A stretch of DNA of 32,000 bases, from positions 14,357 to 46,356 of the forward strand of contig APJZ01000007.1 in assembly GCA_000387965.1 (NCBI GenBank), given 5' to 3'. The notes beneath the pieces were generated by a model, which ran no database searches, was not told the origin of the DNA, and worked only from the letters and a program-made list of their open reading frames with translations. Shown piece by piece: positions 1 to 32,000 of this stretch. Position numbers and translations under genes: made by a program. How positions within the stretch are numbered: position 1 is the first letter of the stretch; every line of letters starts with the position of its first letter. This DNA is from Candidatus Nanobsidianus stetteri. GTDB taxonomy: Archaea > Nanobdellota > Nanobdellia > Nanobdellales > Nanobdellaceae.

Positions 1-762
1 GGTATAGTAAAGAAATTTTTAGAATTTCTAATAAATAATGGAATAATTATTACAGATACAAAATCTATTAATGATTCTTTAGGCAAGAATTTAATTCTAA
101 AATTTTTAGCTGAGATAAAGGTTAAGAAAAAATTAGATTCTAATTCATTAAGGTTATACGTTAGAGCTATATCATCATTCTTAAAATTCTTAGATAATGA
201 AAGCTTAGCAAAGCAAATAAAAGCTCCAAAGGTAGATAAAAGATTGCCAAAGTTTATAACATATGATGAATTAAATAAATTATTGGAAAATGCAGAAAAT
301 TATAGAGATAAACTAATTATTAAATTCCTATTTTATACTGGAGTAAGAGTCTCTGAGTTAATAAAAATAAAAAAGAATGATATAATTTTTGAAGAAGGTT
401 TTGTAAAAGTATATGGAAAGGGTGGAAAAGAAAGGATAGTACCAATACCAAAAGAATTATTAAATGAATTGAAAGATTATATAAATAAAATAAATACTGA
501 AAATATATTTTCATTATCATCAAGACAGGTAGAAAGAATTATAAAAAATACTGCAAAGAAAGCTGGAATAAATAAAAAAGTAACTCCACATGTATTGAGG
601 CATTCTCTCGCAACAACATTATTATCAAAAGGCGTTGATATAAGATATATACAAGAAATATTGGGTCATAGTTCGCTAAATATTACTCAAATATATACAC
701 ATGTTGTTCCAAACCAATTAAAAGAAATATATAATAAGGTTTTTGAAAGCCAACTAGCTTAA
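1..762 (+). CDS. xerA: Tyrosine recombinase, XerA/XerC-D family (5' end cut by window edge)
   Basis: Frame 1 is open from base 1 (GIVKKFLEFLINNG...), so the TTG at 244 in the ORF track is probably internal. The C-terminal catalytic region carries family signatures: GVRVSEL, HVLRHSLATTLL and LGHSSLNITQIYTHV (catalytic Tyr context). Confidence 0.85.
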   Translation, partial: GIVKKFLEFLINNGIIITDTKSINDSLGKNLILKFLAEIKVKKKLDSNSLRLYVRAISSFLKFLDNESLAKQIKAPKVDKRLPKFITYDELNKLLENAENYRDKLIIKFLFYTGVRVSELIKIKKNDIIFEEGFVKVYGKGGKERIVPIPKELLNELKDYINKINTENIFSLSSRQVERIIKNTAKKAGINKKVTPHVLRHSLATTLLSKGVDIRYIQEILGHSSLNITQIYTHVVPNQLKEIYNKVFESQLA

Positions 763-1650
763 AATTGTTTTTATTTCAAAATAGTATATTCCAATTACTA
801 CTATTATTATTATAATTGATATTATGAATTCTGCAGATAATAATGGCATGCTTTGGGATAGTAATGAATTTATATTAATTGTTCCAAATATGTATGGAAA
901 TAATAATGTTGCTAATATTATTGCATTTAAATAATGAACAATTATGAATAATATTCTTTGTACAAGATCTTTTAAATTCACAAATGTTAATATTAGTAAT
1001 ACTATTAGTGGAAAGATAAATAGATAAGGTATTGTATTTTCATATAAATATATATCTAATAATACTAACAAATATCCCATTAATCCGTATATTTTAAACT
1101 TCTTTACATTAAATATATATCCAAGAATACCTAAAACAAATAATATTGTTGATAACAATAATAATAATGTAAAGTAATTAAATATAATTGAAAGTCCCCA
1201 AACAATATTTCCATTTATAATTTTAATGCCATAACCAGTAATAGCTGTAGATAATATAGAAACTAATAATATTGCCATTATTAAAGTTCCAAATAGATAT
1301 ATTAATATATCTCTTTTACTGTATTCTTTATTTATACTTTTTCCTTCGAAAAATCCTATTCCAATATTTCTAAATATGAATAAAAATAATATAATAAATA
1401 TTAGTGGATAAAATGAATATGCGATAGGTATTAATAATGATGGTAATAAAGCTTCATATTGTACTACAAAGAAAACAATTGATGTACCTGTTATTTCCCA
1501 CATTGATAAAAACAAATTTTCATATTTTTTATATAAATCGTTATTTATAAAGAACGATAATGCTAAGGCTATTTCTATTCCTATAAGTAATAAAATTGTT
1601 GCTGCAATTAAAAATATATATGTATAAAAGTAAAATGAATAGTTCATCAT
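754..1650 (-). CDS. cydB: Cytochrome bd oxidase subunit II-like polytopic membrane protein
   Basis: 298-aa protein that is hydrophobic throughout. Its start overlaps the cydA stop by 4 nt (1647-1650), the usual cydAB arrangement. Assignment rests on position and topology only; the sequence itself is poorly conserved. Confidence 0.55.
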   Translation of the reverse strand: MMNYSFYFYTYIFLIAATILLLIGIEIALALSFFINNDLYKKYENLFLSMWEITGTSIVFFVVQYEALLPSLLIPIAYSFYPLIFIILFLFIFRNIGIGFFEGKSINKEYSKRDILIYLFGTLIMAILLVSILSTAITGYGIKIINGNIVWGLSIIFNYFTLLLLLSTILFVLGILGYIFNVKKFKIYGLMGYLLVLLDIYLYENTIPYLFIFPLIVLLILTFVNLKDLVQRILFIIVHYLNAIILATLLFPYIFGTININSLLSQSMPLLSAEFIISIIIIIVVIGIYYFEIKTILS

Positions 1651-3008
1651 AATTTATCAATAAAATATCTTTTTATAGCCCATATAGATAAAACAAATAA
1701 TGCTATATATATTAATTCGAAAGTTATTGCAATGGGAACAATTCCTGGATTTAAATTTGCAGCATCAACTGTTAATAGTATTCCATATATTGTCCATGGC
1801 TGCCTTCCAACTTCTGCAGCAATCCATCCAGTTTCCAAAGAAATTAAAGATAATATTGATAATAATATTAATCCATACAATAATAATTTATTCATATAGA
1901 ATGTATATTTTGGGTTTAAAGTAAATTTTTTATCTTTTTTATCTTCTTTTGAAATTATTAAAGATATCAATCCATATAATGATATAAAGAATATTAAAAA
2001 TCCAAATATTGCCATTATATCAAAAGAATTGTGTGCTATGGTAATATCATTTGGCGAAGGTATATAAGATTCATTTACATATATTCCAGGAACAATTGTA
2101 TTTGGATTAAAACTCTCATATAATAATAAACTTTGCAAATTTGGAATTTGTATTGAATCAATTAATGTATAATTGTTTGTAACAATTCCAAATAAATTTT
2201 CAGGTGCATTAGAAATATTTCCATTTAAATTAGCTTCCAATATTGAATACTTAACTGGTTGATATTTTGCCAATGTATCTATTGAATTTATTCCAAATAT
2301 TCCTAATAATAATATTGATAGGAATAATATGGGAATTATTAATTTCAATGCTTTTCCATATATTTTTATATTTTCAATATCCTTTTCTTTCAATATTTTA
2401 TAGGAAATAAATAATACAAACATTGATAAACCAAATTCTAGTGATGCTAAAATTCCATGAGATACTTCAATAAATTCTATTGGAGTAAAAAATATTGAAT
2501 ATGGATTTATATCAATATATTGACCATCCAAATACTCAATTCCTACAGGATAATTCATAAAAGAATTTAATGTTATTATTAAAAAACCAGACATGGTTGC
2601 AAATATTCCAATTATATACATAAATATCGGATGTAATACTGAATTATTATATTTTTTAAATGAATAGAAATATATACCCACAAATAAAGATTCCATGAAG
2701 AATGCTAAAATTTCTATATATAATGATATAATTGCTGTATTACTCACTATTTGCATAAATTTTGGGAATAAAGTATACATTTCAACAGCAACAATTGTAC
2801 CTGACAATGTTCCTATTGCAAATAAAACTAATATTAATGTAGATATCCTTTGAGCTAAATTTTTTATATTTTCATCTTTTTTTAATATTCCATATAATTC
2901 TAATGTTCCAATTGCAAAAGGCATTCCAATTGTAATTGATGCTATTATAATATGTATAGCAAGAGAAGATGCAAAAACTACCCTATCAATATCATATACA
3001 GGTAACAT
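1647..3008 (-). CDS. cydA: Cytochrome bd ubiquinol oxidase subunit I
   Basis: 453 aa and multi-TM, with the hallmark GRQPW motif (GWIAAEVGRQPWTIYG). Conserved His in the first helix (SLAIHIII), a His in HGILASLEFG and acidic residues in FFMESLF fit heme-ligand and proton-pathway positions. Confidence 0.85.
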   Translation of the reverse strand: MLPVYDIDRVVFASSLAIHIIIASITIGMPFAIGTLELYGILKKDENIKNLAQRISTLILVLFAIGTLSGTIVAVEMYTLFPKFMQIVSNTAIISLYIEILAFFMESLFVGIYFYSFKKYNNSVLHPIFMYIIGIFATMSGFLIITLNSFMNYPVGIEYLDGQYIDINPYSIFFTPIEFIEVSHGILASLEFGLSMFVLFISYKILKEKDIENIKIYGKALKLIIPILFLSILLLGIFGINSIDTLAKYQPVKYSILEANLNGNISNAPENLFGIVTNNYTLIDSIQIPNLQSLLLYESFNPNTIVPGIYVNESYIPSPNDITIAHNSFDIMAIFGFLIFFISLYGLISLIISKEDKKDKKFTLNPKYTFYMNKLLLYGLILLSILSLISLETGWIAAEVGRQPWTIYGILLTVDAANLNPGIVPIAITFELIYIALFVLSIWAIKRYFIDKL

Positions 3009-3045
3009 AAAATATTTATAGTTTATATATTTAAAAAAATTCTAT

Positions 3046-3531
3046 TTAAAGAATAAATACTGCTGCCGATATGACGGTACTATATTTTTCTACCTTTGTT
3101 TTTCTAAATATTTCAAATTCCCTATCTATTTCTATATTATATATAGACTTTAACATGTTCTTTGCCATATTTTTTGCATATCCTTCCTCTTTTCCAGTAT
3201 AATATCCATGGTATTCTGTAAAATACCCATTATATTTTTTATCCTTAGGTAGTGCTACTCCAACCGATGAAAATATTTCTTTGCCCTCTTCATTAGAAGT
3301 AAATCTAGATAAAACACAGAATACAACCTGGCCTGCTTTTAAATGTTTTAATCCTTCATCTATGTCTATAATTTTTACATTTGGTGGTGCTATACTGGAT
3401 ACTGGAACTAAATTAAATCTCTCTATTTTTGCATCTCTCAATGCATATTCAAAACTTAACAATGGATCATCTGCTACACCTATACCAGAAGTAAAGAAAA
3501 CCTTTTTTGGTACCAGACTCCGCGGGTTCAT
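3046..3531 (-). CDS. pdaD: Pyruvoyl-dependent arginine decarboxylase
   Basis: 161 aa. The N-terminal PKKVFFTSGIGVADDPLLSFEYALRDAKIERFNLVPVSSIAPP matches the PdaD family, including the VSS self-cleavage (pyruvoyl-forming) site. Confidence 0.88.
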   Translation of the reverse strand: MNPRSLVPKKVFFTSGIGVADDPLLSFEYALRDAKIERFNLVPVSSIAPPNVKIIDIDEGLKHLKAGQVVFCVLSRFTSNEEGKEIFSSVGVALPKDKKYNGYFTEYHGYYTGKEEGYAKNMAKNMLKSIYNIEIDREFEIFRKTKVEKYSTVISAAVFIL

Positions 3532-3562
3532 AAAATAAAAAATTAACTTTATGATTTATAAG

Positions 3563-4168
3563 TTATCTAGAAGATGAAGCCAACCTTTCTAATTCTAATT
3601 TTTTCTGTATTGCAAATGATTCTATAGAATTTTTATATGCATTTATTATTTCTTTTGCCAATGCACTTGCCATATCTTTTTTATTTCTAGAACCATGATA
3701 TGCTCCCCAAACAATATGTCTTATAGCCAAATCAATCCTTCTTAAAGGTGAAATGTCTACTGCTTTTGGATATCTTGCACCACCCATTTCTATATTTGTT
3801 ATTTCTTCTCTTGGAGCAGCATTTTCTATTGCCTTTGTTAATACTTTTATTGGATTTTGTTTTGTTTCCTTTTCAATTATTTCAAATGTCTTTATCAATA
3901 TTTTTAGTACTTTATGATATTCTCCAGAAGCATAATATGAAGTAAATTTATGTTTTCCACCATAATGACCTGGTGTCATTAGTCTACCAATTAATCTCTC
4001 TATAATTGGCATATTCCTTCTTCCAAATCTTCTATTTTGATATCTACCATTTGTTTTTGGAACAATATATGGTTTCAAATTCATAAAAGCTCTTAATGTT
4101 TCATCTTCTACATCTACTTCATATTCCCATCTTCCAAGAAATTTCAAATCATTAATATTATTTACCAT
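3563..4168 (-). CDS. rps7: 30S ribosomal protein S7 (uS7)
   Basis: 201 aa. Conserved blocks IIERLIGRLM, KTFEIIE, NPIKVLTKAIENAAPREE, GGARYPKAVDISPLRRIDLAIR. Lies in the expected neighbourhood of rps12. Confidence 0.95.
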   Translation of the reverse strand: MVNNINDLKFLGRWEYEVDVEDETLRAFMNLKPYIVPKTNGRYQNRRFGRRNMPIIERLIGRLMTPGHYGGKHKFTSYYASGEYHKVLKILIKTFEIIEKETKQNPIKVLTKAIENAAPREEITNIEMGGARYPKAVDISPLRRIDLAIRHIVWGAYHGSRNKKDMASALAKEIINAYKNSIESFAIQKKLELERLASSSR

Positions 4169-4199
4169 TAAAAATAATATTAAAAGATAAATTAAAAAA

Positions 4200-5015
4200 T
4201 TATTCTGATTCTCTTATTGCCTTAACTAAAACTGGTACTAATGTTAGTACAAACAATATTACAAAGCCCCATGCAAATATATTTTCTACACTTGCTGAAA
4301 TGTTTGAATATCCAACAGTTAATACTGATAATGATGATATAACAAATATTGAATATATAAATATTTGAATAAATGGTCTTACATTTTTATAATATGTATT
4401 TTCACTTATATTTTCTGTTATATATTTCATTACAATTAGTCCAATTGATAATATTACAAATACACCTATTATATTATCAAATAATGTATATTGGAATCCT
4501 AACAATTGCAAAGAATAATATGTTATTATCCATACAAATCCTAAGAATAATAGTAATCTCAATAATTCTGCTATATGTGAATTATATCCTTCAATTAGTA
4601 TATATAGATATGATGTAAAGAATATTGAAAATATTACACCAGCTGCTATTATTAATACAACTATTGATATTAATAATAATGTTGAAGAAACCATCATTGT
4701 CAATTGCAATATATTAGATACATAAGAATATTGTGTTGCTGTTAATAGATTTGGCATCAATGATAATACACTATTAAATACTAATATTCCCAATATTACT
4801 CCACCCAAATATGATAATAATACTGCTACATTTATTTCTGGCATTTTGCTAAATGTTGATTTTAATTTCTCATATATATTCTCTATCTTTACATACTTTG
4901 TAAATAGCCAGTTCAATACTTTATATACTATCCATCCTACAAAATAACCTATTATCCCACCTAATACTAAAAAACCAATAAAATAACCTATAGATATCAA
5001 TAAGTCATATACCAT
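4200..5015 (-). CDS. Hypothetical polytopic membrane protein inserted between rps12 and rps7
   Basis: 271-aa ORF with about 7-8 hydrophobic segments, same strand as the flanking ribosomal genes with short spacers. No family recognised. Confidence 0.6.
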   Translation of the reverse strand: MVYDLLISIGYFIGFLVLGGIIGYFVGWIVYKVLNWLFTKYVKIENIYEKLKSTFSKMPEINVAVLLSYLGGVILGILVFNSVLSLMPNLLTATQYSYVSNILQLTMMVSSTLLLISIVVLIIAAGVIFSIFFTSYLYILIEGYNSHIAELLRLLLFLGFVWIITYYSLQLLGFQYTLFDNIIGVFVILSIGLIVMKYITENISENTYYKNVRPFIQIFIYSIFVISSLSVLTVGYSNISASVENIFAWGFVILFVLTLVPVLVKAIRESE

Positions 5016-5099
5016 TTATTTTTTGTATATTAAAATTATATAAATATTGATTTTGTTATCAAAAAATGACAACTATTTCTTTATAACTCCTCTTAAAGA

Positions 5100-5528
5100 C
5101 TATCTTCTAGCTTTTTCTATCTTACCTTTTCTTAATAATTCTAAAGGTTGTCCATTTACAAGTATTACTTTATATCTTACTCCTGGTATTGAACCTATGG
5201 TTCTACCTTTTGGTCCACCTATTCCAACTATTAATACATCATCATGCTCATCAATATATTTTATTGCCTTATCACCTGGAGCAAAGGCTGTAACAATTTT
5301 TCCATTTTTCTTTAATTGAACTTTTACACATTTTATCATTCCAGAATATGGCTGCCTTTTTTCAATCTGTACTTTTTCTAATACAATTCCAGATGCCATT
5401 GGACTTCCTTCCAAAGGATCATATTTCTCTTTTAACTTTAATATCCTTCTTTTCCATTCTTTCTTACTCCATCTAAATTTTTTTCTATTTTCAATTAATT
5501 TCTTAGCAGCAAACAATCCATTAGCCAT
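5100..5528 (-). CDS. rps12: 30S ribosomal protein S12 (uS12)
   Basis: 142 aa. Blocks [51 protein letters not shown] are diagnostic. Its start overlaps the rpl30e stop. Confidence 0.95.
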
Positions 5529-5793
5529 TCTTTAATATAGATATAACAGAAATTTTAAATGGCTTTTTCAATAACAAGCCTACCTCTTCATTTGAATAAT
5601 CCAATACCTCTACTTCAAAATTTCCCAATTTCTGATAGTATTCTATATCCTTTTTTATATTTTCCGGAACATTTTTTGCTAAAAATATCTTTTCTACTTT
5701 TCCCCTTTTAACCATTTTCAAAGTTCTATTATATCCAATAATTATTTTCTTCTCATCAACAATTTTCTTTCTTAAATCATCAAATGTTACCAT
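5521..5793 (-). CDS. rpl30e: 50S ribosomal protein L30e
   Basis: 90 aa. [40 protein letters not shown]...[16 protein letters not shown] follows the archaeal L30e pattern. Position directly after rpoA2 is canonical. Confidence 0.88.
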
Positions 5794-5819
5794 AAAATCT
5801 ATCTATATAAAAAATATTT

Positions 5820-6914
5820 TTATTCCTTATCTTCCCTCTTATTTCCTACAAAGTATACATCATATAAACCAGTACCTAAATATATTGGTTGATTCATTAT
5901 AACATTATCTATTCCACTCAATACCTTATCAGATTGCCCCATCATTGAAGATCTAACAAATATAGAAACTGGAGTTTCAAATGCTGCCTTTGATAATGTA
6001 GATTCTTTTTCTGCATGCAGTCCATATCTATTTATACCTAAATATATTCCATACCATGTCAACATATCTGCTACTAACATAAAATGCCTTACATCTACAC
6101 TAAGACCTTGTTGTTCGTATAATTTAACTAATTCTTGTAATATTGCAGCTCTAGCAGCTTCTATTCCCAATACTCTTTCTATTTCTCTTAGATCGTTTGT
6201 ATATACTTTTGTATAATCTACCTCTGGTATTTTCATAACCTCCAATAAATTAGATCCAATAGTATATATTACATATTCATCATCTTCTTTATGTATAGTT
6301 ACATCCTTAATTCCTTTTATTCCCTTTATTAATATTTTCTTTATCATTTCTTTAAGCAAATATAATTCTTTTGCGGATAATTTAGGAGCACTTACATATA
6401 TATTTTGCTTATCATTCTCGACCTTATATTTCTTTATTTTCTTTTTTAATATTCTAAATACTTCATCAAATTTTAATTCTTCTTTTTTCAATTTTTCTTT
6501 ATCCAAAACAATTATTATTTTATTTTCAAATACATCTATTGTTATTGATGATAATATATCTTCCAATAATAATTCCTTTATCTTTTTTGCAACATTTTGA
6601 GCTACGCTTAAATCATTTTTATATTCATCCAATAACCTTATTATCATATATTTTCTTTTCATTTTCTTTTTTGCATCTGTTATTTCTGTGAGTCTGGGTA
6701 AACCCAAAGAAACCTGCTGAGCAGATATACCTACAAAGTGAAATGATTTTAATATCATCTGTGTTGTTGGTTCTGCAATTGATTGAGCAGCAACTATACC
6801 AACAGGTTCACCCGGATCTATTATAAATTTATATGAAAAATCTTCTACTATTTTTCTTAATTTTTCATCTTCTATTTTTTCTAGATCCTTTTTTATTTTT
6901 TCCGGTAGTTCCAT
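5820..6914 (-). CDS. rpoA2: DNA-directed RNA polymerase subunit A''
   Basis: 364 aa. GEPVGIVAAQSIAEPTTQM trigger-loop region, C-terminal FETPVSIF...SDKVLSGIDNVIMNQPIYLGTG. Follows rpoA1. Confidence 0.95.
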   Translation of the reverse strand: MELPEKIKKDLEKIEDEKLRKIVEDFSYKFIIDPGEPVGIVAAQSIAEPTTQMILKSFHFVGISAQQVSLGLPRLTEITDAKKKMKRKYMIIRLLDEYKNDLSVAQNVAKKIKELLLEDILSSITIDVFENKIIIVLDKEKLKKEELKFDEVFRILKKKIKKYKVENDKQNIYVSAPKLSAKELYLLKEMIKKILIKGIKGIKDVTIHKEDDEYVIYTIGSNLLEVMKIPEVDYTKVYTNDLREIERVLGIEAARAAILQELVKLYEQQGLSVDVRHFMLVADMLTWYGIYLGINRYGLHAEKESTLSKAAFETPVSIFVRSSMMGQSDKVLSGIDNVIMNQPIYLGTGLYDVYFVGNKREDKE

Positions 6915-9537
6915 CTTTATTATTTTCTACATAAGGTTTTAAAATTTGGGCCATTAAATTTACGTCTAATTTTCCATTTATTGATTTATGTACTGCAACT
7001 CCATCTCCTCCATAAACAAATTGTACAATTCTATTATATGCATCTCTAACAGTTAAATCATCATTTACATGAAGGTCATATAAACTTAGTACTAATCTTC
7101 TATAGAAGTATCCAGATTGAGCAGTTCTTATTGCAGTATCCATTAAAGAGTCTCTACCGGGTAATGCGTGGAAGAACATTTCCCATGGTTGTAAACCATC
7201 TCTAAAAGAACTTATTACCCAACCATAATATTTTGGATGATATATGTTTCTCTCAAATATTGATAAATTCCTCCCTTTATAACCAAAGTCTATAAATCTT
7301 CCTCTAAATGCCTGAAATCCTAAAGATCCAGCCATTCTAACGGCGTTTTGCCAATCACCTCTTGCACCAGTTATAGACATAATATATGTACCTGTATCTT
7401 TTTTCATATATTTTCTAAGAACATCTTGTATTTTTGTAACACTTTCAGATATAGCCTGCATAGATTTTAATTCATATGTTTCCTGTAAACTTCTACCAGC
7501 AATTCTTTCAAGAGTTCCTTCGGTATATTGTTTATATAAATCATTTACTGTTTTTTCTGTATTATCTATTATCTTTTTTATTTCCTCTTTTGCCTCTTCT
7601 GGCAAATCAAAATCAGAAATAGACATTGTAATTCCCAAATTATATTGATAATATATTCCCAATAAACTATATTTTTCTAATAGATCATTTACATATTCTT
7701 TTCCATACAATTTATATAATATAACAAATAATCTTCCCTTCTCTGCTTTTATTAAACTTGAATCCAAATGCCCTCTAACAATCATTCCATTTTCTATCTT
7801 TATTTTATCATTTTCAAAATTAAAGTCATCTGGTAAGAATACTGAGGCAATTTCTTTTCCAGTTAAATAATCTCTTCCTTCCTCTTTTGCTTTTTTAATA
7901 ATATTAGACAACTTATCTAAATCTTTATCATTAGCGTTTGACATATATATTAACTGTGCAGCTTGATTAATAGGTATTTTTACATCATCTTGTGTTATTA
8001 AATACAATCCTGTTATCATTTCTTGTATCATACCAACAATAAAATCTCCATACCTTGGAGTAATATAATTATTTGATATTTCTGTTAAAAATTCTGCTTC
8101 TGCTCTTGCTTCTTCACTTCTTGGTAAGAATACATTCATTTCATCCCCATCAAAATCTGCATTATATGGTTTACATATTATTGGATTTATCCTAAAGGTA
8201 TTTCCAGGAAGTATTTTAGCATAATGACCCATCATAGATAATCTATGTAAGGATGGATATCTTAATAATAATACAATATCTCCATCCATTAAATGTCTTT
8301 CAACAATCCATCCTGGCGCAATCATTGAAGCAAGTGTTTCTTTATTTTCTTCTGTAATTATCCTTTTTCTTCCATCTGGAGATATTACATAATTTGCACC
8401 AGGATATTTTTCAGGTCCATTCAATATATATTCCTTCATTTTTTCAATATTCCATTCAGTAACCCTTTCAGGAACTGTCAATATTTTTGCAACATATATT
8501 GGTATTCCAACCTCATTTGGTTTTATTTTTGTATCTGGAGTAATAACTGCCCTTGAACTATAATTTATTCTCTTTCCGAGCAAATATCTCCTAATTATTC
8601 CTTCCTTTCCAGAAATTCTTTCAACCAATGATTTTAATGGTTTTCCAGATCTTTGTTGAGCTTTAGGTACATATGGTAAAGTATTGTTAAAATATGTAAA
8701 TATATGATATTGTAATAAATTATATATATCATCTACAATAACTTGTGGGGCTCCTGTTGTTATATCTTCTTTTAATCTTTGATTTGTTCTTACAATATCA
8801 ACTAATTTATGAGTTAAATCATCTTCCGCTCTTTCACCGGTTTCCAAAACTATTGAAGGTCTCATTGTTACTGGAGGTACTGGTAAAACTGTTAATATCA
8901 TCCATTCTGGCCTAGAAAATGAAGGATCGAATCCAATTAATGGTAAATCTTCATTTGGTATTTTTTCAAATATTGCTCTAATTTCAACTGGATACATTCT
9001 TCTTTCATTTTCCTTATCCTTAACATAAAAGTAAAATGGTTTTCTAAATTCTACTTTTGGATTTTCATATCCACATACTGGACATTTTGATCTTTTTTTA
9101 GCTTTGGAATATACAAACTTAATTATAAATTTATATAATCTATTCCATCTTCTTGAATGTCTATACTTTTCTATCTTATTTAATGCAAACTCTCTTTCTT
9201 CCTTTGTTAATTTCACATGACCACAATTATGACAAACCGCATTTACCAATTCTCTAACAATTGGTAAAAATTCTGGATGTAATACTGGCCTTGCCAGTTC
9301 AATATGACCAAAATGTCCCAAACATTTTCCCGCAGTTTTTCCACATGTTTCACATACATAACTTGGATCTACTACTCCCAATCTTAAATCCATTAATCCA
9401 CCCCTTATTGGGGTTCCATCTTCATCATATAACTCTGATACAATTATTTTTGCTGCAGACATTTTTCTTATTGCATCGGGACTTAATAAAGAATATTGAA
9501 TTTCAGAAATTCTTTTGAAAAATATATCCTTCATCAT
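6865..9537 (-). CDS. rpoA1: DNA-directed RNA polymerase subunit A'
   Basis: 890 aa. Zinc ribbon CETCGKTAGKCLGHFGHIELARPV and the catalytic NADFDGDEMN motif. The ORF overlaps the rpoA2 start by 50 nt. Confidence 0.97.
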   Translation of the reverse strand: MMKDIFFKRISEIQYSLLSPDAIRKMSAAKIIVSELYDEDGTPIRGGLMDLRLGVVDPSYVCETCGKTAGKCLGHFGHIELARPVLHPEFLPIVRELVNAVCHNCGHVKLTKEEREFALNKIEKYRHSRRWNRLYKFIIKFVYSKAKKRSKCPVCGYENPKVEFRKPFYFYVKDKENERRMYPVEIRAIFEKIPNEDLPLIGFDPSFSRPEWMILTVLPVPPVTMRPSIVLETGERAEDDLTHKLVDIVRTNQRLKEDITTGAPQVIVDDIYNLLQYHIFTYFNNTLPYVPKAQQRSGKPLKSLVERISGKEGIIRRYLLGKRINYSSRAVITPDTKIKPNEVGIPIYVAKILTVPERVTEWNIEKMKEYILNGPEKYPGANYVISPDGRKRIITEENKETLASMIAPGWIVERHLMDGDIVLLLRYPSLHRLSMMGHYAKILPGNTFRINPIICKPYNADFDGDEMNVFLPRSEEARAEAEFLTEISNNYITPRYGDFIVGMIQEMITGLYLITQDDVKIPINQAAQLIYMSNANDKDLDKLSNIIKKAKEEGRDYLTGKEIASVFLPDDFNFENDKIKIENGMIVRGHLDSSLIKAEKGRLFVILYKLYGKEYVNDLLEKYSLLGIYYQYNLGITMSISDFDLPEEAKEEIKKIIDNTEKTVNDLYKQYTEGTLERIAGRSLQETYELKSMQAISESVTKIQDVLRKYMKKDTGTYIMSITGARGDWQNAVRMAGSLGFQAFRGRFIDFGYKGRNLSIFERNIYHPKYYGWVISSFRDGLQPWEMFFHALPGRDSLMDTAIRTAQSGYFYRRLVLSLYDLHVNDDLTVRDAYNRIVQFVYGGDGVAVHKSINGKLDVNLMAQILKPYVENNKDGTTGKNKKGSRKNRR

Positions 9538-11339
9538 TAAAACTTATAATCCAACTTAAGTTTAGGCCAAATTCCGAGAGAAATTAATTCATTTAATAAT
9601 AAATTGAATGCATAAGAAACTTTAACTTTTGATATTTTTTCAGTTTCACCACAAATAGGACAATAAACTCTATTTCTTATATTATCTTCAACAGCAAGAG
9701 AACCACATTTTTCACAAACATAAATAGTTGTATCATCAGAAGAATACATTTCTCTTAATAATATAGAAGCACCATGGGCAGCAAGGACCTCATGTTCCAT
9801 TTCACTAAATTTCAAACCACCTTTCTTTGATTTACCCTCTGTTGGTTGCCTTGTTAATAATGTAACTGGACCTGTCGCTCTTGCCTGTAATTTATTCTTT
9901 GCCATATGCTTTAATCTTAAATAATAAATGCTTCCAATAAATATTTTAACCTTAAATTCATCCCCAGTTAGAGGATTATATAATGTTTCTGTTCCATCTT
10001 CTCTAAATCCTAAAGATAACAATTCTTTCCTTAATTCTTCCTCACTTTCTCCATACCATGGTGTTCCGTCAACATATCTTCCATTTAAACTTCCAACCTT
10101 TCCAGCAAGCAATTCTAATAATAAACCAACAGTTTCTCTTGAAGGAATTCCAGCAGGAGAGAATATTATATCAGGAACAAGACCTGAAGATGACCATGGC
10201 ATATCTGATGGATCAACAATCATCCCCAAAACACCTTTCTGTCCATGTCTTACAGAAAATTTATCTCCAAGTTCTGGGATTCTTAAGTCTCTTAATTTTA
10301 TCCTAACAAGTAAATTTCCATCATTAGATTCTGTTATTACAACCCTATCTACCCATCCTTCCTCCCCACTACCAGTAGTTAATGAAGAATCTTTCTTTCT
10401 TAAACCGGTTGCAATAGATTCAGAAGTTAAACCAATAAATCTGGGAGGTGATATCCTACCAACAAGGACTTCTTCTGGGTTTACAAATGATTCGACAGCA
10501 ACAATTCCGTCCTCTTCCAAATTTTTATATTTATCTTTTCCTCTATATAATTCCACGGAAGGATCTGGAATTGTAATTTCATCTTGTAATCCTCCAGAAT
10601 ATCTTAATCTTTCTATTTCATAAGATCTAAAATATACAGATCTAAATAAACCCCTATCTATTGAACCTTTATTCATGATAATTGCATCTTCAATATTATA
10701 TCCTTCCTGTGTCATTACAGCAACAATTACATTTTGTCCTATTGCATAATCATCCTTAAATATATTAAAAGAAAATGTCCTGGTAATCGGGTATTGTGGA
10801 TAATATAAGATTGATATATCAGTATCAAATCTATTATGGAAATTTAAAGAATATATAGCATGAGCCTGTCTCTGTGGTCTAACACCTCTATTTAATCTTG
10901 CAGATTGATTTCTATTTGAAAATGGAACCAAAGATGTAGCTATACTAAATATTACTAAAGAAGATAACTCTAAGTGAGTTGTATCTTCCTTTATATCTTC
11001 AGGATATAATGCAACATTTAAATTTTCTTCTTCTGCAGGATCAACCCATTCAATTATACCTTCCTTTTCTAAATCTGACCATTTTATTTCTCCTCTCTTT
11101 AATTTTTCAATATGCTCTTTTGTTAATAATGGTTTTCCATCTTTTACAACAATTAAAGGTCTTAAAATCCTTCCCTTTCTAGTTAATATTTCTACAACAT
11201 TTCTTGTTTCATCAAAATATATGTTTACAAAATATGGAATAATACCCTTTCTTCTTTTTTCCTTAAATTCTTCAATAAATTTATTAGCATCATCTACATA
11301 CCCAACAAAAATATTATCTATATAAACCTCATATGCCAT
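9537..11339 (-). CDS. rpoB1: DNA-directed RNA polymerase subunit B' (C-terminal half of split RpoB)
   Basis: 600 aa. GDKFSVRHGQKGV, LRLKHMAKNKLQARATGP, GGLKFSEMEHEVLAAHGAS, C-terminal Zn motif CEKCG...CPICG. Confidence 0.97.
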   Translation of the reverse strand: MAYEVYIDNIFVGYVDDANKFIEEFKEKRRKGIIPYFVNIYFDETRNVVEILTRKGRILRPLIVVKDGKPLLTKEHIEKLKRGEIKWSDLEKEGIIEWVDPAEEENLNVALYPEDIKEDTTHLELSSLVIFSIATSLVPFSNRNQSARLNRGVRPQRQAHAIYSLNFHNRFDTDISILYYPQYPITRTFSFNIFKDDYAIGQNVIVAVMTQEGYNIEDAIIMNKGSIDRGLFRSVYFRSYEIERLRYSGGLQDEITIPDPSVELYRGKDKYKNLEEDGIVAVESFVNPEEVLVGRISPPRFIGLTSESIATGLRKKDSSLTTGSGEEGWVDRVVITESNDGNLLVRIKLRDLRIPELGDKFSVRHGQKGVLGMIVDPSDMPWSSSGLVPDIIFSPAGIPSRETVGLLLELLAGKVGSLNGRYVDGTPWYGESEEELRKELLSLGFREDGTETLYNPLTGDEFKVKIFIGSIYYLRLKHMAKNKLQARATGPVTLLTRQPTEGKSKKGGLKFSEMEHEVLAAHGASILLREMYSSDDTTIYVCEKCGSLAVEDNIRNRVYCPICGETEKISKVKVSYAFNLLLNELISLGIWPKLKLDYKF

Positions 11340-11341
11340 TT

Positions 11342-12814
11342 TTATTTTTTATCTGAAATATTTTTAATTATTGGCCTTAATCCTATATCCTCTAACTTTC
11401 TAATCAATTCATTTTTATCAACCTCTTCAAAACTTATCTTTGCCAATATTGTTTTATTTTTTCTTAATCCAGTTTCATGACCTTCTGGTGTTTCTATTAA
11501 ATCCAATCTACCCCAATGAGTACCATGAGCCATTCTTGCTTCTAATAATTCAGCTTCACCAGATATTGAAGAAACAACCCTTGTTAAATGAGATAAAACA
11601 GAAATTTTATTTGTTCTATCTAAAGCCTGAGAAATTCCTGTTCTATTCCTTGTCCATTTTCCAATGGCCATTACATTTTCAAATCTTTCAGTAAATATTT
11701 TTGATCTAAATATAGATGTATATGAAGGTATTTTTCCTCTTTTTACCAACCTTTCATATTGATACATTGCATCTGTCATCAATGTTCTTAAAGCAACTAA
11801 GAAATATTCTCTAATTAATTCTCCAGGTGTTCTAACTATTTTATTTGCAAAGTGATCTTTTATGTCTTCATCAATTTTTCCATGAGCCAACAATAATAAT
11901 TTTCTTGCCATCTTTAATAAATTATATGCTTTTAATAATCTATCATTTGGAGATGTTCCAATATTCGTTAATAATAAATTATCCAATATTGATAATAATT
12001 TTTCTCTTTTAACTTCTGGAGATCCTGTTAATTTTAATTTATCAGCTAAATATCTTATTGCATCTTCAGATGTTTTTATATTTTGAAATTCTAATAAATT
12101 AATATATACTTCTTCAAAATCTTCTCCTTCAGAAATTAACTGATTTATTTCAACATCCTTTTCTAAACCTAAAGCCCTTACTAAAGGTATTAACGGAATC
12201 TTTTTATATTTCTCAAATGTTAAATATAATAAACCATCTTTTGTCATCTCCATTCTATGAGCTTTTAATTGAGTTAAAGATTCAGATAATAAATATCCAC
12301 TATATTTTATAGAACCTGATTCTCTTTGAACATAAAATTTATTTGTACCAAGTTCTTCAGATAATATAATTAATTTTTCATTTCCATTAATAATAAAATA
12401 TCCACCTTTATCTGTCGGATCTTCTCCAATTCTTATTAATTCTTCTTCAGATAAACCATAAGTATTACAATATTTTGATCTAACCATTATTGGCAATCTA
12501 CCAATAGCTACTTGATATTTACTTTTAAATGTTTCATTTTCATATACAGAAAATTCCATAAATACTGTTCCGGAATATGTAAGTTTTCTAATCCTAGCCT
12601 CCATCGGATATATTAATCTAGAAACACCCTCCTTCTCCATAAAGTCTGCCTTCTCCAACCACAATTTCTCTATTTTAAATTGCAAATCCCTTAATCCTGG
12701 AGCTAATAATCTTGGAGAGAATGTTCCCAACTCTCTTCCTATCTTCGTCATTTCTACATCAACAAAATATTCAAAAGATCTTAGTTGTACTCCTAACAGA
12801 TCATTTTCCTCCAA
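11342..12814 (-). CDS. rpoB2: DNA-directed RNA polymerase subunit B'' (N-terminal half of split RpoB)
   Basis: 490 aa with a TTG start in the ORF track. Blocks GRLPIMVRSKYC, GGYFIINGNEKLIILSE, SHLTRV, HGTHWGRLDLIETPEG. Ends 2 nt before rpoB1. Confidence 0.95.
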   Translation of the reverse strand: MEENDLLGVQLRSFEYFVDVEMTKIGRELGTFSPRLLAPGLRDLQFKIEKLWLEKADFMEKEGVSRLIYPMEARIRKLTYSGTVFMEFSVYENETFKSKYQVAIGRLPIMVRSKYCNTYGLSEEELIRIGEDPTDKGGYFIINGNEKLIILSEELGTNKFYVQRESGSIKYSGYLLSESLTQLKAHRMEMTKDGLLYLTFEKYKKIPLIPLVRALGLEKDVEINQLISEGEDFEEVYINLLEFQNIKTSEDAIRYLADKLKLTGSPEVKREKLLSILDNLLLTNIGTSPNDRLLKAYNLLKMARKLLLLAHGKIDEDIKDHFANKIVRTPGELIREYFLVALRTLMTDAMYQYERLVKRGKIPSYTSIFRSKIFTERFENVMAIGKWTRNRTGISQALDRTNKISVLSHLTRVVSSISGEAELLEARMAHGTHWGRLDLIETPEGHETGLRKNKTILAKISFEEVDKNELIRKLEDIGLRPIIKNISDKK

Positions 12815-12892
12815 ATATTTATAGAATAAGATATAATTTATCTGTATTATTATTAGCCACTTTTTATTTATATATATGATATCTTTATAAGC

Positions 12893-13207
12893 TTAATCTT
12901 CTACAACAACTCTATAATATATTTCTTCTCCAGTCCATGGATTATTTCTTATAATCTTAACAATATCTCCAGGCTTAGCATTTAAATTCTTTAATGCTGG
13001 ATCTGAAATTTTGATCTTTGGTAAATCTGATAAGGATACTTTATATTTTTCTAATAATTCTTTCTTTTCCTCTTCAGATAATATTATATGTTTTGGTACT
13101 AAATAATGTTTTGTTATATCAATTTCCGATAATTCCCTTGAACTTTCTTTATGTTTATTAGCCTTAGAATCTTTTTTAGACTTAAACTTTTTAGTAGATT
13201 TAACCAT
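12893..13207 (-). CDS. rpoH: DNA-directed RNA polymerase subunit H (Rpb5-like) with a basic N-terminal extension
   Basis: 104 aa. The C-terminal 70 aa ([69 protein letters not shown]) is a classic RpoH. It is the first gene of the RNAP cluster. Confidence 0.9.
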
Positions 13208-13257
13208 TTATTTAATTTTTATAAAAAACTTATAACTTTACCTCTTAGATATTAGGA

Positions 13258-14109
13258 ATGGGCGGAATAGCCATATTCACAAAAACCAATTTACAAGATT
13301 ATAGAATAATAAAATTAAAAGAGGAAATAAAAAATTATAATAACATTAGCATCATTGATATAGAAAAAGAAAATATATTTCCATATAGTGAAAAAATATT
13401 AAACTATGAATTATATTACTTTTTTGTTGGATCAAATTTTTTATCGGATATACATTTTTTGGCAAAATATCTCGAACAAAATGGAAAAGAAGTAATAAAT
13501 AAAATACATGTTAAAGAATCTATAATATCAAAAACTTTATTTTATAGTATCTTAAATAAATATATAAAAATTCCAGAATTTGTGAAAATATATTCGATAG
13601 ATAATATAGAATATGTAATAAATAAGATTGGATTTCCAATGATAATAAAGCATCAATTTATTCATAGAGGAGAATTTGTACATAAAATAGATAATGAAAA
13701 AGAGTTATATGATTTTTTAGAAAAATATTTATTAGAAAAGAAAATAAACATAAAAAATTTAATATTTCAAAAATATATACCTTATGAGAAAGATATAAGA
13801 GTAATTTTCGTAGGAAAACCAATTGGTGCAATGGAAAGAATTAATAAAAATAGTTTTAAAGCAAATATTAGTCAGGGAGGATATGGGAAAGAATATAAAT
13901 TGGATGAAGAAATAATAGATATTGGATATAAAATTATGGAAAAATGTGAATTACAAATATTTGCATTCGATCTATTATTAAAAGATAATCAATATTATTT
14001 GATAGATTTACATCATATATTCCAATATGAGGGATTTGATAAATATTTAAATAAAAATATTACAAAAGAAATATTAAAATACTTAAATGAAATTAGTAAT
14101 AAAAGCTAA
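13258..14109 (+). CDS. ATP-grasp family ligase (RimK-like)
   Basis: 283 aa. Pattern GFPMIIKHQF..G.FVHKIDNEKEL, LIFQKYIPYEKDIRVIFVG, KANISQGGYGKEY and FAFDLL...YYLIDLH matches the RimK/LysX-type ATP-grasp core. Substrate unknown. Confidence 0.7.
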   Translation: MGGIAIFTKTNLQDYRIIKLKEEIKNYNNISIIDIEKENIFPYSEKILNYELYYFFVGSNFLSDIHFLAKYLEQNGKEVINKIHVKESIISKTLFYSILNKYIKIPEFVKIYSIDNIEYVINKIGFPMIIKHQFIHRGEFVHKIDNEKELYDFLEKYLLEKKINIKNLIFQKYIPYEKDIRVIFVGKPIGAMERINKNSFKANISQGGYGKEYKLDEEIIDIGYKIMEKCELQIFAFDLLLKDNQYYLIDLHHIFQYEGFDKYLNKNITKEILKYLNEISNKS

Positions 14110-14494
14110 AGGAAATAAATTAATAAAGGCAACACATAAAAGTACTTTAGAACTTACTAAGGATAATTATCTAACTGAAAGGGGTGATTGTATAATTGGT
14201 ATAAGTGCAAATTATTCTGTAAAAGACTTACCAGAAGATCTTAAAGATCATTTATTAAATGAAGGAAAGATAAAGATTGTAATTAAAGTTGATGATTTAA
14301 TAGATGATATAATTGCATATGGTTCGAGAAAATTATTGTTAACAAATGATAGAAGTATTGTTATAAGAAAAAGCAATTATATTGATGATAGAACTTTAGC
14401 AATAAATTCAAATAAGAGTGCTATTGATATTGATAGAGAATTGATAGAAAGATTAAAAAATGAAAGGGAAATGGAATTTATTATATACTACTAA
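14087..14494 (+). CDS. DUF371-like protein
   Basis: 135 aa. KATHKSTLELTKDNYLTERGDCIIGISA resembles the conserved DUF371 N-terminal block as I recall it. Overlaps the ATP-grasp gene by 23 nt. Confidence 0.55.
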   Translation: MKLVIKAKGNKLIKATHKSTLELTKDNYLTERGDCIIGISANYSVKDLPEDLKDHLLNEGKIKIVIKVDDLIDDIIAYGSRKLLLTNDRSIVIRKSNYIDDRTLAINSNKSAIDIDRELIERLKNEREMEFIIYY

Positions 14495-14499
14495 AAATA

Positions 14500-14507
14500 T
14501 TTATAAA
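14500..14507 (+). promoter_or_regulatory. TATA-box-like element upstream of the surface-protein operon
   Basis: TTTATAAA is centred about 27 nt upstream of the ATG at 14531, the spacing expected for a leaderless archaeal transcript. AT-rich background makes chance matches likely. Confidence 0.3.
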
Positions 14508-14530
14508 GAATAAAATGTTTATCCTTAATT

Positions 14531-15292
14531 ATGAAAAGGAGAGGTATAGATATGGCTGTCCAATTAATATTTGTAATAATAATAATGCTAGTAGTAGCAG
14601 TTATTGTAATTAAGTTATTCCAGCAACAATCGTCAAAGATTAGTCAAATATCAAATACACAAATACAACAGGCAGTTTCTGATTGTTCAAGCTATTGTTC
14701 AAGCCCATATACATTTTGTACAAAGTATGAAAATATAGGAAATGGGCTTGTAGAAGTAAGTCCTGGATATTATGTTTGTTCAAATGCTGTTCCATGTAGT
14801 GTAGCATTACAATTATATGGAGGCTCTTCTAGTCAATGCCAATATGAAGGATTTACTATAACACCCCTTGATTGTATGTATCTAGAATGTCAAAATTATA
14901 TTGATAATTTATATTATGATCCATTAGCAGCAACAAGTTATGTATTTGGAAATTATTCTTCTACTACATATTTTAATGCAACAACTGGACAAGAAAATAT
15001 ACAAATTTCTTCTCCATCTCAAATATTAAATCCAGGTCCAGTACAATGTTCTGCACAATTACCAACATGGATTACAAATCAAGTATTTGGTGCATTATTA
15101 AAGATTATTAACTATTATGATACTGCAGATAATTGTAATTTGAATTTAACAGTTATTAATGGAGCATTAATGGTAACTGGAAATTGTACAACATTGGGTA
15201 TAAATAATAATGTCAATGGAATGCCATTATGTCAATTCTTATTGCAAGTACCATATTCCCAGTTAAATAATATACCAAGTACAACAAGCTAA
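14531..15292 (+). CDS. Secreted Cys-rich protein with class III (type IV pilin-like) signal peptide
   Basis: 253 aa. The N-terminus MKRRG/IDMAVQLIFVIIIMLVVAVIVI has a basic leader ending in Gly followed by a hydrophobic helix. There are 12 Cys and several N-x-S/T sequons. An alternative start at ATG 14552 is preceded by GGAGAGGT (14538-14545). Confidence 0.6.
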   Translation: MKRRGIDMAVQLIFVIIIMLVVAVIVIKLFQQQSSKISQISNTQIQQAVSDCSSYCSSPYTFCTKYENIGNGLVEVSPGYYVCSNAVPCSVALQLYGGSSSQCQYEGFTITPLDCMYLECQNYIDNLYYDPLAATSYVFGNYSSTTYFNATTGQENIQISSPSQILNPGPVQCSAQLPTWITNQVFGALLKIINYYDTADNCNLNLTVINGALMVTGNCTTLGINNNVNGMPLCQFLLQVPYSQLNNIPSTTS

Positions 15293-15296
15293 TGTA

Positions 15297-17267
15297 ATGA
15301 GTTTTTTTGAATATTTTTATAATAACTTCAATTTAATAAAATTAAAAGCTCCTAGTCCAATATATAAAAAATATGCATTTCATTTATGGTTAAATAGATT
15401 AAATACAAATCCGGATAATATATTTTCTTCTGTAATAACTCTTATAGTATTTTCTATAATCATATATTTCATTTTAAGTTTAGTAAGCTTTCAATTAGCT
15501 TTTTCTTTATTAATATCATTATTAATATTATCATTTTACTTTGCATATTATCCAATATTTTATACACAAGTTGTTAGAATACAAGTAACATCAGAAATTG
15601 TATGGATAATATTATATTTGTCATTATATCTAAAAAGGAATCCAAATTTAGAAAATGGAATAAAATATGTAGCATATTATATGAAAGGTTATATTGCAAC
15701 AGACTTTAGATCATTATTATATAATTTGGAAACAAATAAATTTAATGATATTGAATCTGCATTGGAATATTATCAGAGAAGATGGTTTTATTTGAGTCCG
15801 GATTTCGTATATGCAATGACCCATATTGTAAATATTAAATATAAGAATTCTATTGATGATATAAATAAATTATTAGATAGAATTTTGGAATGGGTATTGA
15901 AAAAGTCTTTAGAAAAATCTCAAATATATGTAGATGCATTAAAGGAACCAGCAACAGTTATAGTATCTTTCCTAGTAATGATGCCAATAGTTAGTTTGAT
16001 GATGTTACCAATAATATCTGTATTTTTATTAAATACTGTAAGTTTCTATTTCATAGCATTTTCATATATAATAATTTTACCAGTTATTACATTTTTAATA
16101 ATTCAAAATTTCTTATCAAAAAATCCATTTGCATTTTCTGTTCCAGATTTATCTTTAGCAAGAGATCTACCAAAACCTGGAAAATTTAAAATCGGAAATA
16201 AAGAAGTTCCAGCAATAATAATTTCAATAATATTAGGATCAATTGCAGTTTTAGGAATATATCATTTAATTTCCCTAGCTATAAAAATTACATTTATTCC
16301 ACAGGGATTTTTAAATGATTATTTAAATATAGTTTATCAAGATAGAGCATTAATATATTCTGTTTTAACTTTAACATTACCTTTAGGATTGGGTTTGGGT
16401 ATAGGATCTTATTATTATCTAACATCTTTCCAAAAGGTTAAAAAAATATATCAAATTGAAGAAATAGAAAATGAGTTCCCTATTGTTGTATATGAATTCG
16501 CATCATTATTAGAAGATGGCTATCCATTTGAGATAGTAATTGAAAAAACATATTACAATTATAAAATAATAAAATCTTCAGGGGTTATGGAAAATTTTCT
16601 AAAAACAACATTATATAATTTAAGAAGAGGTTATGATTTAATTACTTCTGTATTCGATCCAAAAATTGGTTCATTAAACTTATATCCATCAAAATTAGTA
16701 AGAGAATCAATGCAATTGTTAGTTACTTCTGCATCAAAAGGTCCTGAAGTTTTATCAAAAATTGCATATAATGTATCAACAAATTTAGAAAATGTGGATA
16801 ATATAAGATATAATGTAAGGAAAATATTAAATGAAATAATTGGATTAATAGATATGACATCAAGAAATCTAGTACCATTAATTTCTGCAATGGTTACGGT
16901 TTTTAATAATGGAGTAGTTTCAATGCTTTTTGCACTTGCATATTTCTTTCAATTAATAGACCAATCTTTTGGTTTAGGTGGGGGATCAAACTTATTCAAT
17001 TTCGTTGTAAATACATTTAATTTATATAATTTAATACCACCAACATTTTTTGAAGCAATAATCGGTATATTCTTTATAGAATATGTAATAATAACCTCAT
17101 ATATGAGTGCTGGAATAAAATATGGATTTGATAGAACAATGACATCATATTATATAGGTAGAAATTTATTATTCGGAACAATATTTTATGTAACATTTTC
17201 AATAATAGGAATATTAATAGTATATACAGTATTTGGCCCATATTTACCAACAAATATACAATTATGA
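15297..17267 (+). CDS. Polytopic membrane protein, candidate FlaJ/TadC/PilC-like (T2SS-F type) assembly platform
   Basis: 656 aa. Two soluble helical segments are each followed by TM bundles, the duplicated T2SS-F layout: about aa 95-215 (EIVWIILYLSLYLKRNPNLENGIKYVAYYM...DIESALEYYQRRW) and about aa 395-510 (EFPIVVYEFASLLEDGYPFEIVIEKTY...LRRGYDLITSVF...SKLVRESMQLLV). Judged by eye, not by profile search. Confidence 0.45.
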   Translation: MSFFEYFYNNFNLIKLKAPSPIYKKYAFHLWLNRLNTNPDNIFSSVITLIVFSIIIYFILSLVSFQLAFSLLISLLILSFYFAYYPIFYTQVVRIQVTSEIVWIILYLSLYLKRNPNLENGIKYVAYYMKGYIATDFRSLLYNLETNKFNDIESALEYYQRRWFYLSPDFVYAMTHIVNIKYKNSIDDINKLLDRILEWVLKKSLEKSQIYVDALKEPATVIVSFLVMMPIVSLMMLPIISVFLLNTVSFYFIAFSYIIILPVITFLIIQNFLSKNPFAFSVPDLSLARDLPKPGKFKIGNKEVPAIIISIILGSIAVLGIYHLISLAIKITFIPQGFLNDYLNIVYQDRALIYSVLTLTLPLGLGLGIGSYYYLTSFQKVKKIYQIEEIENEFPIVVYEFASLLEDGYPFEIVIEKTYYNYKIIKSSGVMENFLKTTLYNLRRGYDLITSVFDPKIGSLNLYPSKLVRESMQLLVTSASKGPEVLSKIAYNVSTNLENVDNIRYNVRKILNEIIGLIDMTSRNLVPLISAMVTVFNNGVVSMLFALAYFFQLIDQSFGLGGGSNLFNFVVNTFNLYNLIPPTFFEAIIGIFFIEYVIITSYMSAGIKYGFDRTMTSYYIGRNLLFGTIFYVTFSIIGILIVYTVFGPYLPTNIQL

Positions 17268-17548
17268 AATTACAACAATCAGTATATTGGATTATAATAA
17301 CTTTTATATTAATTATAGCTGCTGGTCTATTTTCTTTTTATTATATTTATAATGTAAAAAATAATTTAAGTGGAAATAATATACAAACAATTAATTGCCA
17401 ACAGTTGGAAAATTTATATAATAAAAGTTTTCAGGAAATAATTAATATTAAAGTATTTCTTAATGAAAATTGTACAATAAATGGAATAACAATACCTGCT
17501 GGCTATAGAATTATATATATTTATAACGGAAGTATTAATTATATATGA
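17264..17548 (+). CDS. Small pilin-like secreted protein
   Basis: 94 aa. N-terminus MKLQQSVYWIIITFILIIAAGLFSF. ATGA start/stop overlaps with both neighbours. Confidence 0.5.
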   Translation: MKLQQSVYWIIITFILIIAAGLFSFYYIYNVKNNLSGNNIQTINCQQLENLYNKSFQEIINIKVFLNENCTINGITIPAGYRIIYIYNGSINYI

Positions 17549-18024
17549 AAAATGATATAGCAATAGATACTGTATTTATTATCATAATAGCAATAATATC
17601 TGTTGCAGTTATATTAGATATTATTTACACAAAATTCTTTTACAATTCTCAAGCATATTATTGTCAATCATTAATATCACAAGGTGGTTTTTCTCCATCA
17701 TGTGAAAAATATTATCCTTCAGCAATAAATATTATATATACGAATGAAAGTAAGGATACAATTTATTCAGATATAACAGGATTGATATTAAATTGCTACA
17801 ATAATAATGTAAATACAAATAAATTATTTAACATATGTTATGATATTTATATAGATGAAAATATTACTCTACATTCATCAACATTAATTCAATACATACA
17901 AACTTATACTTCATTTAATCCAAATAATGTTATATTTCATTTAAATAATAGTGATGGAAATATTTATCCATACAATAGTATATTTATAATATACAACAAT
18001 AGTTATATTGTAATATGGCAATAA
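17545..18024 (+). CDS. Small pilin-like secreted protein
   Basis: 159 aa. N-terminus MKNDIAIDTVFIIIIAIISVAVILDIIY. Contains Cys residues and sequons. Translationally coupled. Confidence 0.5.
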   Translation: MKNDIAIDTVFIIIIAIISVAVILDIIYTKFFYNSQAYYCQSLISQGGFSPSCEKYYPSAINIIYTNESKDTIYSDITGLILNCYNNNVNTNKLFNICYDIYIDENITLHSSTLIQYIQTYTSFNPNNVIFHLNNSDGNIYPYNSIFIIYNNSYIVIWQ

Positions 18025-18428
18025 AGTCTCAAGAACTTCCAATTAATTATACCTTCTTAATAATTATAGGAATAATTGTTGTATCAGTAATTACTGGAAT
18101 AATATTTTTATTAAAAGGAAATATAACTTCTTATATTAGTAATACAATACCTAAATATAATAATACGCAAACTGTAGTAGAAACAAATGTAAGTTCAGTA
18201 CAAGATGTTGCAATGGATGTTGTAGCATGTTATTATAAAAAAGCGCAGGGTCTTTGTTATTTAATTAATTATCAAGGATCTCCATTTACATGTCAAGATT
18301 TAATAAACAATGTAAGTAGTATAGATCCAAACGTAGTAATGCAAAATTGCAATTATAATATAAATCCTGGAGAATATATATTAGTATATTCGGCAGGAAA
18401 TTATGTTTATATTAATGTTCAAGGATAA
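18015..18428 (+). CDS. Small pilin-like secreted protein
   Basis: 137 aa. N-terminus MAIKSQELPINYTFLIIIGIIVVSVITGIIFLL. Overlaps the upstream gene by 10 nt. Confidence 0.5.
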   Translation: MAIKSQELPINYTFLIIIGIIVVSVITGIIFLLKGNITSYISNTIPKYNNTQTVVETNVSSVQDVAMDVVACYYKKAQGLCYLINYQGSPFTCQDLINNVSSIDPNVVMQNCNYNINPGEYILVYSAGNYVYINVQG

Positions 18429-18430
18429 AA

Positions 18431-18871
18431 ATGGAAAAGTGGTTTTGGATAATTGTAACAATTATTGCATTTGGTTTATCTTTATATTTATATTTTAAAT
18501 TTTCCAGTATAAATAATCAGACTCAATTATTATATCAGGATATATCTTCATGCCAAAATTTATATACAACCATTGAAAAAGTATGTTATTCAAACAATGG
18601 AACGGAATTGTATATTAATATTGAAATAAATAAGTATTTAAATTATATATATGCTAATAATAATTTATTAAGTTGCTATATATATAATGAATATTATAAT
18701 TATACAATACCATGTAATGTAATAATAAATACAGCAAATAATATGATTCAATATTATACTTCCGGACTATTTTATGAATTATCATATGGATATCCAAATG
18801 AAAAAATTCCATTACTTGTTGAAAAAACTTCTCCAACAGAAGTAACAATTTATATAGAAAATCCAAGTTAA
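18431..18871 (+). CDS. Small N-terminally anchored secreted protein
   Basis: 146 aa. N-terminus MEKWFWIIVTIIAFGLSLYLYF. Starts 2 nt after the previous stop. Confidence 0.45.
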   Translation: MEKWFWIIVTIIAFGLSLYLYFKFSSINNQTQLLYQDISSCQNLYTTIEKVCYSNNGTELYINIEINKYLNYIYANNNLLSCYIYNEYYNYTIPCNVIINTANNMIQYYTSGLFYELSYGYPNEKIPLLVEKTSPTEVTIYIENPS

Positions 18872-18907
18872 AACATTTTTAAAATTTTTAAATATTATTA
18901 GATCATA

Positions 18908-20407
18908 ATGAAAAGATATCAATTAAATTTACTTTCAGTAGCAATAATATTGGTAATTATATCTTTAGCTTTTATAATATATTATCAATATTCTATGAAT
19001 GTTAAAGAACAACAAGAAAATTTAATATTTGAAAATTTTATTAATAACTTACAAAATTTAGAAAATACAATAAATAGTATTCAAGGTACATATTATATAA
19101 AAGTCAATATACCAAATGGAATTATATTATATGCAAATGGCCCAAAATTAATAATACAATATAATAATAATAATTATACAATTGATTTTCAAAACAAGAC
19201 AGTAGTTTTATATAATAATAATCAAAATGTGAACTTTTTATATCCAAATAATCATATATATATTGTTAGTACAAATAATACTATTTTTGTTACAACAAAT
19301 CTTCAAAATTCAATTACAATATTAAATGAATATCTATCAAATGGAAATCTTGTATATATAAATCCTGAAAACATAAATAACAATAATGAAGGAAATAATC
19401 AAGGAAATAACAATAATAATATTAACCAAAATGTTCAATGCTTATTTCAATATAATGGACAAGCAAACTTTTTCTGGGGTGATGTAAATGGAAATAATTA
19501 TTTACCTCCAATAGGAGATCAGGGAGAATGTGGAGATTGTTGGGCTTTTGCATCTGCAAATGGAATTGCTTCAATATATATGATAAGAAATAATCAACCA
19601 AATGATGGATTACAATTATCCCCAGCATATTTAGCAATAGAGTGCAATAATGGATATCCAAACACTCCAAATTATTGTAATTCCAATGAAGGTTGTACTG
19701 GTGGTGTTGTATATCCTGCTCTATTATTTACATCTCAATATGGAATTCCACCTGATCAAGGATGGAACTATTATAATTCTACTTTAGCTAACTGTTTAGA
19801 AAATAATAATCAAAATTATCCTGGTGATGTATGTAATTACAATTATAATGGACCTAACTCTCCATTATATTATTCGCAAGGTGTTATATTTCTTACACAA
19901 AATGGACCTTTAACAGATCAACAAGTAATTCAAGATTTATTATGTTATGGACCATTAGTAGCTGCCGGATTTCTAGGAGGTAGTGGTGGATCAAATCCAA
20001 ATATAAATCCTCAACAACCAATACTTAATACAGGACATGCTATGTTATTAGTTGGTTATACCACTAGCAATACTATATATTCCCAACTATGTCAAGAAGT
20101 ATATGAAACCCCTAATTGTTGGATATTTGAGAATCAATGGGGAGATAATTCAGCTTGTATAGTTCTTACTACAAGCGGAGTACCAGTACCTGGACCAAAC
20201 AACCCTAATCAGTGTGGTGAATTATATCAAAATTATCAGGATTGTAATAATTATCTACAATTGGTTCTTAAAGTACCCGGAGTATCATGTGGAGGTGTGT
20301 ATTGGATGCAAGATGGATATTTGCTTGTACCATTCGATCAATCCTCATATGGCCAAACATTTCCATACTATATAGTTGCAATTCAAAATGTCACTCTCGC
20401 ACAATAA
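18908..20407 (+). CDS. N-terminally anchored papain-like (peptidase C1) cysteine protease
   Basis: 499 aa with an N-terminal helix MKRYQLNLLSVAIILVIISLAFII and an Asn-rich linker. The C-terminal domain has DQGECGDCWAFASANG (Gln at -6 and the catalytic Cys codon at 19538-19540), NTGHAMLLVGY (His) and FENQWGDN (Asn-x-Trp). Confidence 0.8.
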   Translation: MKRYQLNLLSVAIILVIISLAFIIYYQYSMNVKEQQENLIFENFINNLQNLENTINSIQGTYYIKVNIPNGIILYANGPKLIIQYNNNNYTIDFQNKTVVLYNNNQNVNFLYPNNHIYIVSTNNTIFVTTNLQNSITILNEYLSNGNLVYINPENINNNNEGNNQGNNNNNINQNVQCLFQYNGQANFFWGDVNGNNYLPPIGDQGECGDCWAFASANGIASIYMIRNNQPNDGLQLSPAYLAIECNNGYPNTPNYCNSNEGCTGGVVYPALLFTSQYGIPPDQGWNYYNSTLANCLENNNQNYPGDVCNYNYNGPNSPLYYSQGVIFLTQNGPLTDQQVIQDLLCYGPLVAAGFLGGSGGSNPNINPQQPILNTGHAMLLVGYTTSNTIYSQLCQEVYETPNCWIFENQWGDNSACIVLTTSGVPVPGPNNPNQCGELYQNYQDCNNYLQLVLKVPGVSCGGVYWMQDGYLLVPFDQSSYGQTFPYYIVAIQNVTLAQ

Positions 20408-21215
20408 ATATTTAATAGCATTATCTATTCTCTTTTTCATAATTTTATCTTACAATATATATTCTATGAGGAATCCATTTGCAGTTTATTGCGAATATGG
20501 TGGAGGAACATATTATATAAATAGTACAGGATCTTATTGTATTGTAAATGGTACATATTTTAATGCTCTACAATATTATGAGAATAATGTGCCTCCCCAA
20601 TATTCTTTCTGTGCCCATTATGGATTAATATATGTAAATAACAGTTATTGTGAATATCCAAATGGAACATTAGTTAGTCCATATACATTAATCCCTCCAT
20701 CAACATATCAAGACCTAATTTTACCTACACCACCTATATTATGTAATAGTTTATTAAATTGTTCAAATACTCCTTGGTATTATCAACCATGTTCAAATCA
20801 AATCTATCCATGCTTTAATCCTCCATATATACCCCAATCTTACTTAACAGGTAATACTTCTTATCAAACTCTTTTATCTACATATCAACAAGAATATCAA
20901 TGTGGGTATTGTCCAGAAAACTTATCATTTGAAGGAGATTGGTTTAGATGTCCATATAATTATTCATTAAATCAGTTATATCAAGAATTTCTAAAACAAT
21001 GTCCACCACCAAATATTGTTTATATATCATGTACAGGAGTATTTGAATGCGTAAATCAGACTGAAATAAATTTAACAAATAATACACAGCAATTAATTTA
21101 TCCACAACCAAATATAAGTAATAAAAGTAATAATGTTAATTTAATTTTACCAATAGCAATAGTAATAGTAATAATTATAATAGGCCTAGTTATTCTTTTA
21201 TATTATCTAAAATGA
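20376..21215 (+). CDS. Cys-rich surface protein with DUF333-like repeats and a C-terminal TM anchor
   Basis: 279 aa with a signal-like segment YLIALSILFFIILSYNIYS. NPFAVYCEYGGGTYYINSTGSYCIVNGTYF resembles the DUF333 (COG3042) NPA-x-VYC...GG...YC pattern, and FCAHYGLIYVNNSYCEYPNGT is a weaker second copy. C-terminal LILPIAIVIVIIIIGLVILLYYLK. The start is uncertain (ATG 20388 also possible). Confidence 0.45.
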   Translation: MQFKMSLSHNKYLIALSILFFIILSYNIYSMRNPFAVYCEYGGGTYYINSTGSYCIVNGTYFNALQYYENNVPPQYSFCAHYGLIYVNNSYCEYPNGTLVSPYTLIPPSTYQDLILPTPPILCNSLLNCSNTPWYYQPCSNQIYPCFNPPYIPQSYLTGNTSYQTLLSTYQQEYQCGYCPENLSFEGDWFRCPYNYSLNQLYQEFLKQCPPPNIVYISCTGVFECVNQTEINLTNNTQQLIYPQPNISNKSNNVNLILPIAIVIVIIIIGLVILLYYLK

Positions 21216-22825
21216 AAAATCAGATAAATACATTAGCATTTGTTATTATTATTTCAATAATAATTTTATTAATTGTTTTAGTTTATCTTTTATCAACTAG
21301 TTCTAGTTCTAAAATAACACAAACATATAATGTAGAAAACCAATATACATTAACAATTCAAAATAGCGTTGATTTATTACCTTATATTTATGATAATAAA
21401 GTTAATTTATCCTATGCATTTTTATTATCATATTTTTCATCTTCTGGAAATGATACATATTGTATAAATCAAAATACATGTACAAACATATCGGAAGATT
21501 TAATAAATTACTTTGACAGTATATATGGAAATAGATGGAATTTAACTATATATTTTATCCCACCAGTAACTGGATGGGTTGTTCAGATGTTTATAATAGG
21601 TGGTAATATTGGAAATTGGGATCCGTGTTCAATGAATCCTCCCCCAGATCCCAATGGTACGCAATGGTATGAATGGAATTACACATATTTCTTTGTAGAT
21701 AATTATACAGAAAATATTAATCTACCGAATGTATACAATCCAATTACTAATACGCCAATAAGTCAAACCTTATATGGAGCAGGATGGGTAAATGCAACAG
21801 CACCTTTTCATCAGTCTAATTCAATAAGTTCTTGGGGATTACCAACATTATATAATAACCTGGATCAATCTCAGGCAATACAAACAGGTTTCTGTACACC
21901 ATTAACAAAAATATTTCCAAATTATAATTTTACAGAAGCTTCTGTATATTGCCCTCAAGGTAAATGGAATCTATTTCCAAATTTTGGAACTTCGCCAACT
22001 TCTTCATTACCACAATTTTTCTCTGGTTGGATAGGAATTGGAACTCCAGTAGCAGGCTCTCAATATTTAACAGATGTTGGTTACTATTATTATGGACCTC
22101 CAACATATAAAACAGCTACTGATATAAATAGATTAGCAGAATTTATAATCCCACAACAATATTTAGATAAAATATGCCAAGAAGAATTTGGTACTCAGCA
22201 ATGCGGGAGTCAAGAATTGATTGTTGGGTCATTTTATAGAGGTGTAGTAAATATACCACCAAATTGTCAGCAAGTATTTATAGATTATCCCTGGCATGAA
22301 GTAATAAGATTATATATTTCATTTTTGAATAAGAGCGGAGAACCAGATTATGTATTTTTAGCGGCAGATCCTCTATGTGAATATAATTTAAATGGAAAAT
22401 TAATAGATTGTCCAACTGGTGTATTTGATAATATACAAAATGTAAATGGAATTATTGTTGGAAAAGACTGTCCTCTAGTTTATTTAATGGATCAAAATTC
22501 ATATGCCGAAGGATTGTATAGATTTAATATTACTAAATGGGTAATAGATGATAGAGATTCAAATACAAATCAATTTATAATTTCTGCAGTATATTATGAT
22601 CCTCATAATGGAGGAAATGGAGTTGCAATGGCAAGAGTATATTGTATTACAAATACTGGAAATAAAGAAGAATTAAACGCATATATTTATCAAGGTAATG
22701 AAGAAAGTATAAATCTAGGATATCCAATACCTCCGAATACAAATATATATGTTTATTATATATATTTACCAGTAGATGTATCATTCTTGGGCGGATATTT
22801 AGTTGCTAAATTAACAGTATGGTAA
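21212..22825 (+). CDS. Large pilin-like-anchored secreted protein, unknown fold
   Basis: 537 aa. N-terminus MKNQINTLAFVIIISIIILLIVLVYLL. Many Cys and N-x-S/T sequons. ATGA overlap with the upstream gene. Confidence 0.55.
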   Translation: MKNQINTLAFVIIISIIILLIVLVYLLSTSSSSKITQTYNVENQYTLTIQNSVDLLPYIYDNKVNLSYAFLLSYFSSSGNDTYCINQNTCTNISEDLINYFDSIYGNRWNLTIYFIPPVTGWVVQMFIIGGNIGNWDPCSMNPPPDPNGTQWYEWNYTYFFVDNYTENINLPNVYNPITNTPISQTLYGAGWVNATAPFHQSNSISSWGLPTLYNNLDQSQAIQTGFCTPLTKIFPNYNFTEASVYCPQGKWNLFPNFGTSPTSSLPQFFSGWIGIGTPVAGSQYLTDVGYYYYGPPTYKTATDINRLAEFIIPQQYLDKICQEEFGTQQCGSQELIVGSFYRGVVNIPPNCQQVFIDYPWHEVIRLYISFLNKSGEPDYVFLAADPLCEYNLNGKLIDCPTGVFDNIQNVNGIIVGKDCPLVYLMDQNSYAEGLYRFNITKWVIDDRDSNTNQFIISAVYYDPHNGGNGVAMARVYCITNTGNKEELNAYIYQGNEESINLGYPIPPNTNIYVYYIYLPVDVSFLGGYLVAKLTVW

Positions 22826-24027
22826 AAAAAGAAGATAAGATTTTATTTCTTATATATTTAATTTTGTTTTTACTTTTTATTTATATTAGCAACTTTAATA
22901 TTAATATAATTATCTTTGGTACAATATATTTATTCTTATTGTCCTTTATATTAAAAAATTCGAAGAATACATCTTTAATATACAAATTAACATTTTTATA
23001 TATACCAATTGGGATTTTTGGAATTTATACCAATCTACCTTTACCATTTCCATTTCCGTCAATATTTACTTATGTAGTAAATTATTGGATATTTTATTTT
23101 ATAGCATTTTCTTTAGGATATTATCTATTTGAAAACAACTTTTATATTTCAAAAAAATCTCTAATATTCTATATAATTTCTATAATTTTATATATAATAT
23201 TATTTTTCTTTGAATTAATATATAATTCTGTAACTACAGATTTAGATGTATCAGTGGGAAATATAATAATTTTATTTCTTATCTTTGTCTCTCTATATCT
23301 ATATATTTTCAAAATAATATATTCATCTCTATTTATAATATTTGCCATATTCTTATTTCTAGTTGCATATTTTAATAGCAATGAAATATTAATAGTAAAA
23401 ACAAAAATATATGAAAAGATATCAAAAATATATAAATACAAAAAGTATATATTTCTGTTAATATTTCTTATAATAATATTACAGATTATCATTGCTATAA
23501 ACAAATTATTATTGTATAATGGTTTAATTATAGAAAGTTCAACTGGAAAATATATTATCTACGAATATGAATCTCTAATATTTTTATCTATATACGAATT
23601 TATAATTTACTTTTTAGTTTATAGAAATTTAAGATATAATAATTATACAAGTTATTTCTTACTTTTTACTATGGTTTTAATAATATTTTTTGGAGAACTA
23701 TATTTATCAAATGTAGATTTTACTTCTGCAGCTTTACATACTAGATATCTAATAGCTATGCTATTTTTCTTTATGGGTATACACCATAAAATATATAAAA
23801 ATAGTAAAAGAGTAATTACAAAAGCTCTAGGTATTTCTATTGGTATTTTAATCTTGTTACAAAATATAACTGGAGAATTCCTTGAATCAGTATTGTTTGG
23901 AGGACCAAGTAGTATACATTTAGTATCTATACCAAATATATTAATAGCACTCGGAATTATACATGGATTAGTAACGCCAATTCTTATATTAACATTTATA
24001 TATTTACATATTAAATTAAAAATATGA
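22819..24027 (+). CDS. Polytopic membrane protein (copy A; C-terminal 2/3 lies inside the inverted repeat)
   Basis: 402 aa with about 10 hydrophobic segments. From VGNIIILFLIF onward it is identical to the partial ORF 31183..32000 (-). Confidence 0.6.
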   Translation: MVKKEDKILFLIYLILFLLFIYISNFNINIIIFGTIYLFLLSFILKNSKNTSLIYKLTFLYIPIGIFGIYTNLPLPFPFPSIFTYVVNYWIFYFIAFSLGYYLFENNFYISKKSLIFYIISIILYIILFFFELIYNSVTTDLDVSVGNIIILFLIFVSLYLYIFKIIYSSLFIIFAIFLFLVAYFNSNEILIVKTKIYEKISKIYKYKKYIFLLIFLIIILQIIIAINKLLLYNGLIIESSTGKYIIYEYESLIFLSIYEFIIYFLVYRNLRYNNYTSYFLLFTMVLIIFFGELYLSNVDFTSAALHTRYLIAMLFFFMGIHHKIYKNSKRVITKALGISIGILILLQNITGEFLESVLFGGPSSIHLVSIPNILIALGIIHGLVTPILILTFIYLHIKLKI

Positions 24028-24606
24028 GAAATCAAACAGAAATTATTTATGTAGTTTTATTTCTAACAATTGCTATATTAATAATCCTTCTATCTTTCTA
24101 TGCATTGACATATAATTATAATCAAAATATTGTTTTTAATAGATTCACTTCTTTATCTACACTATCAAACTATTTTTTGGGATATTTACAAACATTATTA
24201 ACACAGGAAAGTTATGCAGAATCATATTTAGCTGGAACAAATGGATGGGGAAAAGAAAATTGGGCTTCTTATCCTTACGGATGTATATTACCTCAATCAT
24301 GTCAAAATGCAATTCAATATTATAATAACTTGCTAACTTCTGGATATCAAACTTTATTAACTTTTGGAGAACAATATTTAACTGCATATCAATATTATTA
24401 TCCTTATAATGTATCTTTCAATTTTTCAAATAATTATCAGGCAGGAATCTTCGGAGATTGTAATAATATAATTTCCGGAGAATATAATTATAATTTTCCT
24501 GTCTATGTTCAAGGATTATATATAAATATTACTGGACCTTCTTCAGGTTCAATAATTCCATATGCAAGTACATCAAATATAACAAACAATCCCGCATTCT
24601 ATTTAT
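23210..24606 (+). repeat. Inverted repeat arm A (at least 1397 bp, identical to arm B)
   Basis: Position x here pairs with position 55210-x on the opposite strand. Spot-checked DNA at 23211-23260, 24001-24060, 24361-24420 and 24591-24606. All four ORF-track proteins in the arms are identical between copies. Confidence 0.9.
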
Positions 24607-24614
24607 TTAACTAA
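24024..24614 (+). CDS. Truncated duplicate of the 412-aa pilin-like Cys-rich protein
   Basis: 196 aa. The first 194 aa are identical to ORF 29948..31186 (-). Identity ends at 24606 and a TAA follows at 24612-24614. Confidence 0.5.
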   Translation: MRNQTEIIYVVLFLTIAILIILLSFYALTYNYNQNIVFNRFTSLSTLSNYFLGYLQTLLTQESYAESYLAGTNGWGKENWASYPYGCILPQSCQNAIQYYNNLLTSGYQTLLTFGEQYLTAYQYYYPYNVSFNFSNNYQAGIFGDCNNIISGEYNYNFPVYVQGLYINITGPSSGSIIPYASTSNITNNPAFYLFN

Positions 24615-25086
24615 TCAATCATCAATAATTGGAATAGCGGTTGCAACAAATGTAATAAGTTTATATGTTGGACAAGAATATAAATATTCTGTCTTAATAA
24701 AAAATCTAGTACCAGCAGATATTCAATGTTCTTTAGTACCAACTCCATCAACTACAAACGATAAAGCAATTGTTACAAATTATAGTATAAATGGAATAGT
24801 TAGCAATGAATTTACTATAGGTCCTTATGGATCTGCAGAATTAGATATAAATATTTTAGGATCTTCCAGTGGTGTAAGTAGTTTGGTATATGGTATAACA
24901 TGTAATTCTACATATGGTTCCTCATCATTTAGTACCCAAGTTCCAATATATGTATTGGGACCAAATAATTTAATAGCAAACTATACACAATCTGAAATAG
25001 TAGTATCTGAAAATATATCTCCAACAGATTTAATTGGAATTGGGGGTTTAATAGTAGGATTACTTGCTTTGTTTAATATAATCTAA
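24583..25086 (+). pseudogene. Start-less open frame encoding a beta-rich surface module with a C-terminal TM anchor (orphaned 3' gene part, or joined to 24024..24614 by a +1 shift)
   Basis: Frame 1 is open from 24583 to the stop at 25084-25086, about 167 codons, with no ATG/GTG/TTG before the TTG at 24883. The translation ...LIKNLVPADIQCSLVPTPSTTNDKAIVTNYSINGIVSNEFTIGPYGSAELDINILG...PTDLIGIGGLIVGLLALFNII looks like real coding sequence. It begins exactly where the repeat identity ends. Confidence 0.4.
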
Positions 25087-25371
25087 TTTTTTTAATTTTT
25101 TTCTTATTTCCAATATTATGTCATGAAGTGCAGCACCTAAAAATAATGTTGTTAATATATATAATTCATACAAATATGTAATTGCTCCAATTATTATTGA
25201 TATTATTCCAAATATTGATAAATACATATGATGAATCTTTGCTCTATATTCTCTTGTCTTTGTTCTAATTTCAATAAAGAATTCTGGTGAAAATTTTTTA
25301 ATTATATAATCTGCTGAAAAATATCCTATTATGAATGATAGACCATAAGTCATTATAGTGATATCGTTCAT
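25060..25371 (-). CDS. Small membrane protein, unknown function
   Basis: 103-aa ORF with 3 hydrophobic segments. Converges on and overlaps the end of the 24583..25086 frame. Confidence 0.45.
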   Translation of the reverse strand: MNDITIMTYGLSFIIGYFSADYIIKKFSPEFFIEIRTKTREYRAKIHHMYLSIFGIISIIIGAITYLYELYILTTLFLGAALHDIILEIRKKLKKLDYIKQSK

Positions 25372-25425
25372 TTTATAATATTTTTATTCATCATTTTAAA
25401 AAATTATATCATATAAATTAATTAC

Positions 25426-25710
25426 ATGGATCTAAAAATAATAAATAGGGAAAATAATCAATTATTAAATAGGGAAGAAATTATTGTTTTAATAGATCAT
25501 AAAAATGAACCAACACCAAAGAGAGATGATATAAGGGAAAAAATTTCAGCAATGATTGGAAAAGACAAAAATTTAATTGTAGTAGAAAAAATATTAACAG
25601 AATTTGGAAAACAGAGATCAAAAGCATTTGTAAATGTATATCAGAATGAAGAAGATATGAAAAAATTAGAGCCAAAACATATATTAAAAAGGAATAAAAT
25701 TATACAATGA
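25426..25710 (+). CDS. rps24e: 30S ribosomal protein S24e (eS24)
   Basis: 94 aa. NQLLNREEIIVLIDHKNEPTPKRDDIREKISAMIGKDKNLIVVEKILTEFGKQRSKAFVNVY matches the S24e pattern. Followed by S27ae as in most archaea. Confidence 0.9.
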   Translation: MDLKIINRENNQLLNREEIIVLIDHKNEPTPKRDDIREKISAMIGKDKNLIVVEKILTEFGKQRSKAFVNVYQNEEDMKKLEPKHILKRNKIIQ

Positions 25711-25910
25711 GCGGAAAGAAAGATTTGAAAATATTAAAATTATACAAGGTTGAGGATAATAAGGTAGTTAGATTGAAAAAGGTATGTCCAAAATGTGGAA
25801 GATTTATGGCAGAGCATGAGGATAGGTATCATTGTGGATATTGTGGATATACAGAATTTAAGCAAAATATAGAAAAGAAGTATATAAAGGAAATTGGAAT
25901 ACAAATATAA
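25707..25910 (+). CDS. rps27ae: 30S ribosomal protein S27ae (eS31)
   Basis: 67 aa. Zinc ribbon CPKCGRFMAEHEDRYHCGYCGYTEF. ATGA overlap with rps24e. Confidence 0.88.
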   Translation: MSGKKDLKILKLYKVEDNKVVRLKKVCPKCGRFMAEHEDRYHCGYCGYTEFKQNIEKKYIKEIGIQI

Positions 25911-26214
25911 TATAAAATATTTTGGTCCTTTTAGATCTTTTATTGGTTTAATGTTTCAGTTACCAAAAGAAAATACAATATATATTTTAGATTTAAAAAA
26001 GGATGTTGAAGATGGATTTGTTCATACATTTTTTTGTCTAAAACCATTAGATATTTATTTATATAATTCAAATTTTGAATTAGTCCAATATTCTAAAAAG
26101 TTAAAACCATTTAAAATCATAATTCCAAAGAAAAAATTTAGGTATATAATTGAGGGTTTAGATATAAATGAAGATATGTTAAATTATACAATAGATTATT
26201 TAAAATCTCTGTAA
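25894..26214 (+). CDS. DUF192-like small protein
   Basis: 106 aa with a TTG start in the track. GLMF...HTFFCLKPLDIYLYNSNFELV...FRYIIEG resembles the DUF192 (COG1430) core blocks. The start codon is uncertain. Confidence 0.4.
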   Translation: MEYKYNIKYFGPFRSFIGLMFQLPKENTIYILDLKKDVEDGFVHTFFCLKPLDIYLYNSNFELVQYSKKLKPFKIIIPKKKFRYIIEGLDINEDMLNYTIDYLKSL

Positions 26215-26586
26215 ATTATTAGTTAATATTTCTATTTCTACAAACAATCTATCAATCATGCTTTTTATTTCTTTTATTCCATTATTTATTTGTCCAATTA
26301 TTTCAATTTTTATGTTTGGTGTTATATATGGATTTCCACTTATTTCTTTATAATATAAAGTTATATAATCTTTTATACTCTCTAAAATACTTATCAATAA
26401 TTTCATTGAACTTATTAAATTATTAATTTCTTGCATTTGATAATTATATAAATTGTAGGGATTTCCACTAATATTTTTTTCATATTCATTTAAACTTTGT
26501 AATTGTAAAACATAGTTATTTATTTGTGATAATAAATTTCTTATTTGAGTTAATAATTGATTTTCCAAATCTTGAATATTATCCAT
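26200..26586 (-). CDS. Small helical/coiled-coil protein with an internal duplication
   Basis: 128 aa, heptad-like and rich in Q/N/L/I. ISGNPY occurs at aa 39-44 and 82-87, each followed by a similar helix. Confidence 0.45.
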   Translation of the reverse strand: MDNIQDLENQLLTQIRNLLSQINNYVLQLQSLNEYEKNISGNPYNLYNYQMQEINNLISSMKLLISILESIKDYITLYYKEISGNPYITPNIKIEIIGQINNGIKEIKSMIDRLFVEIEILTNNLQRF

Positions 26587-26616
26587 AATTAATTAATATT
26601 TTAACTATTTTATATT

Positions 26617-26672
26617 TTTTCAGGGAGGAGGTGTATTCATCATTTATCAGTCGCGCGCAACATCATCATATA
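26617..26672 (-). ncRNA. C/D box sRNA candidate (2'-O-methylation guide)
   Basis: Minus strand reads AUGAUGA (C, 26669-26663), 12 nt UGUUGCGCGCGA, CUGA (D', 26650-26647), UAA, AUGAUGA (C', 26643-26637), 13 nt AUACACCUCCUCC, CUGA (D, 26623-26620). All four boxes match consensus with canonical archaeal spacing. The guides are GC-rich in an otherwise AT-rich spacer. Confidence 0.7.
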
Positions 26673-27280
26673 AATTTTAATATTCCTTCCCTCTTATCTT
26701 TATTTAATATTTCTTTTATTGTTTTAAAATCTTGATCAAAATATTCTCTCCATTCTTTATGATATAATGTAGATGCTGGATGTAATGTTGGAATTATTGT
26801 AATATTTTTTCCCCATTTATTTACTTTAAATATTTTTCCTCTTAATTTTGTTATTGAGGAAAATTTTAATTTAAAATAATCGAAAATCCATTTTGTTGAA
26901 TAATGACCTAAAGTTACTATTATATCTGGCTGAATTATTTCTAATTGTTTTTCCAACCAAATAGAACATGCCTTTATTTCTTCTTCTTCAGGTTCTCTAT
27001 TTTCTGGAGGCCTGCATTTAACAACATTAGTTATATATACATCTTTTCTATCCATATTTAATATATTTTTTATATTTTCAGTTAATACTTGTCCAGCTCT
27101 TCCAACAAAAGGTTTTCCCTGTTTATCCTCTTCTCTACCAGGTGCTTCTCCTATAAATAATATCTTTGAATTTGGATTACCATCACCAGGAACATAATTT
27201 GTTTTAAATTTATATAAAGGGCATCTTGTACATTTTAATATTTGATTATTTAATTCTTCAATCATTTTTTCTTTATCCAT
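26666..27280 (-). CDS. udg: Uracil-DNA glycosylase, family 4 (Fe-S type)
   Basis: 204 aa. CTRCPL...GDGNPNSKILFIGEAPGREEDKQGKPFVGRAGQVL (GEAPG motif), VVKCRPP, KACSIW (cluster Cys) and TLHPASTLY (motif B). Confidence 0.88.
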   Translation of the reverse strand: MDKEKMIEELNNQILKCTRCPLYKFKTNYVPGDGNPNSKILFIGEAPGREEDKQGKPFVGRAGQVLTENIKNILNMDRKDVYITNVVKCRPPENREPEEEEIKACSIWLEKQLEIIQPDIIVTLGHYSTKWIFDYFKLKFSSITKLRGKIFKVNKWGKNITIIPTLHPASTLYHKEWREYFDQDFKTIKEILNKDKREGILKFI

Positions 27281-27313
27281 TAAAAATATAAGTATGATAA
27301 TTATTTTAGTTTA

Positions 27314-28144
27314 ATGTTTGCACATGCTCAAGGTGAATATGATAAATCAAAATGGATAATAGTAGGAATCCCATCCGAAATTGGTAGTTTATCTCATGTA
27401 AAAAATTATATTGAGGGTCCAGAATCAATTAGAGACGCATCTTATAGAATATTTTCTCCAATATTTGGAGATATAAATATGGAAGAAATATATGATTATG
27501 GTGATATAGACTTAGAAGATATAAAAGATCTGGATAAATTATATGAAAAAATATATAATGAAATTAAAAAGATATATAGAAAAGATAAAAAATATATATT
27601 TTTTGGAGGAGATCATTCAATAACATATCCAATATTAAAAATTGTTAAAGAAAATTGGGAAGATTTTTATTTATTGTATTTTGATGCTCATCCAGATATA
27701 CATCCAGATCCATATCCAAATTATCAAAGTTTTATTTATCATTTAATAAAGGAAAATTATATTGAACCTGAAAAAATTATTTTTGTTGGTATATCTAATC
27801 TATCATTCGAAGAAAAAAATATAATAAAAGAATGGGGGATAAAATATTATAATCCTTTGGATGTTTGGGATAATATAAAGGAAATTTCAAAAGAAATATC
27901 AGATATATTAAAAAATAAAAATTTATACATTTCAATTGATATAGATGTATTTGATACTGGATGCGGACATTGGTTAGAAGGTATTGGAATTAGACCATAT
28001 CATTATTTTAAGATTATAAAGGAATTAAGAAACATTAATTTAATTGGCTTTGATTTAGTAGAATTATTTTCAAATGAAGTATGTGATAATTTAGCATCAA
28101 AAATAGTAATAGAAACTATTGCAATGTTTAATAATAAATTATAA
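27314..28144 (+). CDS. speB: Ureohydrolase family protein, probable agmatinase
   Basis: 276 aa. Mn-ligand motifs FFGGDHSITYP, YFDAHPDIHPD and SIDIDVFD are all present. pdaD elsewhere in the window fits an arginine to agmatine to putrescine route. Confidence 0.8.
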   Translation: MFAHAQGEYDKSKWIIVGIPSEIGSLSHVKNYIEGPESIRDASYRIFSPIFGDINMEEIYDYGDIDLEDIKDLDKLYEKIYNEIKKIYRKDKKYIFFGGDHSITYPILKIVKENWEDFYLLYFDAHPDIHPDPYPNYQSFIYHLIKENYIEPEKIIFVGISNLSFEEKNIIKEWGIKYYNPLDVWDNIKEISKEISDILKNKNLYISIDIDVFDTGCGHWLEGIGIRPYHYFKIIKELRNINLIGFDLVELFSNEVCDNLASKIVIETIAMFNNKL

Positions 28145-28159
28145 TTATCTTTGAAAAAT

Positions 28160-29230
28160 TTAGATATGCTTTTTATATATTAAATGTATATAAATTAATA
28201 CTAATCCTATAATTGCTAATATTAGTAAGTTTATTGAAAATAAAATTATAAATAAAGGAAAATTAAATATAGTTCCTGGATTAATATAGTAGAAATAATT
28301 TGCTAAATTCATTAATATAAATGGTATTCCTGAAACAATTCCCAAAATTATTTTTTTACTGTCTGGAAACCTATGAAATAAATATGCATGAATTGCAGTA
28401 AAGAAAAATAAAAACATAATTATAATATTTTGAATAATGTAAATTATATTGTTTTTTGTTAAGAAGAATAGAATTGTAAAGAAGATAAATAGAAATATTA
28501 TTAATATTAAAATATATGCTGTGAACCCTTCCGGTTTATTATTAAATATTCTTTTAATCATCAACATTAAAATAAATTCTAATATTGTGAATAATGATAT
28601 GGTAAATAATATTAAAATATTTTGAACAATTAAAGAAAGTATTAACTGTATGGATAAGAAAAGAGAAATTATAGAGAAGATAATCTGTTTATTTTTGTCT
28701 AAAAAATTTAATGAAGTTAAATGATATATTTTTTTATCATCTAAATTGAATAAAAATCCTAAAAGAGATATAAAAAATAGTGAATAAATATTCATAATAT
28801 TATATGATGTTATAAATAAAACATATATTAGAGAAATTGTTAATATTATTATTTGCTTTCTATTTATAGATAATTTATTCTCTGCGACAAAATTTCCAAA
28901 GAAATAAAATAAAATAAATGAAAAGAATACATAAACAAAATATTTAAATAAAATATTATTGAAAATATTCAATATAGGCAATATAAAAATTAATAGATAT
29001 AAAATTTTTATCATATTGAATTTTGTATTTTTCAGGAAATAATATAAAGCAAAGAAGTAAAATATTCCAAATAAGATATAATATAAATTTGTAAAAAATA
29101 ATATAGATATTGGGAATATTATTAAATATAATATAAGTATATGTTTATTGATATTTTTGTTTTCGTCAATTAATTTATCTATAATAGTTTCACCCATTAT
29201 ATATAAAAATCCATTAAAACTTTTATGCAA
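28160..29230 (-). CDS. Polytopic membrane protein, possible paralog of the 402-aa membrane protein
   Basis: 356 aa with about 10 hydrophobic segments. Shares local patterns with ORF 22819..24027: YFLKNTKFNMIKILYLLIFI versus FILKNSKNTSLIYKLTFLYI, and AIHAYLFHRFPDSKKIILGIVSGI versus GIHHKIYKNSKRVITKALGISIGI. Its start overlaps the upstream pilin-like gene by 8 nt. Confidence 0.5.
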   Translation of the reverse strand: MHKSFNGFLYIMGETIIDKLIDENKNINKHILILYLIIFPISILFFTNLYYILFGIFYFFALYYFLKNTKFNMIKILYLLIFILPILNIFNNILFKYFVYVFFSFILFYFFGNFVAENKLSINRKQIIILTISLIYVLFITSYNIMNIYSLFFISLLGFLFNLDDKKIYHLTSLNFLDKNKQIIFSIISLFLSIQLILSLIVQNILILFTISLFTILEFILMLMIKRIFNNKPEGFTAYILILIIFLFIFFTILFFLTKNNIIYIIQNIIIMFLFFFTAIHAYLFHRFPDSKKIILGIVSGIPFILMNLANYFYYINPGTIFNFPLFIILFSINLLILAIIGLVLIYIHLIYKKHI

Positions 29231-29870
29231 TTCTAAAGTATGTTTGATTAATTCTTTCTAAATATGCTGTTACAAGTTGATAAAATGTAATATTATTTAC
29301 TGAATAGCATGGTATATAATTGCATATAATATCTCCATTTGTATTTTCAGTACATGTTACATTTCCAGATAAATTTGTTGGAAATAAGAATACAAAAGTT
29401 TGATTTGAAGTATTTTCATTACTTAAACAAAAACTATATAAAAAGTAATAGAAATCTGAATAATAGTTTTTACATATAGTTAATTTAATATAGTCTAAAG
29501 AATAATATACAGAAATTGGATATGTATATGTATTACAATTTCCATTAAAATTTATTATTCCAAAACTATAATTATCTATTTCTGCTCTAAATGTATAGGG
29601 AAATATTGTACAATTTGGAAGTTCATTATAATATGTTTGGTTAAATTCTTCTATTTTATCTAAAGTTGTAAAATATATTGGATAGCCAGGATATCCTAAA
29701 CAATTGGGAGAAAATAGGTCATATATTATATCTTGTTCATATGAAAAAGATGTTTGTTCTTGATAATTTGTTAAATTTACATTGGAAAATATAGCTAATA
29801 AAATTATCATTCCAACTAAAAATAATACTGTTAATATTGTTATAAATACTATGGAAAATTGCTCTTTCAT
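29223..29870 (-). CDS. Pilin-like-anchored Cys-rich secreted protein
   Basis: 215 aa. N-terminus MKEQFSIVFITILTVLFLVGMIILLAIF. Many Cys and N-x-S/T sequons. Confidence 0.5.
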   Translation of the reverse strand: MKEQFSIVFITILTVLFLVGMIILLAIFSNVNLTNYQEQTSFSYEQDIIYDLFSPNCLGYPGYPIYFTTLDKIEEFNQTYYNELPNCTIFPYTFRAEIDNYSFGIINFNGNCNTYTYPISVYYSLDYIKLTICKNYYSDFYYFLYSFCLSNENTSNQTFVFLFPTNLSGNVTCTENTNGDIICNYIPCYSVNNITFYQLVTAYLERINQTYFRIA

Positions 29871-29947
29871 TTTATTTAATTATTTAAAACATATTTTATA
29901 TCCTTAACTTTTTCTGTCAGATTTGTTTTCATTTTTCCATATAAGGA

Positions 29948-31186
29948 TTAACTGGATGGTTGTGGTACACATTCATTTGGGAAATTTATATTTTCTGGGC
30001 AAGTTGGATTATTTGGACATTGTCCAAGTAAACATGCAGGACATTGTTGTCCACCAATTATACACATATAACATTGAATTGGGATTGAATAATAATATTG
30101 AAAAGTATATATTACTTCATTATTTTGCTGATTTGTATTTAAATTACCACAACCACTTTGGGAAGTACATGAATATTGTTGATTTTCTAATGTACAACTT
30201 TGAGATATTATTTGTTTGCTTGTTGAATTATATACTTCAGTACAGTCATATACACAATTTAGATAATATTGATTTGTTATATTTTCATAAAAAACTATTG
30301 AAGTAATAGATATGGTTTGTGGATATGTATTACCATTATAATATACATTATATTGGTTATCAGAACATTTTAATATTACTCTACATGCAATTTCTTGTGG
30401 ATATAAACATATCTGGCATAATGGAATATTTACACATTGATATGGAATTATTGTTTCATTACATTGAATATTTGGATCATTTGAAAATTGCTCAAATTCT
30501 TGTGCACAAGTATATGTTGGGTTATTGTTTAAAGCATTTGAACAATCCTGATATGAACATTCTGAAAAATCTCCATTTTGAGAGAATTGATATGCTAAGT
30601 TATATAAATAGAATGCGGGATTGTTTGTTATATTTGATGTACTTGCATATGGAATTATTGAACCTGAAGAAGGTCCAGTAATATTTATATATAATCCTTG
30701 AACATAGACAGGAAAATTATAATTATATTCTCCGGAAATTATATTATTACAATCTCCGAAGATTCCTGCCTGATAATTATTTGAAAAATTGAAAGATACA
30801 TTATAAGGATAATAATATTGATATGCAGTTAAATATTGTTCTCCAAAAGTTAATAAAGTTTGATATCCAGAAGTTAGCAAGTTATTATAATATTGAATTG
30901 CATTTTGACATGATTGAGGTAATATACATCCGTAAGGATAAGAAGCCCAATTTTCTTTTCCCCATCCATTTGTTCCAGCTAAATATGATTCTGCATAACT
31001 TTCCTGTGTTAATAATGTTTGTAAATATCCCAAAAAATAGTTTGATAGTGTAGATAAAGAAGTGAATCTATTAAAAACAATATTTTGATTATAATTATAT
31101 GTCAATGCATAGAAAGATAGAAGGATTATTAATATAGCAATTGTTAGAAATAAAACTACATAAATAATTTCTGTTTGATTTCTCAT
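29948..31186 (-). CDS. Pilin-like-anchored Cys-rich secreted protein (full-length copy)
   Basis: 412 aa. N-terminus MRNQTEIIYVVLFLTIAILIILLSFYAL. About two dozen Cys, densest at the C-terminus (CYMCIIGGQQCPACLLGQCPNNPTCPENINFPNEC). The first 194 aa lie in repeat arm B. Confidence 0.6.
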   Translation of the reverse strand: MRNQTEIIYVVLFLTIAILIILLSFYALTYNYNQNIVFNRFTSLSTLSNYFLGYLQTLLTQESYAESYLAGTNGWGKENWASYPYGCILPQSCQNAIQYYNNLLTSGYQTLLTFGEQYLTAYQYYYPYNVSFNFSNNYQAGIFGDCNNIISGEYNYNFPVYVQGLYINITGPSSGSIIPYASTSNITNNPAFYLYNLAYQFSQNGDFSECSYQDCSNALNNNPTYTCAQEFEQFSNDPNIQCNETIIPYQCVNIPLCQICLYPQEIACRVILKCSDNQYNVYYNGNTYPQTISITSIVFYENITNQYYLNCVYDCTEVYNSTSKQIISQSCTLENQQYSCTSQSGCGNLNTNQQNNEVIYTFQYYYSIPIQCYMCIIGGQQCPACLLGQCPNNPTCPENINFPNECVPQPSS

Positions 31187-32000
31187 ATTTTTAATTTAAT
31201 ATGTAAATATATAAATGTTAATATAAGAATTGGCGTTACTAATCCATGTATAATTCCGAGTGCTATTAATATATTTGGTATAGATACTAAATGTATACTA
31301 CTTGGTCCTCCAAACAATACTGATTCAAGGAATTCTCCAGTTATATTTTGTAACAAGATTAAAATACCAATAGAAATACCTAGAGCTTTTGTAATTACTC
31401 TTTTACTATTTTTATATATTTTATGGTGTATACCCATAAAGAAAAATAGCATAGCTATTAGATATCTAGTATGTAAAGCTGCAGAAGTAAAATCTACATT
31501 TGATAAATATAGTTCTCCAAAAAATATTATTAAAACCATAGTAAAAAGTAAGAAATAACTTGTATAATTATTATATCTTAAATTTCTATAAACTAAAAAG
31601 TAAATTATAAATTCGTATATAGATAAAAATATTAGAGATTCATATTCGTAGATAATATATTTTCCAGTTGAACTTTCTATAATTAAACCATTATACAATA
31701 ATAATTTGTTTATAGCAATGATAATCTGTAATATTATTATAAGAAATATTAACAGAAATATATACTTTTTGTATTTATATATTTTTGATATCTTTTCATA
31801 TATTTTTGTTTTTACTATTAATATTTCATTGCTATTAAAATATGCAACTAGAAATAAGAATATGGCAAATATTATAAATAGAGATGAATATATTATTTTG
31901 AAAATATATAGATATAGAGAGACAAAGATAAGAAATAAAATTATTATATTTCCCACTGATACATCTAAATCTGTAGTTACAGAATTATATATTAATTCAA
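30604..32000 (-). repeat. Inverted repeat arm B (cut by window end)
   Basis: Reverse complement of 23210-24606, matching at every position I checked. The outer limit is unknown because the window ends. Confidence 0.9.
31183..32000 (-). CDS. Polytopic membrane protein (copy B; 5' end beyond window)
   Basis: Identical to the C-terminal 257+ aa of ORF 22819..24027. Identity continues to the last base of the window, so the GTG at 31956 used by the track is probably internal. Confidence 0.6.
   Translation of the reverse strand, partial: ELIYNSVTTDLDVSVGNIIILFLIFVSLYLYIFKIIYSSLFIIFAIFLFLVAYFNSNEILIVKTKIYEKISKIYKYKKYIFLLIFLIIILQIIIAINKLLLYNGLIIESSTGKYIIYEYESLIFLSIYEFIIYFLVYRNLRYNNYTSYFLLFTMVLIIFFGELYLSNVDFTSAALHTRYLIAMLFFFMGIHHKIYKNSKRVITKALGISIGILILLQNITGEFLESVLFGGPSSIHLVSIPNILIALGIIHGLVTPILILTFIYLHIKLKI

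Follow-up and report, generated by a model that had tools for sequence, protein, structure and literature searches.

The gene cluster that begins at position 14531 of the window (the whole stretch of 32,000 nucleotides that was analysed) is best read as one half, platform plus subunits, of a type IV filament (T4P-like) system in the Nanopusillaceae, which would be powered by an ATPase acting in trans and would serve contact with the host. A probability of about 0.6 is given to this reading. The cluster is a good candidate for a host attachment operon, as a variant of a known system and not a new kind of machine. It comprises 13 genes, the last three of which lie outside the run originally delimited.

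Gene content and genomic setting

Contig OBNano_10008 belongs to Candidatus Nanobsidianus stetteri Nst1, a symbiotic archaeon of tiny size, and the window is formed by the 3' 32 kb of this contig. The following features were assigned to the operon (a slash marks the expected cleavage site).

14495-14530, forward strand: intergenic region upstream of W1, with a TATA-like box, TTTATAAA, ~27 nt before the ATG
14531-15292, forward strand: W1 (Nst1_637), candidate pilin, 253 aa, start MKRRG/IDMAVQLIFVIII, 12 Cys, predicted helix at residues 3-37
15297-17267, forward strand: W2 (Nst1_638), predicted divergent FlaJ/TadC (T2SSF) platform, arCOG01814, 656 aa
17264-17548, forward strand: W3, single-pass and pilin-sized, 94 aa, start MKLQQ followed by a hydrophobic helix
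17545-18024, forward strand: W4, small single-pass protein, 159 aa, start MKNDIA/ID, paralogue of W5
18015-18428, forward strand: W5, small single-pass protein, 137 aa, start MAIKS/QELP
18431-18871, forward strand: W6, small single-pass protein, 146 aa, a module related to the N-terminal module of W7
18872-18907, forward strand: W6/W7 spacer, 36 nt, with two T5 runs, TTTTTAAA(TA)
18908-20407, forward strand: W7 (Nst1_643), 499 aa, start MKRYQ and hydrophobic helix, module of ~140 aa, Asn-rich linker, C1 peptidase domain
20388-21215, forward strand: W8, 275 aa, ordinary signal peptide, DUF333-like motif NP-x-AVYC-x-Y-GG, 14 Cys, 13 sequons, C-terminal TM anchor
21212-22825, forward strand: W9 (Nst1_645), 537 aa, start MKNQ and hydrophobic helix, large Cys-rich ectodomain
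22819-24027, forward strand: W10 (Nst1_646), lineage-specific polytopic membrane protein, 402 aa, weak paralogue of W14
29948-31186, reverse strand: W12, true gene 11, 412 aa, start MRNQ and hydrophobic helix, 24 Cys
29223-29870, reverse strand: W13, true gene 12, 215 aa, start MKEQ and hydrophobic helix, 8 Cys, 10 sequons
28160-29230, reverse strand: W14, true gene 13, 345-356 aa, polytopic membrane protein, weak paralogue of W10

Eleven ORFs were counted on the forward strand between 14531 and 24614. The co-directional run of the original prediction is present and its junctions are as described, with overlaps of 4 nt at 17264, 17545, 21212 and 24024, of 10 nt at 18015 and of 7 nt at 22819, and gaps of 4 nt and 2 nt; the count and the right boundary did not stand (the ORF at 24024-24614 is a truncated copy, see below). 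W7 and W8 overlap by 20 nt (ATG at 20388) or 32 nt (TTG at 20376). The single larger spacer, 36 nt with its two T5 runs, was found where expected and is possibly a partial terminator or an internal promoter, while the box TTTATAAA is a possible promoter for a leaderless transcript. Scans for tRNA and Rfam families gave no matches in the whole window.

The Cys-rich and sequon-rich composition claimed for the cluster also holds: its single-pass proteins contain 3.63% Cys, 2.46 N-x-S/T per 100 aa and 2.8% K+R, compared to 0.49%, 0.47 and 14.0%, respectively, in the remaining window genes. Synteny is conserved, the locus forming a syntenic unit of the Nanopusillaceae; a locus search with the closer alignment A3 returned five loci. 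A mobile-element location was rejected: in every genome the cluster is flanked by the RNA polymerase operon on one side and by genes for ribosomal proteins on the other.

The platform protein

The 656-aa product of W2 had been likened to the FlaJ/TadC/PilC platforms, and this is supported by Pfam matches of its family, profile comparison, an AF2 model and gene context. W2 itself falls below every Pfam threshold; among its 17 homologues PF00482 (T2SSF) was matched in five (best E 5e-9), the matches falling to the distant ones, of 24-29% identity. The family profile matched the EpsF/GspF cytoplasmic domain in the PDB with E 0.0086. In the AF2 model (pLDDT 85.4) a local Foldseek match was obtained to the EpsF cytoplasmic domain (2vmb_A; probability 0.99, TM 0.68, 3.1 A) and, more weakly, to a PilC model; the whole-chain Foldseek search returned nothing significant (best E 0.21). 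The duplicated layout proposed for this protein was recovered only faintly, hhalign detecting an internal duplication with E 0.004 and a probability of 8%. Published tables assign W2 to arCOG01814 (Wurch 2016 supplement), the TadC family of T4P subclade 4F (Makarova 2016).

Across the relatives the identity of W2 is 95/78/77/62/54%, against 97/80/80/68/62% for RNA polymerase A'. The other genes of the cluster drop to 26-42% at L007, the largest distance. Conservation nearly like that of an RNA polymerase subunit argues that W2 is a working protein.

Pilin-like proteins and their N-termini

The class III signal proposed for gene 1 (KRRG/IDMAVQ) was supported by eye and by the orthologues: all seven carry [KR]-[GAS] followed by [IVL]-[DE]-M-A and a hydrophobic stretch. 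Residues 1-61 of W1 match a KKRG pilin-like protein located 3' of an ATPase-platform pair in the Woesearchaeota locus L016. In the AF2 model of W1 (pLDDT 73.8), residues 3-37 form a helix that precedes a mixed alpha/beta domain, and with this model Foldseek matched no solved pilin fold in the PDB (best E 3.5).

Six further families share a hydrophobic helix preceded by M-K-N-Q, a conserved start that is not canonical. The motif M-[KR]-x-Q was found in 6 of the 47 ORFs in the window, all within the cluster, and the N-terminal motifs of the cluster are kept across five to seven orthologues. Position -1 is occupied by N, S, Y, E or L in W3, W7, W9, W12 and W13, by A, T or S in W4, and by S in W5. 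Most of the pilin-like N-termini are non-canonical, with residues of this kind in place of the expected G or A. A FlaFind-type regular expression fitted none of the cluster N-termini. W4 and W5 are related (hhalign E 2e-5 over 104 columns).

ATPase and prepilin peptidase

No ATPase had been seen in the window, and an HMM built from 40 T2SSE ATPases likewise gave no match among the window ORFs of at least 60 aa, nor in the 10 kb on either side of W2 in seven Nanopusillaceae loci; the same HMM does match beside the platform in L003, L005, L006 and L016. Peptidase_A24 was absent among the window ORFs scanned, in agreement with the claim that the window holds no prepilin peptidase. A homology search with a DPANN ATPase gave, among the matches listed, DPANN proteins of 59-95% identity, which is uninformative on the Nanopusillaceae ATPase.

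The notion of an undescribed machine without an ATPase is not supported, since published tables place four or five FlaI-family ATPases in the Nst1 genome. These include FlaI and its paralogues Nst1_088, Nst1_227 and Nst1_260 (Podar 2013), and the arCOG01818 ATPase Nst1_443, whose neighbour Nst1_442 is another arCOG01814 platform (Wurch 2016 supplement). [quoted passage not shown] No A24 prepilin peptidase is known from these genomes.

The seven loci without an ATPase in cis and the want of a known prepilin peptidase would suit an island of surface proteins with a relic platform, in which glycoproteins with unprocessed type II signal anchors lie under the S-layer together with a protease, and W2 no longer assembles filaments. 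The non-canonical -1 residues and the lack of a pilin-fold match for W1 fit this as well, as do the proteome values of Wurch 2016, where the cluster proteins went undetected (none are given for the N. acidilobi orthologues Nps_00480-00525). We nevertheless regard a relic platform as unlikely, if worth serious thought: W2 is conserved almost as closely as an RNA polymerase subunit, W1 has [KR]-[GAS] where cleavage is expected in every orthologue and shares N-terminal homology with a canonical pilin, and M-K-N-Q is conserved more than a plain anchor requires.

Protease, ectodomain proteins and orphan membrane proteins

The papain-like protease of the original prediction was confirmed in W7 by a match to PF00112 (Peptidase_C1; E 1.8e-17, 64.6 bits against a cut-off of 20.7). 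The catalytic residues Q205, C211, H377 and N409 are invariant in six orthologues, and the matches in the PDB were ananain and cathepsins, CGDCWAF aligning to the CGSCWAF of ananain. By these sequence criteria W7 is a papain-type protease with intact catalytic residues. The protease domain is carried by different pilin-like modules, that of W7 in Nst1 and a W6-type module in YN1, and the modules also occur alone.

For W8 the description as an anchored DUF333-like protein is upheld as far as the motif (NPxxVYC..GG); the Pfam threshold of 25 bits was not reached by W8 against PF03891 (15.6 bits, E 0.02) or by two orthologues (20.8 and 21.3 bits, E 3-5e-4), so that this is only a resemblance. The N-terminal ~150 columns of W9 resemble W12, and W9 is a candidate adhesin or large minor pilin. 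Some members of the W9 cluster bear the JGI label "pseudopilin PulG". W10 has no Pfam match and only seven relatives among 1.84e9 representatives. W10 and W14 were considered as the missing prepilin peptidase and rejected, having no conserved Asp pair, no GxGD, no Pfam match and only those seven relatives.

A protease encoded together with the Sec-type secreted W8, and a platform whose nearest solved structure is the T2SS protein EpsF, might also indicate a T2SS-like use, a short pseudopilus on W2 driving the protease, together with the Cys-rich proteins, across the S-layer instead of forming an adhesive pilus. This is very unlikely in our view. The protease itself carries a pilin-like N-terminus and hence looks like a subunit rather than a cargo, EpsF is among the few solved T2SSF domains, and we know of no established T2SS-type secretion in archaea.

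The right-hand end of the operon

A perfect inverted repeat was identified at the 3' end of the window, its arms enclosing a segment of 5997 nt.

23210-24606: left arm of the inverted repeat, perfect over 1397 nt
24024-24614, forward strand: "gene 11", 196 aa, a truncated duplicate of codons 1-194 of W12
30604-32000: right arm of the inverted repeat, its last base being the end of the window and of the contig

In the assemblies of L012, L013, L014 and YN1, W12 lies directly 3' of W10. In the same four assemblies and in the gene table of N. acidilobi, W1 to W10 are followed on one strand by the genes for the 412-aa, 215-aa and ~345-aa proteins; in the Nst1 window W12 to W14 are inverted (31186-28160). 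The collinear order in the relatives and the truncated state of "gene 11" show an operon of 13 genes that extends beyond 24614, and it was because of the inverted repeat that the earlier gene count and right-hand boundary were wrong. The likeliest origin of "gene 11" is an artefact of assembly or of MDA fold-back. A genomic repeat with a true 11-gene architecture, for example an invertible segment switching the C-terminus of W11/W12, is highly improbable: its perfection over 1397 nt on either side of the segment and a tyrosine recombinase fragment at 244-762 speak for it, but MDA is prone to inverted chimeras, the right arm stops exactly at the contig end, the truncated copy terminates two codons past the repeat breakpoint, and five related genomes, one of ~92% nucleotide identity, are collinear and have no such copy. 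Nst1 is a single-cell MDA assembly (Podar 2013), which further disfavours a true repeat. The locus points to a probable fold-back misassembly in the reference Nst1 contig, which would be the source of a false gene.

Comparison with known systems

Archaeal T4P subclade 4F, typified in Halobacteria, combines an arCOG01818 ATPase, an arCOG01814 TadC and predicted pilins (Makarova, Koonin & Albers 2016). The Nst1 locus resembles it in its arCOG01814 platform with 9-10 TM, in the small predicted pilins 3' of the platform and in the arCOG01818 ATPase elsewhere in the genome. It differs in lacking an ATPase at the locus, with a second platform paralogue beside the ATPase, in Cys-rich subunits unrelated in sequence, in a papain-like protease and two orphan polytopic proteins, and in a signal that is mostly M-K-N-Q instead of [KR]-G.

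The distant platform homologues (24-29% identity) belong to loci of Woesearchaeota, Aenigmarchaeota and related MAGs. All four with upstream sequence (L003, L005, L006 and L016) have a T2SSE ATPase directly upstream (757-772 aa; 1243-1249 aa with an intein in L006), and, on the downstream side, several class III proteins of the [KR][KR]G type. As in Nst1, the platform is followed by numerous proteins, small ones and large ones, that have a short basic N-terminus ahead of a hydrophobic helix, one of them homologous to the N-terminus of W1; unlike Nst1, these loci have the adjacent ATPase and canonical KKG/KRG sites, and no C1 protease.

Split T4P systems (the PilB3-type loci of Haloferax and Halobacterium; Thermoproteales subsystem 4E) also use ATPase/TadC modules served by subunits encoded elsewhere. 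There the machinery is separated from the pilins, whereas in Nst1 the split lies between ATPase and platform, the pilin locus keeping a platform. The modular type IV pilins PilB and PilC of Streptococcus sanguinis share the fusion of a pilin-like N-terminal module to a functional ectodomain; in Nst1 and YN1 the module is found alone too and the ectodomain moves between modules. The Nst1 proteins differ in being archaeal, in having a putative module that is pilin-like by sequence, and in an ectodomain of the papain family, a combination not found in the literature covered.

Proposed organization and function

The Nst1 locus would derive from an ATPase-platform-pilin locus found also in other DPANN (Woesearchaeota, Aenigmarchaeota). 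W2 would be the polytopic FlaJ/TadC platform and W1 the best candidate for the filament-forming pilin. W3 to W6, all small and pilin-like, probably serve as minor or priming subunits. W7, W9, W12 and W13 would be modular, each with a pilin-like N-terminal helix and a large, Cys-rich and probably N-glycosylated ectodomain. W8 is predicted to be secreted and anchored at its C-terminus, and W10 and W14 to be lineage-specific membrane proteins. Energy would be supplied in trans by a FlaI/VirB11-family ATPase encoded elsewhere, for which the best candidate, on the basis of published gene tables, is Nst1_443 (arCOG01818), beside a paralogous arCOG01814 platform without pilins of its own. The likely function would be adhesion to the host and local proteolytic opening of its cell envelope.

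T4P in Nanoarchaeota and a possible role in host attachment have already been discussed (Jarett 2018; Makarova 2016), and the novelty claimed for this idea falls away. Cryo-ET of YN1 and YN4 has revealed an "attachment organelle" of Nanobdellota, and in YN4 a filament of ~8 nm displaces the host S-layer. It is conceivable, though rather unlikely, that the filament and portal parts of this organelle come from the 13-gene operon, with a T4P-derived fibre carrying the papain-like protease that opens the host S-layer, and that the M-K-N-Q subunits are matured by a non-A24 peptidase. If true, such a peptidase would also explain archaellin processing in these archaea.

The operon offers an answer to the gap left in 2016, a nanoarchaeal 4F-type ATPase without identifiable pilins. 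It sharpens a second puzzle, as these archaea have archaella and apparently pilus-like subunits without a recognisable prepilin peptidase, and most of the subunits lack the glycine required by such enzymes. Nanoarchaeota are entirely dependent on touching a host cell, and the contact structures seen by cryo-ET are elaborate and have no assigned genes; for these the operon provides a concrete gene set conserved in the family. One well-conserved machine part together with fast-evolving, Cys-rich surface parts is the pattern expected of host-recognition hardware.

Genomic context

The window has a G+C content of about 25%. Its minus strand holds an archaeal RNA polymerase operon (5820-13207), and ribosomal protein genes are also present. 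Exact protein matches identified window proteins as EOD42220.1 (Nst1_637), EOD42221.1, EOD42226.1 and EOD42228.1 (Nst1_645). The features bearing on the pilus-like operon, whose proteins are named W1 to W10 and W12 to W14 in gene order, are as follows.

13258-14494, plus strand: RimK-like ATP-grasp gene and DUF371 gene, overlapping by 23 nt, directly upstream of the operon
14531-24614, plus strand: run of eleven ORFs
15297-17267, plus strand: W2, FlaJ/TadC-type platform, assigned by distant homologues, profile, model and arCOG
18908-20407, plus strand: W7, papain-family peptidase
31186-28160, minus strand: last three genes of the operon (W12 to W14)

The RimK-like/DUF371 pair occupies the same place 5' of the operon, divergent from rpoH, in every Nanopusillaceae locus examined.

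Three other loci of the window deserve mention. The minus strand at 754-3008 encodes cytochrome bd oxidase subunit I (PF01654, E 7.5e-86), along with a 298-aa protein without a Pfam match that is likely to be subunit II, in an organism reported to be without other respiratory complexes. The density of non-synonymous SNPs in this gene is high (Jarett 2018). A tyrosine recombinase ORF at 244-762 on the plus strand (Phage_integrase, E 3.4e-43) has only 172 aa and a TTG start, and may be a short XerA-like gene, since the whole catalytic-domain profile is covered. A gene for a 271-aa polytopic membrane protein without a Pfam match (4200-5015, minus strand) separates the genes of ribosomal proteins S12 and S7, where an insertion is unusual. 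The protein is not an obvious A24 (prepilin) peptidase, because the GxGD motif is absent.

Operon organization and the inverted repeat

The predicted layout of eleven co-directional, overlapping ORFs was recovered, with gaps of 2-4 nt and a single 36-nt spacer; the size of eleven genes was not, the last ORF being a truncated copy and the unit having 13 genes in relatives. A perfect inverted repeat of 1397 nt has its arms at 23210-24606 and 30604-32000, and direct reading of the sequence places the end of their identity at 24606. ORF 24024-24614 consists of codons 1-194 of the 412-aa ORF 31186..29948 on the minus strand, with a stop two codons past the breakpoint, and is no gene of its own.

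A contig of 127.6 kb from a MAG (L011/L013, ~92% nucleotide identity) is collinear with window positions 5295-24621 and then with 31998 down to 28008. The order W1-W10 followed by the proteins of 412, 215 and ~345 aa is found on a single strand in three other genomes, including the complete YN1, and N. acidilobi likewise has its orthologues of Nst1_658 and Nst1_657 next to that of Nst1_646, which is W10 (gene table of Wurch 2016). The repeat is most likely a fold-back chimera, because Nst1 is a single-cell amplified genome (Podar 2013) and the right arm is the contig terminus, the last nucleotide of the window being the exact end of its 46,356-nt contig; a real strain-specific inverted duplication is less likely than such a chimera. 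The true operon thus has 13 genes. It is real and conserved, and the type IV pilus-like nature first ascribed to it was borne out, as a variant of an already known kind of system.

Platform protein

No Pfam model matched W2 (656 aa) itself. Database searches gave 17 relatives, including DPANN proteins at 24-29% identity with PF00482 (T2SSF), a domain matched by 5 of the 17 family members (best E 5e-9). The family profile matches the EpsF/GspF cytoplasmic domain (E 0.0086). The AF2 model was confident (pLDDT 85.4, pTM 0.82); Foldseek returned no significant whole-chain match to it, but locally it matched the cytoplasmic domain of EpsF (probability 0.99, TM 0.68, 3.1 A) and, more weakly, a PilC model. 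In published tables Nst1_638 is listed under arCOG01814 (Wurch 2016), defined as TadC of T4P subclade 4F (Makarova et al.). The T2SSF relatives, the EpsF matches and arCOG01814 bear out the suggested FlaJ/TadC/PilC-like identity. W2 is almost as conserved across the family as RNA polymerase A'. Divergence is much faster in the remaining operon genes.

In four distant DPANN loci (L003, L005, L006 and L016) the W2 homologue directly follows a T2SSE ATPase of 757-772 aa (1243-1249 aa with its intein in L006), and downstream of it lie numerous genes whose products have class III starts of the KKG or KRG type. Platform-adjacent DPANN ATPases carry an intein (Intein_splicing and LAGLIDADG) in some lineages (L006 6283-10032, P0056, P0094), and an IS605 OrfB/TnpB-type gene lies amid the pilin gene array of an Aenigmarchaeota locus (L005 15893-17041).

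Motor ATPase and prepilin peptidase

Neither an ATPase nor a prepilin peptidase was found in the window, and the seven Nanopusillaceae loci searched had no ATPase up to 10 kb on either side of W2. The motor proposed to be missing is absent from the window but not from the genome, since published tables name ATPases elsewhere: FlaI and Nst1_088, _227 and _260 (Podar 2013), and five secretion ATPases in the tables of Makarova et al. Nst1_443 is an arCOG01818 ATPase beside Nst1_442, a second arCOG01814 platform; no pilins are near them in the published table, and the ATPase was detected in the N. acidilobi proteome (Wurch 2016). For this type of ATPase, Makarova et al. could find no cognate pilins in nanoarchaea, and in two nanoarchaea no recognisable prepilin peptidase. 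The operon is the obvious candidate for the missing subunits of the nanoarchaeal arCOG01818 ATPase, a pairing that we infer from published gene tables.

Papain-family protease

W7, predicted to be papain-like, was confirmed as such (PF00112, E 1.8e-17) and is the sole operon protein above a curated family threshold; an NCBIfam scan of the operon proteins named nothing. The protease is probably active, because six orthologues all keep Q205, C211, H377 and N409. Its pilin-like N-terminal module is a separate gene of 141-143 aa in YN1 and L014. In YN1 (L001/L015, 13201-16741) the protease domain is joined to the W6 module (579 aa), and the rearranged part has extra W7N-like (141 aa) and W8-like (172 aa) genes. 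The same extra genes occur in L014, with no protease domain in the operon region (13201-15920).

Pilin-like subunits and surface proteins

The single-pass operon proteins are rich in Cys and sequons, as had been proposed. Cys makes up 3.63% of their residues and 0.49% in the other window genes, N-x-S/T sites number 2.46 and 0.47 per 100 aa, and K+R amount to 2.8% and 14%, respectively. This composition fits extracellular, probably glycosylated proteins. The class III signal predicted for one protein is that of W1, which in all seven orthologues starts M-[KRG]-[KR]-R-[GAS], then [IVL]-[DE]-M-A-[VI]-[QE]-L and 20 hydrophobic residues. Residues 1-61 align with a KKRG protein of a Woesearchaeota locus. 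In the W1 model a helix spans residues 3-37, and the fold has no match in the PDB. The residue before the hydrophobic stretch is A, T or S in W4 and S in W5.

W3, W7, W9, W12 and W13 share a conserved start, M-[KR]-x-Q (consensus MKNQ), found in 6 of 47 window ORFs, every one inside the cluster. Compared with archaeal class III cleavage sites, the flanking basic residue and Gln are kept and the Gly/Ala at -1 is missing; the pilin-like N-termini claimed for W7 and W9 are of this non-canonical kind. W8, taken for a DUF333-like anchored protein, has an ordinary signal peptide and the C-terminal anchor; its DUF333-like motif is sub-threshold. Profile comparisons relate W4 to W5, W6 to the W7 N-terminal module and W9 to W12 (E 1e-4 to 2e-5), values prone to transmembrane bias and only suggestive of paralogy.

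In Yellowstone metagenomes W1 forms dozens of clusters at 82-95% identity, and one 90% cluster of W2 holds 112 members, which points to surface proteins with strong population-level microdiversity.

Possible role in host contact

Operon orthologues are absent from the N. acidilobi proteome detections (Wurch 2016), which may be due to their chemistry or to low expression. The operon is most naturally read as serving attachment to the host, a role already proposed in general terms for nanoarchaeal T4P (Jarett 2018). Cryo-ET of relatives has revealed an attachment organelle without assigned genes, which in YN4 has a filament of ~8 nm displacing the host S-layer. An attractive candidate link is that the operon would encode parts of this organelle, with the protease opening the S-layer.

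Follow-up and report, generated by a model that had tools for sequence, protein, structure and literature searches.

The SPEARE proteins, which carry a membrane-anchored, extracytoplasmic protease domain in the DPANN ectosymbionts of the Nanohaloarchaeota, have been proposed to degrade the S-layer of the host (Hamm et al. 2019, PMC6642349). Functional modules are also known to be carried by pilins. In modular type IV pilins such as PilB and PilC of S. sanguinis, an independent functional module is grafted through a linker onto a small N-terminal module, and Raynaud et al. (2021, PMC8179133) described predicted pilin-S74 and pilin-M26 peptidase architectures, which represent uncharacterised bacterial peptidase-pilins. 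In archaea, the bindosome consists of non-pilin functional proteins with pilin-type N-termini, assembled via a TadC-like protein and small pilin-like proteins. Archaeal type IV pilus loci of subclade 4F contain an arCOG01818 ATPase, an arCOG01814 TadC protein and predicted pilins, and in the study that placed arCOG01814 in TadC subclade 4F the cognate pilins of nanoarchaea were not identifiable (Makarova et al. 2016, PMC4858521). In two nanoarchaea, a prepilin peptidase was reported not to be recognisable. In the nanoarchaea YN1 and YN4, cryo-ET revealed that the host S-layer is displaced and the symbiont S-layer is replaced at the attachment organelle.

Here, we examined a stretch of 32,000 nucleotides from Candidatus Nanobsidianus stetteri (hereafter, the window), a locus that bears on how ultra-small DPANN archaea pass the host S-layer and on which genes build their attachment structures. 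Gene 7 of this locus (Nst1_643; 18908..20407, + strand; 499 aa, ATG start) encodes an N-terminal carrier, a linker and a papain-family C1A peptidase. It is already named "Peptidase C1A subfamily" at NCBI and UniProt (EOD42226.1, R1G2C5_NANST), and Supplementary Data 1 of Wurch et al. 2016 lists Nps_00495, which corresponds to Nst1_643, under arCOG03611 with the same peptidase annotation. The protease annotation itself is previously known and not new; we found no prior description of its genomic context in the literature.

Results

Organization of the gene cluster

Gene 7 is located within a cluster of 13 genes. Gene 1 (14531..15292, + strand) encodes a protein of 253 aa with 12 Cys and a canonical class III signal, and is the candidate major pilin-like subunit. 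Gene 2 (15297..17267, + strand) encodes a polytopic membrane protein of 656 aa, assigned as a diverged TadC/FlaJ platform (arCOG01814, subclade 4F type). Genes 3 to 6 (17264..18871, + strand) encode proteins of 94-159 aa, each with one N-terminal transmembrane (TM) helix and 2-4 Cys, which are candidate minor pilin-like subunits. Gene 8 (20388..21215, + strand) lies next to gene 7. The interval 21212..24027 (+ strand) contains gene 9, whose 537-aa product has a pilin-like N-terminus and 12 Cys, and gene 10, whose polytopic product of 402 aa matched no family. Genes 13, 12, and 11 are inverted in this assembly (28160..31186, - strand); in all related genomes, genes 11-13 are found directly after gene 10. 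The window also carries an inverted duplication of 1.4 kb. Adjacent genes of the cluster overlap by 4-20 nt or are separated by gaps of 36 nt or less, and the 13-gene cluster is regarded as co-oriented and translationally coupled.

The cluster was strictly syntenic across Nanopusillaceae, at 36-82% identity, in every locus long enough to show it, including those of the cultured N. acidilobi 7A and YN1. Within it, genes 7 and 8 evolve fastest and gene 2 evolves slowest. Nanoarchaeum equitans was not among the 11 loci of a pattern-based genome scan, which finds close relatives only; absence from N. equitans is accordingly only suggested.

The identity of gene 2 was reached transitively, via its homologues and the published arCOG01814 assignment, and not by direct search; indeed, direct searches of Pfam, NCBIfam and PDB gave no match. 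The family comprises 601 homologues at E ≤ 1e-3, and PF00482 (T2SSF) was detected in 14 of 25 sampled homologues with a best E of 7.4e-9. Furthermore, the family profile matched the cytoplasmic domain of GspF (E 0.0023). The N-terminus of gene 1 follows the pattern MK[RK]R[GA]/IDMAVQLIFVIII (the slash follows position -1), in which Gly or Ala at -1 is kept across lineages: MK[RK]R[GA]/IDMAVQL in five lineages and MRKRA/LDMAIQL in a further one (L017). These sequences (RG/I, RA/I, RA/L) satisfy the prepilin-peptidase site, and gene 5 has KS/Q. Hence the description of the locus as a pilus-like operon in an earlier note on this DNA holds, with gene 2 as the TadC/FlaJ homologue and gene 1 as the protein with the canonical class III signal.

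No secretion ATPase of the VirB11/PilB family was found in the window or, out to 10 kb in both directions, in the related loci. The genome of N. acidilobi has an arCOG01818 ATPase away from the cluster, adjoining a second arCOG01814 paralog, and this candidate in-trans ATPase is expressed. In the proteome of N. acidilobi, no cluster protein was detected, and the gene table of this organism contains no entry for arCOG02298 (prepilin peptidase).

Papain-type catalytic domain of gene 7

A Pfam profile search identified Peptidase_C1 (PF00112) at residues 197-414 of gene 7 with an E value of 1.8e-17 and a score of 64.6 bits, above the gathering cutoff of 20.7 bits. In the PDB, phmmer matched ananain, cathepsins C, L, K, and B, falcipain and papain. 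The translation of 19517-19552 is DQGECGDCWAFA, which contains the DQGECGDCWAF motif. The oxyanion-hole Gln205 is encoded at 19520..19522, the nucleophile Cys211 (in CGDCWAF) at 19538..19540, the catalytic base His377 (in NTGHAMLLVGY) at 20036..20038, and Asn409 of the N-x-W motif (in FENQWGDN) at 20132..20134, all on the + strand. The earlier reading that the complete C1 catalytic set occurs in canonical contexts, with the Cys codon at 19538-19540, is borne out by these positions. In an alignment of 22 family sequences, Cys211, His377, and Asn409 were invariant and Gln205 was nearly invariant; adding 53 distant C1 peptidases left the catalytic residues invariant or almost invariant.

Damaged sites were found in two cases. 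In one lineage (L012) the catalytic Cys is replaced by Tyr, and in another group (L004/P0038/P0039) Thr stands in place of the oxyanion Gln and Phe in place of the Trp of N-x-W. These proteins are full length and keep all 14 other Cys. The Cys to Tyr replacement involves a single base, in a genome assembled from a metagenome, and could be erroneous. In the remaining family members that were examined, about 45 sequences, Cys, His, and Asn were all intact.

We then consider the predicted structure. The AlphaFold2 (AF2) model that succeeded was built from a 76-sequence alignment including distant C1 peptidases; an earlier model from the family-only alignment of 22 sequences had pLDDT below 50 at residues 144-325 and gave only weak Foldseek matches (E ≥ 0.015). 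The overall pLDDT of the gene 7 model was 84, and the papain-fold C1A catalytic domain at residues 177-499 (19436..20404, + strand) was mostly above 90. Searched against the PDB with Foldseek, the predicted structure gave 191 matches at E ≤ 1e-3; the top 50 were all C1A peptidases of the cathepsin/papain type, with cathepsin C as the best match (7e-11) and a target-normalised TM score of up to 0.76. Taken together, the profile, the residues and the predicted fold identify gene 7 as a real papain-family (C1A) peptidase, and it is apparently active, as far as catalytic competence can be read from the conserved residues and fold. The earlier note had proposed the PF00112 search and the structure prediction as checks, and had named failure to recover a papain fold, or loss of Cys and His in orthologs, as signs of a pseudo-protease; neither was seen for the family as a whole.

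The same note had suggested looking for a prodomain. No I29 propeptide family match was obtained for gene 7 in the Pfam search, and we rejected an I29 prodomain on the model, which places a long helix, the beta strands and then a disordered linker ahead of the catalytic domain. A separate C-terminal domain beyond residue 414 was also rejected: this region contains a lineage-specific insertion of about 45 aa (about residues 417-460, after N-x-W), which lies inside the R-lobe of the C1 domain and is missing in L017, the most divergent ortholog. The C-terminal 320 aa or so are thus the C1 domain as had been claimed, in the form of a single domain with an insertion and not of a C1 domain followed by an extra one. 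The catalytic domain has 14 invariant non-catalytic Cys, corresponding to about seven putative disulfides.

Word-based searches with the full protein and with the protease domain returned homologs only from Nanopusillaceae, and no donor lineage can therefore be named. The nearest relatives outside Nanopusillaceae are only 24-33% identical to the gene 7 protease.

N-terminal carrier and linker

The N-terminus of gene 7, MKRYQLNLLSVAIILVIISLAFIIYY, has a short basic leader followed by about 20 hydrophobic residues. In the AF2 models, residues 2-57 (18911..19078, + strand) form a single continuous helix, in which the short, basic MKR leader is followed by a hydrophobic membrane segment (about residues 7-27) and then by an amphipathic stalk (residues 28-57). 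A small all-beta head with eight predicted strands follows at residues 62-129 (19091..19294, + strand), and pLDDT was 71-94 over both helix and head. The N-domain of about 130 aa is connected to the protease by an Asn/Gly-rich linker at residues 133-176 (19304..19435, + strand), which is predicted to be disordered (pLDDT < 50) and is 34-86 residues long in the orthologs. Its Asn-rich stretch, at about 19367-19435, is ENINNNNEGNNQGNNNNNINQNV; the linker had been placed at about 19369-19432. The domain of roughly 140 aa that had been noticed before the linker likewise exists: in YN1, the N-domain is a stand-alone protein of 141 aa that ends exactly at the linker start, and it is gene 6 that carries the fused protease there. 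Since YN1 has the N-domain alone and the protease on gene 6, carrier and cargo are considered to be separable modules. The mean pairwise identity among orthologs was 78% for the helix, 75% for the beta head and 63% for the protease domain; from these values, the carrier appears better conserved than its cargo.

A pattern of M-[KR]-x-x-Q followed by about 20 hydrophobic residues was shared by six of the 13 cluster proteins (gene 7 and five more) and by none of the 20 others in the window. The canonical prepilin-peptidase site (K/R at -2, and G/A or S at -1) was not present in gene 7, in whose orthologs the residue preceding the invariant Gln5 (-1) is Y, N, G, D, L, or S. The N-domain matched no pilin families in Pfam or NCBIfam, and its profile found nothing among PDB sequences and Pfam. 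We also compared the N-domain with its small neighbours as possible paralogs using HHalign, in which the probability was below 30% throughout and the alignments were confined to the hydrophobic helix. Such helix matches extended even to the C-terminal TM segment of gene 8, and paralogy is consequently unsupported. The earlier note had called the N-terminus pilin-like and its helix similar to those of the neighbouring proteins. The first description is supported as architecture, by the predicted helix and head and the shared N-terminal pattern, but not by the -1 residue or by pilin profile similarity, and true type IV pilin status is unsupported; the second stands for the pattern in five other proteins and fails for profile similarity beyond the helix.

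Predicted topology and the neighbouring putative DUF333 protein

In gene 7, a basic N-terminus precedes the TM helix. The cytoplasmic proteins of the window have zero or one Cys and the other single-TM proteins of the cluster have even numbers of Cys. From the basic N-terminus and the Cys content, the catalytic domain of gene 7 is predicted to be outside the cell. Enrichment of N-glycosylation sequons was absent in gene 7 (z = -1.2) and strong in genes 8 and 12. The gene 7 protease was also considered as a stand-in prepilin peptidase. This role was rejected on topology, because the catalytic domain is predicted to be outside and leader peptides face the cytoplasm.

The 275-aa product of gene 8 begins with a signal/TM segment and ends with a TM tail; between them lie a putative, divergent DUF333 (PF03891) domain and a region rich in Cys and sequons. 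In many other prokaryotes, DUF333 and a C1 peptidase form one fusion protein. We found no functional data on DUF333 in the literature, and its recurrent pairing with C1 peptidases provides a first functional lead for this domain.

Discussion

Proposed role and alternative explanations

We propose, with a probability of roughly one half, that gene 7 encodes a catalytically competent, extracellular C1A peptidase on a separable pilin-like carrier in a TadC-type display cluster, and that it cleaves S-layer at the contact site. The carrier, with its basic leader, membrane helix, stalk of about 30 residues and small beta head, would hold the protease on the outside of the cell, and the flexible Asn/Gly linker of variable length would let the protease extend away from the membrane. 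The cluster may constitute a type-IV-filament-like or bindosome-like surface display system with the ATPase encoded elsewhere, and the protease would most likely be presented by or beside this assembly at cell-cell contact. The expected substrate would be the host S-layer, or the symbiont's own S-layer locally replaced at the attachment site. Attack on the host S-layer and processing of partner proteins had been raised as inferences in the earlier note, and they keep that standing here. Gene 8, the putative DUF333 protein, is proposed to regulate or restrain the protease.

The enzyme might instead act on its own side, processing the extracellular parts of the cluster or clearing the symbiont's S-layer for an appendage or attachment cone. 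Gingipains mature type V pilins; gene 7 lies in the middle of the cluster and seems to be translationally coupled to it, the protease of YN1 is physically fused to another cluster protein, and with no prepilin peptidase recognised, the pilin-like proteins might conceivably be processed in an unconventional way. However, a catalytic domain predicted to be outside cannot remove leader peptides that face the cytoplasm, and no conserved cleavage motif was found in the partner proteins. Moreover, the fast evolution of genes 7 and 8 is easier to reconcile with an external target that varies than with a self target that is conserved, and we regard such self-directed maturation or remodelling as unlikely. 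The N-terminus could also be read as an uncleaved signal anchor, and gene 7 as a nutritional exoprotease that scavenges amino acids from protein of the environment or protein released by the host; its place in the cluster would then have no mechanistic meaning. This would agree with the missing class III site and pilin homology of gene 7, with organisms that lack most biosynthesis and are cultured with peptone and yeast extract, and with many distant relatives that are secreted multidomain C1 peptidases. Its difficulty is that synteny is strict across 36-82% identity and that the N-domain is a conserved cluster member in its own right, with a higher conservation than the enzyme; the protease swaps between two cluster carriers and not onto a generic signal peptide. 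We consider a nutritional role of this kind rather improbable.

The damaged sites in L012 and L004/P0038/P0039, in proteins that remain full length with 14 other Cys, would be expected if the papain fold served to grip a host surface protein and catalysis were dispensable. We judge such an adhesin very improbable: the catalytic residues are intact in the other members, near-invariant even when distant C1 peptidases are included, and the lone Cys to Tyr case differs by a single base that may be erroneous. The proposal of a displayed, active protease can also be carried further, to a host-contact apparatus of Nanopusillaceae/Nanobdellales. In such an apparatus, a TadC-driven filament would bear a protease tip or collar that cuts the S-layer, the DUF333 protein would be an inhibitor or immunity factor, and M-[KR]-x-x-Q would mark prepilin-peptidase-independent subunits. 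We offer this extension as speculation of low probability. The structure in question could possibly be the filament of about 8 nm or the portal of the "attachment organelle" observed by cryo-ET.

The locus provides a concrete, family-wide gene set: the TadC platform, the class III signal protein and several pilin-like proteins, together with an apparently active protease that is probably on the surface and its putative DUF333 partner. All of these genes occur in three cultivated symbiont-host pairs (N. acidilobi-Acidilobus, YN1-Sulfurisphaera and the related YN4), to whose co-cultures inhibitors, antibodies and proteomics are directly applicable. The cluster also supplies candidates for the "missing" nanoarchaeal pilins of Makarova et al. 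(PMC4858521), and would extend the idea of the modular pilin to archaea, with an enzyme as the cargo. Gene 7 is a testable candidate for the tool that opens the protein shell where two cells join.

Comparison with known systems

With the papain-family C1A peptidases (cathepsins B, C, L, S, and K, papain and falcipain), gene 7 has in common the profile, the Gln-Cys-His-Asn motifs and, in the model, the two-lobed fold. It differs from them in having no I29 propeptide; a membrane helix and a beta head take the place of the cleavable signal and the prodomain. Papain has three disulfides, against about seven putative ones in gene 7, which also carries the insertion of about 45 aa. The DUF333-C1 fusion peptidases of uncultured bacteria and archaea pair the same two domains as genes 7 and 8. 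In the fusions DUF333 is N-terminal to C1 in one polypeptide, whereas gene 8 is a separate, putative DUF333 protein with its own membrane anchors.

Like the archaeal 4F loci (PMC4858521), including those of halobacteria, the cluster has arCOG01814 followed by a run of small one-TM proteins. Unlike them, it has no adjacent arCOG01818 ATPase, its putative pilins are unrelated in sequence, and the protease and the DUF333 protein belong to it. Compared with the bindosome, the cargo of the gene 7 cluster is encoded within the cluster and the ATPase outside, and this cargo is an enzyme, whereas the bindosome carries solute-binding proteins; the PibD processing documented for the bindosome has no counterpart at the gene 7 cluster. 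The modular type IV pilins of bacteria resemble gene 7 in their small N-terminal module, linker and grafted module. In contrast to them, gene 7 is archaeal, carries a C1 cargo, lacks an IPR012902-type or [KR][GA] motif and detectable pilin homology, and is a putative filament component. The SPEARE proteins of Nanohaloarchaeota share with gene 7 a membrane-anchored protease domain that is, in the case of gene 7, predicted to be extracytoplasmic.

C1A peptidase domain of the gene 7 product

The window DNA is archaeal and very AT-rich (~24% GC); one side carries genes for ribosomal proteins and a cytochrome bd subunit along with rpoH, a split rpoB and rpoA'/A''. The earlier note had proposed a papain-family protease tethered by a pilin-like N-terminus inside a pilus-like operon. 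The ORF, gene 7 of the cluster described below, was found exactly where it had been placed (18908..20407, + strand, 499 aa), and the motifs and coordinates quoted for it were correct when checked against the sequence. The observation is thereby confirmed, and the note's reading of it stands. At 100% identity, the product is the Candidatus Nanobsidianus stetteri (Nst1) protein EOD42226.1 / R1G2C5, carried in NCBI and UniProt under the name "Peptidase C1A subfamily". In Wurch et al. it appears as Nst1_643 (arCOG03611), orthologous to Nps_00495 of N. acidilobi. The C1A annotation was already public and is not new. What is new is its context: a TadC-containing cluster, a carrier that can be separated from its cargo, and a putative DUF333 partner; we rate the presence of these genes in cultured co-cultures as equally important.

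When the product was searched with the PF00112 profile, a match of 64.6 bits was obtained (E 1.8e-17; Pfam cutoff 20.7), in agreement with the papain-family claim, and phmmer matched ananain, cathepsins C, L, K and B, falcipain and papain among PDB sequences. About 45 full-length relatives (36-82% identity) were found, all from Nanopusillaceae wherever the source was named. Cys211, His377 and Asn409 were invariant in the family alignment and Gln205 nearly so, and this conservation held after 53 distant C1 peptidases (20-30% identity) were added. The 14 non-catalytic cysteines of the family were also invariant.

The first AlphaFold model, made from a shallow family alignment, had a poor L-lobe and gave weak Foldseek matches only. 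The second model (76 sequences) showed a mean pLDDT of 84 and a pTM of 0.69, with most of the catalytic domain above 90. With this model, Foldseek found 191 matches in the PDB (E<=1e-3); the top 50 were all C1A. The best match was cathepsin C (7e-11), and cathepsins B, S, L, K, V, F, X and H, Der p 1 and cruzain were also among these 50. By profile, catalytic residues and predicted fold, the gene 7 product is thus assigned to family C1A as a predicted enzyme. No I29 propeptide was found by Pfam profile search or in the predicted structure. A candidate extra C-terminal region was rejected, being a ~45-aa insertion (about 417-460) within the R-lobe; this insertion is missing in L017, the most divergent ortholog.

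Pilus-like gene cluster around gene 7

Genes 1-10 (14531-24027) lie in one orientation and either overlap by 4-20 nt or are separated by <=36 nt, and apart from gene 7 none of them gave a direct Pfam or NCBIfam match in profile searches. Gene 1 starts MKRRG↓IDMAVQLIFVIII, and at -1 every lineage has G or A (MKKRA↓ID in locus L006 and MRKRA↓LD in L017), so that its N-terminus reads as a canonical archaeal class III (prepilin-type) site. Gene 2 encodes a polytopic protein of 656 aa, whose family had 601 representatives at E<=1e-3 among 1.84 billion proteins. PF00482 (T2SSF) was detected in 14 of 25 sampled family members (best 7.4e-9), and in the PDB the family profile matched the cytoplasmic domain of GspF/EpsF (E 0.0023). 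Independently of these searches, Wurch et al. place gene 2 in arCOG01814, "Pilus assembly protein TadC", subclade 4F, which small one-TM predicted pilins typically follow (Makarova et al., PMC4858521). Genes 3-6 encode proteins of 94-159 aa with one N-terminal helix apiece. The proposed pilus-like operon is supported by the TadC relationship of gene 2, seen in both the family profile and arCOG01814, and by the class III site of gene 1. Genes 10 (22819-24027) and 13 (28160-29230, - strand) flank genes 11-12 and encode polytopic proteins (10-11 TM segments according to Wurch et al.) that resemble each other at the N-terminus and matched no family.

No secretion ATPase was found in the cluster, nor in the flanking 10 kb of any related locus. 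The N. acidilobi proteome does include an arCOG01818 ATPase, whose gene lies away from the cluster and adjoins a second paralog of arCOG01814. The arCOG02298 prepilin peptidase is missing from the N. acidilobi gene table, which agrees with the report of two nanoarchaea without this peptidase (Makarova et al., PMC4858521). None of Nps_00465-00525, the orthologs of genes 1-13, had a proteomic abundance value in N. acidilobi (Wurch et al., Supplementary Data 1). A neighbouring RimK-like protein was detected in the same proteome. Proteome data often miss membrane proteins. Neither of the genome papers, on Nst1 and on N. acidilobi, uses the words protease, peptidase, pili or pilin in its main text; in the YN1 paper, "peptidase" appears in the reference list only and pili are unmentioned.

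The order RimK, DUF371, genes 1-2-3-4-5-6-7-8-9-10-11-12-(13) was identical in every sufficiently long locus, including those of N. acidilobi 7A (complete genome), several Nanopusillus MAGs, a Nanopusillaceae MAG (protease 40% identical) and L017 (36%). Compared with L017, TadC was the best kept cluster protein (62%), and gene 7 (36%) and gene 8 (35%) were the lowest, a pattern consistent with a conserved machine whose exposed parts evolve fast. Elevated non-synonymous variation in nanoarchaeal surface proteins and in a FlaJ/TadC homologue has been reported by Jarett et al.

N-terminal carrier and topology

In both AlphaFold models, residues 2/3-57 formed a single helix, in which a basic leader (MKR) runs into a hydrophobic stretch (~7-27) and this into an amphipathic stalk. 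The helix was followed by eight short strands at 61-129 (pLDDT 65-94); residues 133-176 were predicted as a disordered, Asn/Gly-rich linker, which is 34-86 residues long in the orthologs. Mean pairwise identity across orthologs was 78% for the helix, 75% for the stalk and head and 63% for the protease; the carrier is better conserved than the enzyme.

Cytoplasmic proteins of the window have 0-1 Cys each, the Zn-binding RNA polymerase subunits excepted, and the polytopic products of genes 2, 10 and 13 have none. In the single-TM cluster proteins the counts are even (12, 14, 12, 24 and 8; 2-4 in the small ones), and gene 7 has 15, that is, 14 plus the catalytic Cys. This split and the basic N-terminus, read with the positive-inside rule, argue for an N-in/C-out topology with disulfide-bonded extracellular domains.

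The "pilin-like" description of the N-terminus held up at the level of architecture, for which the predicted lollipop layout is suggestive; cleavage motif and pilin sequence similarity were not found. Across orthologs, the residue preceding the invariant Gln5 is Y, N, G, D, L or S, and no canonical [KR][GA] site is present. Profile similarity to known pilins was found neither for the N-domain nor for its small neighbours, and similarity among them was limited to the hydrophobic helix. The place of the gene 7 product among type IV pilins is accordingly not established. A pattern of M-[KR]-x(1-3)-[Q/D] followed by ~20 hydrophobic residues was seen in six of the 13 cluster proteins, namely those of genes 3 and 4 (17264-18024), 7 (18908-), 9 (21212-) and 11 and 12 (29223-31186), and in none of the 20 other window proteins. 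It may represent a lineage-specific processing site in genomes without a recognisable prepilin peptidase.

Separable carrier and putative DUF333 partner

The cluster is syntenic in the cultured Nanoarchaeota archaeon YN1 (locus L016, from AP031373.1). There, the N-domain is a stand-alone 141-aa protein (L016 11733..12158), which aligns end-to-end with residues 1-135 of gene 7 and stops exactly at the linker start; it is thus an autonomous member of the small cluster protein set. The YN1 protease domain is joined to the gene 6 C-terminus via an Ig-like segment and a Pro/Ser linker, forming the 579-aa YN1_4420, annotated "hypothetical protein". The order at L016 9149-12689 is YN1_4420, a gene-8 paralog, the 141-aa N-domain and a second, shorter gene-8 paralog. 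The protease is therefore a cargo hung by evolution on two different carriers from the same cluster, which is hard to reconcile with its sitting there by chance.

As this order indicates, a gene-8 paralog lies 3' of both YN1_4420 and the stand-alone N-domain. Gene 8 (20388-21215), 3' of the protease gene, encodes a putative, divergent DUF333 domain (PF03891). DUF333 was also present in many distant C1 peptidases reached by profile search (E 1e-17 to 1e-20), N-terminal to C1 at the prodomain position, and such fusions occur in many unrelated metagenomic proteins. C1 and DUF333 thus form a recurrent pair. No known function in the literature and no solved relative were found for DUF333; the pairing suggests a regulator, inhibitor or chaperone of C1 domains. 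The C-terminus of gene 8 (P-x, ~17 hydrophobic residues, YYLK) looks like a sorting-signal-type tail.

Other features of the window

A perfect 1408-nt inverted duplication was observed at 23210-24617 and 30593-32000, the second arm touching the window edge. Window 8905-24621 is collinear with the related locus L001, and 24844-31998 is the reverse complement of L001 14395-21543. Consequently, gene 10 (3' part) and gene 11 (5' half) are each partly present twice; the 196-aa ORF at 24024-24614 represents gene 11 cut short, and the complete 412-aa version lies at 29948-31186 (- strand). Every related genome is collinear across this region. The arrangement is likely an assembly or amplification chimera of the single-cell Nst1 genome; otherwise, it would be an inversion of very recent date.

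Cytochrome bd oxidase subunit I (PF01654) is encoded at 1647-3008 (- strand), followed by a 298-aa membrane ORF (754-1650, - strand) for which no family match was found. The latter may be subunit II, which Jarett et al. (2018) discuss as unannotated and fast-evolving. Adjoining these genes is a 172-aa phage-integrase-family ORF (244-762; PF00589, E 3e-43; TTG start), which is a small size for a tyrosine recombinase. Between the S7 and S12 genes, within the otherwise conserved rpo-S12-S7 block, lies a 271-aa ORF (4200-5015, - strand) whose N-terminus is hydrophobic and which matched no family.

Discussion

The best-supported reading is that gene 7 encodes an active C1A peptidase displayed on the surface by a pilin-like carrier. 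The carrier would belong to a TadC-based, bindosome-like or pseudopilus-like assembly with an ATPase supplied in trans, and the flexible linker would give the enzyme its reach. Papain-type enzymes have their optimum at acidic pH under reducing conditions, which matches the acidic hot-spring habitats of these organisms. The most likely substrates would be S-layer proteins at the cell-cell junction, either the host's or the symbiont's. The same protease might instead act in self-maturation or remodelling, which we consider rather unlikely, or in nutritional proteolysis, for which we see a slim chance.

A pseudo-protease adhesin, in which the papain fold would be kept without catalysis, seems very improbable for a family with such constant catalytic residues. 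Active sites do appear impaired in two lineages. The Nanopusillus MAG RSNP5 (L012 10001-11554) has Tyr in place of the catalytic Cys (CGDYWAF), and the L004/P0038/P0039 lineage (L004 4742-6388) has Thr for the oxyanion Gln and Phe for the Trp of N-x-W. These proteins are otherwise intact and retain all 14 other Cys; the substitutions could reflect sequencing error or relaxed selection on catalysis.

Taken as a surface-displayed peptidase, the gene 7 product would resemble modular pilins in its manner of working (Raynaud et al. 2021, PMC8179133), and also the Sulfolobus bindosome, whose cargo proteins carry class III signals. A DPANN surface protease opening the host S-layer has already been proposed for the SPEARE proteins, which are unrelated to the gene 7 product and are reported missing from Nanoarchaeota (Hamm et al. 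2019, PMC6642349).

Follow-up and report, generated by a model that had tools for sequence, protein, structure and literature searches.

A perfect 1.4-kb inverted repeat in the Nanobsidianus stetteri Nst1 draft genome is almost certainly a fold-back chimera at a contig end

Introduction

The dominant class of chimera produced by multiple displacement amplification (MDA) is an inverted join between partners less than 10 kb apart, with 2-21 nt of complementarity at the junction (Lasken & Stockwell 2007, PMC1855051). The draft genome of Nanobsidianus stetteri Nst1 is a co-assembly of five MDA-amplified single cells, built with Velvet (k 59-61) for each SAG dataset and then co-assembled in Geneious, and it also took in metagenomic PCR sequence (PMC3655853); the final assembly has seven contigs. 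The authors of the Nst1 and Acd1 assemblies report inversions and duplications at contig ends, which they blame on "repetitive regions", and state that such errors were found and corrected, with checks by PCR (PMC3655853).

Here, we analyze a 32,000-nt window that forms the last 32 kb of Nst1 contig C7 (46,356 bp; contig positions 14357-46356; JGI 3300000456 OBNano_10008). An initial annotation described in it a perfect inverted repeat bracketing 6 kb, and offered recent duplication, ongoing gene conversion or an assembly artefact as its origin. We report that the repeat is present in the deposited sequence, yet is almost certainly a fold-back chimera and not a genomic feature of the organism.

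Results

The repeat is exact and stops at the contig end

Direct comparison of 23210-24606 with the reverse complement of 30604-32000 gave 0 mismatches in 1397 nt, confirming that the arms are exact and carry no scattered differences. The same pair was recovered by an independent repeat search, which extended it to 1408 nt only if mismatches in the next 11 nt were tolerated; the inner edge is sharp, and beyond 24617 complementarity is at random level. A perfect inverted repeat of this length cannot have arisen by chance. The elements of the region are as follows.

1-23209, plus strand: segment X, native sequence 5' of the repeat; 14011-23209 is collinear with the related loci L002 and L003.
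23210-24606, plus strand: left arm A, native and contiguous with X.
24024-24614, plus strand: artefactual ORF of 196 aa, Nst1_647 (EOD42230.1), a truncated copy of the 412-aa gene.
24603-24607, no strand: J1, the chimeric fold-back junction (24606/24607), whose last 4 nt, TTAT, are common to both parental sequences.
24607-25086, plus strand: tail of a ~1420-aa S-layer-domain protein gene, the in-frame C-terminal 159 codons including the C-terminal membrane anchor, which align to the C-terminal ends of the 1417/1421-aa proteins of L002 and L003.
24607-30603, no strand: segment M, the 5997-bp spacer between the arms; real sequence in the wrong orientation relative to X-A.
29948-31186, minus strand: intact 412-aa gene, Nst1_658, crossing J2 (30603/30604).
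30604-32000, minus strand: right arm A', the left arm's genomic segment once more but on the other strand, ended by the contig end; holds the partial 271-aa model Nst1_659.

From 14011 on, segment X encodes RimK, a DUF371 protein and a cluster of Cys-rich proteins with N-terminal anchors, among them a C1 peptidase. The left arm begins at about codon 131 of a 402-aa polytopic membrane protein gene (Nst1_646, 22819-24027) and, as initially described, holds the 3' two thirds of that gene together with the initial 194 codons of its neighbor, the 412-aa gene. Segment M carries the large-gene tail, a 103-aa gene, rps24e, rps27ae, 106-aa and 128-aa genes, udg, speB, a 356-aa membrane protein gene, a 215-aa gene and the 3' half of the 412-aa gene.

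The identity does run to base 32000. This is not, however, merely the edge of the window: it coincides with base 46356, the last one of the contig, so the outer boundary of the right arm cannot be extended in this assembly, and the deposited C7 contains no outer flank beyond that arm.

Relatives carry the region once, in a single order

We compared the region with the closed genome of Nanopusillus acidilobi, with a ~99% identical contig and with about 40 MAG or metagenome loci. In the closed genome, a 62-kb MAG contig and the ~99% identical contig, the gene order is the same (protein lengths in aa): C1 peptidase-274/275-537/549-402 (366 in N. acidilobi)-412-215-345-speB. N. acidilobi and the 62-kb MAG contig continue with udg-S27ae-S24e-103, followed by a 1417-aa gene and Lon, and A occurs once. 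By blastn against 47 loci, wherever a locus covered the region the two arms hit a single site, one on each strand; none of these loci, the closed genome and the ~99% identical contig included, holds a second copy of A. Close relatives that were assembled independently thus have one single-copy locus that matches both arms.

The junctions tell the same story. A 60-mer spanning J1 was found in 0/46 related loci with up to 14 mismatches allowed, while the native A-to-M' junction was present in 20 of these loci and the large gene ran uninterrupted across the breakpoint in 32. When one arm was removed and 24607-32000 flipped, the resulting layout aligned as a single collinear 16.6-kb HSP, at 93.2% identity to L003 and 89.2% to L002, and covered all of L004 at 98.6%. 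Both checks that had been proposed beforehand, extension of the sequence and comparison with related strains and MAGs, therefore favor an artefact.

A genuine, very recent inverted duplication in Nst1, with two real copies of A around a 6-kb segment that homologous recombination could flip, would account for a repeat that stands in the deposited sequence and that passed the authors' curation into the final seven-contig assembly. We regard it as extremely unlikely: no relative shows the second copy or J1, not even the ~99% identical contig, the right arm ends at the contig end with no outer flank, and zero divergence between arms is what an artefact predicts, identity over all 1397 nt being expected if the same reads underlie both. 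Ongoing gene conversion between true paralogues was also rejected, as no relative has two copies to convert. For the genes of the 6-kb segment and its surroundings, neither precomputed Pfam annotations nor hmmscan identified a recombinase family. Generalised homologous recombination requires no dedicated recombinase, and this absence carries little weight.

The inner junction destroys two conserved genes

J1 cuts two conserved genes together: the 412-aa gene is broken at codon 194, and of the ~1420-aa gene only the last ~159 codons are left. This is a further argument against a genuine duplication. An intact, conserved 412-aa gene crosses J2, which identifies J2 as the native junction. Past J1, the left copy of the 412-aa gene reaches a stop in two codons, and the sequence beyond is the out-of-frame tail of another gene; Nst1_647 accordingly matches the 412-aa gene over its first 194 codons, continues out of frame for two more and ends at a stop that J1 introduced. 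This leaves no room for the suggestion that the two copies represent alternative modules whose 3' parts could be exchanged, since the right copy is the intact 412-aa gene, the left one ends at 196 aa, and what follows the left arm belongs to the unrelated ~1420-aa gene.

The 412-aa protein has 47 homologues, mostly of 399-440 aa, with query coverage of 97-100% except for four partial matches that cover 50-93%. It carries an N-terminal hydrophobic helix and 24 cysteines. These features and the lack of a Pfam match do not sustain the label "pilin-like"; the large protein and those of 402, 215, 356, 537 and 279 aa likewise had no Pfam match by hmmscan. One natural short form, P0043 (228 aa), proved to be a frameshifted gene call, not a J1-like junction: its contig is collinear with the window and 94% identical to it, with 19 indels. 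Paralogy of the 402-aa and 356-aa membrane proteins was considered as well and set aside, their similarity being marginal (30% identity over 93 aa, E = 0.007).

The loss of these genes also bears on the idea that one of the five sorted cells carried a real but simple 6-kb inversion and no duplication. The draft pools five cells and metagenomic PCR sequence, and merging an inverted allele (J1) with a native one (J2) into a hybrid contig would yield the X-A-M-A' layout. Such an inversion would break the conserved 412-aa and ~1420-aa genes, a loss that a cell with a reduced genome of ~0.6 Mb is unlikely to survive; J1 occurs in no natural contig among the 46 related loci, and no reciprocal junction was seen. 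We give this explanation almost no credence.

The junction has the profile of an amplification chimera

At J1, two sequences are joined in inverted orientation, with partner points 5,997 bp apart and 4 nt of exact microhomology (TTAT). Around the junction the homology is imperfect, with 15/21 nt matching; the probability of the 4-nt exact match arising by chance is estimated at 0.011 and that of the 15/21 match at 0.0003, for a span picked after the junction had been seen. These properties fit the profile of a typical MDA chimera: inverted, under 10 kb, with short complementarity.

A purely computational mis-join, without any chimeric molecule, would have Geneious joining a contig that ended in A to the reverse complement of a contig that ended in the large gene, through an AT-rich imperfect overlap at about 24596-24621. 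The sequence is 75% A+T, a secondary overlap assembler was used by authors who themselves point to "repetitive regions" (PMC3655853), and the parental alignments overlap by ~26 nt around J1: those of the terminal segment (tail plus M) start at 24596-24600, and those of X-A end at 24610-24621. An overlap with 15/21 identities and a 4-nt exact core is, however, far below what overlap assemblers usually accept and below the Velvet k of 59-61, and the join agrees well with the MDA profile. We consider a mis-join of this kind rather unlikely and infer that J1 was present in the amplified DNA rather than arising solely in silico. A computational mis-join would be an artefact too; only the place of the error differs.

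The missing part of the large gene probably heads contig C6

The ~1420-aa S-layer-domain protein is conserved across Nanopusillaceae, and J1 removes the N-terminal ~1260 codons of its gene from C7. In the published gene table, the first gene of contig C6 is Nst1_583 ("S-layer domain"), followed by LonB, a membrane protein, TFIIB and a proteasome subunit, which is the order found beside the large gene in N. acidilobi. This table and the gene-order match place the rest of the large gene, upstream of 24607-25086, at the head of C6, next to LonB. The large gene would then continue where the native order expects it, which counts against a genuine duplication.

Several searches bear on this placement. 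With the large gene as a protein query, all matches were cluster representatives belonging to other genomes; Nst1_583 was absent among the 15 members listed of the 26-member large-protein cluster; a search with the LonB-adjacent membrane protein gave no Nst1 representative; and a scan for the large protein in genome and metagenome contigs found 43 loci, none from the Nst1 assembly.

Discussion

Taken together, our findings make it very probable that the inverted repeat is an artefact of draft genome production and, on that reading as a whole, that no invertible segment exists at 24607-30603. Identical arms abut a contig end, and the novel junction breaks conserved genes and is absent elsewhere. 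The Nst1 source provides the template on which an amplification or assembly artefact could form (MDA and/or short reads with secondary merging), and its origin as an MDA single-cell co-assembly whose authors report this class of error (PMC3655853) adds support. Among the three origins initially offered, the assembly artefact is therefore favored, and neither recent duplication nor gene conversion is supported. The further proposal of a recombinogenic repeat flipping rps24e, rps27ae, udg and speB is not supported, as the arms are one single-copy locus in all relatives and the repeat stops at the contig end.

The true order would be X - A - rc(M) - remainder of the large S-layer-domain gene - LonB, and A would occur only once. 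The contig would run forward through X and A up to base 24606, switch strands there, landing 5,997 bp farther on in the genome, within the large gene, and from that point read back across M into A again until the contig end. The same DNA would then be represented twice by the fold-back, giving the appearance of a perfect inverted repeat. Most likely, during phi29 multiple displacement amplification, a displaced 3' end terminating in TTAT annealed anew to another displaced strand close by, creating an inverted chimera that Velvet assembly and Geneious co-assembly of the five single-cell datasets then fixed. The fold-back survives in the final published C7 and in its gene table (Nst1_646-659) despite the authors' stated PCR checks; either curation missed it or the authors had some support for it.

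It is very unlikely that Nst1, or one of the five sorted cells, carries a very recent inverted duplication of at least 1.4 kb with a 6-kb block, ribosomal protein genes included, able to flip by homologous recombination. Were this true, a reduced nanoarchaeal genome of ~0.6 Mb would contain a large perfect repeat, and the price would be two genes, one for an S-layer-domain protein and one for a conserved surface protein.

The value of these observations lies in data hygiene, not in biology. Three gene models should be disregarded: Nst1_647 (UniRef100_R1FSX8), the truncated copy; Nst1_659, a duplicated partial gene; and the annotated 67-aa ORF at 24883-25086 (probably Nst1_648), a fragment of the large gene. 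C7 can be corrected by cutting at 24606/24607, flipping the terminal piece and merging the arms; the corrected end would abut the start of C6 within the S-layer-domain gene by LonB, closing one gap of the draft. More generally, perfect inverted repeats that touch contig ends in MDA single-cell assemblies need to be filtered before they are read biologically.

The locus is reminiscent of genuine invertible segments, such as the flip-flop of plastid inverted repeats, shufflons that swap pilin C-termini and phase-variation invertons, in that identical inverted arms surround a segment and that the end of one arm falls within a gene for a surface protein. It differs from all of them in that both arms are one single-copy site in all relatives, that related genomes (46 loci) show no instance of the repeat or of the alternative orientation, and that there is no recombinase and no outer flank to the second arm; it also offers no alternative 3' module, the left arm running into the out-of-frame tail of an unrelated gene. 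The errors reported for the Nst1 and Acd1 assemblies (PMC3655853) also resemble it, arising in the same dataset, at the same contig-end position and with the same combination of inversion and duplication, although those errors are said to have been corrected while the C7 fold-back remains in Nst1_647, Nst1_659 and probably Nst1_648. Compared with the chimeras described for phi29 MDA (Lasken & Stockwell 2007, PMC1855051), which are single chimeric reads, ours is a contig end that back-tracks over 7.4 kb and is visible only as assembled consensus, from which we infer its physical existence. It shares with them an inverted second segment, partners 5,997 bp apart where less than 10 kb is the rule, 4 nt of exact complementarity within the reported range of 2-21 nt, and an origin in single-cell MDA DNA.

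The inverted repeat ends at the contig terminus

Compared directly, the left arm (A, 23210-24606) and the reverse complement of the right arm (30604-32000) are identical over 1397 nt (0 mismatches), which bears out, for the deposited sequence, the exact repeat described in the initial annotation. An independent search found this pair as the only long inverted repeat; all other repeats in the window are at most 52 nt long and at most 84% identical, and are AT-rich background. The pairing ends abruptly at the inner edge: 8 of 11 positions pair just past 24606, followed by random complementarity. The gene content originally given for the arms also holds, from about codon 131 of a 402-aa gene to the end of the left arm, after codon 194 of the next gene. 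Three genes are considered below:

22819-24027: 402-aa polytopic membrane protein gene; the left arm starts at about codon 131
28160-29230, minus strand: 356-aa polytopic membrane protein ORF between speB and the 215-aa gene (JGI call, 345 aa)
29948-31186, minus strand: intact 412-aa ORF spanning J2, the inner junction 30603/30604

Base 32000 is the final base of the 46,356-bp source contig (JGI 3300000456, OBNano_10008; exact-protein look-up), so the right arm stops at the contig end rather than at a cut made by the choice of window; the "window edge" into which the identity was said to run is a true terminus. In the published gene table, the left-arm genes Nst1_646 (402 aa) and Nst1_647 (196 aa, EOD42230.1) lie with Nst1_658, the deposited 412-aa protein of Candidatus Nanobsidianus stetteri, on C7, the seventh and last contig, which Nst1_659 closes.

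One junction is native and the other fuses two genes

The 412-aa protein has 47 homologues, most of them 399-440 aa long with 97-100% query coverage; the closed N. acidilobi genome encodes one of them. J2 sits inside this intact, conserved ORF and is therefore native. At the other inner junction, J1 (24606/24607), the left copy terminates after ...AFYLFN, at 196 aa, where the intact copy reads ...AFYLYNLAYQ.... Frame 0 of 24607-25086 is open straight from J1, and its product (LTNQSSIIGIAVATN...GLLALFNII, then stop) aligns residue for residue with the last 159 residues of 1417/1421-aa proteins from N. acidilobi and a MAG. J1 is thus an out-of-frame fusion of two conserved genes, joining codon 194 of the 412-aa gene to the final 159 codons of the large gene.

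Related loci carry the arm once

Gene tables covered three relatives: L002, the closed genome of N. acidilobi; L003, a MAG contig of 62 kb; and L004, a metagenome contig of 7.9 kb. A further 43 loci from genomes and metagenomes came from scans with the large protein. L002-L004 share the order C1 peptidase – 274/275 – 537/549 – 402/403 (called as 366 aa in N. acidilobi) – 408/412/413 – 215 – 344/345/362 – speB(–), where L004 stops; L002 and L003 continue with udg – 128 – 87/106(–) – S27ae(–) – S24e(–) – 102/103 – 1417/1421(–) – Lon(–). Comparison with relatives, as the initial annotation had suggested, placed the arm sequence once in each of these three loci and showed the flipped layout to be collinear. 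By blastn, the upstream sequence plus left arm (to 24610-24621; 99% identical to L004) and the terminal piece (24596/24600-32000) hit one region on opposite strands, overlapping by about 1.4 kb on every sufficiently long locus. A 60-mer centred on J1 occurred in none of the 46 related loci, allowing up to 14 mismatches; 20 loci (18 distinct records) contained the native junction of the left arm with the reversed middle segment (M, 24607-30603), and in 32 (30 distinct records) the large gene ran continuously across the breakpoint. A locus rebuilt from 14011-23209 and the reverse-complemented 24607-32000 gave one collinear 16.6-kb HSP to L003 (93.2%) and N. acidilobi (89.2%) and covered the whole of L004 (98.6%).

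Were the structure real, either as a recent inverted duplication or as an inversion in one of the five cells that was merged with the native allele, two conserved genes would have to be disrupted in a reduced genome of about 0.6 Mb. Either structure would be missing from every relative, even a contig about 99% identical, and would happen by chance to lie at a contig end, in data with a record of such errors; jointly, we consider them very improbable. The inverted repeat belongs to the deposited sequence and is not a real feature of the genome. With the arms single-copy in relatives and J1 cutting two conserved genes, the earlier proposal of an invertible 6-kb segment that swaps modules finds no support. 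Nst1_647, Nst1_659 and probably Nst1_648 should be flagged as artefactual gene models.

The large gene continues on contig C6

On C6, Nst1_583 comes first, and after it come LonB, a membrane protein, TFIIB (SUA7), POP5 and a proteasome subunit. The 1417-aa gene of N. acidilobi precedes LonB, a 320-aa membrane protein, TFIIB, a proteasome subunit and SBDS. These matching neighbors make the C6 start the native neighbor of the corrected C7 end, and the large gene is merely split by the assembly gap. Our analysis supplies a correction of C7 and its join to C6, and the case offers a rule by which to screen single-cell assemblies.

The ~1420-aa protein beside LonB (24607-25086; L002 16074-20327; L012 10001-14254) is kept across Nanopusillaceae at 52-94% identity; Nanobdella aerobiophila MJ1 and strain YN1 both have it. 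Its C-terminus is a membrane anchor (...GIGGLIVGLLALFNII). The protein has no Pfam match, despite the label "S-layer domain" (arCOG02079) of Nst1_583 in the published gene table.

Neighboring genes

The 356-aa gene (within the stretch 28135-29223) shows a clean presence/absence polymorphism among relatives: the window has it, as do N. acidilobi, L003, L004, L006, L008, L018 and L034-L036, and it is precisely absent from L005, L007, L010/L028, L014, L020, L023, L026, L029, L032 and L033, absence being judged where locus coordinates run contiguously across the site. There, the speB stop region meets the end of the 215-aa gene (...AATAAATT abutting TATGCAAT...), and the meeting point shows microhomology of a few bases.

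In several relatives (L005, L007, L010 and L023 compared), the 402-aa and 412-aa genes have diverged far more from the window, at 78-80% nucleotide identity, than the adjoining rps24e-to-speB housekeeping block at 89-93%, which suggests that their products are fast-evolving surface proteins. A 4-kb metagenome contig (L048; JGI 3300005623 Ga0077576_10059), collinear with 27055-31070 at 94% identity, contains 19 indels, which leave speB and the 412-aa gene called as fragments; short protein-database "homologues" can therefore be frameshift artefacts.

A cluster of 13 genes (14531-24027 plus 29223-31186), the 356-aa gene included, is kept in N. acidilobi and L003. Nine products begin with a short polar stretch (often M-K/R-N/E-Q) and then a hydrophobic helix, six contain 12-24 cysteines, and one is a C1 papain-like peptidase. 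The N-terminus of the first protein (MKRRGIDMAVQLIFVIII) resembles an archaeal class III (prepilin-like) signal. A Pfam scan of seven proteins gave no match, and precomputed tables list no Pfam domain for the remaining genes, the peptidase excepted. The cluster may form a cell-surface or host-contact module.

Probable origin of the artefact

The Nst1 draft was made by phi29 MDA of five flow-sorted particles, with digitally normalised Illumina 100-nt pairs assembled in Velvet (k 59-61) and contigs then co-assembled in Geneious (Podar et al. 2013, PMC3655853). In the true order, upstream sequence and A are followed by reversed M, the large gene and LonB. The contig runs forward to 24606, jumps 5,997 bp downstream onto the other strand, and goes back through M into A up to its end. 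Both parents share TTAT, the 4 bases directly before J1, and match at 15 positions of a 21-nt span around it. Chance estimates of 0.011 (TTAT) and 0.0003 (15/21), obtained empirically from random position pairs within the window, are only suggestive, since the span was picked after the junction was seen.

Velvet at k = 59-61 cannot build the junction out of an overlap of 4 nt, or of an imperfect one of 21 nt, and we therefore favor a physical MDA chimera. A join made purely in silico by the secondary overlap assembler is less favored, and the repeat is an artefact under either origin. Among 475 MDA chimeras analyzed by Lasken and Stockwell (PMC1855051), 85% were inverted joins, most partners were under 10 kb from each other, and 93.5% of junctions between proximal partners had 2-21 nt of complementarity. 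J1 matches this pattern: it is inverted, joins sequences 5,997 bp apart and has a few shared bases at the junction.
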